From Actinomycetota bacterium (GTDB lineage Bacteria > Actinomycetota > Actinomycetes > S36-B12 > UBA5976): DNA of 46,225 bases. The position numbers were made by a program, and so were the translations under genes. Numbering within the stretch: position 1 is the stretch's first letter; the number at the start of each line of letters is the position of its first letter. The notes under the pieces are model-generated. The model had not been told where the DNA came from. It saw nothing but the letters and a program-made list of their open reading frames with translations, and made no database searches. Below, piece by piece: positions 1-46,225 of this stretch. The stretch covers positions 1 through 46,225 of the forward strand of contig JBJOKB010000042.1 in assembly GCA_046046315.1 (NCBI GenBank), read 5' to 3'.

Positions 1-1722
1 GATAAACACCAAACCGCAGTAGGTTCGTTAAAAGAATTAAGTGAATTGTCTGGAAAAGACGTCACTAATACTGATCCTCATCGTCCTTTTGTGGATGACA
101 TCACCATCACTTGTCCTGAATGCAAAAAATCTGCCACAAGAGTTCCAGAAGTAATTGATTGTTGGTATGACTCAGGCGCTATGCCATTTGCGCAATTAAA
201 TTACCCTCAACAAAACCAAGATTTATTTAAATCAAACTATCCAGCAGATTTTATTTGTGAAGCAATAGATCAAACACGTGGTTGGTTTTACACATTAATG
301 GCAATAGGAACCTTGGTTTTTGATCAAAGTTCTTACAAAAATGTCGTAACACTTGGTCACATTTTGGATGAAAAAGGTCGCAAGATGAGTAAGCATCTTG
401 GAAATGTTTTAGAACCTATTGCATTAATGGATGAACACGGTGCAGATTCAGTTCGCTGGTTCATGTTGGCGTCTGGTTCTCCTTGGCAAGCCAGAAGGGT
501 TGGTCATGCCGCAATTCAAGAAGTAACAAGAAAAGTTTTATTAACATATTGGAACACTGCATCGTTTCTTTCTCTATACACCCGTTTATCAAATTACAAA
601 CCTGGCGACAAGGTTTTACCAAGAAACGAACGACCAGAAATTGATCAATGGTTATTAAGTTTGGTTGATGATGCTGTTTCTCAAGTAACCCTGGCACTAG
701 AAAATTTTGACACTCAAAAAGCTGGAAGAGTTCTGGCAGATGTTGTCGATGATATGTCGAATTGGTATGTCAGAAGAAATAGACGAAGATTCTGGGATGG
801 TGATCCTGTAGCACTAGCAACTTTGCATGAAGCTTTAAGAACAATCACTTTGATTATGGCTCCATTCGTGCCTTTCATCACCGAACGAGTTTGGCAAGAC
901 ATGTTTAGAACAACAACTGACTCGACTTTGTCTTCCGTTCATTTAGGTAATTGGCCACAAGTGAACAAGTCTGAAATCAGAACAGACTTAATTGAAAACA
1001 TGGGGTTGATCAGACGCTTGGTTGAACTTGGCCGGGGAGCAAGAGCTGAAGGAAAAGTTAAGAATCGACAACCTCTGTCCCGAGCACTGGTCTCAGCCAA
1101 GAACTGGGACAAAGTTCCGCAAGACTTAAGAGATCAACTTGCCGAAGAATTAAATATTCTGGATTTGCAATCGCTGAGCCAAACCGGTGGTTTAGTAAAC
1201 GTTTCAGTAAAAGCAAACTTTAGAAATTTGGGCGCTAGGTACGCCCAAGATACTCAATTAATTGCCAAATCAATTGCCAGTTCAGATGCTGCAAAACTTG
1301 TTCAAGAACTTAGATCAAATAACAAATACTCTTTAAATATTAATAATCAAATATTTGAAATAACTTCAGAAGATGTGATTATTACTGAGACTCCTAGAGA
1401 GGGCTGGTCTGTGATGAGTCAGGATGGCGAAACCATCGCTCTTGATTTAGAAATCTCACCAGAGTTAAGAAGCTTGGGAATTTCGCGAGAAGTAATTCGC
1501 TTGATTCAAGAGGCACGCAAGGCTTCAGGTTTTGATGTCTCCGATCGAATTAATTTGAGATACCACACAAGTGATGATCAAGTTAAAAAATCAATTCAAC
1601 ACAATTCAGAAATTATAAAGAGTGAAGTGCTTGCTCTAGGCTTTGTTGATGAAAAAGGTTCAAATCAACCAACTACAGGTGATACTGACTTAAATCTAGA
1701 AATTTGGATTGAAAAAGCTTAA
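1..1722 (+). CDS. ileS: isoleucyl-tRNA synthetase, C-terminal part (5' end outside window)
   Basis: Frame 1 is open from base 1 with no stop before 1720-1722. Contains the class I KMSKS motif (KMSKHLGN), CPECKK...CWYDSG and a long anticodon-binding/C-terminal region. The TTG at 46 in the ORF track is internal, not the start. Confidence 0.93.
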   Translation, partial: DKHQTAVGSLKELSELSGKDVTNTDPHRPFVDDITITCPECKKSATRVPEVIDCWYDSGAMPFAQLNYPQQNQDLFKSNYPADFICEAIDQTRGWFYTLMAIGTLVFDQSSYKNVVTLGHILDEKGRKMSKHLGNVLEPIALMDEHGADSVRWFMLASGSPWQARRVGHAAIQEVTRKVLLTYWNTASFLSLYTRLSNYKPGDKVLPRNERPEIDQWLLSLVDDAVSQVTLALENFDTQKAGRVLADVVDDMSNWYVRRNRRRFWDGDPVALATLHEALRTITLIMAPFVPFITERVWQDMFRTTTDSTLSSVHLGNWPQVNKSEIRTDLIENMGLIRRLVELGRGARAEGKVKNRQPLSRALVSAKNWDKVPQDLRDQLAEELNILDLQSLSQTGGLVNVSVKANFRNLGARYAQDTQLIAKSIASSDAAKLVQELRSNNKYSLNINNQIFEITSEDVIITETPREGWSVMSQDGETIALDLEISPELRSLGISREVIRLIQEARKASGFDVSDRINLRYHTSDDQVKKSIQHNSEIIKSEVLALGFVDEKGSNQPTTGDTDLNLEIWIEKA

Positions 1723-1728
1723 AATTCG

Positions 1729-2214
1729 TTAGTGATTTTCAGGTGCGCTGGTAATTACATTGACTGGTTCGGTGTTTTCAATTGAGTCATTTAATTGTGC
1801 ACCCAAATCATTGAGCATTCCCGATAACCAATTTCTAAGTCTGTTGCGGTAATCAATTTCAATTGCTTCAAGACGTTTGATTTGTGCTTCAATTTGGGCT
1901 TTTTCAGATTCAACACTTGATGAAATTGAAGCAGCTCTTGCTCTTGCTTCTCTAACTAGTCTTTCCGCCTCGTTTGTCGCTGCGGTTAAAGCTTGTTGTG
2001 CCAAAGTTAAAACTTCAACTGGAGACTTTGTATCAACGCTTTGTGTCGATGAGAGAGAAGATCCTTTGCGTGCTATTTCAACTTCGTTTTGCAAACTGGC
2101 AATTTCTTCAGCAACTTTTTCTAAGAATTCATCAACCTGGCTTACGTCATAGCCCATACGTAAACGGGTGGTGTCAAAGACAACATTGGCAACATCTTCA
2201 GGGGTAAGTGCCAT
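1729..2214 (-). CDS. divIVA: DivIVA/Wag31 family cell-pole and division protein
   Basis: N-terminal DivIVA motif (LTPEDV..F.....GYDVSQVDEFLEKV) followed by coiled-coil sequence. Sits in the canonical position downstream of yggT/sepF. Confidence 0.85.
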   Translation of the reverse strand: MALTPEDVANVVFDTTRLRMGYDVSQVDEFLEKVAEEIASLQNEVEIARKGSSLSSTQSVDTKSPVEVLTLAQQALTAATNEAERLVREARARAASISSSVESEKAQIEAQIKRLEAIEIDYRNRLRNWLSGMLNDLGAQLNDSIENTEPVNVITSAPENH

Positions 2215-2278
2215 TCATCCACTCCATTGGTCAAATCAACAAAGATTAATCTACCCTGCTTAGTGCTAAATCTGGTAT

Positions 2279-2551
2279 CTAGAGGGAGGAAAAGATGCCT
2301 ATGGCTATCTGAATCAGGATTATTACAACCAAGAAAGACATATCTAACGAAACTGAGCCAATTCTTAATGGCGGGATAAACCGTCTAAAGAAATTCAATG
2401 GAGGATCGGTTAGTGAATAAATAGTCTCAACTAAAACCAACATAAAGCCTGATGGTCTCCAAGAACGGGCAAACATTTGCACATAATCAAAAACTAATCG
2501 ACCTATCATGACTAGTAGATAAAGTTGAAGTAACTGCGCAATTATTCCCAT
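2279..2551 (-). CDS. yggT: YggT family small membrane protein
   Basis: 90-aa protein with two hydrophobic segments, at the conserved sepF-yggT-divIVA position. Confidence 0.72.
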   Translation of the reverse strand: MGIIAQLLQLYLLVMIGRLVFDYVQMFARSWRPSGFMLVLVETIYSLTDPPLNFFRRFIPPLRIGSVSLDMSFLVVIILIQIAIGIFSSL

Positions 2552-2568
2552 TTAAGAATTACTTTAAA

Positions 2569-3069
2569 TTAAACTTGATTAAAGAAGCCATCTTGCGCGA
2601 CTTGTTGGCGAGCTTCTGCCCCAAGATCAACGTTGGCTGGGGAAATCAAGAATACTGAATTAGTAACTCTTTCGATTGTGCCTCTCAATGCAAATGCCAA
2701 TCCCGAAGCAAAATCTAGAATTCTTTTTTGATCACTTGGATCCATTTCAGATAAATTAATAATTACTGGAGTTCCGTCACGATATTCTTCCCCGATTCTT
2801 CGAGCATCATTAAATGCTCTTGGGTGAAGTGTGGTGATTCTAGAAACTGGTTCCGCTACAACTGGTTTTACTTGCGGAGCAACTCTTACTTCAGGTCTTT
2901 CAGCTAAAGCAGTTGATCCATTTGTGGAAAAAGTTCTTGGTGTTGGAGACCAACGAGGTGCAACGGGTGCTTCTTCTTCGTAAAATTCTTCGATTTCTTC
3001 ATTTAAATAATTTTGATTATCTTCAACTAAACCTAAATAGACAGCCATTTTGCGAAAGCCTTTTGGCAT
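2569..3069 (-). CDS. sepF: cell division protein SepF
   Basis: N-terminal amphipathic MPKGFRKMAVYLGLV and a C-terminal SepF core (ITTLHPRAFNDARRIGEEYRDGTPVIINL...ASGLAFALRGTIERV). Synteny supports the call. Confidence 0.85.
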   Translation of the reverse strand: MPKGFRKMAVYLGLVEDNQNYLNEEIEEFYEEEAPVAPRWSPTPRTFSTNGSTALAERPEVRVAPQVKPVVAEPVSRITTLHPRAFNDARRIGEEYRDGTPVIINLSEMDPSDQKRILDFASGLAFALRGTIERVTNSVFLISPANVDLGAEARQQVAQDGFFNQV

Positions 3070-3149
3070 ATCTTCCTCCTGGTTAAATACGTGTGTGTCA
3101 CTTGCGGACTCTTAAGTTGCAGTAGTTACGCCTGTGACTAAAGACAAAG

Positions 3150-3851
3150 TTACCCGATTTTTGGTCTTTCCCCGAGCAATGCAGAGCCAATGCGAAGGTG
3201 TGTCGCTCCACATAAAATTGCTGCTTCCAGATCATCGCTCATTCCAGCAGACAGAATTGTGGCTTGGTCGTAAATCTTCATGAATTCAACTCGAATCTGC
3301 GCCAATCTTTCAAAAGCTTGTGTTGGATTTTCTCCCAAAGGAGCAACACTCATCAATCCTTTTAATTCCAAGTGGCTCGCATTTGAAATCAAAGAAGCCA
3401 GCTCCATTAACTCGGCAGGCCAAATTCCTCCTCGCGTTGGATCAGGTCCAGATTGATCTAAATCAACCTGAATTAATACTGGTTGTTTTTTGTCGATACT
3501 TTGAGCGCTTTTTTGAATTTCTTTGGCTAAGGACCAACGATCTACCGAATGAATCAGATGCGCATATTGAACAACGGATTTTGCTTTATTTGATTGTAAT
3601 TGACCAATGAAATGCCAATTATATTTTTCTTTAACCTCTTTTTGTTTGACTGACGCTTCTTGATCTCTATTTTCTCCAACATTTTCAATTCCAAGTTGCT
3701 TTAATAAATCAATATCGCTTGCTGGATAAGTCTTGGTTACGGCAATTAACGTTATCTCTGATTCTTTTCTGTTCGATTCCATACAAGCGTCGGCTATTCT
3801 GCCTTGAACTATTTCTAAATTGTTTTTTATTTCAAGTAAACGACTATTCAT
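3150..3851 (-). CDS. yggS: YggS family pyridoxal-phosphate homeostasis protein
   Basis: 233-aa alanine-racemase-N-like fold with the PLP lysine context LIAVTKTYP and HFIGQLQSNK. Synteny with ftsZ/pgeF supports it. Confidence 0.85.
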   Translation of the reverse strand: MNSRLLEIKNNLEIVQGRIADACMESNRKESEITLIAVTKTYPASDIDLLKQLGIENVGENRDQEASVKQKEVKEKYNWHFIGQLQSNKAKSVVQYAHLIHSVDRWSLAKEIQKSAQSIDKKQPVLIQVDLDQSGPDPTRGGIWPAELMELASLISNASHLELKGLMSVAPLGENPTQAFERLAQIRVEFMKIYDQATILSAGMSDDLEAAILCGATHLRIGSALLGERPKIG

Positions 3852-4576
3852 TCACTTAACCATGCAACTGTGGCATTTCGACCTGTTACCGGATCTCTTC
3901 TAAAGGAAAAAACATCTTGGTTCTCGAAAGTGCAAATATTTAAATCAGTGGTTTTGATTTGATATTGAGCAAGCTGATGTTTCACCCCTTTTCTAATGTC
4001 AATAGCCAACTGTCCATCGGGAAGTTTTATTGCAGCAGTTGGTTCGATTTCTTTAACTTCATCAAACCTCTCCTGTGTTGCAACAAAATTCTTTGCACTA
4101 ATTGTTGGACCAATTATTGCTTTTAGATTTTCTGGTTCAGCTCCTAAATCGAGCATTCCTTCCACAGCATTGGCAACAACTCCAACAAGCATGCCTTGCC
4201 AACCGGCGTGCACAACTCCAACCACATGCGCAATCGGATCAACTAAAACAATTGGAGCGCAATCTGCCGACATTATTACTAAACCTAAATTGGTTTCTCT
4301 AGTTACCAATGCGTCTGTGTCGGGATGAACTTCGGGAAATTCGGACTTAACATTAACCACATTAGGTGAATGTGTGGCCCCGATGAAAACAAGAGGCATT
4401 GATAAATGTTCAGAAAGTATTTCTCTATTTTTTAAGACGTCTTCTTCATTGTCGTTAACATGATCTGCAACGTTTAGCGAATCGTAAGGTTTTTTACTGA
4501 CTCCACCCTGGCGGCCAAAGAAACTCCAGTTTGCTTTGCCAGACTTACCAGATGAAATCGGTGTTGGCACCGACAT
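3848..4576 (-). CDS. pgeF: YfiH/PgeF laccase-domain (peptidoglycan editing factor) protein
   Basis: Motifs SADCAPI and VHAGWQG typical of the YfiH/DUF152 family. Overlaps yggS by 4 nt and lies immediately downstream of ftsZ. Confidence 0.8.
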   Translation of the reverse strand: MSVPTPISSGKSGKANWSFFGRQGGVSKKPYDSLNVADHVNDNEEDVLKNREILSEHLSMPLVFIGATHSPNVVNVKSEFPEVHPDTDALVTRETNLGLVIMSADCAPIVLVDPIAHVVGVVHAGWQGMLVGVVANAVEGMLDLGAEPENLKAIIGPTISAKNFVATQERFDEVKEIEPTAAIKLPDGQLAIDIRKGVKHQLAQYQIKTTDLNICTFENQDVFSFRRDPVTGRNATVAWLSE

Positions 4577-4583
4577 GTTTTGG

Positions 4584-5759
4584 CTACTTTAAGAAATCCG
4601 GTACATCAAGATCGTCACTTGGTGTGTCATCAAAAACAACTCTTCTTGGAGTTGAAATTGTGCTGGCGTTAAATGTTGATCCAATTACTGGTTGAGGACC
4701 AGTTTCATCCATAGATTTTGAAACAAAAGATGGAATCTCTGGTTCTGAATTAGTTACAGCATGAATTGAACTTCTACGAACAGAAGCTAAATCTTTATCA
4801 GCAAAACCTGCTGCAATAACTGTAACTCTTACTTCATCACCCAAAGTGTCATCAATTACGGCACCAAAAATTATGTTTGCTTCAGTAGCTGCAACATTTT
4901 GCACCAGACGTGCAGCTTCATTAATTTCAAACAAACCTAGATCAGATCCACCAGCAATGGAAAGCAGCACACCTTTTGCTCCTTGAATATCTGCTTCCAA
5001 CAGTGGAGACGCAATAGCATTTTGAGCAGCGATTGCAGCTCTATTTTCTCCACGGGCAGAGCCAATTCCCATTAATGCGGTTCCTGCTCCAGCCATGACA
5101 CTTCTAACATCGGCAAAATCTAGATTAATTAATCCTGGAGTGGTGATTAAATCTGTGATTCCACTAACTCCTTGAAGTAAAACATGATCTGCTTGTCTAA
5201 AAGCATCAATTACTGAAATGTTTCGATCAGATAGTGAAAGTAATCGATCGTTAGGAATCACAATTAATGTATCGACTTCATTTCTTAAAGCTTCCACACC
5301 GGATTCTGCTTGGGTGATACGACGTTTGCCTTCAAAATTAAATGGTTTAGTAACAACACCAATGGTTAGTGCGCCTACTTCTTTCGCCACTCTTGCTACA
5401 ACTGGGGCTCCACCTGTTCCAGTTCCTCCACCCTCACCGGCGGTAACAAAAACCATGTCAGAACCCTTTAAAACATCTCTTAATTCTTCGATGTGATCTT
5501 CAGCAGCTTGCCGACCAACTGACGGATCTGCCCCCGCGCCTAAACCGCGGGTTAGTTCTCGACCAATATCCAATTTGACGTCAGCATCGCTCATTAATAA
5601 AGCTTGCGCGTCTGTATTAATTGCAACAAATTCAACGCCTTTTAAGCCGGCTTCAATCATTCGATTAACAGCATTAACGCCACCGCCACCAATACCAACT
5701 ACTTTGATAATTGCGAGATAGTTTTGTGGAGCAACCACGTTTATTTCCCCCTGTTTCAA
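4584..5759 (-). CDS. ftsZ: cell division GTPase FtsZ
   Basis: [13 protein letters not shown] and the tubulin signature [11 protein letters not shown]. Actinobacterial C-terminal peptide [10 protein letters not shown]. Confidence 0.97.
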
Positions 5760-5951
5760 CTCTTAACCTCTACTTGAGACTAAAAGTTGTTGCGTGTGTT
5801 AAGCGAAGAGAATTTAGACGCCAATTGAGGCTTCACCAAGCACGCGACTCGGCGTGTTGCATACATATAAGTAGTAAAGCAAAATGATGCAAATAGTGAA
5901 TAGAGTTAAGCCAACAAACTAGAAAAGTAATTCAAGGGGATTTAAATTTAA

Positions 5952-7082
5952 ATGCAATTAGTTGTGCCCAAAGAAACCCGTTCTGGCGAAAAGAGAGTTG
6001 CCGCAGCTCCCGCAACTATTGCCAAATTGATCAAACTTGGTTTTGAAGTAACAGTTGAAAATAATGCAGGCGTATCTGCTTTATTTTCTAATGAAAATTA
6101 TCAAGATGCTGGTGCAACTATTACCAATGACATTTCTTCTGCTATTAACAAGGCTGACGTTATTGCATCAGTTGGAACACTTCCTGTAAATCTTTCATCA
6201 AATTTGAAACCAGGTGCTGTGTGTTTATCTTTTGCACAAGCTAAGAGAGATAAAGAAAATATTGCAGCGATCGCAAAAGCCAAAGCAACATTGCTATCTT
6301 TTGATTTTGTTCCCAGAATCTCCAGAGCACAAAGTGCTGACGCATTAACTTCTCAAGCCACAGTTTCTGGTTACCACACTATGGTTACAGCAGCTTCTTT
6401 GTTACCAAAAATGTTTCCTTTAGTAATGACTGCTTCTGGAACAATTAGACCCTCAAAAGTTTTAGTTATTGGTGCCGGTGTTGCAGGTTTGCAAGTTATG
6501 GCAACAGCTAAAAAGCTTGGAGCAATAGTTTCTGGTTATGACGTTAGAACTGCAAGTAAAGACGAAGTCAAATCAGTTGGCGCGACTTTTATTGAATTAG
6601 ATCTGCCAGTTGTAGAAGGAAGCGGTGGATATGCCAAGGAAATGGATCAAGAACGCACGAAATTGCAACAAGAATTACTAACTCCTTACATAAGTGCGAC
6701 AGATGTTCTTGTCACAACTGCAGCTGTGCCGGGAAGACCTGCACCAAGGCTTGTGACTGCAGCAATGCTCAAAGGTATGAAGTTTGGTTCTGTCATCGCA
6801 GATATGGCTGCTGAAAATGGTGGAAACGTTGAAGGTTCTGTTGCTGGTCAAATAATTGAAATAAATGGAGTAAAAATTTGGGGTGGACAAAACATTGCTT
6901 CTGAAATGGCCCCCGATGCTTCTTTTCTTTTTGCCGGGAATGTCATTTCCTTACTTTCTTTCATCGTCAAAGACGGCAAAATCAATCTTGATAAAGAAGA
7001 TGAAGTTGTATCCGGAAGTGCTTTATTAATTAATGGTGAAATAACAAATGAATTCGTTAAAGCAGAACTAGGACAGGGGTAA
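5952..7082 (+). CDS. pntAA: NAD(P) transhydrogenase subunit alpha part 1
   Basis: Alanine-dehydrogenase/PNT N-terminal fold with Rossmann motif VIGAGVAGLQ. Followed by pntAB and pntB. Confidence 0.9.
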   Translation: MQLVVPKETRSGEKRVAAAPATIAKLIKLGFEVTVENNAGVSALFSNENYQDAGATITNDISSAINKADVIASVGTLPVNLSSNLKPGAVCLSFAQAKRDKENIAAIAKAKATLLSFDFVPRISRAQSADALTSQATVSGYHTMVTAASLLPKMFPLVMTASGTIRPSKVLVIGAGVAGLQVMATAKKLGAIVSGYDVRTASKDEVKSVGATFIELDLPVVEGSGGYAKEMDQERTKLQQELLTPYISATDVLVTTAAVPGRPAPRLVTAAMLKGMKFGSVIADMAAENGGNVEGSVAGQIIEINGVKIWGGQNIASEMAPDASFLFAGNVISLLSFIVKDGKINLDKEDEVVSGSALLINGEITNEFVKAELGQG

Positions 7083-7086
7083 TTAA

Positions 7087-7392
7087 ATGAGTGTCGAAAT
7101 TGCCTTGTTGACGATTTTTATTTTAAGCATCTTCGTTGGATTTGAAGTAGTTTCAAAAGTTTCCACAATTTTGCACACTCCCCTAATGTCTGGGGCTAAC
7201 GCGATCCACGGAGTAATTTTAGTTGGAGCAATTATTGTTACTGGTCATGCCGACAACAACTTAGAATTAATTCTTGGACTCATCGCGGTAGTTCTTGCCA
7301 CCATCAACATGGTCGGCGGTTTTGTCGTAACTGATCGAATGCTCGAATTATTTAAGTCAAAAAAATCTGACAAAGCCGGTGATAAAAAATGA
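7087..7392 (+). CDS. pntAB: NAD(P) transhydrogenase subunit alpha part 2 (membrane)
   Basis: 101-aa protein with three hydrophobic helices, located between pntAA and pntB. Has a 4-nt ATGA overlap with pntB. Confidence 0.85.
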   Translation: MSVEIALLTIFILSIFVGFEVVSKVSTILHTPLMSGANAIHGVILVGAIIVTGHADNNLELILGLIAVVLATINMVGGFVVTDRMLELFKSKKSDKAGDKK

Positions 7393-8765
7393 CACCGGTG
7401 TGGTCACAACTAGCAAATCTCGGAGCAGCACTTGCGTTTATTTTGGCACTAAAAGCATTATCTTCACCAAAAACAGCACGCTTAGGCAATCGCATTGGAG
7501 CCATTGGTGCCATAGCTGCTGTGGCAATTGTTTTCTTTTCAGAAAGCAATTTAAAACATTTACCTTTAATTTTGGTTGCTGTTGCTTTTGGAACATTAGT
7601 TGGATTTGTGGCTGCAAGAAAAGTTCAGATGACTCAAATGCCACAAATGGTTGCACTCTTTAACGGCGTAGGTGGCGGAGCTGCGATGGCAGTGTCCTCG
7701 ATTGAATTTTTAAAAGCTGGAGCAACTGATGGTTTTGTGGCACTTTTTGCCACAGTATTCACGGTCGTAATTGGTTCTATTTCATTTACTGGTTCCATAG
7801 TTACATTTTTAAAACTTCAGGAACTAATGACTTCAAGGCCAGTTGTATTACCTCTAGGAAGATTAATAACAATTACGACAGCAATTGCAACCTTGTTTAT
7901 GTCAATTTACTTAATGATTAACCCAGAAAATTGGGCGCTTTGGACGCTCGTTGTTTTGTCATTAATTATGGGAATCTTATTTGTATTGCCAGTTGGTGGA
8001 GCAGATGTTCCTATCGTAATCAGTTTGTTAAATGCCTTTACAGGTTTATCTGTCGCTGCAAGTGGTTACGTACTAGATAACGTTTTATTGCTTGTTGCAG
8101 GAACTCTGGTTGGAGCATCAGGCACATTGTTAACGCAATTAATGGCAAAAGCAATGGGCAGACCACTTACCTCAACTTTGTTTGGCGCATTTACAGCTAA
8201 AGCATCAACATCAACCGGGACTGCCGTTGATCGTCCTGTGAAGAGTGCTGGACCAAATGACATTGCAATCATGCTCACCTACGCATCTAAAGTAATTATC
8301 GTTCCAGGATATGGACTTGCTGTTGCTCAAGCGCAACAAACACTTAGAGAACTAGTTGATTTACTGATTTCCAAAGGTGTAGAAGTTGAATATGCAATTC
8401 ACCCAGTGGCAGGTCGTATGCCAGGTCATATGAACGTTCTTTTGGCAGAAGCTGATGTGCCATATGAACAATTGAAAGAAATGGATGAAATTAACTCAGA
8501 ATTCTCCAATGCCAGTGTTGCAGTTGTAGTTGGAGCAAATGACGTAGTTAACCCTGCTGCAAGAACCGATAAAACTTCTCCAATATTTGGTATGCCAATT
8601 CTTAATGCAGATCAAGCAGAACAAGTTGTGTTCATGAAGAGATCTATGCGTCCAGGCTTTGCTGGAGTGGAAAATGAATTACTTTTCAACGATAAAACAA
8701 CTTTGCTTTTTGGAGATGCTAAAGATTCATTATCCAAGGTAGTTGCCGCCGTTAAGACGATGTAG
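7389..8765 (+). CDS. pntB: NAD(P) transhydrogenase subunit beta
   Basis: Multi-pass N-terminal membrane domain plus a C-terminal NADP(H) domain (PGYGLAVAQAQ, VVGANDVVNPAA). Confidence 0.92.
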   Translation: MTPVWSQLANLGAALAFILALKALSSPKTARLGNRIGAIGAIAAVAIVFFSESNLKHLPLILVAVAFGTLVGFVAARKVQMTQMPQMVALFNGVGGGAAMAVSSIEFLKAGATDGFVALFATVFTVVIGSISFTGSIVTFLKLQELMTSRPVVLPLGRLITITTAIATLFMSIYLMINPENWALWTLVVLSLIMGILFVLPVGGADVPIVISLLNAFTGLSVAASGYVLDNVLLLVAGTLVGASGTLLTQLMAKAMGRPLTSTLFGAFTAKASTSTGTAVDRPVKSAGPNDIAIMLTYASKVIIVPGYGLAVAQAQQTLRELVDLLISKGVEVEYAIHPVAGRMPGHMNVLLAEADVPYEQLKEMDEINSEFSNASVAVVVGANDVVNPAARTDKTSPIFGMPILNADQAEQVVFMKRSMRPGFAGVENELLFNDKTTLLFGDAKDSLSKVVAAVKTM

Positions 8766-8800
8766 ATGAAAGTTTTCTACAAAAATCGAATTTAATTATT

Positions 8801-9724
8801 ATGGCTGAAGATAAATTAGTTGCCGTAAAAGTTGCAGATATTGGCAATCAACTTCCTAACCATGTTTCTCCCAGCCAACTTTCAAGTTTTGATAGATGCT
8901 CACTTGCATATTGGTTTTCCTCCGTTGCTGGCTGGAGAGAACCAGCAGGTTTGCCGCAAATTATCGGCACTTTAGTTCATGATGTTTTAGAAAACTTCCT
9001 AAAAATAAAAGCTGAAAATAGAACTAAAGAAGTTGCTTGGAACTTACTTCGAGATACTGGTGAGGAAGTAATTAGTAACAACAAATCTTGGCTTACCGAG
9101 GAGGATTTAGTCACACTGAAAGATAAAAGTGCTGAATCGTTGAAAGGTTATTTTGATCTCGAAGATCCCACCCAATTAGAAATAGACCAAGAAGACTTAG
9201 AAAGACCTGTGACAGCAATTTTTGAGTCTGTAAAACTTTATGGGCGACTTGATCGAATGACTAGAAATGGAATTGTTCGGATTACAGATTACAAAACGTC
9301 TAAAAGACCAGCTGCCCAATATTTGACTGACTCTTTAAGACAAGTGATGCTTTATGCAGCGGGTTTAAAAGAAAACGGATTAGAAGTTGGTGAAGTTGAA
9401 TTAATTTATTTGCCAGGCAGAGATCGAGTAAGAAGACCAACTTATAAATCAGCCTTAGATAGAGCCGTCCAACATTTAGTCACAACCAGACGAAAAATGG
9501 ATTCCTCATTAACCAAACAAATCTGGATGGCTAACCCTGGGAATCCTTGTAAATCTTGCGCATTCATAAAAGCTTGCCCAGCAAAAACTTCCAAAGCTCC
9601 AATTCCTGGAACCGATGAGTCAGAAAATTTATTACAAACCTTGAAACTTGAAAAAAGAGTTAGAACGAAAACAAGTGGTGCGACTGCTGGAATGGAAATG
9701 CTTCCTTTTGGAGATGAAGGCTAA
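8801..9724 (+). CDS. Cas4/AddB-like PD-(D/E)XK nuclease with a 4-Cys (4Fe-4S type) cluster signature
   Basis: Full motif set in the canonical order: C33 (FDRCSLAYW), GTLVHD, GRLD151RM, ITD163YK165T, Q181VMLY185A, and C250-x2-C253-x5-C259 (CKSCAFIKAC). Its stop overlaps the next start (TAATG). Confidence 0.75.
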   Translation: MAEDKLVAVKVADIGNQLPNHVSPSQLSSFDRCSLAYWFSSVAGWREPAGLPQIIGTLVHDVLENFLKIKAENRTKEVAWNLLRDTGEEVISNNKSWLTEEDLVTLKDKSAESLKGYFDLEDPTQLEIDQEDLERPVTAIFESVKLYGRLDRMTRNGIVRITDYKTSKRPAAQYLTDSLRQVMLYAAGLKENGLEVGEVELIYLPGRDRVRRPTYKSALDRAVQHLVTTRRKMDSSLTKQIWMANPGNPCKSCAFIKACPAKTSKAPIPGTDESENLLQTLKLEKRVRTKTSGATAGMEMLPFGDEG

Positions 9725-11583
9725 TGTCCACACAGATCCCTCAAGAATGGAAACCAGGTTTTCCTGTAATTAATTCAGGTTTTTTAAGAATCTCTGCATC
9801 ACAAGTCGGAGCCGACGAAAACAGGGCCTGCAATGACTTCATTTCCCTTAAATCAAGGCCAGCTGCAAAAATTGGTGAAGGCTATATGCAACTTCGCTAT
9901 TCTCCATTTGAAACTTTTCCATTAGGAATAGTTAGAGAAGCTCTACTTTCCACAATCAATAATGAGAAAGTAATTCATGAATTTGAAGATATTGATGAAA
10001 TTGCTGAAAATGCAATCTTAAAAGCTATAAAGAATGCCCGGGGCAAAGTGGAGCAATCGCATAAATTATGGGCAATAGATGCATTAACTGGATATTTAAA
10101 TTCCTGGGAGAAAGCACGCAAAGAAGATTTAGCCAACAACATTGACTTCACTGATTTAGAAATAATTCAAGCATTTGACGAAAATGAGGATTCAAATATT
10201 GAGTGGTTTGCCTGGGGCATTTATCTAACGTCTCGAGATGAAAAAATACGAGAATTCAGAGCATTAAAGTTTTCTAAAGCGGGTTTAACACCAATCAATC
10301 CAGTTAGGTTAGGAGTTATTGCTCGAATCCTTGCCGATGGCGTTCCCCACAGTGATCCGAGTTGGAGTTCACCTAGGGATCCAATTTATAAAGTTTTAAA
10401 ACCGGCAGAAAAAATAAGAATCAGAGAAATTGCTTGTTTGGATTCAAGTCAAGCAGTTGTTTTAGACGCAAGTGTTACTGAAGCTAGAGAAATGTTTACT
10501 AAACAATCATTACCAATTGTGATTGAAAGAATTAAAGGTGGTACTCAAAAACCTGGCCCAAGTTGTCGTGGCTGTAGAGCAAACACAATGTGTTCTGCTT
10601 TGCCAATTCGTCCAGGACTTTTAGGTATCACAGCGTTTGCTCCTTGGCCTAAGGCTTACTCCCCTTCAAAATTTCACACTTACAGAAGATGTCCTAGGCA
10701 ATATTTTTTGCAAGATGAACTTGGTTTAAAAACTAACCAAGAAAGTCAAAACTCTGCTCAGCAAAGAGGGTTACTTGTGCACGCATGGCTTGAACATGCA
10801 CATAAAAGAGCGAAACGATGTTCAATTGAAGATTTACCAACAACTTCAACTTTAGGTGAAGTTGCAACAGCTCTTGGTTGGTCACAAGATGAAGCAAACA
10901 TTGCTCTGCCATTTCTTTCTCAACACCAATTGACTTGTCCAATTACAAACACTTCGAAAGTCGCCACAGAAATAGCAATAGAAGCACTTGATACCGATGC
11001 CGATATTTCAGTTAGCACAAGGCCAGATCTTATTTATAAAAATGGCAACGATTTAGTGTGGCGAGAAATGAAAACTGTATCAAATATTAAAGATTTAGAA
11101 AATAACATTTACTTTAATATTTATCCACAATTACCACTTGCTATCAGATTAATGGTAGAAAATGCGATACCCAAAAATATTATTGAATCTTTAGGTGAAT
11201 TTAAATATAAAAAAGTTGAATTAGAACTTATTTCTCCAGAAGAATGTAAAACTATTACCTGGGATTGTGATGATCAAAATGTGCAATTATCAGCTTGGTC
11301 ACAATTAGCCGAACAAGTCGACAATTGGGCAAGTGACACACTTTTTGCACCTTCTGCCAATCCCCCTTGTAATTGGTGCAAAGTTAGTAAGTGGTGTGAG
11401 TTTGCAAACGCAGAACTAGTTAAAGCCGATATCGGTGGCTTACAAGTTGATCTAAAAACAGGTGAAATTATCGACAATGCTTCTATACCTTTAATTAGCA
11501 ACGATGATCGTGTAGCAAAAGCATTAGGACTTGCTGCTTCACTTGCTGAGGTCAGTGAATCTGATGAAGAAATTCCTTTTTAG
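9724..11583 (+). CDS. tandem double Cas4-like PD-(D/E)XK/Fe-S module protein with an SSB-like acidic C-terminal tail
   Basis: Module 1 has C36 plus C281-x2-C284-x5-C290 (CRGCRANTMC), but no clear D...ExK. Module 2 has C323 (YRRCPRQYF), LLVHAWLEHAH, RPD435LIY, WRE448MK450T and C549-x2-C552-x5-C558 (CNWCKVSKWC). The protein ends in ...SESDEEIPF. Confidence 0.65.
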   Translation: MSTQIPQEWKPGFPVINSGFLRISASQVGADENRACNDFISLKSRPAAKIGEGYMQLRYSPFETFPLGIVREALLSTINNEKVIHEFEDIDEIAENAILKAIKNARGKVEQSHKLWAIDALTGYLNSWEKARKEDLANNIDFTDLEIIQAFDENEDSNIEWFAWGIYLTSRDEKIREFRALKFSKAGLTPINPVRLGVIARILADGVPHSDPSWSSPRDPIYKVLKPAEKIRIREIACLDSSQAVVLDASVTEAREMFTKQSLPIVIERIKGGTQKPGPSCRGCRANTMCSALPIRPGLLGITAFAPWPKAYSPSKFHTYRRCPRQYFLQDELGLKTNQESQNSAQQRGLLVHAWLEHAHKRAKRCSIEDLPTTSTLGEVATALGWSQDEANIALPFLSQHQLTCPITNTSKVATEIAIEALDTDADISVSTRPDLIYKNGNDLVWREMKTVSNIKDLENNIYFNIYPQLPLAIRLMVENAIPKNIIESLGEFKYKKVELELISPEECKTITWDCDDQNVQLSAWSQLAEQVDNWASDTLFAPSANPPCNWCKVSKWCEFANAELVKADIGGLQVDLKTGEIIDNASIPLISNDDRVAKALGLAASLAEVSESDEEIPF

Positions 11584-11619
11584 GCTTACCCCAAAAGATA
11601 AATTTTCCATGCTGAGTGA

Positions 11620-13137
11620 TTGGATTTAAATATGACAAGTCAAGTGATGCTAGTTCCAGACTCAGTTGCAAATCCTAATAATGATGCAACTGCCAAATTA
11701 TTGGCAAAAGTACCCACTGGAATATTAATTGGCGACAAATTCGTAGATGGTTCTAATCAACCATTCAATGTAACTGATCCTGCTAACGGTGAATTATTAA
11801 CAAAAGTTGCAAATGCTGGAGTTTCAGATTTACAGAAAGCTTTAGATTTTGCAGTTGTGGCTCAAGAAAAATGGGCTAAAACAGCTCCAAGGGTTAGAGG
11901 TGAAGTTTTAAGAAAAACTTATGAATTGATGATCGCCCAAGCAGATGATTTGGCAATGCTGATGTCTTTAGAAAATGGAAAAACTTTAGTTGATGCAAAA
12001 GCAGAGGTTAATTATGCTGCAGAATTTTTTCGGTGGTTTTCTGAAGAGGCTGTAAGAATTGATGGCTCCATTAGAAATGCGCCAAGTGGAGCGAATCGCA
12101 TTTTGACTTATAAACAACCAATTGGAATTGCATTTCTAATAACACCTTGGAATTTTCCTGCTGCTATGTACACCAGAAAAGTTGGAGCTGCTCTAGCTGC
12201 AGGTTGTGCAGCAATTTTGAAACCTGCATCTGAAACGCCCCTAACCGCCTTGGCAATCAGCAAAATCATGTTGGAAGCTGGAGTCCTTCCCGGGACAATT
12301 TCAGTTCTTCAAACAAATCAACCAGGACCTTTAACAGATGCTGCACTTGCAGATGAACGAATCGGAAAATTATCCTTCACAGGTTCTACTGGAATTGGAA
12401 AAATGTTATTAAAGAAAGCTGCAGAAAGAGTTTTAAATTGTTCTATGGAACTTGGTGGAAACGCACCATTTATTGTGTTAGATGATGCCGACATAGATTC
12501 CGCAATCGAAGGTGCCATGATTGCAAAAATGCGCAATGGTGGTCAGGCTTGCACAGCAGCAAACCGATTCTTTGTGCAAGAAAAGGTTCACGATGAATTT
12601 GTGTCTAAACTTGCCCAAAAAATGGGTGCATTAAAAGTTGGGCATGGAACTTCATCAGATACAAGTCTTGCTCCTCTAGTTAACCGAAAAGCAGTTGGAT
12701 CAGTCGGCGAATTAGTAAATGACGCAATCAGTAAAGGTGCTACACAATTAGTTGGGGGAACTCCATCTCCTGGGCCTGGTTGTTACTTTCCTGCAACTGT
12801 TTTAGGAAATGTATCGGCTGATGCCAAAATAATTTCGGAGGAAGTTTTTGGTCCAGTTGCTGCCGTAGTTAAAGTTAAAGATGAAGCAGAAGCATTAATG
12901 ATTTCAAATAAATCAGAATATGGTTTAGCTGGATACATCTATACCAAGAATTTATCCCGCGGCTTAAAAGTTAGTGAAGCTTTACAGGTTGGAATGATTG
13001 GCTTAAACCGCGGATTAGTCTCTGATCCCTCTGCCCCATTTGGCGGAGTAAAACAATCTGGATTAGGCCGCGAAGGTGGTTATGAAGGAATTGACGAGTA
13101 TTTAGAAATTAAGTACGTAGCAACTAACGACTTTTAA
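11620..13137 (+). CDS. gabD: NAD(P)+-dependent succinate-semialdehyde dehydrogenase (aldehyde dehydrogenase family)
   Basis: ALDH motifs FTGSTGIG, ELGGNAPFIV and the catalytic Cys context GQACTAANR. The true start may be the ATG at 11632 rather than the TTG at 11620. Confidence 0.82.
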   Translation: MDLNMTSQVMLVPDSVANPNNDATAKLLAKVPTGILIGDKFVDGSNQPFNVTDPANGELLTKVANAGVSDLQKALDFAVVAQEKWAKTAPRVRGEVLRKTYELMIAQADDLAMLMSLENGKTLVDAKAEVNYAAEFFRWFSEEAVRIDGSIRNAPSGANRILTYKQPIGIAFLITPWNFPAAMYTRKVGAALAAGCAAILKPASETPLTALAISKIMLEAGVLPGTISVLQTNQPGPLTDAALADERIGKLSFTGSTGIGKMLLKKAAERVLNCSMELGGNAPFIVLDDADIDSAIEGAMIAKMRNGGQACTAANRFFVQEKVHDEFVSKLAQKMGALKVGHGTSSDTSLAPLVNRKAVGSVGELVNDAISKGATQLVGGTPSPGPGCYFPATVLGNVSADAKIISEEVFGPVAAVVKVKDEAEALMISNKSEYGLAGYIYTKNLSRGLKVSEALQVGMIGLNRGLVSDPSAPFGGVKQSGLGREGGYEGIDEYLEIKYVATNDF

Positions 13138-13799
13138 GGTCTAACTACTGGCACCTCAGGTGTTGAAACATCGTAAGTTGACCCTGCCATTCTTCTTAAA
13201 ACTTTTAATACAGCACTTTTTTCTTGCGCTTTATCAACATTGCCCCACAAAACTTTTCTACCATTTGTCATGATTAACCACATCGAACTTGGATTATCTG
13301 CATTTGTTGACGCGACTTCTGCTTTTAGCCAGTCTGGAAAACTTTGCCAAACAACATAACTTGATGCTCTAGAAGCATCATCTGGACCACTGATGAATGG
13401 GAAAGAAGTCTCTGCTGGAGCTGGTAAATATGCAATCCCTGTCTCGTCAACTAAATATTTAACACCTGCCACATCTGTTATTGCAACTGGTTTTCTTTCA
13501 GTAACTTCGATGACCAAAGTTGAAGGCCAGCCTCTTCTTACTTCTGCCCTACCAATTTGTGGAATGGATTTTAATCTGTCAACAACTGAGTTAGTTGGAA
13601 TTCTTAAAAGTTGGGTGCTTAAGGAAACTTGCGCGGTATCAGAAATCAATTGAACAGGAACTTCCTGGGCTCCCCGTATATCTATTTTCTTTACAATTAA
13701 TAGATTTGAATACCAGCCAATGTAAATAAGCGTTGTCGATATCGCGGCAATTAATACAATTCCAAAAAAGATTCGTCGCCGAATGTGTCTTTTAATCAC
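13134..13799 (-). CDS. ftsQ: cell division protein FtsQ
   Basis: N-terminal basic stretch plus a single TM helix, then a POTRA/FtsQ-type periplasmic domain. Has a 4-nt overlap with murC upstream. Confidence 0.8.
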   Translation of the reverse strand: MIKRHIRRRIFFGIVLIAAISTTLIYIGWYSNLLIVKKIDIRGAQEVPVQLISDTAQVSLSTQLLRIPTNSVVDRLKSIPQIGRAEVRRGWPSTLVIEVTERKPVAITDVAGVKYLVDETGIAYLPAPAETSFPFISGPDDASRASSYVVWQSFPDWLKAEVASTNADNPSSMWLIMTNGRKVLWGNVDKAQEKSAVLKVLRRMAGSTYDVSTPEVPVVRP

Positions 13800-15205
13800 G
13801 ATTTATTGCGGGCCTCAAGAAGTGTTAAAACTTCAGGAGCTAATAATCCAATATCTCCGGCCCCTAAAGTCATGATGATGTCATTGGGTTTGGATCGATC
13901 AACTAATTGTTGTGCAACTTTTGACCAGGAAGGTTCAAAAACCACTTGTTCTTTTGGAAGGGGAACAAGGGAAGCCATCGTTTGACCACTGGCACCAGGT
14001 ATTGCTTCCTCACCTGGAGCAAACACTTCTAAGACCACGACTTGATCAGCCAAACCAAGTGCTTCTCCAAATTCTTTGTTAAATAAAGCGGTTCGGTAAT
14101 AATGATGAGCTTGAAAAGCAACAACTATTTTTCCACCATCTGCAACATCACGTGCTGCCTTTAAAGTTGCAGCTATTTCAGTTGGGTGATGCGCGTAATC
14201 GTCATAAACGCGTATCCCACTTGCACTTCCTTTAAATTCGAATCTTCTGCGTGTTCCAGAAAATTTTTCAATACCATTCTTTAATTTATTGAATTCTTTT
14301 CCAAGTCCCAAACCGACACTTAATGCTGCTGCAGCATTTAAGGCATTATGAAGTCCCAGAACTTTAAGTTCAATTCTTCCTAAGTTCTGACCTTCAAAAT
14401 TAACATCAAAAGAGGGCCCTGGAAGCCCCAATTTTAATTTTGAAATGTGTAAATCACTTGCTGGATCCTTTCCGTATGCGATAACTTTTATTCCTAATGC
14501 TCTAGCCTTAGAAATTAAGTTTTTTCCACCCTCATCATCTGCGCAAATTACAGCAAAACCATTTCTATTCTTTGTTAATTTACAAAACTCAACAAATGCT
14601 TCTTCAATTTTGTCAAACGTTTTCCAATGATCTAAATGATCCGGTTCAACATTTGTGACCACTGCAACCTTTGGCGATAAGAATAAAAATGAACCATCAG
14701 ACTCATCTGCTTCTACTACAAAATTGTTTCCTGTTCCCAAGTGAGCATTAGAACCTGTTTCTGATAATTCACTACCTATAGCAAAAGATGGATCTTCTCC
14801 ACATGCCTGTAATGCCACAGTGACCATGGATGTGGTCGTGGTTTTTCCATGGGTACCTGAAACAGCAATAGTTTCAAATTGTCGCGTCAATGCACCAAGA
14901 GCATCTGCTCTACGCAAAATTTTTAAATTCTTTTCCCGAGCAGCAATTAATTCAGGGTTATTTTCCTTAATTGCTGTGGAATGAATAACAGTTTGACAAT
15001 TGTTTAAATTTTCTGGGTCATGACCTACGAATACTTTTACACCTATTTTTCTAAGCGCTTCAAGTCTTCTTGATTCCTTGGCATCAGTTCCGCTAACTTC
15101 AACACCTTGTGCGACTAAAAGTCTGGCAATTCCCGACATCCCAGCTCCACCTAAACCAAGAATGTGAACTCTGCCTAAATCTGAAATTTCTTTACTCACT
15201 GTCAT
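13796..15205 (-). CDS. murC: UDP-N-acetylmuramate--L-alanine ligase
   Basis: GLGGAGMSG and the Mur ligase P-loop GTHGKTTTTSM. Position in the dcw cluster supports it. Confidence 0.93.
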   Translation of the reverse strand: MTVSKEISDLGRVHILGLGGAGMSGIARLLVAQGVEVSGTDAKESRRLEALRKIGVKVFVGHDPENLNNCQTVIHSTAIKENNPELIAAREKNLKILRRADALGALTRQFETIAVSGTHGKTTTTSMVTVALQACGEDPSFAIGSELSETGSNAHLGTGNNFVVEADESDGSFLFLSPKVAVVTNVEPDHLDHWKTFDKIEEAFVEFCKLTKNRNGFAVICADDEGGKNLISKARALGIKVIAYGKDPASDLHISKLKLGLPGPSFDVNFEGQNLGRIELKVLGLHNALNAAAALSVGLGLGKEFNKLKNGIEKFSGTRRRFEFKGSASGIRVYDDYAHHPTEIAATLKAARDVADGGKIVVAFQAHHYYRTALFNKEFGEALGLADQVVVLEVFAPGEEAIPGASGQTMASLVPLPKEQVVFEPSWSKVAQQLVDRSKPNDIIMTLGAGDIGLLAPEVLTLLEARNKS

Positions 15206-15214
15206 TTGGTGACT

Positions 15215-16297
15215 CTATTTTTGTGCACGAACTAAGGCTAACGCGGCTTGTGCCACTTTCTTGTCAGCATCGCGCAGTGCATGAGCACTTGCAGCTTGTG
15301 ACATTTCCATTAATTTTGTGGGATTACCTAAAAGTTCTTTTATTTGCGTTTGTAAAACCGCACCAGAAAGATTTGAATCTGAAATAAGCACTCCCCCACC
15401 GTCTTTAATGAGTTGCGAAACGTTTTGAGTTTGTTCGCCATTTCCAACAGCAAACGGGACATAAATTGCTGGCATGCCCAGCACTGTTTGCTCAGCAATC
15501 GTCATAGCCCCGGCACGCGAAATTACTAAATCAGCAGCGGCGTAGGCATCTTCCATTTTTTCAATATATGAAACTGGGTGGTAAAAACTATATTTTTTAG
15601 TAGATTCATCCACACTATTCTTATTGCCAATTGAATGTAAAATTTGAATATTTAATTCGTCTAGTGATGCTAAACATTCAACAATTGATTTATTTATATT
15701 TTTAGATCCTTGAGATCCTCCGAAAACCAGAATTGTTTTTTTGTCTGGATCTAGCCCAAAATTTATTCGAGCTTGAATTCTTGAATTCTGTCTATTTAAA
15801 CTAGAAATTTCTTTCCTAATTGGCATTCCAATTGTTTGCGCGCCTTTAATTGAATCGGGAAACATCTGGAAAATCTGCTTTGCGAATTTACTCCCAACCC
15901 TATTTGCAAGTCCTGCTTTCTTATTACCCTCATGAATAATTACCGGAATATTCAATTTTTTTGCTGCTAAGTAAACGGGCAAAGAAACATAGGCACCAAA
16001 ACCGATAATGCAATCTACTTTTCTTTCAATCAATAATTTTTGTGAAATATTTCTAGCTGACCATAATCTAAATGGAAGACTAAATGTGCTCAAGCTAATT
16101 TTTCTTGGTAGCGGAGTTGCAGGAATTAGGGCTAATTCAAGTCCTCTTTGAGGAACAATGTTTTTCTCAAGACCTTTGCCAGTGCCAATTATAAAAACTT
16201 CAGCATTATTATCTAATTCTTTTATTGCTTTTGCGCAAGCAATGGCAGGTTCAATATGGCCGGCGGTTCCTCCAGCAGCTAATGCAATTACGCTCAT
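15215..16297 (-). CDS. murG: undecaprenyldiphospho-muramoylpentapeptide beta-N-acetylglucosaminyltransferase
   Basis: AAGGTAGHIEPA and FGGSQGS motifs. Position in the dcw cluster supports it. Confidence 0.93.
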   Translation of the reverse strand: MSVIALAAGGTAGHIEPAIACAKAIKELDNNAEVFIIGTGKGLEKNIVPQRGLELALIPATPLPRKISLSTFSLPFRLWSARNISQKLLIERKVDCIIGFGAYVSLPVYLAAKKLNIPVIIHEGNKKAGLANRVGSKFAKQIFQMFPDSIKGAQTIGMPIRKEISSLNRQNSRIQARINFGLDPDKKTILVFGGSQGSKNINKSIVECLASLDELNIQILHSIGNKNSVDESTKKYSFYHPVSYIEKMEDAYAAADLVISRAGAMTIAEQTVLGMPAIYVPFAVGNGEQTQNVSQLIKDGGGVLISDSNLSGAVLQTQIKELLGNPTKLMEMSQAASAHALRDADKKVAQAALALVRAQK

Positions 16298-17484
16298 TTA
16301 ATTGCTCTTAAAGATTTCTTCTTTTTTAGTTCTGCCTTAACGCTTGGTTCAGCCCTCAATACAGACATCAGAACTCCAATTGCACTCATCGTAAAAACTA
16401 ACGAAGAACCTCCATAAGAAACTAAAGGTAAAGGAACTCCAGTAACGGGCAACAATCCCAAAACTGCTCCAACATTAATAATCGATTGCACAACAATCCA
16501 AGACATTACAGCTGTGGCAATTAACTTAGTAAACAAATCGTTGGTTTTTCTTGCCAACGTTAGTGCCACGTAAGCAATTGTGCCGATAAGAATCAATACG
16601 ATCACAGTTCCGATTAATCCCAACTCTTCTCCAACAACCGCAAAAATAAAATCTGTATGGGCAGCTGGTAACCAACCCCATTTTTCTTTACTTGCCCCTA
16701 AACCGATTCCAGTCCAACCTCCAGAAGCAAGAGCATATTTTCCATGAGTAACTTGCCATCCTGCATCTTGATTTTCTGCAGTTGGATTTATCCAAGATAA
16801 AAATCTTTGAACTCGATAACCCTCTTGAATTGAAAGAATTAGAATTCCTAGTAGTCCAGCTAAAGCAGACCAGGTGAATAGTTTTATTGGTGCTCCAACT
16901 GCGAAGAATAATGAAAGTAAAATTGGACCAATAATTAAAGCTGTTCCTAAATCACCTTCCATAATTACTAATATTGCAATGATTGCACCAACTGGAAAAA
17001 CGGGAATTAAGAGATTTTGCCAAGTTGTGATTTTTGATCTTATTTGCTTACTTAAAACTACAGAGCCCCAAACAATTAAAGTTAATTTGGCGATTTCACT
17101 TGGTTGTAATCTAAATGGTCCCCATAGACTTATCCAGTTTCTTTGGCCCGCAACAGATATTCCAATTCCTGGAATTAAAACCAATACGAGTAGCAAAATA
17201 GATAGCCATAACGCTGCTTTGGCCCACTTAAAAAAGAAAACCTTCGGTAGAAGTGAAATTGCCAACATCATAACTACGCCAATTCCTGCAAACATAAGTT
17301 GACGCAAGAAAATGATGTATTGATTATTGAATTGTTTATAGGAAACTGTTGTTGATGCTGACAAAATCATCACGATGCCGATAAAAAGCAGTCCAAAAGT
17401 TGCGATTAATAGCGCGTAGTAGAGTTTTGCTGAAATTCTTACAGAAGATCCGGTGTCGCTTTTTGTTGGATTTTGGGTAACCAT
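16294..17484 (-). CDS. ftsW: SEDS-family peptidoglycan polymerase FtsW
   Basis: Polytopic protein of about 10 TM helices in the FtsW/RodA family (PLPLVSYGGSS), located between murD and murG. Confidence 0.9.
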   Translation of the reverse strand: MVTQNPTKSDTGSSVRISAKLYYALLIATFGLLFIGIVMILSASTTVSYKQFNNQYIIFLRQLMFAGIGVVMMLAISLLPKVFFFKWAKAALWLSILLLVLVLIPGIGISVAGQRNWISLWGPFRLQPSEIAKLTLIVWGSVVLSKQIRSKITTWQNLLIPVFPVGAIIAILVIMEGDLGTALIIGPILLSLFFAVGAPIKLFTWSALAGLLGILILSIQEGYRVQRFLSWINPTAENQDAGWQVTHGKYALASGGWTGIGLGASKEKWGWLPAAHTDFIFAVVGEELGLIGTVIVLILIGTIAYVALTLARKTNDLFTKLIATAVMSWIVVQSIINVGAVLGLLPVTGVPLPLVSYGGSSLVFTMSAIGVLMSVLRAEPSVKAELKKKKSLRAIK

Positions 17485-18923
17485 TATTTGTTTCCTTGCG
17501 TTCTAGTAACTGCTTGACTAAAGGCATTGCCGCGGTCTTTGTAGTCCTTAAACATGTCCCATGATGCACATCCTGGAGCAAGTAGCACGGTATCTCCAGT
17601 TTTTGCAAATTGAATTGCTGCTAGCACAACTTCAACCATGGCCTCTTCATCAGTTCTTTCAATTACTTTGTAAGGAATATTTGGAGCCACTTTCTTTAAT
17701 GCATTGGCAATCAATTCTTTGTCTTCTCCTAACAACACTGCTGCCTTCATATTTTTACTGTTTTGTTCAATCAACTCTGTAAAATCTTGACCTTTTGCTT
17801 GACCCCCAGCAATCCAGATGACATTGTCATAGGCCTTCAATGACATTTGGGCAGCATGACAATTGGTTGCTTTTGAATCATCAATGAATTTAATACCGTT
17901 AAATTCGCCAACTAATGAAATTCGATGTGGTGCTGGAACAAAACTTCTTAGCCCATCTCGCACATGAGCTGCTTCCACACCATAAGAACGTGCCAGTGCA
18001 GCTGCCGCTAAAGCATTTGCAACATTGTGAGGTGCATTAGGTTGAATATCTGAAACAGAACATAACTCTTGGGCGTGAGTTTTTCTCTCTTCCACGAATG
18101 CGCGATCTACAAGAAAATCTTCAACTACTCCTAGCATCGATAAACCCGGAACTCCTAAGGTAAATCCAATAGCCCTTGCCCCTTCGATTACATCTGCGTC
18201 TTCAACCATCTTCTCGGTAGCTTGATCCTGAACGTTATAAATTGCTGCTTTTTGAACACGGTTATAAATCCTGGCTTTAGTTTTTGAATAATTTTCAAAA
18301 CCACCAAAGAAATCCAGATGATCCTGTGCCAGATTTAAAACGGCTGCAGAGTGTGGTGACATGGACTTAACAAAAGATAATTGAGGTGCACCGACCTCAA
18401 TTGCTAAAACATCTGCAGGAATTGGATCCATAACTGCGCTTACTAATGAATCACCAATATTTCCAACAGCTGGTGCTCTAAATCCAGCAGCGGTTAAAAT
18501 TGAAGACAACATCATCGTTGCGGTGGTTTTACCATTCGTACCTGTTATGCATAACCATGGCGCTGGAAAATCAAGTGGTCTTAATCTCCAAGCTAATTCA
18601 AATTCGCCCCATATTTCAATATTCTTTTTTTGTGCTTCATCAATTATTTGCGCATTTGGTCTAACACCAGGGGAAACAACTAAAAGATTTGTGTTTGCAG
18701 GAATTTCACCTTTGTAATCAAGAAAAATAGTTGCACCTAGGATTTCTAGAACTGTGCCATGTTCTTTTTGAGTATTTCCATTACCGTTATCAATAACGGT
18801 TACATTTGCTCCAACTTCAATTAATGCGTCAGCTGCAGCAAATCCTGCTACGCCCAAACCAACAACGCATGCGTTGAATTTCGTCCAATCACTTTGTCTG
18901 TTGTGTCTTGACCAATCGATCAT
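17484..18923 (-). CDS. murD: UDP-N-acetylmuramoylalanine--D-glutamate ligase
   Basis: VVGLGVAGFAAA Rossmann motif and P-loop ITGTNGKTTATMM. Position in the dcw cluster supports it. Confidence 0.92.
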   Translation of the reverse strand: MIDWSRHNRQSDWTKFNACVVGLGVAGFAAADALIEVGANVTVIDNGNGNTQKEHGTVLEILGATIFLDYKGEIPANTNLLVVSPGVRPNAQIIDEAQKKNIEIWGEFELAWRLRPLDFPAPWLCITGTNGKTTATMMLSSILTAAGFRAPAVGNIGDSLVSAVMDPIPADVLAIEVGAPQLSFVKSMSPHSAAVLNLAQDHLDFFGGFENYSKTKARIYNRVQKAAIYNVQDQATEKMVEDADVIEGARAIGFTLGVPGLSMLGVVEDFLVDRAFVEERKTHAQELCSVSDIQPNAPHNVANALAAAALARSYGVEAAHVRDGLRSFVPAPHRISLVGEFNGIKFIDDSKATNCHAAQMSLKAYDNVIWIAGGQAKGQDFTELIEQNSKNMKAAVLLGEDKELIANALKKVAPNIPYKVIERTDEEAMVEVVLAAIQFAKTGDTVLLAPGCASWDMFKDYKDRGNAFSQAVTRTQGNK

Positions 18924-19987
18924 GCCCTAACCCAACTTGCATAAAACAAGGCCAGACCGCCTGCAACTAATGCACCATGAATAACCCAGAAACGAACAAC
19001 TATTTGAATTTCGGGCCAACCCATCATTTCGAAATGATGATGCAGTGGAGCCATTTTAAATATTCTTTTGCCAGTTAATTTAAATGAACCAACTTGTAAA
19101 ATCACAGAAATTGTTACCAAAACAAACAAACCAGCCAGAAACGCCATTAAGAGTTGAGTTCTTGTCATGATTGCTAAACCTGCGATTGCTCCACCAATAG
19201 CCAGTGAACCTGTGTCACCCATAAAAATTTGGGCAGGAGAAGTGTTCCACCATAAAAATCCAATGCAAGCACCGGCGACTGCAGCAGCAAAAACTGCTAA
19301 ATCAAGAGGATCTCTTACTTCGTAACAAGTTGCATTTCGTTCAAAGGAACAATTTTGATTAAATTCAAAAACTCCAATAAGAATGTAGGCACCAAGTGTA
19401 AGGACAGCTGCGCCTGCAGCTAAACCATCTAATCCATCTGTCAAATTAACAGCGTTTGTGGCCGCTGTTACGAGAAACCAAACTAAAAGAACAAATAAAA
19501 TAGAAGGCAAAACTAGATTTGTATCTCTTACAAATGACACCGCTGCGGAACCAGGTGTTCTTCCTAATTCATCGGGATAATTAATAGAGGCAAAACCAAA
19601 AATAAAAGCTACAACAGCTTGGCCAAGTAGTTTTGTTCTTGCTCTAATTCCTCGGCTATTTTGTTTATATATTTTTAAATAATCATCAGCAAAACCCACA
19701 ATTGCTAACCCAAACATTAAACCTAAAGCCATAAGTGCTGAAAGTGTTGGTGGTCTCCACAAAATTAAATGTGCCATGGCATAACCAACAACTGCCCCAC
19801 CCAGGATTGCCAGTCCTCCCATTGACGGTGTTCCAACTTTTGCTTGATGTTCTGGATAATTAATATTTCCGTCTGAAACTCTTATGGCTTGGGAACGTCC
19901 TCTTCTTCGAAGAAATTTAATTAGTAATGGTGTTGCAAAAAGAGAGAAGACCATGGAAGAAACGCCAGCAATGATGATCAGCCTCAC
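18920..19987 (-). CDS. mraY: phospho-N-acetylmuramoyl-pentapeptide transferase
   Basis: DDYLKI, NAVNLTDGLDGLA and MGDTGSLAIGG motifs in a polytopic membrane protein. Confidence 0.95.
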   Translation of the reverse strand: MRLIIIAGVSSMVFSLFATPLLIKFLRRRGRSQAIRVSDGNINYPEHQAKVGTPSMGGLAILGGAVVGYAMAHLILWRPPTLSALMALGLMFGLAIVGFADDYLKIYKQNSRGIRARTKLLGQAVVAFIFGFASINYPDELGRTPGSAAVSFVRDTNLVLPSILFVLLVWFLVTAATNAVNLTDGLDGLAAGAAVLTLGAYILIGVFEFNQNCSFERNATCYEVRDPLDLAVFAAAVAGACIGFLWWNTSPAQIFMGDTGSLAIGGAIAGLAIMTRTQLLMAFLAGLFVLVTISVILQVGSFKLTGKRIFKMAPLHHHFEMMGWPEIQIVVRFWVIHGALVAGGLALFYASWVRA

Positions 19988-21429
19988 GGACCGACCTCCT
20001 GATTATTGGCGTTAGTTAAATTCTCGCTGAAATCCGACACAATTGCATTTGCGACTCGCTCCAGGCCAACAGATCGAGATGCCTTTACCAACACCACGTC
20101 GTTTGTTTGGATGATTTCCTTGGCCTTTGTGATGCCACTTTCAACATTTTCAACGTAATTCAATAAACCTTTATATGAATTATTTGACAGGTAATCAAAA
20201 ACTATTTTTGCACCTTCTCCAATTACTAAAGTATTTTTTATTTCAAGTTTTTGAATAAGCGCAGCGATTTCTTCGTGTTTTTGTTTTGAAAGGCTTCCTA
20301 GTTCTTTCATTTCTCCCAAAATTGCGACAGTGTTTCTTTTTCCACCAATTTGTTTTAGTGTTTTTATTGCTGAAGCCATCGATTCTGGGTTGGCATTGTA
20401 AGCATCATTAATAACTAAAATATTATTTTTGCTAGTTTCTAATTGCATGCGCCATTTACTTTTTGGAGTAGAGCCAGATAGGGTTTTAGCAACTTTTTCT
20501 ATATCGAGCCCCTTTGTAAGAAATGCTGCTGCGGCAGCCAAAGCATTTGAAACTTGATGAGACCCAATAATTTTTAAATCAACATGACTAGATTTACCCA
20601 TGTACTCTAAATCAAAACTTGCTTGAGCATTTTCGTTGATAGTTATATTTTTTGCACAAATATCTGCACCGTTGAGTCCAAAGCTAGTTATTTGAGCTTT
20701 AGTTTTTTGCAGCGAAAAAGTAGCATCTTCTTTGTTCAATATTGCTACGTCATTTTCTGTTAAACATTCAATTATCTCTCTTTTGGTTTCTAATATTTTT
20801 TCGACAGATGTAAATATTCCTGCGTGAGCAGTACCGATATTAAGAAGTATTGAGGTATCTGGTTTGGCAATTTGACATAGATGTTTGATATTTCCTGCTC
20901 TTCTAGCTCCCATTTCCAAAATTAAAACTTTAGTTTCCTCATTGCATTCCAGCACAGTTTGAGGAAGTCCAATTTCATTATTGAAACTTCCCACTGGAAA
21001 AACCGTTGGTCCAATTAGATTTCCAAGATCTGACAGTAAATCTTTTGTTGTGGTTTTGCCTGACGATCCGGTTACCGCAACTTTCCAAATATTAGGCAGT
21101 TTTGATAATAGATAGCTAGCAAGTTTTCCTAAAGCAATGACCGTTGGTTGATCCACATCTTTTGAACCTGAATTACCCTCAGTCACAACTAAACTAGGTA
21201 ACCCTGGGATTACTTTTGAGCTGACTACTGCAACCGCGCCTGAATCAATTGCCTGCCTACAAAAATCATGACCATCTAAATTTTCTCCATTAATGGCAAT
21301 AAAAAGATCCCCTTTACTTACTTTTCGAGAGTCGATGACGACTTTTCCTGTAACTTTTAAATCACCGTCTACATTTTTAATCTCTCCTGAAATAGCGTTA
21401 GAGATTTCTTTGAGTGTCATCGTGATCAT
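19984..21429 (-). CDS. murF: UDP-N-acetylmuramoyl-tripeptide--D-alanyl-D-alanine ligase
   Basis: Mur ligase P-loop VTGSSGKTTTKDL, at the murE-murF-mraY position. Confidence 0.9.
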   Translation of the reverse strand: MITMTLKEISNAISGEIKNVDGDLKVTGKVVIDSRKVSKGDLFIAINGENLDGHDFCRQAIDSGAVAVVSSKVIPGLPSLVVTEGNSGSKDVDQPTVIALGKLASYLLSKLPNIWKVAVTGSSGKTTTKDLLSDLGNLIGPTVFPVGSFNNEIGLPQTVLECNEETKVLILEMGARRAGNIKHLCQIAKPDTSILLNIGTAHAGIFTSVEKILETKREIIECLTENDVAILNKEDATFSLQKTKAQITSFGLNGADICAKNITINENAQASFDLEYMGKSSHVDLKIIGSHQVSNALAAAAAFLTKGLDIEKVAKTLSGSTPKSKWRMQLETSKNNILVINDAYNANPESMASAIKTLKQIGGKRNTVAILGEMKELGSLSKQKHEEIAALIQKLEIKNTLVIGEGAKIVFDYLSNNSYKGLLNYVENVESGITKAKEIIQTNDVVLVKASRSVGLERVANAIVSDFSENLTNANNQEVGP

Positions 21430-21431
21430 GT

Positions 21432-22922
21432 CTATTTACCAAATTTTTCTTTTAAAGCTTTACTTAAATGTTTGGCATCATCGAAATCAATTATTTTTCC
21501 TGCTATTTCTTGAGTAGTTTCATGACCTTTACCAAGAATGGCAATTGTGTCATCTGGTGAAGAAAGTTTCACAGCTTCTTCAATGGCTTGTTCTCTACTA
21601 CCAATTTCTTTGGTTTTTATTTTGTTTTTAATTCCACTCAATACTGCTCTTCTAATTTCTGCAGGGTTTTCATTGCGAGGATTATCGTCAGTAATTATTA
21701 GGGTATCTGCATATTTTTCACCTGCAGAACCCATAAATGGTCTCTTCTCAGAATCTCTGTTTCCACCAGCTCCAAGAACAACGATTAAGTTGCCATTAGT
21801 TTGTTTTCGCAGTGCTCCCAAAACATTCTCAATAGCTTCGGGGGTGTGGGCATAATCAATAATTCCTAACGCAGCTCCTGGCATAACTACGGGTTGCATT
21901 CTTCCTGGAATTTGAGTATCTTTTATGCCATTTATGAATTCCTTTATTTCTATTCCAGTTTGATCTGCCATAGCAATTACTAGTGCCGCGTTGAATGCAT
22001 TGAAAGCACCAGCAAAACTCAGAGTAACTTTATAAGGCTTTTTTCTAGGATCAATTAATTCAAAGTAAACATGTCCAAGAGCTGCGGTGATGTCGCTGAC
22101 TCGCCAGTCGTTGTGGACATCACCGCCCAGTGTTGCAAAAGGAATTTGGATTTTTTGTGTCAGTTTTTTACCCCAAGAATCTAAATCTGTAATCACGGCA
22201 TTAGAGGTGAAATATTCTGTGAATAATTTAGCTTTTGCTTCAAAATAACTTTCCATATTTTTATGAAAATCTAAATGATCTTGGCTTAAATTTGTAAAAC
22301 CTGTTGAAGCAAATTTTGTGCCATCAATTCTTTCTAAATCAAGGGAATGTGAAGATACTTCCATCGAAATAGCTTTAGATCCTTTTTCTAAGGCTAGTGC
22401 AAATAATGCTTGTAATTCTGGAGCTTCAGGAGTAGTTCTGGCACTTGGAAGATTAGTTCCTGCAATAGAAATTCCAGCTGTACCTAACAAAGAAGTTGGG
22501 ATGCCACATTTTTCTAAACCAGCACGCATTAACCAAGCTGAAGTAGTTTTTCCATTCGTTCCTGTAATTCCATAAATTTTTAATGATTCAGAAGGATTTC
22601 CAAACACAAAAGAGGAAATCTCGCCTAACTTATGGCGAGGATTTTCCATTTTTAGAACAATTAATTCCTCATCTTTTATTAAATTCTCACCTTGTGAATC
22701 AGTTAGAACAGCTACAGCCCCATTTGCTTTGGCTTCATTAACAAAATTTGCTCCATGAGTTTTTTCTCCAGTTAAAGCAACAAATAGATCTCCTGGCTCA
22801 ACGCTTTTAGTGTCATGGGTAATTCCTGTAATTTTTAGATCTGAAAAATTTGCTGGTAAATTAAATTTTCGAGCAAGTTCACCTAACGACACAGGTTTTA
22901 CGCTGGGGCGGGCAAACTTCAT
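21432..22922 (-). CDS. murE: UDP-N-acetylmuramoyl-L-alanyl-D-glutamate--2,6-diaminopimelate (or L-Lys) ligase
   Basis: P-loop GITGTNGKTTSAWL and a C-terminal DDNPRNE motif. Confidence 0.92.
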   Translation of the reverse strand: MKFARPSVKPVSLGELARKFNLPANFSDLKITGITHDTKSVEPGDLFVALTGEKTHGANFVNEAKANGAVAVLTDSQGENLIKDEELIVLKMENPRHKLGEISSFVFGNPSESLKIYGITGTNGKTTSAWLMRAGLEKCGIPTSLLGTAGISIAGTNLPSARTTPEAPELQALFALALEKGSKAISMEVSSHSLDLERIDGTKFASTGFTNLSQDHLDFHKNMESYFEAKAKLFTEYFTSNAVITDLDSWGKKLTQKIQIPFATLGGDVHNDWRVSDITAALGHVYFELIDPRKKPYKVTLSFAGAFNAFNAALVIAMADQTGIEIKEFINGIKDTQIPGRMQPVVMPGAALGIIDYAHTPEAIENVLGALRKQTNGNLIVVLGAGGNRDSEKRPFMGSAGEKYADTLIITDDNPRNENPAEIRRAVLSGIKNKIKTKEIGSREQAIEEAVKLSSPDDTIAILGKGHETTQEIAGKIIDFDDAKHLSKALKEKFGK

Positions 22923-22927
22923 TTAAA

Positions 22928-24661
22928 TCACCACTCCACTGGATAGCCGGTTGGCTTTCCATTAGAAGGAGGAATATTTAGTTGTTGTAATGAATATTGT
23001 GCAACTTCCTTGAACACAGGCCCTGCAAGTAATCCTCCATATCGACCATTACGTGGGTGATGAATAGCAACGGCAACAACAATCTCAGGATCTTCAGCAG
23101 GTGCCATGCCAATAAATGAGGCGATTACATCTCGGGAATAACACTTGCAATTTGGATCCACAACTTGAGCAGTTCCAGTTTTTCCAGCAACTCGATAACC
23201 TGGAATTCCTGCTAAAGGAGCTGTTCCTTCATCTGAAACAACAGTTTCCATCATCTCTCTTAATGTTTTAGCTGCAGATTCAGAAATTACTTCAACTTTT
23301 TCAGGTTCTGGTGCTGCTTGATATTGACCATTTGGCATTACGTAGCCTTCAATAAGCGATGGATTTATTCTGACGCCATCATTTGCAATCGTTGCGTACA
23401 TGCTGGCAATTTGAACTGCGGTAACCATGTAACCCTGACCAAAAGCAAAAGTTGGAAAACTTGTGCCAGACCAATTTTCTATTTTCGGTAGACGACCTTT
23501 TGATTCACCAGGAAATTGCATCCCCGTTGACTGTCCTACTCCAAATTTTGTTAAATAACTATTGAATTTTTCTGCCCCCATTAATTCAGCAGCTTGAATT
23601 GTTCCGATGTTACTAGATTTAGCTAAAACTCCAGTCATAGTTAATTTCAATGTTGGATGAGGTTCATGATCGTGGAAAGTTTTACCATTTCTTTTTAAAA
23701 CAGGTGGAATTGTAAATGCAGTTGTGGGACTTGCTAATCCTTCATTTAACAATCCGGCCATCGTGATTACTTTTGCAGTTGAACCAGGTTCGTAAGCATC
23801 AACTAAAGCGTGATTAACGGTTACTCCATCAGCGGCTTCGCCTGGTTTATTCGCATCAAATGTTGGATAAGTTGCTAACGCTAAGATCTTTCCTGTTTTA
23901 GGAGAAATTGCAACAAGTGTTCCACTATCTGCTTGTGCATGTTCAACTCGAGCAGCAAGTGATTGTTCTGCAACAAATTGCAAATCTCTATCGATTGTTA
24001 ATCTAATTCCCATTCCTGGAACAGGTTTCTTTTCTGACGCAATACCTGATGGCAGCGGTCTTCCTCCTGCACTTATTTCTACAGTGACTTCACCTTGGGA
24101 ACCTGCTAATTCATTTTCAAATCCATATTCCAATCCAGCTAAACCTTTATCTTCACCACCAATAAAACCAATGGTGCTAGAAGCCAATGTGTTTGACGGG
24201 TAAATTCTTTTCGTGGTTTTTTCACTAAAAATTCCTGGTAATTTTAGTTCTTTTATTTTGGTCCATTGTTCTGGAGTTATTTTTTTTAACACGTAATTGA
24301 ATTTTCTATCTCCTGAAAGCTCAGGAATTATGGTTGCAACATCGGCACCTGTAATTGCGGCAATTGCGTTTGCGGTTCCAACAGGATCTATCACCATTGT
24401 TTGATCTACTGTTATGTCTCTTGCATCAACTGTGATTGCTAATGGAGCCCCTTTTCTATCGGTGATTTCTCCGCGTTGGGCAGGCAAAATTAGAGTTCTT
24501 GTTCTATTTTCAGCGGCAGTTGCGGCAAGTTGTGGTGCATCCAGTGCTTGCAGTTGAAAAAGTCTAATTCCAAAAATTGAAAGAGTAATAAAGCAAAAAG
24601 CGAGCGCTCCGCGCATTCTGCGTGGACCAGTTTTTAATTTGATGACTTCATTTGGATTCAT
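22928..24661 (-). CDS. ftsI: class B penicillin-binding protein (division transpeptidase FtsI/PbpB)
   Basis: N-terminal TM helix with transpeptidase motifs STAK (GSTAKV), SSN (KSSNIG) and KTGT (GKTGTAQ). Confidence 0.9.
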   Translation of the reverse strand: MNPNEVIKLKTGPRRMRGALAFCFITLSIFGIRLFQLQALDAPQLAATAAENRTRTLILPAQRGEITDRKGAPLAITVDARDITVDQTMVIDPVGTANAIAAITGADVATIIPELSGDRKFNYVLKKITPEQWTKIKELKLPGIFSEKTTKRIYPSNTLASSTIGFIGGEDKGLAGLEYGFENELAGSQGEVTVEISAGGRPLPSGIASEKKPVPGMGIRLTIDRDLQFVAEQSLAARVEHAQADSGTLVAISPKTGKILALATYPTFDANKPGEAADGVTVNHALVDAYEPGSTAKVITMAGLLNEGLASPTTAFTIPPVLKRNGKTFHDHEPHPTLKLTMTGVLAKSSNIGTIQAAELMGAEKFNSYLTKFGVGQSTGMQFPGESKGRLPKIENWSGTSFPTFAFGQGYMVTAVQIASMYATIANDGVRINPSLIEGYVMPNGQYQAAPEPEKVEVISESAAKTLREMMETVVSDEGTAPLAGIPGYRVAGKTGTAQVVDPNCKCYSRDVIASFIGMAPAEDPEIVVAVAIHHPRNGRYGGLLAGPVFKEVAQYSLQQLNIPPSNGKPTGYPVEW

Positions 24662-25050
24662 GGTGTACTCACTGGTGTTACAACATTTGGATCCGGCTCA
24701 TTCAATATTGGATCAACACCTGCACCCATTAAGCGACCATCTCTTAAGTCAATGAAGGCTGAACCTTGACTTGGAATCATTCCAATCTCAATTGCTTTGT
24801 TTTTAAGCACTTCAGGAGATTCCATGCGTGAGACATTTTGGGCCAGCATTTCATGCTCGTCAGCCAAAGCGATTGATTGATTTTGTAATTCTTGGATTTC
24901 AAATTGACCTTGGGACAATAAAGTATTTACAAACAATCCGCCAAGCATCCCCAGTAAAACTATTCCAGAAATAATTAATCCAAAACCAACTGCAGCAATC
25001 TGCTTTGGAGTTACTTGCGGTGTGCTTAACGATATTGGTGCAACGCTCAT
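24658..25050 (-). CDS. FtsL-like single-pass membrane division protein
   Basis: 130 aa with one TM helix followed by a short coiled-coil-like segment. Occupies the ftsL slot between rsmH and ftsI, with 4-nt overlaps on both sides. No sequence-specific motif was recognised. Confidence 0.55.
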   Translation of the reverse strand: MSVAPISLSTPQVTPKQIAAVGFGLIISGIVLLGMLGGLFVNTLLSQGQFEIQELQNQSIALADEHEMLAQNVSRMESPEVLKNKAIEIGMIPSQGSAFIDLRDGRLMGAGVDPILNEPDPNVVTPVSTP

Positions 25051-26006
25051 GCTGCCACCGCCACTCTTTGAGCAACTCTTAAACGAACAGAAGTCGAGCG
25101 CGGATTTGCAGCAATTTCTTCATCGCATGCTTGTTCTGCTTTTCTAGTGACTAATTCAAAAGGTGCAATATTTTTTGAAAGTAATACCGGCAATCCTGGT
25201 AAGGCATCAATTATCGAAGATTGCTCTTTAAAAGCATTTTTAACAATTCGATCTTCTAGAGAGTGATATGACAAAACTAAAATTCTTCCACCCACAACAA
25301 GAGCTGCCATGGCTTGAGGTATCGCTTTTTCTAAAATCTGTAATTCGTTATTAACTGCGATTCTTAAAGCTTGGAAAGTTCTTTTTGCTGGATTTCCTCC
25401 TGTACGCCTTGCTGGTGCCGGAATTACATCTTTTATTAATTCAACTAATTCAAAAGTTGATTTCCAAGGTTTATTAATTCTTCTTTTTACGATTTCTTGA
25501 GCGATTCTTTTTGCAAATTTTTCTTCACCATAAGTGCTTAAAATATACGCTAATTCTTTAACATCATAATTATTCAAAATGTCTGCTGCACTCAAGGAAT
25601 CTTGATCATTCATTCTCATATCAAGTGGTGCATCTTGTGCATAAGAAAATCCACGATTTGCTTCATCAAGTTGAATTGAAGAAACTCCTAGATCTAGCAA
25701 AACTCCATTAACTTTTCGTCCTGCTAAGATTTTTTCAATTTGGTCAAAAGTTTCATTTACAAATTCAACACGACTAGCAAGATTTCCAAGTCTAAGTTTT
25801 GCTCGTTCAATCGCAATTGGGTCTCTATCGATACCTATTATTTTTAGATTTGGAAATTCTTTTAAGAGAGATTCTGTGTGACCAGCTAAACCAAGGGTTC
25901 CATCAATTAATAATGGATTTGAAACATTAAGTGCAGGTGCAAACATTTCAAGAACACGATCACGCATAACAGGTATGTGTTGTTCTTGCAAAGACTTTTC
26001 AGTCAT
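25047..26006 (-). CDS. rsmH: 16S rRNA (cytosine1402-N4)-methyltransferase RsmH/MraW
   Basis: HIPVM....DGTLGLAGH, DLGVSS.QLD and SYHSLEDR motifs. Confidence 0.93.
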   Translation of the reverse strand: MTEKSLQEQHIPVMRDRVLEMFAPALNVSNPLLIDGTLGLAGHTESLLKEFPNLKIIGIDRDPIAIERAKLRLGNLASRVEFVNETFDQIEKILAGRKVNGVLLDLGVSSIQLDEANRGFSYAQDAPLDMRMNDQDSLSAADILNNYDVKELAYILSTYGEEKFAKRIAQEIVKRRINKPWKSTFELVELIKDVIPAPARRTGGNPAKRTFQALRIAVNNELQILEKAIPQAMAALVVGGRILVLSYHSLEDRIVKNAFKEQSSIIDALPGLPVLLSKNIAPFELVTRKAEQACDEEIAANPRSTSVRLRVAQRVAVAA

Positions 26007-26041
26007 TTACTGTTTCCCCTTCCCCTTACTTTTCGGCTTTG

Positions 26042-26137
26042 CGTTTCACCGAGGTCCCCCTCTGCAAACATTGCTTCCGGCTTCGGGGAAGAAAGTCGGC
26101 GGACAATAATTTGCAGAGAGAGGCCTCAAGCGAAACG
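26042..26137 (-). ncRNA. long imperfect hairpin in the mraZ-rsmH spacer, consistent with the actinobacterial mraW RNA motif
   Basis: CGTTTC (26042-47) pairs with GAAACG (26132-37), GAGG with CCTC, and CTCTGCAAA (26060-68) with TTTGCAGAG (26110-18). There is an inner CTTCC/GGAAG stem. It lies directly 5' of rsmH on the coding strand with no U-tract after it. Confidence 0.5.
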
Positions 26138-26164
26138 AAAATAATTCGTTTAGCTATTTAGCTT

Positions 26165-26596
26165 CTAAAAGATTCCTGGCACCACCTCTTCTGCTGTGGA
26201 AGCAAATTTTGGTTCAGCAACAGACAAATATGTTTGCCATGCTTTTGGATCCCAAATTTCAACTGTGGTGTCAGCGCCAACCACGATTACATCTCGATCA
26301 AGTCCTGCATATTCTCTTAATGGAGTAGGTAAAGTAATGCGACCTTGTTTATCAATTTGGTCATCAAATGCTGAAGAAAAGAAAACTCTTAAGTAACTTC
26401 TAACTCGCGCATCATTTCTCGAAGCTTCACGTAAACGTTGCGCATAAATCTGAAATTCACTGGCTGGCCACATCACAACGGAAAGGTCTTGGCCTTTTGT
26501 TAAAACCACATCGTTGGAGAATCCTTCGCGGAATTTGGCGGGAAGCACTAGACGACCTTTGTCGTCTAAACGAGGGGCATGAGTGCCCAGAAACAT
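26165..26596 (-). CDS. mraZ: transcriptional regulator MraZ
   Basis: Duplicated SpoVT/AbrB-like halves, each with a DxxGR motif (LDDKGRLVLP and IDKQGRITLP). It is the first gene of the dcw cluster. Confidence 0.93.
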   Translation of the reverse strand: MFLGTHAPRLDDKGRLVLPAKFREGFSNDVVLTKGQDLSVVMWPASEFQIYAQRLREASRNDARVRSYLRVFFSSAFDDQIDKQGRITLPTPLREYAGLDRDVIVVGADTTVEIWDPKAWQTYLSVAEPKFASTAEEVVPGIF

Positions 26597-26736
26597 GAGG
26601 CCTCCCCTTTGTCTAGATCCCCTAGCCCTCGATCAGCCTCTGGCCGAGTGGCTCAAACACCTAAAAAAGGCGTTTCGTCCACCTTACTCCATTTTCCTCC
26701 AAAATCAACCCCCTACCCCCATATTTTTCAATTTTT

Positions 26737-26777
26737 CTCCCACTAACCCCCACAGGGTTGATGCCTATTCCCCACCC
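26737..26777 (-). promoter_or_regulatory. phased GTGGG direct repeats upstream of mraZ (candidate MraZ operator in the dcw promoter region)
   Basis: On the minus strand GTGGG occurs at 26775-26771, 26753-26749 and 26743-26739, with spacings of 22 and 10 bp. The repeats lie about 145-180 nt upstream of the mraZ ATG. Confidence 0.4.
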
Positions 26778-26810
26778 TCGAGGAGCACTTCTGACACCTA
26801 GGATGAAGCG

Positions 26811-27572
26811 ATGGCTACAGCTCGCAATCAAATCGCTCAGCGCAATGCTGGTTACGCGCTTCATGTTTTTACTGCCAGTGGTGCAGTTTTTGGAATGCTT
26901 GCCTTGCAAGCAATCATTGATGGTCGAGTTAGAGATTCTTTAATTTGGTTAATTGTGTGCCAAATTCTTGACGGAATTGATGGACCCATTGCAAGAAAAT
27001 TAGACGTAGTGATTCATGCTCCATGGTTAAGTGGAGTTGTTCTAGATGAGATCGTTGATTATTTCACTTATGTAATTATTCCGGTGATGTTTTTGTTAAA
27101 CACAAACATGATGCCTGAACAATATGAAACTTTTGTTGCGGGAGCAATCCTTTTAACATGCGCTATTTGGTGGGCAAGAACAGATCATAAAACTGATGAT
27201 TCGTGGTTTGTTGGTTTTCCCTGCATGTGGAATTTAGTAGTTATAAGTTTCTTACTTCTAAAAACTCCACCTACTTGGGTAGTTGTAATTTCTTTAATTC
27301 TTTGCGTTTTGCAATTAACAAATATTAAATTTCCTCATCCAGTAAGAGTTACAGTATTAAGACCTATTTCAATTACTATTTCGATAGTTTATCTTTTGGC
27401 AATAACCGTCATGTCATTAAATTATTCAGAGCCTTTAGAGTCACCATCAATATTTACTAAAGTGCTTGTTTTAAGTTTGCCTGTATATACAGCAATTTTA
27501 GCTATTTGGAAAACATGGTTTGCCTCGAAGAAAACTGTTAGAACAAAGAAAAAAACTACCTCTCGTAAATAA
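26811..27572 (+). CDS. pcs: CDP-alcohol phosphatidyltransferase, phosphatidylcholine synthase (Pcs)-like
   Basis: HVFTASGAVFG, LDGIDGPIARK (D-G-x2-A-R core), DEIVDYFTYVIIP, GFPCMWNLVV and FPHPVRV. From memory these match rhizobial Pcs blocks rather than PgsA/PssA. About 8 TM segments. Confidence 0.6.
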   Translation: MATARNQIAQRNAGYALHVFTASGAVFGMLALQAIIDGRVRDSLIWLIVCQILDGIDGPIARKLDVVIHAPWLSGVVLDEIVDYFTYVIIPVMFLLNTNMMPEQYETFVAGAILLTCAIWWARTDHKTDDSWFVGFPCMWNLVVISFLLLKTPPTWVVVISLILCVLQLTNIKFPHPVRVTVLRPISITISIVYLLAITVMSLNYSEPLESPSIFTKVLVLSLPVYTAILAIWKTWFASKKTVRTKKKTTSRK

Positions 27573-27577
27573 TTAGT

Positions 27578-27781
27578 GTGAAAAAATTAAGTAGAACACT
27601 TGCTTACGTTTTTATTTCCATCACAATCTTTTTTATGATTTTGTTTAATTTAATTGGCTCAAAAGTTGATCAAAATGGTTTGTTACAAGAACCTTTTTAC
27701 TTGATTCCGTTAAGCTATACAACTTTTACACTAGGGATTATTTTTGCGATAATTTCTGTTCTAAAAAAGCAGAAAAACTAG
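27578..27781 (+). CDS. small two-TM membrane protein (unknown function)
   Basis: 67-aa ORF with a GTG start and two clear hydrophobic helices. Follows pcs after 5 nt. No family motif recognised. Confidence 0.4.
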   Translation: MKKLSRTLAYVFISITIFFMILFNLIGSKVDQNGLLQEPFYLIPLSYTTFTLGIIFAIISVLKKQKN

Positions 27782-28236
27782 ATTCCACCATCGCGACGTT
27801 GTTGCCAGCGTTCTTCAAGTCTTGACATCAATTTAGAATTTTTGGTTCGATTGCGTACTTTGGTAGGAGTTGGAGTTGCGGCAGCTACAGGTTCTTGAAG
27901 TCCGCGAGCAATAAAAACAAAACCAGTTAAAACCAAAAGGAACCCGGGTATTCCCACAATCACTGTTTTTGAAACAACAGAACCAAAAACAAGTGCCAAA
28001 CCTGAAACAAGAGCAAGTAAACCAAAAATCACATGACGGCGTTCCCCGGGAGCAATGGTTAAACCAGAGCGGCGAAGCGTGGAGGCAAACTTTGGATCTT
28101 CGGCATAAAGAGCTTTTTCCATTTGCTCAAGAAGCTTTTGTTCGCGATCTGAAAGCGCCACTGTTCTTTGTTCCCCACTCGTATATGAAGAGTATTTCCT
28201 ACTTTTAAGAATACGACTTTTAAACTTTCTAGCCAC
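27778..28236 (-). CDS. DUF3040-like membrane protein
   Basis: LSDREQKLLEQMEKALYAEDPKFAS followed by two TM helices, which is the typical actinobacterial DUF3040 layout. Confidence 0.6.
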   Translation of the reverse strand: MARKFKSRILKSRKYSSYTSGEQRTVALSDREQKLLEQMEKALYAEDPKFASTLRRSGLTIAPGERRHVIFGLLALVSGLALVFGSVVSKTVIVGIPGFLLVLTGFVFIARGLQEPVAAATPTPTKVRNRTKNSKLMSRLEERWQQRRDGGI

Positions 28237-28250
28237 ATTTGAGTGCGGTC

Positions 28251-29465
28251 TTAATCGATGAGTCGTGCCGGCTTTATGGCGTCATCGCCGAATCGGGCAC
28301 TGGCTTTATCGCTAGCCTTATCGATTTCACGCCATCCCTTCTCGTTTTCCCCCAGCAGTAGCTGTCGGGAGGCTGTTTGGGCTTGCTCAAGTTTTTCGAC
28401 TCTTACTCCCACCAACCGGACTCGAACGCGGTCCAGTTTTAGATTCTCAAAAAGTGTTTTAGTGATCGCATAGATATCTTTTGCAACATCGGTTGGATCC
28501 GAAATGGTTTTTGAACGAGAAATGGTGGAAAAGTTAGCAAATCTCACTTTCAACACAATGGTTCGTCCCACAAGTTCTGCAGCTCTTAACCGGGCGGCAA
28601 CTTTTTCACTTAGTCTTAGAATTTCTCTTAAAATATCTTCTGCTTCATCTAAATCCTTAGAAAAAGTTTCTTCGTTGCCAATACTTTTTTCAGGTTCATA
28701 AGGTTCAACATTTCTTTCATCTCGTCCCCAAGATAATTCATGTAAATGTTCAGCTAGGCCCTCTCCTAAAGCTCTGCTTAAAGTTTTTAGTGGCAAATTA
28801 GCAATATCGGCAACTTTATATAAACCTAAACGAGCTAAAACTTCTTCTGTTTTTCCTCCCACTCCCCAAAGTGCTCCAACTGGTAGTGGGTGTAAAAACC
28901 TAATTACTTCATCAGGTGAAACCACTAATAATCCATCAGGTTTAGCTCTAGTAGAAGCTAATTTGGCAATAAATTTTGTGGGAGCAATTCCAACCGAGCA
29001 AGTAATGTTTTCTTGAGCAAATACTTTGTCTCTTAGTTTTTGCCCTATTTCAGTAGGTGTGCCTAAAAGTTTTCTGGATCCTGAGACATCTAAGAATGCC
29101 TCATCGACACTTAATGGTTCAACTAAAGGAGTCATCGAATAATAAATATCTTGTAAACGATTTGATACTTCTTCATATTTTTCATGACTTGGTTCAATTA
29201 CTGTTGCTCCAGGGCATTTTCTTAATGCTTCAGTCATAGACATTGCCGCATGCACTCCAAATTTGCGAGCTTCATATGTTGCAGAAGTAACAACTCCTCT
29301 ACCTCCGCTATGGCCAACAATTACGGGAGTTCCTCTTAATTCAGGTCGATCTTTTAATTCCACTGAAGCGAAAAATGCATCCATATCAACATGCAAAATA
29401 TTTGAATTTGAATCATCACCTGTTAGTTCAATATGGGGAAGTTTTAAAATTTGGCGATGCGTCAT
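28251..29465 (-). CDS. dinB: Y-family DNA polymerase IV (catalytically intact)
   Basis: Catalytic motifs DMDAFFASVE and SVDEAFLDVSG are present. Contains RQLLLG, which resembles the E. coli Pol IV clamp motif QLVLGL. Its start overlaps the dnaE2 stop (ATGA). Confidence 0.9.
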   Translation of the reverse strand: MTHRQILKLPHIELTGDDSNSNILHVDMDAFFASVELKDRPELRGTPVIVGHSGGRGVVTSATYEARKFGVHAAMSMTEALRKCPGATVIEPSHEKYEEVSNRLQDIYYSMTPLVEPLSVDEAFLDVSGSRKLLGTPTEIGQKLRDKVFAQENITCSVGIAPTKFIAKLASTRAKPDGLLVVSPDEVIRFLHPLPVGALWGVGGKTEEVLARLGLYKVADIANLPLKTLSRALGEGLAEHLHELSWGRDERNVEPYEPEKSIGNEETFSKDLDEAEDILREILRLSEKVAARLRAAELVGRTIVLKVRFANFSTISRSKTISDPTDVAKDIYAITKTLFENLKLDRVRVRLVGVRVEKLEQAQTASRQLLLGENEKGWREIDKASDKASARFGDDAIKPARLID

Positions 29466-32400
29466 AGTTCAATCATCTCGCTTTTGTTAGTTATCAAAGT
29501 TCTTCTCCCCACAGACATGCCGCCTGCTTTTGCCCGGTAAGAATTTGGCTTGGCGCCAGGACTTAATTCAATTACTTTTTTAACTTCATTAATTCCTTTT
29601 TGTTGAAAAATTGTAAACATTTCACCTAGGTCCCAACAACCAGTTGCTCTTACCGAAACTCCCCTAGGCCCAGTTCTTCTTAAAATCCCTCGTACTAAAA
29701 GTAGAACTGAGTTATAAACAGTCGAGGCGTAATAACTTTGCATATCTTCAAAAAAAGCGGCATCACTTGGCCCAGTGGGATCATCAATAGTTAGAAAAAT
29801 AACTCTTTTGCCGCTTCGAACCGGTGGAGTTTGGGTAGTAACTTTTACTCCAGCTACTAATACTTCTTTTCCTCCCGTTAAAGAAACTAATGATTTAGCA
29901 GGAGTTACTCCTAAAGCTTTAAAAAATGGGATATAGGAATTAACTAAATGACTACTGGCATCAAGTCCTAATACTTGCAATTCGTTAATAATATTTTCAC
30001 TCTTTGTAAAATCTGGTAAACCTGAAGAAATATTTTCTGGTGTAGTGGAAACATCTAAAATCATTTGATTACTAATTACTCCTAAGTTATGTTCTAAATC
30101 AGATAACTGCAGCAATAAATCTCTTCTATTTAATTGACTTGGTAGTAAGGAATCAAATCCGCCAGCCAAAATAATGTTTTCCGTAACATCTTTAGAAACT
30201 TGCGCTCTCTGCCAAAAATCAGCTAGTGAAGTAAAGGGTCTGTTTTCTACAATTCTTTCCATCTCCGCACTACTAATTGATCTCACATCTTGTAGGGATA
30301 GTCGGATACCGTATCTATCTTCATTTTTTTCTACTCGGTAACACTGATCTGATTTGTTAACATCAAGACCAAGTAAGGCAATACCAAAGTTTTTAGCATC
30401 ATTTGCAATTAATCTTTTGGGATACATTCCTGGATCATGAGTTAATACTCCAGCTAAAAAGGCTGCCGTGTGATGGGTTTTTAGCCAAGCTGATTGATAA
30501 GTAGGAAGTGCAAAGGCACCAGCGTGTGCTTTACAAAAACCAAAGGATGCAAAAGCTTTGAGTATTTCCCAAATATGTTTAATTAATTCATGAGAATATT
30601 TCAATTTTTGCGCAGATTTAATGAACCATTCTTCAACTTCAAGTTGACCTTCAAAAGATCCCATAGCGCGACGCTTTTCATCTCCCAGCGCTAAAGAACA
30701 ACCAGTCATGACACTTATCAGTTTTATGACTTGTTCATGGAAAACCACCACTCCACTTGTTTCTTGCACAATAGGATCAATTTTTTCGTGTAATACAGGA
30801 AGAGCTTTTCTGCCTTGTCTTACTTCTAGAAAAGGTGTGATCATGTCAGATTTAACTGGACCTGGCCTAAATAAAGAAATATCAATTATTAGATCATTAA
30901 AGTTTTGTGGACCAAATTTGCCAATTAGTTCTCTTTGCCCGGGAGACTCTATTTGAAAGCAACCTAGTGTTTTAGTTGATTGAATTAGCTTATAAGTCTT
31001 TTCATCTGCTAAAGAGATTTCATCAAGGTTAATGTCTATTTTGTCTACTCGTTTTATTTCTTGCAAACTATAAGCCATGGCAGATTGCATTCTTATCCCT
31101 AAAACATCAAGCTTAAGAAAACCCATTAATTCCACATCATCTTTATCAAATTGGCTCATAGGAAACTTTGCTCCACTTGATTCAACTGGAGTTCGATCCA
31201 AAAGTGTTTTATCCGACAAAATAACTCCACAAGGATGCATTGCTAAATGTCTTGGTAAACCATCTAGTTTTTCAACTAAGTCAAGATATAAATCAAGGTT
31301 TCCTTCACTCATTAAACGAGTAAAAGATGATTTTTTTAACTCTGGTAATTGGCTTAAAACTTCCCTAGCTCTTCTAGCGCTTACTCGTGGAAATGTTTTA
31401 GCAAAAGCATCAATTTCTCCTGGAGGTAAACCAAGTGCTGCACCAACATCTCTAACCGCATGTCTTACTCGATAAGTTTCGCGCATTGAAATGCAAACCA
31501 CACGGTCTTTACCAAATCTTTCATAAATTGCATCATAAATATCTAATCTTCGGTCTGATTCCACATCAATATCAATATCTGGCAATGCAGTTCTTAAAGG
31601 AGATAAAAATCTTTCCATTATTAGTCCGTATTTAACTGGATCAAGACCTGATATTCCTAAAGTGAAATTAACTAGACTTCCAGCTCCAGATCCTCTAGCT
31701 GCAACTCGAATTCCCATTTGTTTAGTTAAATCAACAACTTCACCTACAGTTAAGAAATATCCAGCAAACCCTAATTGCCTAATAACATCTAATTCTTGAC
31801 TTAATCTTTCCTGATATTCAAGTTTGTATCCAAGCCCTAATTTTGTTAAACCAGATTGACATTTGTCTACTAATACTTTCATAGGTTCTAAACTATTTTT
31901 TCCTAAAATAACATCAGTTTCAGGAACGCTTACAGAACCAATTCCAATATCTTTAACAGGATCTAAGCTACATTCTTCTGCAATTTGCTCGGTAAATTTT
32001 AATAACAACAAAGCAGTTTCAGGACTACTTAAATGTTTTCCAATATTGTAAGCAACCTGTGACATATCGGCACTAGATTTTAAATAAGCAGATCCCCTAA
32101 AGCCTTTTACTTGTTCAAATCTCATTTGTTTTTTTGTTTCAACTGAATCAAGTAATTCAGCCATAATTGCATCTTCGGGGTTAAGGTATCTGACAGCATT
32201 TGTTAGAACTGCTCTTAAACGATTATCTTTAGCAAAAGTTGCCATTTTACTAGCTGTGCTTAGTGAGTATTTAGGATCAGTTACTTTATGAGAATTTGGA
32301 TGAGCAGTTACTTCAATTACTACATCATTTCTATCAACATGACTTAACCAGTTTTGTAAGAAACTATTTGCTAAATCAATTCTGTTTCGTATTACACTTT

Positions 32401-32794
32401 GCCCAATTTCAGAATTAATTCCCAGTATTGCTACTAGATTTCCTTGCTGCATCTTTTCCCACAACAAAGACACATCTAAAACAGGTTTACCTCGCTCTTT
32501 TTGGTGAGCGCTGCTTACTAATCGACATAAATCTCTCCAACCATTTTTCCCGCGAGCAAGCACCAAGACTCTTGATTTACCTAAATTGAAATTAACTCCA
32601 ACAATTGGGGCTATGCCATTGATCATGCAGTTGTGGACAAAATTAATTGCCCCCGACATAGTGTCTTGATCGGTTAGTGCAAGTTTGAAAAAGTTATGAA
32701 ATGAAGCTTTCGCAACTATTTTTTCAGGCACGGCTGTGCCATAGCGAAGTGAATAGGCAGAAGAAACATTTAAGTGCGTAAAACTTTGTTGCAA
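29462..32794 (-). CDS. dnaE2: error-prone C-family DNA polymerase alpha subunit, DnaE2-like
   Basis: 1110 aa with a TTG start. Polymerase aspartates are in PDIDIDVES and LKLDVLGI. The DnaE2-like helix reads FGFCKAHAGAFALPTYQSAWLKTHHTAAFLAGVL. N-terminal PHP ligands are degenerate (HLNVSSAYS, LTDQDT). Confidence 0.78.
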   Translation of the reverse strand: MQQSFTHLNVSSAYSLRYGTAVPEKIVAKASFHNFFKLALTDQDTMSGAINFVHNCMINGIAPIVGVNFNLGKSRVLVLARGKNGWRDLCRLVSSAHQKERGKPVLDVSLLWEKMQQGNLVAILGINSEIGQSVIRNRIDLANSFLQNWLSHVDRNDVVIEVTAHPNSHKVTDPKYSLSTASKMATFAKDNRLRAVLTNAVRYLNPEDAIMAELLDSVETKKQMRFEQVKGFRGSAYLKSSADMSQVAYNIGKHLSSPETALLLLKFTEQIAEECSLDPVKDIGIGSVSVPETDVILGKNSLEPMKVLVDKCQSGLTKLGLGYKLEYQERLSQELDVIRQLGFAGYFLTVGEVVDLTKQMGIRVAARGSGAGSLVNFTLGISGLDPVKYGLIMERFLSPLRTALPDIDIDVESDRRLDIYDAIYERFGKDRVVCISMRETYRVRHAVRDVGAALGLPPGEIDAFAKTFPRVSARRAREVLSQLPELKKSSFTRLMSEGNLDLYLDLVEKLDGLPRHLAMHPCGVILSDKTLLDRTPVESSGAKFPMSQFDKDDVELMGFLKLDVLGIRMQSAMAYSLQEIKRVDKIDINLDEISLADEKTYKLIQSTKTLGCFQIESPGQRELIGKFGPQNFNDLIIDISLFRPGPVKSDMITPFLEVRQGRKALPVLHEKIDPIVQETSGVVVFHEQVIKLISVMTGCSLALGDEKRRAMGSFEGQLEVEEWFIKSAQKLKYSHELIKHIWEILKAFASFGFCKAHAGAFALPTYQSAWLKTHHTAAFLAGVLTHDPGMYPKRLIANDAKNFGIALLGLDVNKSDQCYRVEKNEDRYGIRLSLQDVRSISSAEMERIVENRPFTSLADFWQRAQVSKDVTENIILAGGFDSLLPSQLNRRDLLLQLSDLEHNLGVISNQMILDVSTTPENISSGLPDFTKSENIINELQVLGLDASSHLVNSYIPFFKALGVTPAKSLVSLTGGKEVLVAGVKVTTQTPPVRSGKRVIFLTIDDPTGPSDAAFFEDMQSYYASTVYNSVLLLVRGILRRTGPRGVSVRATGCWDLGEMFTIFQQKGINEVKKVIELSPGAKPNSYRAKAGGMSVGRRTLITNKSEMIEL

Positions 32795-32849
32795 AATAGA
32801 CTTATCCTCTTTTTAAATTAAGTCGGAGGAAGACGACTTTTACTTAGGA

Positions 32850-32907
32850 CGTTTGACTCTCTCGAGAAAAAAGCTTCCCCGCATGTTTTCTGCGAAAGAG
32901 TCAAACG
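32850..32907 (-). promoter_or_regulatory. leader hairpin A upstream of dnaE2
   Basis: CGTTTGACTCT (32850-60) pairs with AGAGTCAAACG (32897-907). The stem extends through TCG/CGA and AGAAAA/TTTTCT with one bulge, about 20 bp in total. Confidence 0.6.
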
Positions 32908-32915
32908 ATGGGTTT

Positions 32916-32975
32916 TTCATTTGATGCCAAATGGCGATTAAAGGGGTGTAAATCGCCATTTGAATCAAAAATGAA
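32916..32975 (-). promoter_or_regulatory. leader hairpin B upstream of dnaE2
   Basis: CAAATGGCGATT (32928-39) pairs with AATCGCCATTTG (32951-62) around an 11-nt loop. The stem extends through TTTGA/TCAAA (32920-24 with 32965-69) and TTCA/TGAA (32916-19 with 32972-75). Confidence 0.6.
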
Positions 32976-33014
32976 GAGGGGTCATTCAGGGGAAAACGCC
33001 CTTTTCTTCACTAT

Positions 33015-33030
33015 CCGAACACCTGTTCGA
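33015..33030. promoter_or_regulatory. LexA (SOS) box candidate
   Basis: CCGAACacctGTTCGA matches the actinobacterial consensus TCGAAC-N4-GTTCGA at 11 of 12 defined positions. It lies in the divergent dnaE2/ybaK intergenic region. Confidence 0.65.
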
Positions 33031-33038
33031 ATAAACCT

Positions 33039-33062
33039 AAGTTAATCACCTTCCACTGACAA
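33039..33062 (-). promoter_or_regulatory. RecA-NDp / PafBC-type DNA-damage promoter candidate directed toward dnaE2
   Basis: The minus strand reads TTGTCAGTG-gaaggtgat-TAACTT. The mycobacterial RecA-independent promoter motif, as I recall it, is tTGTCRgtg-N8-TAnnnT; the spacer here is 9 nt. The LexA box starts 9 nt downstream of the -10. Confidence 0.5.
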
Positions 33063-33097
33063 AGGTCAACCATGGGGTGAGTGCGTAGCCTTGAGGG

Positions 33098-33583
33098 ATG
33101 AGCCAGAGCGAGCATCCATCAGTGACCAAGTTTCGAAAAGCAGCAGCAGATCTTGGGGTTAAAGGTGAAGTGATCCAAACCCAAGAAACTGCTCGAACTG
33201 CTGATGAAGCAGCAGCGACTTTAGGAGTTCAAGTCGGCCAAATTGTTAAGTCTTTAGTGTTTGAAGCAGATGGAGAAACTGTTTTAGTTCTCACCTCTGG
33301 GGAAAACAAAGTAGATACCAACAAAGTTGCTTTAGCTTTTAATGTTTCCAAAGTTGGCAAAGCAGATGCTGATAAAACTCGTGAAGTTACCGGTTATGCC
33401 ATTGGTGGCGTTCCACCTCTTGGGCATGTAACAAAGATGAAGATCTTGATTGATAAGACTTTTGAGAAGTTTGATGAAATTTGGGCAGCAGCAGGTCATC
33501 CCCATTTTGTATTTCCCACCACTTATGAAGAATTAATAAGACTAAGTGGAGCAATACCAACTGATGTGGCTTTAAAGGGTTAA
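33098..33583 (+). CDS. YbaK/EbsC-family aminoacyl-tRNA deacylase-like protein
   Basis: 161 aa with KSLVF...VLVLTSG...V....V and GYAIGGVPPLGH blocks typical of YbaK/ProX editing domains. Good RBS (GAGGGA). Confidence 0.72.
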   Translation: MSQSEHPSVTKFRKAAADLGVKGEVIQTQETARTADEAAATLGVQVGQIVKSLVFEADGETVLVLTSGENKVDTNKVALAFNVSKVGKADADKTREVTGYAIGGVPPLGHVTKMKILIDKTFEKFDEIWAAAGHPHFVFPTTYEELIRLSGAIPTDVALKG

Positions 33584-33597
33584 AGGACAATAAACAC

Positions 33598-34392
33598 ATG
33601 AGTATTCGCGTTTACCGAGGACCTCACCGTGAATTTGGTGGACCAGCAACTGGAATTAAATCTATTCCTTGGGTTTCTTTTGCAATAGGAGTTCTTGGAA
33701 CAGTTCTCTGGCCAGTTTTTCCTACAGATAGAAAAGATTCATTAACTTTCTTTATAGTTTTTTTACTCTTTATAGCTACAACATCTCATGCTTTTATTTG
33801 GTGGGGAATTGCATGGGCTGCCACATTTATGGTGGTTTCATTAGGTATTAGCTTTTCTGTGTTAGCGATAAATTCGGCAACAGGTTTAATATTTGGAGAC
33901 ATTAGTTACACCTACCGACTTGGTTTTCAATTACTTTTTGTTCCTTTTGTGACTCCATTAATTTGGAGTTCAGCAATTTATTTAGGAATAGTTATCTCTC
34001 GAAGAATTTCTCGGGCAATAGCAATGTCTCCCCTAATGGCTGCTCTTGCAACAACAGGATTATTGACTGCACTTGATAGTTTATTTGTTAAAGCAGGTTT
34101 TCACAGTTGGCTAACCTGGATAGATAAACCAGCAATACTTGGTTTATCGCCTTTAAAAGCACAATTTATGACTTTTGTAGTTGTTTTAATAATCATGTTA
34201 CTTAGTGCCCAAAACTCAAAAAATGATCGCTACTCAACTCGTATGCCAATCTTTGCTTATTCTTGGATTTTAATTTTTACAATTTTTAGTGCTTATTTTC
34301 TTGCCGACAATTTAGCAAATTTTCTAATTCCAATTTTAGTTATGGTTTATATCATTAGTGCATTTATTTATAAAACGATCAAAGGCAATTAA
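33598..34392 (+). CDS. polytopic membrane protein resembling the carotenoid biosynthesis protein family (DUF422/CruF-like hydratase)
   Basis: About 7 TM helices. The block TGLIFGDISYTYRLGFQLLFVPFVTPLIWSS resembles the G-x-x-FG-x-Y-x-Y...VP...W core I recall for DUF422. Directly precedes the GT2-crtE-crtI-crtB genes. Confidence 0.45.
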   Translation: MSIRVYRGPHREFGGPATGIKSIPWVSFAIGVLGTVLWPVFPTDRKDSLTFFIVFLLFIATTSHAFIWWGIAWAATFMVVSLGISFSVLAINSATGLIFGDISYTYRLGFQLLFVPFVTPLIWSSAIYLGIVISRRISRAIAMSPLMAALATTGLLTALDSLFVKAGFHSWLTWIDKPAILGLSPLKAQFMTFVVVLIIMLLSAQNSKNDRYSTRMPIFAYSWILIFTIFSAYFLADNLANFLIPILVMVYIISAFIYKTIKGN

Positions 34393-35274
34393 ATGAGTGA
34401 TGAAGAAAAAGAGTCAAGTGGCCTAGGTTTTTTACTTGCACTTGGAGGAGCAGCTGCTGCTATTTACACAACTTATAAGATTTTTAATAAACCAGAATTG
34501 ACAGAAATTAAACTAAACAATGTTGCTTCACCAGTGAATTCAGAAGTTTCAATCTTAATTCCTGCACATTTTGAAGAAGCAACTTCAACTATTCGTGAAG
34601 CAAAGGATCAACACCATTTAAGTAATTTTGATGTCCTGGCACTTGAAGATAAGGGGCATGAATCGGATAAACCTGAATCTTGGACAAACAAGGCTTGGGG
34701 ATGTCAAAGAATTGCTTTTAAGGCCACTGGGGACTACTTAGTTTTTATTGAGCCTGGAATTAAATTAACACCAGATGCTGTTAGTTTGAGTATTAATTGT
34801 CTTGTAGAAAATAATTTAGATGCATTACTTGTTCAACCAACAATTCTAAATAAAACAGAACCAACTGTGATTGCTAACTTCTTGCTATCTCTACCAACTC
34901 CATTAAATGAAAATGAAGGTACAGATATTGATGCTTCTTTCTTAGTAATTAATAGAAATGCCTACAGCGCTATGGCTGGTCACACCAGAGTTGCTAATGA
35001 AAAATTTGAAGGTGGAGCCTGGGTTAAAGAATTAACAGCTGCAGATTTTAAAGTTGCCGTTGTTGATGGCAGAGTTGTTGCATCAAAGATAGCAAGCATT
35101 GAATTACCAGAGCTTGATGAAGATCTTGCAATTAGAGCAGGAAGTTTTCTGGGAACCTATTTATTGCCTGTCGTAGCAATTTTGGGTGGCAGATCCTCCT
35201 TTAAACAATTCTTAGGCTCAATTGGTCTCATAGCCAACATCGCAACTGTTATCAAATCTCGAAGAATCCGATAA
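34393..35274 (+). CDS. membrane-anchored GT2-like glycosyltransferase (atypical DXD)
   Basis: N-terminal TM helix, then GT-A-like blocks VSILIPAHFEE and VLALEDKG. The DXD position reads FIEPG. Starts 1 nt after the stop of the preceding gene. Confidence 0.5.
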   Translation: MSDEEKESSGLGFLLALGGAAAAIYTTYKIFNKPELTEIKLNNVASPVNSEVSILIPAHFEEATSTIREAKDQHHLSNFDVLALEDKGHESDKPESWTNKAWGCQRIAFKATGDYLVFIEPGIKLTPDAVSLSINCLVENNLDALLVQPTILNKTEPTVIANFLLSLPTPLNENEGTDIDASFLVINRNAYSAMAGHTRVANEKFEGGAWVKELTAADFKVAVVDGRVVASKIASIELPELDEDLAIRAGSFLGTYLLPVVAILGGRSSFKQFLGSIGLIANIATVIKSRRIR

Positions 35275-35287
35275 TCTCTTTTCACCA

Positions 35288-36337
35288 ATGAAAGCTTTAG
35301 AGATACGCCCACGCATTCAAGAATGCCTGGATGAATTCATAAAAGAACAAAGACCAATCTTAAATGAAGTTTCACTATCCCTTGATCCTTTAGCAGATTA
35401 TGCACATGAATTTTTATCTGGCGGAAAAAGATTAAGAGCAGCTTTTTGTTATTGGGGATATATCGGTGCAGGTGGTAAAGATTCGAAAGAAATAATTTGT
35501 GCCTCTACCGCCCTGGAACTTTTACAAGCATGTGCTCTAGTTCACGATGATGTGATGGATGCATCAGATACTAGACGTGGCAAACCATCTATTCATAAAC
35601 GATTTGAAACTATGCACGAAGAATCAAAATGGCTGGGCGATAAGAAGCAATTTGGAAGTGGCGGAGCAATTTTATTAGGTGACTTGTTACTTTCCTGGGC
35701 TGATGAAATGTTGATTAACTCAGGTCTTCCAGCAAATGATTTATTCAGAGGAAAAAAGATTTATGATCTAATGAGAACAGAATTAATGGCCGGACAATAT
35801 TTAGATATATTTGAACAAGCACGCGGTGGCGGTTCAATTGAAAATGCACTGAATGTGATCAGATACAAATCTGCTAAATACACAATTGAAAGACCACTTC
35901 ATTTAGGTGGTGCTCTAGCTAGTGACAATAAACAAATTTTGCAAGCTTACACAGATTATGGTCTTCCACTTGGAGAAGCTTTTCAATTACGAGATGACGT
36001 TCTAGGTGTATTTGGAGATCCTTCAGAAACTGGTAAACCTGCAGGAGATGATTTACGAGAAGGCAAAAGAACTGTCTTAATCGAAATGACCTTTCAAAAA
36101 GCCACAGATTCACAAAAGAAAGAATTGAATAAATTTTTTGGTAAAGAATTAGATGATCATGGGGTTGCTTCATTGCGAGAAGTCGTTACCGTCACTGGAG
36201 CATTAACTGAAGTTGAAACCATGATTTCGACACTTTTGAACCAATCTCAAAAGGCTTTGACTGAGGCAAATATCACAACCCAAGCCAAAGAGGCCTTTTC
36301 CGAGTTGGCACTTGCCGCAACTTCTAGAAGAGTATGA
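35288..36337 (+). CDS. crtE: polyprenyl (geranylgeranyl) diphosphate synthase
   Basis: First and second aspartate-rich motifs LVHDDVMDASDTRRG and FQLRDDVLGVFGD. Equivalent to idsA in actinobacterial synteny. Confidence 0.85.
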   Translation: MKALEIRPRIQECLDEFIKEQRPILNEVSLSLDPLADYAHEFLSGGKRLRAAFCYWGYIGAGGKDSKEIICASTALELLQACALVHDDVMDASDTRRGKPSIHKRFETMHEESKWLGDKKQFGSGGAILLGDLLLSWADEMLINSGLPANDLFRGKKIYDLMRTELMAGQYLDIFEQARGGGSIENALNVIRYKSAKYTIERPLHLGGALASDNKQILQAYTDYGLPLGEAFQLRDDVLGVFGDPSETGKPAGDDLREGKRTVLIEMTFQKATDSQKKELNKFFGKELDDHGVASLREVVTVTGALTEVETMISTLLNQSQKALTEANITTQAKEAFSELALAATSRRV

Positions 36338-37881
36338 CTATGAGTTATTCACCTGCCAGATTGATTCCCGGACGAATGAGAACCGTTAAGGGTCCAACTG
36401 ATCATGTAGTCATTGTTGGGGCAGGGTTGGCAGGATTGTCAACTGCACTTCGATTAGCAGGCAAAGGAAGAAAAGTAACTGTTATTGAAAGAGAATCAGT
36501 TCCAGGTGGACGTAACGGTTTATTAGTTAAAGATGGTTACCACTTTGACACTGGTCCATCTGTTTTAACGATGCCAGATTTAATAGCTGATGCATTTGAT
36601 TGTGTTGGCGAAAATATGCACGACTGGTTGGACTTAAAACCAGTTGAACCTCTTTACCGTGCTTATTACCATGATGGTTCGCAATTGGATGTTCATGCAA
36701 ATCCTCAAAGAATGGCACAAGAAATTGAAGAAGTTATCGGCGCTAATGAGGCTAAAGGTTACTTAAAATACGTTGATTTTGTCTCAAAGCTTTATCAATA
36801 TGAGATGAAGGATTTTATCGATAGAAATATTGACTCTCCCCTAGATTTACTAACTCCAAACCTTGCAAAACTTGTTGCAATCGGCGGATTTAGAAAGCTT
36901 GCACCAAAAGCACAACAATATTTGAAAGATTTCAGAACTGAAAGAGTTTACTCATTCCAGGCAATGTATGCAGGACTTTCTCCTTATCAAGCTCTTGCTA
37001 TTTATGGAGTAATTGCTTATATGGACTCTGTTGCCGGAGTTTTCTTTCCCAAAGGTGGAATGCATGCAGTTCCTCGTGCATTAGCGGCAGCAGCGACCAA
37101 ACATGGTGTGGAGTTTAAATACAACACTGAAATTACAAAAGTTGAAAAAAGTGGTAATCGTGCCACTGCTGTAATTACAAAAAATGGAGAAAGAATCCCA
37201 GCCGATGTTGTGGTTTTAAATCCTGATCTTCCAATTGCTTATGAAAACTTACTAGGCGAAGTTCCATGGTCAGTAAAAAGACTGAAGTATTCTCCGTCTG
37301 CAATGGTATTGCTCGCAGGAAGTAAAAAGAAGTTTCCAAATATTGCTCATCACAACATTCATTTCGGTAAAGACTGGAAAGGTGTTTTTGATGATCTAAT
37401 TGAAAAGAAACAATTCATGCAAGATCCAAGTCTGTTGGTAACAAATTCAACGCATTCAGATCCAGAATTGGCCCCAAGTGGCAAAGAAATCTATTACGTT
37501 TTATTTCCAACACCAAACACTGATTCAAATATTGATTGGGTTAAAGAAACTCCAAAGTATAGAGATGAAATGGTTCGAGTTCTTGAAGAACGAGGCTATG
37601 AAGGATTTGGAGACAGTATTGAAGTTGAAAATGTCACAGGACCACTTGAATGGGAAAAACAAGGAATGAAAATGGGCGCACCTTTTGCTGCTGCGCACAC
37701 CTTCTTACAAACTGGACCATTTAGACCAGGCAACATGTGGGGTGAAAACGTGGTATTTGCAGGTTCTGGTACTCAACCAGGAGTTGGTGTTCCAATGGTG
37801 TTGGTAAGTGGACGTTTAGCTGCAGAAAGAATTCTTGGCAAAGATAAAACTTATAAATCCAGGTCCAATAGAAAATATTAA
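36334..37881 (+). CDS. crtI: phytoene desaturase
   Basis: FAD dinucleotide fold VVIVGAGLAGLSTALRLA...VIERESVPGGR. 515 aa, CrtI-type C-terminus (GSGTQPGVGVPMV), and an ATGA overlap with crtE. Confidence 0.88.
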   Translation: MTMSYSPARLIPGRMRTVKGPTDHVVIVGAGLAGLSTALRLAGKGRKVTVIERESVPGGRNGLLVKDGYHFDTGPSVLTMPDLIADAFDCVGENMHDWLDLKPVEPLYRAYYHDGSQLDVHANPQRMAQEIEEVIGANEAKGYLKYVDFVSKLYQYEMKDFIDRNIDSPLDLLTPNLAKLVAIGGFRKLAPKAQQYLKDFRTERVYSFQAMYAGLSPYQALAIYGVIAYMDSVAGVFFPKGGMHAVPRALAAAATKHGVEFKYNTEITKVEKSGNRATAVITKNGERIPADVVVLNPDLPIAYENLLGEVPWSVKRLKYSPSAMVLLAGSKKKFPNIAHHNIHFGKDWKGVFDDLIEKKQFMQDPSLLVTNSTHSDPELAPSGKEIYYVLFPTPNTDSNIDWVKETPKYRDEMVRVLEERGYEGFGDSIEVENVTGPLEWEKQGMKMGAPFAAAHTFLQTGPFRPGNMWGENVVFAGSGTQPGVGVPMVLVSGRLAAERILGKDKTYKSRSNRKY

Positions 37882-37883
37882 TA

Positions 37884-38834
37884 ATGTCAAAGCGTGAATT
37901 AATTGCTTCAGGAATAAAAGATCCTGAAATGCAAGAGTCGTATGAGAGATGTCGAAAACTTAACTCTCAGCACGGAAAAACCTATTATTTAGCAACCCTT
38001 TTATTGCCTCCTGGCAAAAGACCCTATGTTCACGCACTTTATGGATTTGCTCGTTATGCCGATGAAATTGTTGATGATTTATCTAGCACCTTAACTGATA
38101 AAGAAAAATCAGACTGGTTGATGAATTGGGGAAACGAATTCTTAAAGGATTTAAATCGTGGTAAATCTGACGATCCAATTTGCAAGGCTGTGGTTGACAC
38201 CGTTAATCGCTGGGAAATTCCAAAAGAACTTTTTGAAGCATTTCTTCATTCGATGCGCATGGACTTAACGGTTACTGAATATCAAACATTTAAAGATCTT
38301 CACGAATATGTTTATGGTTCGGCTGCTGTTATTGGTTTACAAATGGTGCCAATTCTTGAACCAACATCACAAATTGCCTACGAAAGAGCACAGGATTTAG
38401 GAATTGCATTTCAATTAGCTAACTTTGTAAGAGATGTCTCAGAAGACTTAACTAGAGGAAGAATTTATCTACCTTTGGAAGAATTGGCTCAATTTGGAGT
38501 TGATAGAGCATATTTACAAAGAAGAGTTGCGGATAAAAATGTTAAAGATGCTTTGAAGTTTCAAATCCAAAGAGTTAAACAATTAGAAGAAAAATCGAGA
38601 TCGGGAATCGAATTCTTACATCCTTCATCCAGGCCTTGCATTGAAGCAGCAAGAATTCTTTATTGTGGCATTGTTGATGCGGTTGAGGCAATTGATTATG
38701 AAGTATTTAAAAAACGTGCCAAAGTTTCGATGGCGCAAAGATTAAAAGTGGCACTTCCAGCTTGGCGTCAAGGAGTAAAAGCTAGAAAAGAATTTGGGCA
38801 AGGTCACATTCAAGGAATTGCTCAAGCTATTTAA
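37884..38834 (+). CDS. crtB: phytoene synthase
   Basis: Squalene/phytoene synthase signatures YGFARYADEIVDD and ANFVRDVSEDLTRGRIYLP. Confidence 0.9.
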   Translation: MSKRELIASGIKDPEMQESYERCRKLNSQHGKTYYLATLLLPPGKRPYVHALYGFARYADEIVDDLSSTLTDKEKSDWLMNWGNEFLKDLNRGKSDDPICKAVVDTVNRWEIPKELFEAFLHSMRMDLTVTEYQTFKDLHEYVYGSAAVIGLQMVPILEPTSQIAYERAQDLGIAFQLANFVRDVSEDLTRGRIYLPLEELAQFGVDRAYLQRRVADKNVKDALKFQIQRVKQLEEKSRSGIEFLHPSSRPCIEAARILYCGIVDAVEAIDYEVFKKRAKVSMAQRLKVALPAWRQGVKARKEFGQGHIQGIAQAI

Positions 38835-38835
38835 T

Positions 38836-39240
38836 TTATTTTTTTGTTCCGTACCAATGTCCTTTAGGCCACCATTTTGGAGGTGGACCAGAAATTGGTT
38901 TTTGTTGAATATTTTTCTTGCCTAGCCAAATCCAAATTGAGATAGCAAAGACAATCATCGAGAAACCAAAAAATACGTCTTCAACAGGTGCAAAAAATAA
39001 TCTACCGTCACCAATCATTGGTGGAGTTTTGTTCGAATAGTCTCCCCCGATTATGGCAAAGTCGTTATATCGAACAATTAAATTCTTGGTCAAAATTCCA
39101 TTAGTAATAAATTGAAAGAAAAGTACGATTGCATAGCTTAACCAAAACATTTTCAATTTTAAAATTTTGGTTTTCAAAATAAATAAATCTATTACGATTG
39201 CAAGTGGACAATAAATTAAACCAATTTGAATATAGGTCAT
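38836..39240 (-). CDS. heterodimeric lycopene cyclase subunit (downstream gene)
   Basis: 134-aa membrane protein with the lycopene-cyclase-domain motif FAPVEDVFFGF. Has a 4-nt overlap with the partner gene. Confidence 0.7.
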   Translation of the reverse strand: MTYIQIGLIYCPLAIVIDLFILKTKILKLKMFWLSYAIVLFFQFITNGILTKNLIVRYNDFAIIGGDYSNKTPPMIGDGRLFFAPVEDVFFGFSMIVFAISIWIWLGKKNIQQKPISGPPPKWWPKGHWYGTKK

Positions 39241-39566
39241 ATCTCATCACCAGCTTTTTCTTGCTTGATGGACCTAACTGCTTCAAATGATAAAAGTGCA
39301 GCAATGGGCACGATGATAAAGAAAAGTAATTCTTCTAGTGGAAGAAATCCAAATAAAATAATGCCAGTGGTTTTAGTTTCATCAAAGAACCAATGATCAT
39401 TCACAATCGCGTAGTAATCCCAAATGACCATAAGAACAACAACTGGGATTATGGTTAAAACTAATCGTTTTAATTTTCTAAGCACTCGAGCCTGCAGAAT
39501 AATTTCCAACCAGATTGTGCCAAAAAGAATAAAAGCAAGCACTGCTAAATAGGAATATTTACTCAT
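39237..39566 (-). CDS. heterodimeric lycopene cyclase subunit (upstream gene)
   Basis: 109-aa membrane protein with the motif FLPLEELLFF (PxEE), as in CrtYc/CrtYd-type split cyclases. Confidence 0.7.
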   Translation of the reverse strand: MSKYSYLAVLAFILFGTIWLEIILQARVLRKLKRLVLTIIPVVVLMVIWDYYAIVNDHWFFDETKTTGIILFGFLPLEELLFFIIVPIAALLSFEAVRSIKQEKAGDEI

Positions 39567-39579
39567 AAATCTAATTTAA

Positions 39580-40410
39580 TCAGTAAGCCCAAGGTGCCCA
39601 ACCGCGAACAATCCATCCGTTATAAGCAACCAAATCTTGATCTCGACAACTTGCTTTGTCAGGTTTTGAAGCAAATTGTTTTCCACCGTAAGTTTTCCAA
39701 AAAGCTGGACTCATTTGCCAACGACCTCTATATTTTCCACTTCTACCAATTGCCTTGCAATTTCGATGAGATTCCTTCATCGAAATAAATCTTGCAAAAG
39801 GACTTACTCTCCAAACTTCGAATGGGATCAATTCCCTTGCTCCCCTATAAAGACGTGCGTCCTTCGTCAATGTGATATCACCTTTATATTTTGCAACTAT
39901 TTTTTTCTTCTTTTTGGATAATTTGACTACTTTTGTTTTCTTTCCTCGATCAATAGTTCTGGAAGCATTTTCGGCAAGAATTGCGGCAATTGCTGGATCT
40001 ACTGCAACAGGTTGGGCGGCCACTTGTTCAGCTACTTTTTCATCTGCTCTTTGTTCATCAAGTGCTTCGAAAATTTTTGTCCAACCAATTTTTCCTAATG
40101 ATGTTCCATCATCCGAATCGCCTAAATCTTTATAGAAGGCTGAAATAGCTTTTGTTGTTGAAGGACCATATTTGCCATTTGCTGAAGAGATGTCATAACC
40201 AAGTTCAATTAATGCTTCTTGCACTTTTTTAACACTTGAGTTTTTTGCACCCTTAGTTAGTTTGCTTTTGCCTGGATAATCAGGAACTTCCATAACGATT
40301 GCAATCGACGATGGATGAGCATTTGCTGAAACTTGTAAATTTGTTGAGATTAATGCAGCCAGGGCACCAATTATTAAATAACGGGTAGGGCGGCGTATAA
40401 ACGTCGTCAT
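39580..40410 (-). CDS. secreted peptidoglycan-binding protein with a C-terminal Rpf/lytic-transglycosylase-like domain
   Basis: Signal peptide and a PG_binding_1-like block (VKKVQEALIELGYD...GKYGPSTTKAISAF). The C-terminus KESHRNC...GKYRGRWQMSPAFWKTYGG...GWAPW resembles the Rpf transglycosylase-like core. Confidence 0.5.
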   Translation of the reverse strand: MTTFIRRPTRYLIIGALAALISTNLQVSANAHPSSIAIVMEVPDYPGKSKLTKGAKNSSVKKVQEALIELGYDISSANGKYGPSTTKAISAFYKDLGDSDDGTSLGKIGWTKIFEALDEQRADEKVAEQVAAQPVAVDPAIAAILAENASRTIDRGKKTKVVKLSKKKKKIVAKYKGDITLTKDARLYRGARELIPFEVWRVSPFARFISMKESHRNCKAIGRSGKYRGRWQMSPAFWKTYGGKQFASKPDKASCRDQDLVAYNGWIVRGWAPWAY

Positions 40411-40451
40411 CCTTTGAGGCTACAACACCTAAATGAATTGGGGGTATTGCG

Positions 40452-40964
40452 TTACCGCAAGTTGTGGATACCTTCGTGTTTCAACAATGCTTTCTTGAGG
40501 GAAACACCGAATGCGTAATTCCCAATAGCACCACCTGTTTTCACAACTCGATGACATGGAACAAATGGAGCAATTAAATTCTTGGCACAAGCTGAGCCTG
40601 CTGCTCTAACTGCTTTTGCATTACCTGCTTTTTGGGCAAGATCTGCGTAACTAATTACTTTCCCACCTTTTACTTTTCTTAACATTTTCCAACAATTTTG
40701 CATAAATTCGCCACCAGATTGTAAAACTTTCAACTCAGAGAAAGCATCCATATCTCCATCAATCCAGTCTTCAACGATTGAAGTTACACCAGCTAATTTT
40801 GAATCTTTCTTGAATTCAAAATCTAGATATTTAGCTGGTAATTGCTTTATTAATTTTGTCAATGGTTTAAAACCAGATCCAATTACAGTGGGATGTTTAG
40901 ATACATCAACAACTGAAGAAATTTTTCCCCAAGGAGTAGGAATTTCGTGAGTTAAAAGTTTCAT
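40452..40964 (-). CDS. ogt: methylated-DNA--protein-cysteine methyltransferase
   Basis: Active-site motif PCHRVV within VPCHRVVKTGGAIGNY. 170 aa, typical two-domain size. Confidence 0.88.
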   Translation of the reverse strand: MKLLTHEIPTPWGKISSVVDVSKHPTVIGSGFKPLTKLIKQLPAKYLDFEFKKDSKLAGVTSIVEDWIDGDMDAFSELKVLQSGGEFMQNCWKMLRKVKGGKVISYADLAQKAGNAKAVRAAGSACAKNLIAPFVPCHRVVKTGGAIGNYAFGVSLKKALLKHEGIHNLR

Positions 40965-41438
40965 TTATGGTTGCGAACTAGTCGAATCAATTTGTTGTGG
41001 AAACGGTTCTGGTAAGTCATATCCAGTAATTATGGTGGCAAATTCATTTGCTTCAAATGCTGGATAGGGAGTTAATTTTTGAATACCCGCTACTTGAGCT
41101 AATTTTGTTGCTGCCTCTATAGCATCTGGTCTATAAAGTAATTCACTGGTTTCTATATTGCGCTTTTTGTAGTTATCTATCTTGGTAACAAAAACCCCAA
41201 ACGTTTCTAAACGTGACGCAAGTCGGGTACTTAAACCTTCACGATTAGTTCCATTAAGAATGGTTACTACCATTTTGTCGAGAGTTACTACTCCTTCTTC
41301 TGCGGAAGCGGTTGGTTTTGGGTTCAAAATTGCTTCAATTCGATTTGCTCTATAACTTGATAAAGCTGCACTTGTAATTGCGCTAATGATAACTAATGCC
41401 AGAACTGAACCAAGAATAATTTGATTACCTTTTTTCAT
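40965..41438 (-). CDS. LytR_C domain membrane-anchored protein
   Basis: N-terminal TM helix followed by VTILNGTNREGLSTRLASRLETFGF-like LytR C-terminal domain sequence. Confidence 0.6.
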   Translation of the reverse strand: MKKGNQIILGSVLALVIISAITSAALSSYRANRIEAILNPKPTASAEEGVVTLDKMVVTILNGTNREGLSTRLASRLETFGVFVTKIDNYKKRNIETSELLYRPDAIEAATKLAQVAGIQKLTPYPAFEANEFATIITGYDLPEPFPQQIDSTSSQP

Positions 41439-41464
41439 AAAGTTTTAAACCTACTTAATGGTGG

Positions 41465-42790
41465 CTATTTTGCAAGCATTTCGGCAACTTGGAAAGCTAA
41501 TTCCAATGCTTGCACTCGATTTAATCTTGGATCACATGCAGTTTCATATCGCATTGGTAAGTCTTTTTCCATTACTCCTGAAATTCCACCAATACATTCA
41601 GTTACGTCATCTCCGGTTAGTTCAATGTGCATTCCACCTGGATGGGTACCCATTTGGCGATGCACTGTAAAGAAGTCCTTAATTTCACTTAACACATCAC
41701 TGAATTCACGAGTTTTATGTCCTGATGCTGCTTCTTTGGTATTGCCATGCATCGGATCACAAACCCAGATAACGGGATGACCAGATTTTTCAACAGCTTC
41801 AACAATTGGAGGTAACTTATCCATCACGTTGCCAACACCCATACGACTAATCAAAGTTAATCGGCCTGGTGTTTTATCTGGATCAAGTTTTTGAACCATT
41901 TTCACAACGTCTGCTGGATCTGCTTTTGGTCCAACTTTGCAACCGATTGGATTTTGTATTGACGCCATGAACTCAGCGTGTGCACCATTTGGTTCACGAG
42001 TTCTTTCACCCATCCATAAGAAATGTGCAGATGTGTCATAAGTTCTGCCTGTTACGTAATCAGTTCTTGACATTGCTTTTTCATAATCAAGTAGCAATGC
42101 TTCGTGAGCGGTAAAGAATTCAACTGATCTAAATTCAACTGGATCTGCACCACACGCATGCATGAAAGCAAGGGCGCGATCAATATCTTTTGCCAATTGA
42201 TCATATTTTTTACCTGAATCTGAATTAGCAACAAAATCTCTATTCCAGGCATGAACCATTCTTAAGTCCGCAGAACCATCTTGAGAAAAAGATCTAATTA
42301 AGTTCAAAGTTGCGTTAGAAGATTTATAAGCTCTGATTAATCTTTGTGGATCTGGTCTTCTTGCTTCTGGGGTAAAAGCAACATCGTTAATTGCATCGCC
42401 GCGATATGACGGAAGTGAAATTCCATTAATAGTTTCTTCATTTGAGCTTCTTGGTTTGAAATATTGACCAGCAATTCGACCAACTTTAACTACCGGAAGT
42501 GTTGCTCCATAAGTTAAAACTACAGCCATTTGAAGAACTGTTTTTAATCTTGCTCTTACGGAATTTGCGGTATTTGCTGCAAAAGTTTCTGCGCAATCTC
42601 CTCCTGTTAAGAAGAATGCTTCTCCACGAGAAACATCAGCAAGTCTTTGAGTCAATAAATCACATTCACTTGCAAATACCAATGGTGGTAAAGCTTTTAG
42701 TTCTTTAACAACACGATTGAGTTCATCAGCGTCAGGCCATTCTGGCTGCTGTTTCGCTGATGTAACCGCTGGGGAATTTTGCGGTGACAT
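41465..42790 (-). CDS. aroG: class II 3-deoxy-7-phosphoheptulonate (DAHP) synthase
   Basis: 441 aa with class II blocks GRIAGQYFKPRS and VCDPMHGNT. Occupies the same syntenic slot as the Mycobacterium class II aroG. Confidence 0.9.
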   Translation of the reverse strand: MSPQNSPAVTSAKQQPEWPDADELNRVVKELKALPPLVFASECDLLTQRLADVSRGEAFFLTGGDCAETFAANTANSVRARLKTVLQMAVVLTYGATLPVVKVGRIAGQYFKPRSSNEETINGISLPSYRGDAINDVAFTPEARRPDPQRLIRAYKSSNATLNLIRSFSQDGSADLRMVHAWNRDFVANSDSGKKYDQLAKDIDRALAFMHACGADPVEFRSVEFFTAHEALLLDYEKAMSRTDYVTGRTYDTSAHFLWMGERTREPNGAHAEFMASIQNPIGCKVGPKADPADVVKMVQKLDPDKTPGRLTLISRMGVGNVMDKLPPIVEAVEKSGHPVIWVCDPMHGNTKEAASGHKTREFSDVLSEIKDFFTVHRQMGTHPGGMHIELTGDDVTECIGGISGVMEKDLPMRYETACDPRLNRVQALELAFQVAEMLAK

Positions 42791-42792
42791 GA

Positions 42793-43827
42793 TTACGCTC
42801 CGAAAAAAGCGGTAGCTTCGCGGTATCGCTCCGCTGGAACAGTTTTCAAAACACCAGTTGCACTTGCTAATGGGACTCGAACAATGTTTGTGCCATGTAG
42901 CGCAACCATTTGTCCATACGCACCATCATTTAATGCATCTGCTGCGGCAAGTCCTAAACGATTTCCAAGATTTCTATCGAATGCAACTGGAGTTCCTCCG
43001 CGTTGCAAATGCCCCAACACAACGCTTCTAGATTCAATTCCTGTTATTTCTTCTAATCTCTTTGCCAATCCTTCACCGACTCCTGAAAGCTTTACGTGAC
43101 CAAAAGCATCAAGAGTGGAATCCTTTGTTACAAGATCTCCTTCGGTGCTCAATGCACCTTCAGCAACTACTACAATTGCGTATTGATCTCTTTCAAATCT
43201 TTGCTTAACCCATTTAGCAACTTCATTGATGTCGTATTTCTCTTCAGGAATTAATGTCACAGCTGCATCGCCAGCCATGCCGGTTTCTAATGCGATCCAA
43301 CCAGCGTGACGACCCATTACTTCAACTACTAAAACTCTGTGATGAGACCGCGCTGTGGTGTGTAGACGATCAACTGCTTCTGTTGCAATTGCCACTGAAG
43401 TTTGGAAACCAAATGTGTAATCAGTGTTTGAAAGATCGTTATCAATTGTTTTAGGAACACCAATTACTTTAAAGTTTTTTTGGTGCAATTGAGTTGCCAC
43501 ACCAAGAGTGTCTTCCCCACCAATTGCGATAAGTGCATCGACATTAAGTTTCTTTAAATTTTCTTCAATTCTTGCTACACCGTTTTCAATTTTAATTGGG
43601 TTAGTTCTTGACGAACCAAGAATTGTTCCACCTTCATCATTGATGTGTGCTACGTCTGCCAAAGTAACTGGTCGAGTTAAACCTTCTAAAGGACCTTTCC
43701 AACCATCTTTGAAACCAACAAATTCATATTTATATGCGTTGATACCTTTTGTGACAACTCCGCGAATTACGTTATTTAAACCTGGAGCATCGCCGCCTCC
43801 AGTAAGAATGCCAACGCGCATATTCAA
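42793..43827 (-). CDS. pfkA: 6-phosphofructokinase, with residues suggesting PPi dependence
   Basis: GILTGGGDAPGLNN, IGGEDTLG and VPKTIDNDL, MGRHAGW. In E. coli numbering, position 104 is Asp and position 124 is Lys. The start may be the ATG two codons downstream (MRVGIL). Confidence 0.88.
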   Translation of the reverse strand: MNMRVGILTGGGDAPGLNNVIRGVVTKGINAYKYEFVGFKDGWKGPLEGLTRPVTLADVAHINDEGGTILGSSRTNPIKIENGVARIEENLKKLNVDALIAIGGEDTLGVATQLHQKNFKVIGVPKTIDNDLSNTDYTFGFQTSVAIATEAVDRLHTTARSHHRVLVVEVMGRHAGWIALETGMAGDAAVTLIPEEKYDINEVAKWVKQRFERDQYAIVVVAEGALSTEGDLVTKDSTLDAFGHVKLSGVGEGLAKRLEEITGIESRSVVLGHLQRGGTPVAFDRNLGNRLGLAAADALNDGAYGQMVALHGTNIVRVPLASATGVLKTVPAERYREATAFFGA

Positions 43828-43875
43828 ACATCCTTAACTAATTAAGTAGTGAACTCTTAATTTATCGTAAACGCG

Positions 43876-44562
43876 CTATTCACGTTCTTTAAGGGCTTCT
43901 TTGGCTGCTGAGGCGTAAATATCTACATATTCTTGCCCAGATAATTCCCTAATGGCTTCCATGATCTCGTTTGTGACCTTTCGTAAAGTCTCAGCATTCC
44001 TTGCATCGCCATAGTGAGCTGAAAAGTCCAAAGGTTTTCCAAAAATAATTCCAACTCGTCCAACTTTAGGAACCATTCGATCTGCAGGTTGTAATTCATA
44101 AGTTCCAATCATCGCAACTGGAACCACTGGAACTTTTGCCTCTAAAGCCATTCGCGCTACACCAGTTCTACCTCTATAAAGTCTGCCATCGGGAGATCTT
44201 GTTCCTTCAGGATAAATTCCTAAAGCGTCTCCTTTATTTAAAATCTCAATTGCAGTTCTCAACGCAGCTTCAGCAGCAGATCCACCTGCTCTATCAATTG
44301 GAACTTGACCTACCCCTGTAAAAAATAGTTTTGAAATAAAACCTTTAATTCCTGAACCACGCCAATAATCGATTTTTGCTAAAAAAGTAATTCGTCTTTT
44401 AACTACAAGTGGTAAAAATATAGAGTCAATAAAAGAATTATGATTTGGAGCAAAAATAACTCCACCGGTTTTTGGGATATTTCTTTTACCTTTAGTCCAA
44501 GGTCTGAACAATAAACGTAATGGAAGCCACAAGAAAACGTATTTCACAACAAAGTAAAACAC
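43876..44562 (-). CDS. plsC: 1-acyl-sn-glycerol-3-phosphate acyltransferase family protein
   Basis: HX4D motif (NHNSFID) and YPEGTRS motif. Syntenic with the mycobacterial acyltransferase next to the GT87 gene. Confidence 0.8.
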   Translation of the reverse strand: MFYFVVKYVFLWLPLRLLFRPWTKGKRNIPKTGGVIFAPNHNSFIDSIFLPLVVKRRITFLAKIDYWRGSGIKGFISKLFFTGVGQVPIDRAGGSAAEAALRTAIEILNKGDALGIYPEGTRSPDGRLYRGRTGVARMALEAKVPVVPVAMIGTYELQPADRMVPKVGRVGIIFGKPLDFSAHYGDARNAETLRKVTNEIMEAIRELSGQEYVDIYASAAKEALKERE

Positions 44563-44635
44563 TTTTGTCTCATTTCTCCTTGATACTTGAGTAGGTCAAT
44601 AGAATACCTTGTTGGAAATTAAATGTTAAATCTCT

Positions 44636-45418
44636 TCACACTTCAAGTACAAATGGACGCTTAGTTGCTCGAAAGTGGCCAACATTTATACATTCTGTTT
44701 TCCCCACTCTGGTTCTACTTGCAAGTGGTTGATGGACATGGCCAAACAGCGAATATTTAGGTTGATACTTATTTATATATTCAAGTAGGGCAATACTTCC
44801 TCTTTCAAATCTTCTAGCAACAACATCAAATGTAATGTCTGCAATTGCTGGTGGAATATGTGAACATAAAACATCAACTGGACCAAGTGCGTCAACATTC
44901 TTTTGAAACTCTTCATCAGTTATTTCGTAGGGAGTCCTATAAGGAGTTTTTAAACCTCCACCAACAAAACCAAATTTGAGTCCCCCAATTTCAGCAACTT
45001 GACCATCTAGAACGGTCATGCCATCTTTTTTAAAATTTGGCCAAAATTCAGGTCGATCAACATTGCCATAAGTAATAAATGTTGGAGTTGGCATAGCTGC
45101 AAATATTTGTTCATATTGTTTTTGAACTTCACGATTAATAAGTTCTTCACGATTTCCTAATTCATCCCACTTTTTCATTGCAACTGCTCTTGCTTCCTCA
45201 AAACGATTTGCAGTTCTAAGTCTAATGAATTCTGTATTTAATTCCGCTCCAAAAAGTGAGCCCATGATCCCATTGCCTGGATCTTCATAATCTGTATAAA
45301 GCAAAAGATCACCCAAACAAATTAGGGCATCAGAATTTTCACCAGCATGTGCCAAAGCATCAATACGGGCGTGAACATCACTAATTACGTTTAAGCGCAC
45401 GACTATTAGATTACGCAC
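44636..45418 (-). CDS. calcineurin-like metallophosphoesterase
   Basis: Ordered motifs ISDVHA, LGDLL, GNVD and GHVH. Confidence 0.7.
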   Translation of the reverse strand: MRNLIVVRLNVISDVHARIDALAHAGENSDALICLGDLLLYTDYEDPGNGIMGSLFGAELNTEFIRLRTANRFEEARAVAMKKWDELGNREELINREVQKQYEQIFAAMPTPTFITYGNVDRPEFWPNFKKDGMTVLDGQVAEIGGLKFGFVGGGLKTPYRTPYEITDEEFQKNVDALGPVDVLCSHIPPAIADITFDVVARRFERGSIALLEYINKYQPKYSLFGHVHQPLASRTRVGKTECINVGHFRATKRPFVLEV

Positions 45419-45456
45419 TTGAGTGAAAATGGCGATTTGCTACTACCCTTTGACTC

Positions 45457-46225
45457 GTGAGATCTATTAATTTGTTTCTTAGAAACATTCCTGCATTGTT
45501 TTTCTCCTGGAGTATTTCTAGGTATGTTCTCTTTTCATTCATCACACTCAAGCTTCCTTATCCAGAAGGTAAATGGTTAAAAGGAGACGTTGATCTTTAT
45601 AACTTTTGGGCTCAAGGATTAGTCAAAGGAATTTTTCCTATTGATGATTCAATGTGGCAGTACCCACCACTTGCTGGAGTTGTGTTTGCAATTCCCCAAT
45701 GGATTATCGGTGATGCTTTAACTGGATTCGTTTTCTTTATGGTTCTGATTGATTTTCTTATACTTTGTGTTTTATTAATTTTTGGGAGAAATAGATTTAA
45801 ATCAAATTCTTTGTCAACAAATGTCAATGGTTTAAGTGGTGCTTGGTTTTGGGTTTTGTGGCCAATGTTAATGGGTCCTCTATTTTTGACCCGATTTGAT
45901 TTAGTACCAACCTTGTTTGCGATTTTAGCTTTAATTGCTTTATCAAACAAAAAATTCCAACCAATTTTGTCTGGGATATTTATTGGTTTGGGAACGATGG
46001 TTAAACTTTGGCCAGTTCTCTTATTATCAATTTATCCAACAAAAATTCTCAGGAAAGTCTCAGTAAGTATTCTTTCAACTTCAATACTAGTAATACTTTT
46101 TATGAGCACCTGGAGCGTTGGTTTTACAAGTTTTTTAAATAATCAAAGTTCAAGAGGACTTCAGGTTGAATCAATAGCAGCATCTCCATTTGTTTTAGCC
46201 AAGGTTTTTGGCGCTGAAGTTCAAT
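45457..46225 (+). CDS. GT87/DUF2029-like polytopic membrane glycosyltransferase, N-terminal part (3' end outside window)
   Basis: Not in the supplied ORF track because it has no stop. Frame 1 is open from the TGA at 45451-53 to the window end, with a GTG start at 45457. Translation is MRSINLFLRN...GDVDLYNFWAQ...WQYPPLAG followed by multiple TM helices. Comparable to the mycobacterial GT87 mannosyltransferase next to plsC. Confidence 0.6.
   Translation, partial: MRSINLFLRNIPALFFSWSISRYVLFSFITLKLPYPEGKWLKGDVDLYNFWAQGLVKGIFPIDDSMWQYPPLAGVVFAIPQWIIGDALTGFVFFMVLIDFLILCVLLIFGRNRFKSNSLSTNVNGLSGAWFWVLWPMLMGPLFLTRFDLVPTLFAILALIALSNKKFQPILSGIFIGLGTMVKLWPVLLLSIYPTKILRKVSVSILSTSILVILFMSTWSVGFTSFLNNQSSRGLQVESIAASPFVLAKVFGAEVQ

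Follow-up and report, generated by a model that had tools for sequence, protein, structure and literature searches.

A predicted helicase-less pair of Fe-S PD-(D/E)XK nuclease genes with an SSB-like C-terminal tip in an actinobacterial cell-division locus

Proteins of the PprPDDEXK family are encoded, in other genomes, by the first gene of PprPDDEXK-PprRE-PprDinG-PprPIWI operons, the pPIWI-RE (Ppr) candidate defence systems. The family is catalogued in PADLOC and is biochemically uncharacterised; our literature searches found no papers on its function. For the sole PIWI-RE to have been studied, the reported links are to cell division and to tolerance of ciprofloxacin (PMC10991935), and the pPIWI-RE system is as yet without a demonstrated defence role.

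The two genes described here, A and B, also share features with other nucleases. The C-terminal nuclease domain of AdnA, from mycobacterial AdnAB, is the best solved-structure relative of the A family and of the second module of B. Like A-B, AdnAB has the Fe-S RecB-type nuclease fold with a 1+3 set of cysteines, and its two subunits provide two nuclease active sites, as is predicted for A-B. However, both AdnA and AdnB have at their N-terminus a UvrD-like SF1 motor that is missing from A and B, and AdnAB contains neither a degenerate nuclease module nor an SSB-like tail, both of which B appears to have. Cas4, solo-Cas4 and ACE1 proteins have in common with the A and B modules the PD-(D/E)XK fold and four Fe-S cysteines. 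Cas4 proteins have one domain, but B is a tandem in which one copy is apparently dead, and A matches both Cas4 models weakly, below their curated cutoffs (47.4 bits against 65 for TIGR00372 and 21.5 against 22.7 for PF01930). No cas1, cas2, CRISPR array or Argonaute was found at the locus. Helicase-less Cas4-like nucleases are common in themselves, and it is typical of solo-Cas4 to stand alone, without a helicase, in small genomes (PMC5704561).

AddB and RecC are a precedent for a resection machine that retains a degenerate copy of an enzymatic domain as a scaffold for guiding or recognising DNA. AddB carries a Fe-S nuclease domain, as does B, but its dead domain is a helicase and not a nuclease; RecC is without a Fe-S cluster, whereas module 1 of B has four cluster cysteines. 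Both are subunits of motor-driven complexes, while the role of module 1 in the present locus is one that we infer. Finally, the stand-alone 'RecB family exonucleases' (COG2887) of the Rv2119 type, which are widespread in actinobacteria, are, like A, helicase-less Fe-S PD-(D/E)XK proteins, of about 280-310 aa. A is likened to M. tuberculosis Rv2119 via its distant homologues (23-29% identity), which are annotated 'putative RecB family exonuclease' and lie on other contigs. The gene rv2119 is reported to encode a putative recB-like exonuclease and to be induced when a recA mutant is exposed to mitomycin C (PMC8151990); literature searches found no biochemical characterisation of the family.

The gene pair and its three modules

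The window analysed is a stretch of 46,225 nucleotides from a freshwater actinobacterium. Gene A (8801-9724, + strand) encodes 307 aa and gene B (9724-11583, + strand) 619 aa, the coordinates and lengths originally given for them being borne out by the ORF list. The TAA stop codon of A (9722-9724) shares one nucleotide with the ATG start codon of B (9724-9726). This TAATG overlap (9722-9726, + strand), read directly from the sequence, suggests that translation of A and B is coupled. In the related loci L001-L022, too, the two genes either overlap or lie end to end.

Judged by its residues, A is a complete single-domain Fe-S PD-(D/E)XK enzyme of the Cas4/AdnA-nuclease type, with C33, H60, E134, D151, D163-x-K165, Q181xxxY185 and C250-x2-C253-x5-C259. 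The original prediction had named these residues, E134 apart, together with D61, and all of them lie at the positions it gave. The Pfam model PF12705 matches A over its full length (95.1 bits, cutoff 22), and the A-family profile matches the full nuclease domain of M. smegmatis AdnA (residues 795-1042, E 2.6e-18). Across 20 homologues of A, with identities as low as 23%, C33, H60, D151, D163, K165, Y185, C250, C253 and C259 are invariant, and the signature is therefore not due to chance.

B consists of two tandem Fe-S nuclease-fold modules followed by a C-terminal tail, and it appears to be an internal duplication of the fold of A in which the C-terminal copy has all the catalytic residues. 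Module 2 (10636-11403, + strand; residues 305-560) is predicted to be an intact Fe-S PD-(D/E)XK nuclease, with C323, G349, H353, D423, D435, E448-x-K450, Q469 and C549-x2-C552-x5-C558. The only Pfam nuclease domains in the pair are that of A and the PF12705 match to B residues 312-559 (84.1 bits). Module 2 aligned with the A family in hhalign (probability 97.9%, E 4.5e-13), and its profile matched the AdnA nuclease domain (E 2.2e-6). Of the 142 B-family members, 141 have D423, D435 and E448, and 138 have K450.

Module 1 (9724-10623, + strand; residues 1-300) gave no sequence match in Pfam or the PDB, and its Cas4-like fold is recognisable only from the predicted structure (AF2 model, pLDDT 72, pTM 0.76). 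Foldseek placed the Cas4-family protein ACE1 first (E 6.6e-7, TM 0.50-0.56), as it did for the other B model, followed by the AdnA nuclease domain, Dna2 and AddB; the structural matches include AddB 3u44_B and, weakly, RecC 1w36_C (E 0.74). Module 1 retains C36 and C281-x2-C284-x5-C290. Its active site appears degenerate, with W164-G165 where the motif II Asp would be and R176-E177-x-R179 at the position of R447-E448-x-K450 of module 2, in a motif register taken from the order of secondary-structure elements rather than from superposition. Module 1 is probably a dead scaffold.

The eight cysteines originally named in B (C36, C281, C284, C290, C323, C549, C552 and C558) are likewise where they were placed. 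Seven of them occur in 141-142 of the 142 family proteins and C36 in 135, so that here, too, chance does not explain the signature. All 12 cysteines of the pair, whose conservation the original prediction had put forward as a check, are thus conserved in homologues. We read the cysteine sets as putative Fe-S sites, a reading compatible with either 4Fe-4S or 2Fe-2S clusters. The claim of three Cas4/AddB-type Fe-S modules in coupled genes therefore stands for the fold and cysteines of all three, but not for the nuclease completeness of B module 1. Two modules, A and B module 2, appear intact and one degenerate; since module 1 is without the D...(D/E)xK residues, the pair would have two active sites and not three.

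B as a PprPDDEXK relative with an SSB-like tip

The PADLOC model PDLC02423 (PprPDDEXK, PADLOC-DB v2) matched B with an E value of 1.7e-59 (200 bits). The match spans B residues 106-560 and profile positions 18-443 of 449, so that the latter half of module 1 is covered, as well as the first Cys cluster and module 2. The corresponding member of a genuine four-gene Ppr operon, on an S. rimosus plasmid, matched the same model at 9e-99 (330 bits) and shares with B every aligned position, the N-terminus with the position of C36 being unaligned. B has in common with 142 aligned family proteins its two-module layout, its eight cysteines and the catalytic residues of module 2. A search of 1.84 billion representatives with a B profile retrieved only 323 relatives at E<=1e-3, mostly of 500-640 aa. 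The original prediction needs amending in that B does have a catalogued family, with defined partners in other genomes. It was right that no characterised system has this architecture, as far as searches of the PDB, Pfam, NCBIfam and the literature go.

Three things set the locus apart from catalogued PprPDDEXK: the missing Ppr partners, the paired A and the SSB-like tip. PprRE, the DinG helicase and pPIWI-RE were found neither in the window nor at 49 related genome loci (tblastn for DinG and PIWI). Ppr loci are without gene A, whereas B is here paired with the Cas4-like A; Ppr-linked members are without a tip, whereas B continues into a tail of about 60 residues (11404-11580, + strand; residues 561-619) that ends in one. 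The tail was modelled with low confidence (pLDDT 43-57, and 28 at the extreme end), and the linker before the tip is probably disordered. Within the tail lie an AKALGLAAS helix and the motif VDLKTGEII, which is conserved. The TGE motif is present in 38 B-family members, every one of which has the tip.

The tip itself, D-E-E-I-P-F (11563-11580, + strand), forms the extreme C-terminus of B. It was overlooked in the original prediction and is the most informative feature of the protein. The SSB tips of E. coli and M. smegmatis are DDDIPF and GADDEPPF (PMC3575820; PMC5872125). Relatives of B end in DDDIPF, DEDIPF or DDEPPF, the form following the lineage, with IPF in low-GC Nanopelagicales and EPPF in Streptosporangiales, both of them endings known from SSB. 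B thus resembles the SSB-Ct, the hub through which SSB recruits its interacting proteins, in having an acidic run and (I/P)PF after a low-confidence linker. Unlike SSB, however, B has no OB fold, and the likeness of the tip is one of sequence. No nuclease carrying an SSB-like tip was reported in the literature covered by our search, which was not exhaustive.

An acidic run with a terminal F was found in 70 of the 142 B-family members (44 of 116 non-redundant representatives). The tip is present in about 42 of 45 complete chromosomal B homologues, which are helicase-less and without Ppr partners, and in none of about 18 Ppr-linked homologues, a set that corresponds to one peptide pattern of one subfamily. 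Among the metagenome loci from the subfamily without a tip, 15 extend for 1 kb or more downstream; PprRE, DinG or PIWI follows in 14 of these, and the tip occurs in none. The relation between tip and genomic context is a correlation.

Genomic setting and co-occurrence of A and B

A is preceded by the transhydrogenase genes pntAA, pntAB and pntB (5952-8765, + strand; Pfam), and B is followed by a gabD-like aldehyde dehydrogenase gene (11620-13137, + strand; Pfam). The gaps between pnt and A and between B and gabD measure 35 and 36 nt, all genes share one strand, and neither gap contains a terminator-like site; co-transcription of A-B with pntAB and gabD, as originally proposed, is plausible from this layout. 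The block pntAA-pntAB-pntB-A-B(-gabD) is kept in L001-L015, gabD being absent from the syntenic loci L003, L006 and L008, while the pnt genes are absent from the A-B flanks in L016-L022. Across loci with 53-99% B identity the A-B block is syntenic between ftsZ and ftsQ, and its GC content of 0.37-0.39 is like that of the rest of the window. The cell-division, pntAB and gabD setting is lineage-specific: gabD is missing from some loci, and the flanks are wholly different in a second clade. In one clade a family-1 uracil-DNA glycosylase gene ends 10 nt before A. The pnt genes are probably context and not functional partners of A-B, and the gabD-like neighbour is context only. The reported lack of helicase and cas genes was confirmed by a Pfam scan of most large ORFs in the window, several of the dcw cluster excepted, and that of a CRISPR array by a tandem-repeat scan of the window.

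A-B adjacency is confined to Nanopelagicales-type genomes. It is retained in two clades with differing flanks, in which B is only 31-35% identical to that of the window. Elsewhere co-conservation, which the original prediction had made a point of, breaks down: Aeromicrobium, Planomonospora, Rhizohabitans and related MAGs have no A-like gene within 10 kb of B, and A is therefore not an obligate partner. Identities between L010 and the window are 54% for B, 73% for A and 83-91% for ftsZ, pntAA, pntB and gabD, and by this comparison B diverges faster than its neighbours. Across loci A is 73-93% identical where B is 53-86% identical; the two genes thus evolve at different rates.

Repair, defence and other readings

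The explanation that we favour, albeit with no better than middling confidence, is that A and B form a translationally coupled, helicase-less Fe-S PD-(D/E)XK pair that processes ssDNA or DNA ends. Module 1 would have no catalytic role and would act as a scaffold or guide a strand, its counterparts being the nuclease-like domain of RecC and the helicase domain of AddB, both of them dead. The two active sites would come from A and B module 2, as those of AdnAB and AddAB come from their two nuclease domains. The tip would dock in the same pocket of SSB-interacting proteins as the C-terminus of SSB, and such docking could bring the motorless nuclease to helicases and other repair proteins at work on DNA that SSB has coated. 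That the pair keeps to one place in the core chromosome of streamlined genomes would point to DNA repair or recombination rather than to mobile defence.

Defence is nevertheless the main rival, although we regard it as unlikely. The pair would then be a minimal anti-phage or anti-plasmid module, a nuclease-only derivative of pPIWI-RE (Ppr) in which A replaces the PIWI, DinG and REase partners and the tip targets the nuclease to SSB-coated replicating or recombining foreign DNA, or to phage SSB-binding proteins. B matches a PADLOC defence candidate at the E value given above, its family comes first in genuine Ppr operons, and candidate defence is the only genomic role defined for that family. 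The Cas4-family similarity of A fits as well, as do the leading match of both B models to ACE1, an Argonaute partner in defence, and the evolution of B at a faster rate than the flanking genes. Solo Cas4 genes are enriched in small genomes, and both repair and defence have been proposed for them (PMC5704561). Plasmid homologues of B sit in defence-like islands, beside an EcoRI-family methyltransferase, DUF262, ImmA/IrrE, TIR, AbiEii and a Hachiman-like helicase. On the other hand, chromosomal homologues in other actinobacteria lie among housekeeping genes such as ispH and glpX, and the position in the cell-division cluster is fixed, syntenic and compositionally native across the whole clade. 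None of the partners PprRE, DinG and PIWI is present, the search of viral contigs gave no relatives, a gene for a methyltransferase, sensor, toxin or mobile element was not found among the annotated ORFs of the window, and pPIWI-RE itself is without demonstrated defence (PMC10991935).

Somewhat less probable still is that A and B are independent repair nucleases that are neighbours in this lineage only, A being a candidate local version of COG2887/Rv2119 and B acting alone, as it must where no A is adjacent. The genomes in which B has no A-like gene nearby, the RecB-family annotation of distant A homologues on other contigs, the mitomycin C induction of rv2119 in a recA mutant (PMC8151990) and the unequal identities of A and B are all in keeping with independence. 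It is less easily reconciled with the overlap of stop and start codons, or with an adjacency and gene order shared by two clades that are deeply diverged and have unrelated flanks, which is more than expected for unrelated neighbours.

A doubtful alternative concerns the tip, which could be an intramolecular autoinhibitor or a ClpX/ClpXP recognition element rather than a recruitment handle. As an autoinhibitor, an acidic DNA mimic, it would occupy the DNA groove of its own nuclease until displaced by substrate; as a ClpX element it would control the abundance of B. That the tail of B is acidic and of low confidence in the model speaks for this alternative. Hfq is a documented case of an acidic C-terminal tail folding back onto a surface that binds nucleic acid; SSB and T7 gp2.5 are further known cases. 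The C-terminal SSB peptide FGGGDDEPPF is both a ligand and an activator of mycobacterial ClpX, in a study whose control peptide 19noF has no terminal Phe (PMC7847540), and the tip could therefore serve turnover instead of recruitment. However, it is precisely the members with a DinG helicase and other partners in cis that have lost the tip; recruitment fits this better, since an autoinhibitor or degron of a general kind would be of use with or without such partners. What is conserved, moreover, is the exact terminal (I/P)PF and not just acidity, which matches the pocket-binding mode of the SSB-Ct (PMC5872125, PMC10164576).

A tie to the flanking redox genes pntAB and gabD, for example as Fe-S redox sensors co-regulated with NADPH supply, is very improbable: the shared strand, the short gaps free of terminator-like sites and the block conserved in L001-L015 speak for it, but the variable context largely refutes it, with unrelated flanks in the second clade, gabD missing from three syntenic loci and other neighbours beside B homologues elsewhere, and the catalytic nuclease residues are strictly conserved.

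On the favoured reading the pair would plug into the SSB interactome, probably for repair, and the SSB-like tip may be the way in which B borrows partners.

Setting of the A-B Gene Pair

Gene A (8801-9724, forward strand, 307 aa) and gene B (9724-11583, forward strand, 619 aa) encode predicted Fe-S PD-(D/E)XK nucleases. Both reading frames of the original prediction were borne out at their coordinates, together with the stop/start overlap, in which the TAA of A (9722-9724) and the ATG of B (9724-9726) have one base in common, and each of the residues it had listed was found at its position. The pair lies in a six-gene block (pntAA, pntAB, pntB, A, B and gabD; 5952-13137, forward strand) that splits the dcw cluster on the opposite strand, being bordered by ftsZ (4584-5759, reverse strand) and ftsQ (13134-13799, reverse strand). 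Pfam annotation, which covered most of the large ORFs of the window, returned housekeeping genes only: ileS, divIVA, sepF, ylmE, yfiH and ftsZ; ftsQ, murC, murG and further dcw genes; and rsmH, dinB, the Pol III alpha gene, carotenoid genes, ogt, DAHP synthase and pfk. The GC content is 35-41% throughout, and A and B are not distinct in composition.

Several other features of the window were recorded. An mraW RNA motif (Rfam RF01746; 26032-26143, reverse strand; 53.8 bits against a gathering score of 50) lies upstream of rsmH/mraW (25047-26006) and fits an actinobacterial origin. Together with the dcw cluster and the related loci in Nanopelagicales metagenome-assembled genomes, it marks the source as a low-GC freshwater actinobacterium near the acTH1/Nanopelagicales group. 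A gene for a 1110-aa DnaE-type Pol III alpha subunit (29462-32794, reverse strand) overlaps at its end, by 4 nt, a full-length gene for a DinB-type Y-family polymerase (28251-29465, reverse strand). A carotenoid gene cluster (33598-38834, forward strand) encodes a carotenoid-synthesis membrane protein, a polyprenyl synthetase, a phytoene desaturase-like oxidase and a phytoene synthase; the ORF at 34393-35274 within it has no Pfam hit. Beyond this cluster lies ogt, for O6-methylguanine-DNA methyltransferase (40452-40964, reverse strand).

The six-gene arrangement is kept in related metagenome-assembled genomes (MAGs), with gabD absent from three of the loci (L003, L006 and L008). In each Nanopelagicales-type locus with sequence upstream of B (L001-L013, L015-L022, L025 and L045), A stands immediately 5' of B and abuts or overlaps it. 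In a first group of these loci the flanks are the same, ftsZ-ftsQ, and B is 53-88% identical to the window protein (only 35% in L015); in a second group the identity of B falls to 31-33% and other, unrelated genes flank the pair. No A-like gene was found within 10 kb of B in Aeromicrobium, Planomonospora, Rhizohabitans or related MAGs, where the neighbors of B differ (ispH and glpX; an N6 methylase with PARG and NUDIX genes; or RraA), and A is likewise absent from loci of the pPIWI-RE (Ppr) candidate defense system, in which relatives of B occur. Because A is absent near B outside the Nanopelagicales-type loci, the A-B pairing is a lineage-specific addition to a B protein that can work without A.

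Three variants of this arrangement were considered separately. In the loci L018 and L019, from a high-GC Nanopelagicales clade, a family-1 uracil-DNA glycosylase (UDG) gene (L018 8265-8954; L019 4512-5198) stops 10 nt short of A, so that UDG, A and B look like an operon there; a conserved operon of this kind was rejected, as UDG adjoins the pair in these two loci only. An apparent A-B fusion in Aeromicrobium (a 972-codon ORF in L034) was also rejected: no nuclease domain lies in its upstream portion, and the extension, which runs across an opposite-strand ispH gene, is a high-GC artefact. In L003, an extra partial copy of A (8439-9044; A-profile positions 1-162, E 2.5e-74) lies directly 5' of the complete gene and may reflect either duplication at the locus or an error of assembly.

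Nuclease Modules of A and B

A matches PF12705 (PDDEXK_1) over its full length (residues 21-260) with 95.1 bits, against a gathering cutoff of 22 bits. Among 20 A homologues, down to 23% identity, C33, H60, E134, D151, D163, K165, Y185, C250, C253 and C259 are invariant, so that the D151 and D163-x-K165 catalytic core is kept in all 20 sequences. Single-protein sequence searches against the PDB were uninformative and profiles were required; among solved structures, the one best matched by the A-family profile was the nuclease domain at the C-terminus of M. smegmatis AdnA (residues 795-1042, E 2.6e-18), and the match spans the whole nuclease domain. The C-terminus of A (residues 294-307, window 9680-9721) carries a conserved LPF with one to five further residues, mostly acidic, behind it (MEMLPFGDEG in the window, GLPFDD in relatives), a feature that is kept in the close Nanopelagicales clade and is missing from more distant A homologues. 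It resembles the C-terminal end of B described below, but is not at the extreme C-terminus.

B contains two nuclease-fold halves, of which the C-terminal one, module 2, is the sole part recognized by Pfam (PF12705, 84.1 bits over residues 312-559). Module 2 is homologous to A (hhalign probability 97.9%, E 4.5e-13), and its best solved relative in profile searches is again the AdnA nuclease domain (E 2.2e-6). In an alignment of 142 family proteins, D423, D435 and E448 are present in 141, K450 in 138 and Q469 in 118, while C323, C549, C552 and C558 are present in all. Module 2 is, by every sequence criterion, an intact enzyme.

The N-terminal half, module 1 (B residues 1-300), has no Pfam, NCBIfam or PDB sequence match. 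When it was compared with module 2 or with A by hhalign, only the last hairpin and the CxxCx5C motif aligned (E about 3e-4, probability 39-45%), and a forced global alignment failed. In the AlphaFold model of B (pLDDT 75), however, the order of helices and strands is alike in both halves. Modelled alone (pLDDT 72, pTM 0.76), module 1 gave as its top PDB match the Cas4-family protein ACE1 (E 6.6e-7, TM 0.50-0.56), followed by the AdnA nuclease domain, Dna2, AddB and the Cas4 protein SSO0001. Since profile alignment of module 1 is limited, its homology rests on the predicted fold, and it is at the level of fold that the claimed tandem in B is upheld.

Module 1 has kept its cysteines but appears to have lost its active site. 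C36 is present in 135 of the 142 family proteins and C281, C284 and C290 in 141-142. With the motif register taken from secondary-structure order rather than from superposition, the strand that carries R447-E448-x-K450 in module 2 corresponds to R176-E177-x-R179 in module 1, and W164-G165 occupies the expected site of the motif II Asp. Position 179 is Arg, His, Trp or Val in 136 of the 142 members. As modelled, module 1 is a degenerate and presumably dead copy without the catalytic D...(D/E)xK core.

One N-terminal Cys and a C-terminal CxxCx5C are common to all three modules of A and B, and the cysteines are conserved in homologues: the four of A are invariant (n = 20), and the eight of B are each present in 135-142 of 142 proteins. 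Cas4 proteins occur with either a [4Fe-4S] or a [2Fe-2S] cluster (PMC4176176). We conclude that the pair comprises three predicted cluster-binding modules and two predicted catalytic sites; of the three nuclease modules originally proposed, all three stand as cluster-binding modules, but only two as active sites.

A is related to Cas4 yet scores below the curated Cas4 cutoffs (TIGR00372, 47.4 bits against 65; PF01930, 21.5 against 22.7), and B has no hit to either model. There is no cas or CRISPR association in the window, as no cas domain was found in its annotated ORFs and a tandem-repeat scan revealed no CRISPR-like or tandem array. The nuclease domain is homologous to those of AdnAB, AddAB and RecBCD, but the SF1 (UvrD/RecB/RecD-like) motor is missing from both proteins and from the operon: no helicase domain was detected in A, in B or among the annotated window ORFs. 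The addB_alphas model reached 37 bits against a cutoff of 486.

The B Family, pPIWI-RE Systems and the C-Terminal Tip

A profile search of 1.84 billion representatives yielded 323 relatives of B at E<=1e-3, nearly all of 500-640 aa; those to which their sources give a name are called 'PD-(D/E)XK nuclease family protein' or 'hypothetical'. The named organisms among them are all Actinomycetota, and a scan of viral contigs found no relatives. A broader homologue search with a 55-sequence alignment returned only close relatives and did not reach the Ppr-type members.

B matches the PADLOC model PDLC02423, 'PprPDDEXK', with 200 bits (E 1.7e-59) over B residues 106-560 and profile positions 18-443 of 449; PADLOC has no curated cutoff for this model, and we used comparison scores, which were 330 bits for a genuine operon member and 172-174 bits for non-Ppr plasmid homologues. 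B thus belongs to a catalogued family whose partners are known elsewhere. A tblastn search of plasmids with B identified a homologue on the S. rimosus plasmid pSRIMHP, where PADLOC labels four consecutive genes as PprPDDEXK (E 9e-99), PprRE (pPIWI_RE_Y plus pPIWI_RE_REase), PprDinG and PprPIWI. These labels identify 'Ppr' as the pPIWI-RE system, predicted by Burroughs and colleagues as a triad of REase, DinG and PIWI (PMC3702460). The B family is an additional first gene of a four-gene version of this system. Our literature search found no paper on the function of the PprPDDEXK gene, and text searches for 'Ppr' and 'PprPDDEXK' were uninformative; PMC7641849 was rejected as a source on PIWI-RE, as it mentions 'Piwi-related' proteins only. 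The sole experimentally studied PIWI-RE protein has been tied to ciprofloxacin tolerance and cell division, not to phage defense (PMC10991935).

Although B matches the PprPDDEXK component, the other components, PprRE with its Y and REase domains, the DinG-type helicase and pPIWI-RE itself, are missing. With the S. rimosus PprRE, PprDinG and PprPIWI as tblastn queries, no match was obtained in the window or in 49 related genome loci. The window B is not part of a Ppr system.

On pSRIMHP the Ppr operon (L052 5229-18395) is inside a dense defense island with an opposite-strand Hachiman HamB-like helicase, an AbiEii-type nucleotidyltransferase, a TPR protein and a TIR-domain protein. Two further plasmid homologues of B (L050 10695-12688 and L051 10674-12656; S. 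albidoflavus and Rhodococcus antarcticus) have in common a downstream pair made up of a hypothetical protein of ~266 aa and a convergent ImmA/IrrE metallopeptidase (protease), adjoined on the Rhodococcus plasmid by an EcoRI-family methyltransferase and a DUF262 protein. This neighbor set may be a third wiring of the B family. The ~266-aa protein resembles neither A nor any PADLOC model and was rejected as an equivalent of A.

The final residues of B, SESDEEIPF, close a 61-residue tail modelled with low confidence (pLDDT 28-57). This end, the tip (DEEIPF), fits the pattern of the SSB C-terminus, acidic residues and (I/P)PF at the extreme C-terminus, as in DDDIPF of E. coli and (GA)DDEPPF of mycobacteria (PMC5872125; PMC3575820; PMC7847540). 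The likeness is one of motif and not of protein family, and docking into the pocket that receives the SSB end is putative. An acidic run plus Phe ends 70 of the 142 family proteins (44 of 116 non-redundant representatives). Tip-bearing members have tails of 19-80 residues, whereas the others end ~14 residues after the last cysteine. The spelling of the tip varies with lineage: low-GC Nanopelagicales have IPF, Planomonospora and Rhizohabitans have EPPF, and Aeromicrobium has EPAPF or PPPPF. Beside the tip, the tail (residues 561-613, window 11404-11562) holds two short conserved motifs, h-D-h-x-T-G-E-h-h (VDLKTGEII) and an amphipathic AKALGLxAS helix; the TGE motif was seen in 38 family members, every one of them tip-bearing.

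The distribution of the tip follows the gene neighborhood. Among the 45 complete chromosomal homologues of our genome collection, about 42 bear the tip, and no Ppr partners were found within the fetched flanks of any. The Ppr-linked set came from a metagenome scan with a narrow alignment (A7) of tip-less members, the broader alignments A5 and A6 being too diverse for locus scans. This set is drawn from one search pattern. Of its 15 tip-less loci that extend at least 1 kb beyond the gene, 14 have PprRE as the next gene, with PprDinG and PprPIWI also downstream on long enough contigs, and none of about 18 complete ORFs has a tip. The tip is thus present where in-cis helicase and partners are lacking and absent where they occur, which is a correlation.

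Cas4-like nucleases that lack a helicase are, as such, not uncommon (PMC5704561). The claim that no characterized system has the architecture seen here survives. What appears to be new is the wiring specific to this branch, in which a dead and a live Fe-S nuclease in tandem bear an SSB-type tip and stand in a single gene order with a partner resembling the AdnA nuclease, and, also apparently new, the clean split within the B family between tip and operon.

Possible Roles of the Pair

Like their relatives, A and B would act on single-stranded DNA or on DNA ends. In AdnA and AddB a motor feeds the strands that the nuclease domain cuts. The substrate of the nucleases Cas4 and ACE1 is ssDNA (PMC12094033). 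In B, module 1 may be a scaffold or strand guide, and A would supply a second active site in Nanopelagicales. The tip could dock B onto proteins that recognize the SSB C-terminus, which in E. coli is bound by at least 17 proteins, several helicases among them (PMC7145534, PMC10164576); such docking would take the place of the DinG partner that the Ppr version encodes in cis.

For the package as a whole we favor a role in repair or recombination, to which we assign about an even chance, on account of the native composition of the pair, its fixed place in a core region of small genomes, the UDG gene next to it in one clade, and its motif from the hub of replication and repair. A more specific proposal is tentative and, in its full form, unlikely to be right: the tip would be a portable hub plug by which the motor-less B, with A in Nanopelagicales, borrows SSB-binding helicases in trans for end or gap resection in streamlined actinobacteria, making a split, modular counterpart of AdnAB or RecBCD. 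The family would then be wired in two ways, to DinG and PIWI in cis (defense) or to the SSB interactome in trans (repair).

The main rival is that the pair is a defense module. The only defined context of the B family is a candidate defense system, the plasmid copies sit in defense-like islands, and B diverges faster than its neighbors (in L010, identity is 54% for B and 73% for A, compared with 83-91% for ftsZ, pntAA, pntB and gabD). Set beside the core location and native composition of the pair, these observations leave defense a possible, if doubtful, reading; were it correct, this would be an unusually small, chromosomally fixed module in a lineage with few known defenses. That A and B are independent enzymes merely side by side would suit a B protein able to work alone, but given the single gene order in Nanopelagicales we consider it improbable. 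It is quite unlikely that the tip is an autoinhibitor or a ClpX signal and not a recruitment handle; the bearing observation is its tie to loci without in-cis partners. A functional tie of the pair to pntAB and gabD is unlikely, as the genomic context varies.

If the repair reading with docking through the tip is true, it would describe a simple way for a nuclease to dispense with its own motor: by copying the six-residue docking tip of SSB, it would be delivered to helicases and repair factors on SSB-coated DNA. The catalogued but unstudied PprPDDEXK family splits into two wiring modes separable by sequence, in which members of DinG/PIWI operons are tip-less and operon-less members are tipped, and this split would offer a first way into what the accessory nuclease of pPIWI-RE systems does. 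For the abundant, uncultured, small-genome freshwater actinobacteria, the A-B pair would be a candidate for the processing of broken or gapped DNA.

Follow-up and report, generated by a model that had tools for sequence, protein, structure and literature searches.

A reduced dnaE2-dinB operon with a predicted LexA box and a conserved structured leader in a freshwater actinobacterium of the low-GC Nanopelagicales clade

The window (the whole stretch of 46,225 nucleotides analyzed here) carries, on its minus strand, genes for a C-family DNA polymerase and for a DinB protein that share the tetranucleotide ATGA at 29465-29462, in which the dnaE2 stop and the dinB start overlap by 4 bp (Table 1). 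dnaE2 starts with TTG, and a Shine-Dalgarno sequence, AGAGGA, lies 11 nt upstream. The host is a freshwater actinobacterium of the low-GC Nanopelagicales clade, and according to profile scans the window also encodes ileS, divIVA, sepF, ftsZ, pntAB, part of the dcw cluster, mraZ/rsmH, carotenoid genes, ogt, aroG, and pfk. The scans took in 36 of the window's open reading frames of at least 110 aa; for the core mur/fts genes (13796-24661), coverage came from the six-frame search alone. The DUF3040 gene behind dinB, whose true start is probably near 28161, occupies this position in about 60 loci and may be cotranscribed with the two polymerase genes; that it is part of the polymerase system is doubtful, and about 3.7 kb separates it from dinB in a 79%-identical relative (L096).

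Table 1. Features of the dnaE2-dinB locus (window coordinates)
Feature	Coordinates	Strand	Remarks
DUF3040 / SCO2097-family small membrane protein	27778..28236	-	profile match; conserved 3' neighbor
dinB (PolY-core Pol IV)	28251..29465	-	404 aa; NF003015, motifs, homology
dnaE2 (DnaE2B group)	29462..32794	-	1110 aa; profile, tree, and motif evidence
Structured 5' leader RNA	32795..33014	-	folding and covariation
Leader Shine-Dalgarno	32801-32811	-
Leader stem H4	32821-32838	-	UCUUCCUC loop
Leader stem H3	32850-32907	-	apical UGCGGGGAAGC at 32873-32883
Leader stem H2	32922-32967	-	CCCC loop
Leader stem H1	32972-33010	-
LexA (SOS) box, predicted	33015..33030	.	consensus match
Putative LexA-controlled promoter	33039..33069	-	conserved block

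In a neighbor-joining tree (1024 columns, 100 bootstraps), the large polymerase fell into a 31-member clade with the chromosomal Streptomyces DnaE2 (100% bootstrap), apart from DnaE1 and from DnaE2A, whose members L089, L091, and L092 all have imuA-imuB upstream. It is 48 to 55% identical to Streptomyces-type DnaE2 and 26 to 30% identical to DnaE2A and DnaE1, and its homologues carry the JGI label "error-prone DNA polymerase." Judged by these comparisons, the enzyme belongs to the DnaE2B group and is not the replicase, in line with the sequence-only reading, which had taken it for a DnaE2 and had proposed such a tree. The palm Asp triad is intact (PDIDID, aa 405-410; KLDVLG, aa 561-566) and the PHP metal ligands are lost (HLNVSSAYSLRYG), leaving an inactive PHP domain beside an intact active site. 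An internal clamp-like motif of the QLxLDL type, QMILDV (aa 910-915; 30050-30067), sits at the position of the internal clamp-binding motif of DnaE1 and is absent from DnaE2A. The tau-binding C-terminal domain was not found, the last approximately 80 positions of the DnaE1 profile being missing, and neither were the DnaE2B tail motifs (VLVHASGFxQSPYADIxPAG and KLWHxSPGSSG).

The DinB protein matches NF003015 at 390 bits (cutoff, 367) and is 40% identical to Caulobacter DinB. Both acidic catalytic motifs are present (DMDAFFASVE, aa 27-36; SVDEAFLDV, aa 119-127), as they are in all compared loci except those of Streptomyces, and by its motifs the protein is an ordinary, catalytically intact Pol IV of the PolY-core type. 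A clamp-like RQLLLG (aa 367-372; 28350-28367) is followed by 32 residues; the sequence-only reading had noted this motif and an extension of roughly 35 aa, to which we add that the extension is a RecA-NT-like motif (GWREIDKASDKASARFGDDAIKPARL, 28260-28337) with the conserved pattern GWRE..A.D....RFG..A[IV].PA.L. The protein is 49% identical (E 1e-127), RecA-NT motif included, to the Tessaracoccus PolY that was modeled in the published DnaE2B-PolY-ImuBC-RecA tetramer (PMC12926913). The clamp motifs of the two polymerases and the RecA motif of DinB are predictions made at the sequence level.

The 303-bp gap upstream of dnaE2 (32795-33097) holds a LexA box of the actinobacterial type, TCGAACAGGTGTTCGG, about 220 nt from the dnaE2 start, which is the only match in the 46 kb with at most one mismatch to TCGAAC-N4-GTTCGA. 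Most related loci whose available upstream sequence is long enough likewise have such a box at the head of the homologous operon. The dnaE2-dinB operon is predicted to be LexA repressed and inducible by DNA damage. Ahead of it, a putative promoter (-35 TTGACC, 33064-33069; -10-like TAACTT, 33039-33044) lies inside a block, GACCTTTGTCAGTGGAAGGTG, that is 100% conserved in the window, in L001 to L003 and L096, and in 14 metagenome contigs; the LexA box of other Nanopelagicales loci likewise follows a related block of the form TTGAC..TGTCAG..TA(A/C)nnT. A promoter consensus scan did not call this element.

The leader of about 220 nt is itself a conserved structured RNA, with a minimum free energy of -74.1 kcal/mol (z = -6.46 versus shuffled sequences). 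Across 13 distinct leaders, 99.3% of cells were paired versus 40 to 55% in slid registers, and double changes occurred at 7 pairs versus 0 to 1. When a covariance model was trained on leaders of the window clade only, it detected the sister lineage L093 to L095, whose leader stems are entirely different in sequence. The leader had no match in Rfam.

Neither imuA nor imuB was found in the window by profile scans or by a six-frame phmmer search, in which three ImuA and three ImuB references matched the DinB frame only (26 to 28 bits). The 303-bp gap contains no open reading frame and no similarity to DUF6504, HEPN, or ImuA in any frame. The lack of imuA/imuB in the window and of an imuA-like frame in the gap had been claimed from the letters alone and holds up, as does the overlap of dnaE2 with a catalytically intact dinB. 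Further, 80 related loci showed no ImuA/ImuB-like sequence within ±10 kb. Complete Nanopelagicaceae genomes encode DnaE1 and DnaE2B, no DnaE2A, and one Y-family gene in total (PMC12926913, data file 5), and with a single Y-family polymerase they have no ImuB. By analogy with these genomes of the same order, ImuB-C, imuA, and imuB are likely missing from the rest of the host genome too, and DinB is probably the cell's only Y-family polymerase.

dnaE2 and dinB are linked far more often than chance would allow. Of the 80 related actinobacterial loci, 63 encode an active-type DinB downstream of their dnaE2 homologue; these span many orders, and the two genes often overlap at start and stop. The usual order in Actinomycetes is LexA box, DUF6504 (ImuB-C), [HEPN], dnaE2, [methyltransferase], dinB, DUF3040. 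The window and its clade have no DUF6504 gene; also missing here are two features of many other relatives, the DnaE2 C-terminal tail and the HEPN_SAV_6107 gene. Because sister lineages carry the operon in the same chromosomal slot with DUF6504/ImuB-C upstream of dnaE2, the form in the window is a derived reduction; the low-GC Nanopelagicales clade has lost ImuB-C, and the earlier suggestion of an ancestral-like cassette is not sustained. Cotranscription is not obligatory, since dinB lies 6 to 7 kb from dnaE2 under its own LexA box in Geodermatophilaceae and no dinB was found within 10 kb in two Actinomadura loci.

We consider it likely that the locus is a LexA-repressed operon for two translesion polymerases, a DnaE2B-group DnaE2 and a translationally coupled, active Pol IV. 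DNA damage would activate RecA and lead to LexA cleavage, upon which the long structured leader would be transcribed and dnaE2 and dinB translated in a coupled manner. Each polymerase would reach the clamp through its own motif (QMILDV in DnaE2, QLLLG in DinB); as DnaE2B has retained such a motif at the DnaE1 position, DinB does not have to serve as the clamp adaptor that the sequence-only reading had envisaged. DinB could dock on RecA through its RecA-NT motif, RecA taking the place of ImuA, and the two enzymes may bypass lesions together or in succession (insertion and then extension).

It seems rather unlikely that the two genes are mere neighbors, with DinB serving alone as a general SOS-induced Pol IV (a PolY-RecA dimer), DnaE2B independent or cryptic, and the adjacency and ATGA overlap reflecting compaction of a streamlined genome without a complex. 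Such independence would fit the loci L038, L048, and L050, where an unlinked dinB has a LexA box to itself, the loci L072 and L078, which have no dinB within 10 kb, the ordinary PolY-core character of DinB and its probable status as sole Y-family polymerase, the clamp-like motif of DnaE2B itself, and the finding that Streptomyces coelicolor without dnaE2 was normal in UV sensitivity and mutagenesis, while deletion of dinB2 did give a phenotype (PMC3273824). However, the breadth of the linkage and its frequent overlaps argue for partnership, as does the published AlphaFold model, a confident tetramer for a homologous pair; further, Streptomyces keeps an inactive PolY beside dnaE2, which is sensible only for a partner.

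A split mutasome, with imuA'-imuB elsewhere in the genome as in Mycobacterium tuberculosis and the adjacent DinB irrelevant, has precedent in the split cassettes of mycobacteria (PMC6511836) but is very improbable here, given that only the DnaE2A group is found with ImuA/ImuB and given the searches of the window and of ±10 kb in the related loci and the complete Nanopelagicaceae genomes described above. Decay toward loss would account for the missing ImuB-C, DnaE2 tail, and PHP residues, yet it is scarcely credible: the window and L001 to L003 have intact reading frames, the metagenome contigs that reach the dnaE2 5' end have it intact, catalytic residues are kept in both enzymes, and purifying selection on the two genes is strong (dN/dS of 0.06 to 0.18 for dnaE2 and 0.06 to 0.11 for dinB, at dS of 0.5 to 1.7). 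That the large polymerase is a replicative DnaE1 diverged through streamlining has almost no chance of being right. The DnaE1 model is nominally its top NCBIfam match (648 bits, versus 614 for the error-prone model), but both scores are far under the cutoffs (1002 and 939), and its whole clade also scores under them; PHP ligands and the tau-binding domain are gone, identity to Nanopelagicales DnaE1 is 28 to 30%, and a LexA box lies upstream. The close relative L088, which shares gene order with the window (IleS 86% identical), has a separate DnaE1 (1338 bits, intact HLHVHTEYSMLDG motif, 29% identical to the window enzyme) that adjoins rluD-lspA-ileS, as in L087, which answers the sequence-only reading's own worry that the polymerase might be the sole DnaE1. 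We reject the DnaE1 identity on these grounds; by analogy, the host's DnaE1 would lie just left of ileS, beyond the left end of the contig.

The operon of two partner polymerases that we favor has described relatives. DnaE2B genomes and systems without ImuA and ImuB, with an active or inactive PolY bearing a RecA-NT motif, have been published (PMC6511836, PMC12926913), so ImuA/ImuB can no longer be taken as the normal companions of DnaE2, as the sequence-only reading had assumed. The Tessaracoccus lapidicaptus-type DnaE2B-[ImuB-C]-PolY-RecA module (NAR 2026, PMC12926913) shares with the window the DnaE2 clade, the dnaE2-then-polY order, the PolY with clamp and RecA-NT motifs, the LexA box at the operon head, and the lack of ImuA/ImuB; in contrast, the window and its clade lack a standalone ImuB-C gene, its DnaE2 lacks both tail motifs, and a structured leader directly precedes dnaE2. 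The Streptomyces dnaE2-dinB2 pair (Tsai et al., NAR 2012, PMC3273824; "DnaE2B-iPolY-RecA"), UV induced and with an SOS box, likewise combines a DnaE2B (48 to 49% identity), a 4-bp overlap (reported in 2012 for Streptomyces and Kytococcus), and a Y-family partner with a C-terminal RecA-NT motif, without ImuB-C, ImuA, or ImuB, but that partner has a truncated N terminus and no catalytic carboxylates (PPDAAL for SVDEAF), whereas the partner in the window is a full Pol IV, active by its motifs. The Bacteroidetes DnaE2B-PolY-RecA system (Cellulophaga algicola type; PMC6511836, PMC12926913), compared by its published description, resembles the window in its two apparently active polymerases plus predicted RecA and in lacking ImuB-C, ImuA, and ImuB; it belongs to another phylum and uses PolY2 rather than PolY-core, and relative to that description the form in the window arose independently, via ImuB-C loss within Actinobacteria. 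The canonical ImuA-ImuB-DnaE2 mutasome (M. tuberculosis, Caulobacter crescentus; DnaE2A) also pairs a Y-family protein bearing clamp and RecA-NT motifs with a second, SOS-regulated C-family polymerase whose PHP domain is dead. However, the window has no ImuA, its Y-family partner is of the active type, downstream, and without an ImuB-C domain, and its DnaE2 is 26 to 28% identical to DnaE2A, in which the internal clamp-like motif is absent.

The observation that started this analysis is thus confirmed, and its interpretation is partly supported. The operon belongs to the DnaE2B-[ImuB-C]-PolY-RecA module of Timinskas and Venclovas (2019, 2026) and, of the actinobacterial forms of that module known so far, is the most reduced: a stripped-down member of a published family of DnaE2 systems without ImuA/ImuB, of a kind already known.

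The contig is core chromosome of a low-GC actinobacterium belonging to the order Candidatus Nanopelagicales; the closest genome records are Nanopelagicales MAGs with proteins 93 to 94% identical. Its GC content is about 38% overall and 36 to 41% in 2-kb windows, with values from 35 to 42% along the whole stretch. From left to right it carries ileS, divIVA, sepF, yggS, pgeF, ftsZ, pntAB, two PD-(D/E)XK nuclease genes and an aldehyde dehydrogenase gene, then ftsQ and the remaining dcw cluster, rsmH, mraZ, and genes for a CDP-alcohol phosphatidyltransferase and a DUF3040 protein, followed by dinB, dnaE2, a divergent ybaK-like gene, a carotenoid cluster, ogt, aroG, and pfk. The mraW RNA motif found between mraZ and rsmH is expected in an actinobacterial dcw cluster. 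The phosphatidyltransferase gene between mraZ and DUF3040, also present in the close relative L096, has its best matches among phosphatidylcholine synthases (157 bits, far under cutoffs). The adjacent nuclease genes match Cas4/AddB-like families weakly; they form an insertion between pntB and the aldehyde dehydrogenase and ftsQ genes that is kept in L088, a contig from a relative.

Coordinates of the features discussed (plain positions refer to the window; L-numbers denote related loci or contigs, with L001 to L003 and L096 being close relatives and L093 to L095 a sister lineage)
Feature	Location	Strand	Size	Remarks
ileS (partial)	1-1722			contig begins inside the gene
PD-(D/E)XK nuclease genes	8801-11583	+	307 and 619 aa	
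mraW RNA motif (RF01746)	26032-26143	-		Rfam, 53.8 bits, above gathering
CDP-alcohol phosphatidyltransferase gene	26811-27572	+		
dinB	28251-29465	-	404 aa	Y-family polymerase
dnaE2	29462-32794	-	1110 aa	TTG start, AGAGGA Shine-Dalgarno; complete PHP / Pol III alpha / fingers / HhH / OB architecture
C-terminal end of DnaE2	29462-29530			AGGMSVGRR, then stop
Clamp-like hexapeptide of DnaE2	30050-30067			QMILDV, aa 910-915
Structured 5' leader	32795-33014	-	220 nt	also in L001-L003, L096-L110, L093:3560-3718, L095:3560-3720
LexA box	33015-33030			
HEPN_SAV_6107 gene (PF18726)	L018:9530-9963; L006:9560-9976			examples from relatives
SAM-dependent methyltransferase gene	L018:13952-14716		~250 aa	example from relatives

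A sequence-only reading had described dnaE2 as translationally coupled to a catalytically intact dinB and had proposed a noncanonical, possibly ancestral-like mutasome. The description was accurate: the dnaE2 stop and the dinB start overlap in ATGA at 29465-29462, the DinB motifs DMDAFFASVE, SVDEAFLDV, and RQLLLG are all in the sequence, and the 303 bp upstream of dnaE2 hold no ORF. The interpretation was partly right and has been overtaken by the literature. By 2012, Streptomyces and Kytococcus were known to have dnaE2 and dinB overlapping by 4 bp, together with an SOS box (PMC3273824); DnaE2 systems lacking ImuA and having an active or inactive PolY followed in 2019 (PMC6511836), and a DnaE2A/B/X classification including an actinobacterial DnaE2-[ImuB-C]-PolY-RecA type in 2026 (PMC12926913). 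After these papers the gene pair itself is no surprise. Both genes are under purifying selection (dN/dS of 0.06 to 0.18 at dS of 0.5 to 1.7), their reading frames being intact despite the losses of partner genes considered below.

The NCBIfam scores of the large polymerase are ambiguous, at 648 bits for the DnaE1 equivalog model (cutoff, 1002) and 614 bits for the error-prone model (cutoff, 939); every homologue tested, including the chromosomal Streptomyces DnaE2, shows this pattern. The match of the window enzyme to the DnaE1 profile ends at position 1064 of 1146, and the tau-binding C-terminal domain is missing. Among solved structures, Escherichia coli alpha (408 bits) outscored Mycobacterium tuberculosis DnaE1 (301 bits), which argues that the enzyme is not an orthologue of the actinobacterial DnaE1. 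The palm aspartates are retained (PDIDID, KLDVLG). Intact PHP metal ligands are a feature of the proofreading actinobacterial DnaE1, and here they are lost, with HLNVSSAYSLRYG and TDQD standing where DnaE1 has HLHVHTEYSMLDG and TDHG. The enzyme thus shows none of the marks sought for a replicative DnaE1, namely, a score above the NCBIfam cutoff, PHP metal ligands, and the C-terminal tau-binding domain.

A neighbor-joining tree (1024 columns, 100 bootstraps) was built with true Nanopelagicales genes as DnaE1 references and with imuA-imuB-dnaE2 cassettes from Rhizobium, Paraburkholderia, and a Streptomyces plasmid as references for DnaE2A, the group found with ImuA and ImuB. It resolved three clades, each with 100% bootstrap support: DnaE1, DnaE2A, and a 31-member clade uniting the window enzyme with the chromosomal Streptomyces DnaE2. 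Its designation as DnaE2 was therefore upheld, as it clusters with the Streptomyces coelicolor type, apart from both other groups. On sequence grounds, this third clade is the DnaE2B group of Timinskas and Venclovas, which lacks ImuA and ImuB (PMC12926913); the window enzyme is 48 to 55% identical to DnaE2B members and 26 to 30% identical to DnaE2A and DnaE1, and it agrees with DnaE2B on every testable feature.

The possibility that this polymerase is the sole replicative DnaE1 of the genome is contradicted by L088. The IleS of this contig is 86% identical to that of the window, and the order ileS-divIVA-yggT-sepF-yggS-pgeF-ftsZ-pntAB-nucleases-ftsQ is the same; to the left of ileS lie rluD, lspA, and then a true DnaE1 that is truncated and yet scores 1338 bits on NF004226, with only 29% identity to the window DnaE2. 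The layout with DnaE1 beyond rluD-lspA-ileS is repeated in a second Nanopelagicales genome. In addition, data file 5 of PMC12926913 tabulates complete “Ca. Planktophila” and “Ca. Nanopelagicus” genomes with one DnaE1, one DnaE2B, no DnaE2A, and altogether a single Y-family gene. Based on these relatives, ImuB is absent in the order, and the genome of the window organism probably likewise has a DnaE1 replicase and no ImuB. Like the window, nearly all public contigs of the lineage (L081 to L086, P0122 to P0133) have a break inside ileS or immediately upstream of it. Contigs found with the DivIVA of the window are 2 to 4.5 kb long and all end at ileS; in the closest strains, every IleS homologue is interrupted by a contig end, and DnaE1 was reached only in P0127/L088 and P0161/L087. 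A repeat or a hypervariable region may underlie this repeated breakage of assemblies.

The downstream partner passes the NF003015 (390 bits; cutoff, 367) and NF002677 (373 bits; cutoff, 256) thresholds, has IMS, IMS_HHH, and IMS_C domains, and has its best PDB matches among Pol IV structures. It is 49% identical to the Tessaracoccus PolY (E = 1e-127), 40% to Caulobacter DinB, 38% to an msDinB3-like and 30% to an scDinB2-like protein, and about 23% to ImuB references. It is thus an ordinary PolY-core Pol IV that, with its catalytic carboxylates (DMDAF..E and SVDEAF), is predicted to be active. This single Y-family protein of the window ends 32 residues past its clamp motif, and these residues align with the motif GWRE..A.D....RFG..A[IV].PA.L, which is kept in about 60 DinB homologues, including the scDinB2-like protein and the Tessaracoccus PolY. 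The C-terminal motif of such PolY proteins has been termed RecA-NT-like (PMC6511836, PMC12926913). As had been noted from the sequence, the 46-kb window holds no imuA or imuB; searches with three ImuA and three ImuB references found neither gene there or within 10 kb on either side of 80 related loci.

These loci were recovered with the window polymerase as the query, and partner genes were identified by profile searches of six-frame translations. An active-type DinB (46 to 93% identical) follows dnaE2 on the same strand in 63 of the 80, and five Streptomyces loci have instead an N-terminally truncated, catalytically dead scDinB2-type protein. The consensus operon comprises a LexA box, DUF6504 (ImuB-C), HEPN_SAV_6107 in most loci, dnaE2, a SAM methyltransferase in about half, dinB, and DUF3040. 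The DUF6504 HMM, which recognized the standalone ImuB-C published for Tessaracoccus lapidicaptus (E = 3e-26), detected this domain in 63 related loci. The small HEPN_SAV_6107 gene lies between DUF6504 and dnaE2 in about 55 of the 80 loci. The 2013 HEPN survey gives no genomic context for it, and the 2019 and 2026 polymerase papers with their supplements do not mention it; it is an unreported part of the wider operon. The methyltransferase, with a weak CmoM-like match, is encoded between dnaE2 and dinB in about 43 loci and is absent from the window. In three Geodermatophilaceae loci (L038, L048, and L050), dinB lies 6 to 7 kb from dnaE2, about 10.4 to 10.7 kb after the dnaE2 start, with its own LexA box 40 to 60 nt upstream and with DUF3040 still behind it.

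DUF6504 and HEPN are both missing in the window, its close relatives (L001 to L003, L096), and 14 metagenome contigs, and a search of the 303-bp leader for remnants of either stayed at noise level in every frame (best E, 1.7). The sister lineage L093 to L095 (DnaE2 56 to 57% identical) occupies the same chromosomal slot, between the ybaK/carotenoid genes and DUF3040-mraZ, and keeps a 93-aa DUF6504 gene abutting dnaE2. The window form is therefore a derived loss, contradicting the proposal of an ancestral-like cassette. Most DnaE2B proteins (homologues in L005 to L080) end with the tail motifs VLVHASGFxQSPYADIxPAG and KLWHxSPGSSG[HWR]; the window clade lacks both, and the Planktophila clade lacks the entire tail. 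We rejected the idea that the tail tracks ImuB-C or HEPN, as Streptomyces has the tail with neither gene and Planktophila has ImuB-C with no tail.

Compared with the canonical ImuA-ImuB-DnaE2 mutasome, the window system lacks ImuA/ImuA' and the dead upstream ImuB that carries ImuB-C. With the actinobacterial DnaE2B-[ImuB-C]-PolY-RecA module it shares an active-type PolY-core polymerase downstream of dnaE2 and an upstream LexA box, but it misses one defining feature, the standalone ImuB-C gene. Its composition is that of the Bacteroidetes DnaE2B-PolY-RecA type, arrived at independently. It is thus a minimal, otherwise ordinary member of the DnaE2B family.

The LexA box, about 220 nt upstream of dnaE2, is the only match in the window to TCGAAC-N4-GTTCGA with at most one mismatch; such a box leads the operon in most related loci having enough upstream sequence. 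It is preceded by a conserved block, TTGACC...TAACTT, that a consensus sigma-70 scan did not call as a promoter. Streptomyces dnaE2-dinB2 is induced by UV and MMS (PMC3273824), and by analogy the window pair is probably damage inducible.

The leader between the LexA box and the start codon folds at −74.1 kcal/mol, versus −46.3 ± 4.3 kcal/mol for shuffled sequences (z = −6.46). Four hairpins (H1 to H4) are common to 13 distinct leaders, in which 99.3% of cells pair, compared with 40 to 55% in slid registers, and double changes occur at seven pairs, compared with 0 to 1 in slid registers; the covariation rests on about five lineages, so independent events are few. One alignment from a model search (A5) contained reverse-strand hairpin matches and was left out of these counts. 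A covariance model trained on the window clade alone recovered the sister lineage (32 and 23 bits), in which the leader precedes the DUF6504 gene. In that lineage, the H2 and H3 stems are wholly different in sequence and the loops CCCC, UGCGGGGAAG, and UCUUCC are unchanged, the stems of the two groups covarying completely. When the motif was sought elsewhere in Actinobacteria, the model matched only the window clade and L093 to L095 among 41 sources, and no Rfam family was found at gathering threshold or E ≤ 1. A weak terminator-like hairpin and U-tract within H3 raised the idea of an intrinsic attenuator, which was rejected, as the U-tract is missing in the sister locus L093. The leader is a possible new cis-regulatory RNA. 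Its invariant loops CCCC, UGCGGGGAAGC, and UCUUCCUC are mutually complementary, the H3 loop being complementary to both the H4 and H2 loops, and in the minimum-free-energy fold the Shine-Dalgarno sequence is paired with UCCU after H3, which suggests, speculatively, a translational switch.

At the alignment position of the internal clamp-binding motif of DnaE1 (QYDLF), the pattern Q[LM]x[LF]x[LVIF] is found in 60 of 75 DnaE2B proteins, most commonly as QLTLDL, QLSLDL, or QLALDL and in the window as QMILDV, and nothing comparable occurs at that position in the three DnaE2A references. This pattern suggests that DnaE2B may bind the clamp directly, unlike the ImuB-dependent DnaE2A. Following LexA cleavage, DnaE2 and DinB would be synthesized together, each would reach the clamp unaided, DinB would dock on RecA via the RecA-NT motif, with RecA in the place of ImuA (a role put forward for it in PMC6511836 and PMC12926913), and the two polymerases would cooperate in lesion bypass. 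The Tessaracoccus PolY is part of a published AlphaFold tetramer of DnaE2B, PolY, ImuBC, and RecA (PMC12926913). What the sequence itself shows for the window pair is two polymerases with the residues for catalysis, start/stop coupling, a LexA operator sequence, and purifying selection.

The main rival explanation is that dnaE2 and dinB are independent SOS genes kept next to each other by synteny. Consistent with it, loci exist in which the two are unlinked, the DinB is of the ordinary kind, and deletion of dnaE2 in S. coelicolor was silent (PMC3273824); against it stands the linkage of the pair in most related loci, often with a start/stop overlap. A bolder reading holds that the minimal DnaE2B-DinB pair is a self-sufficient two-polymerase mutasome with no adaptor (ImuA, ImuB, or ImuB-C), that DnaE2B sits on the clamp via its own QLxLDL-type motif, and that synthesis after LexA release is gated by the leader RNA, in which the invariant GGGGAAG, CUUCC, and CCCC loops would form a loop-loop or anti-Shine-Dalgarno switch. 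We consider this reading unlikely.

Three of the observations could be new knowledge: the leader RNA, the conserved internal clamp-like motif of DnaE2B, and, in the operon of relatives, the unreported HEPN_SAV_6107 gene. The presence of dnaE2 has been claimed to signal high GC content (PMC3274465), and a lineage of 38 to 40% GC with an intact, selected dnaE2 is a counterexample. The DnaE2B translesion module is kept under strong selection even in streamlined freshwater Actinobacteria of about 1.2 to 1.4 Mb and is reducible to two polymerases and, presumably, RecA, so that the window clade could serve as a natural “minimal system” in which to test the contributions of ImuB-C and of the DnaE2 tail.
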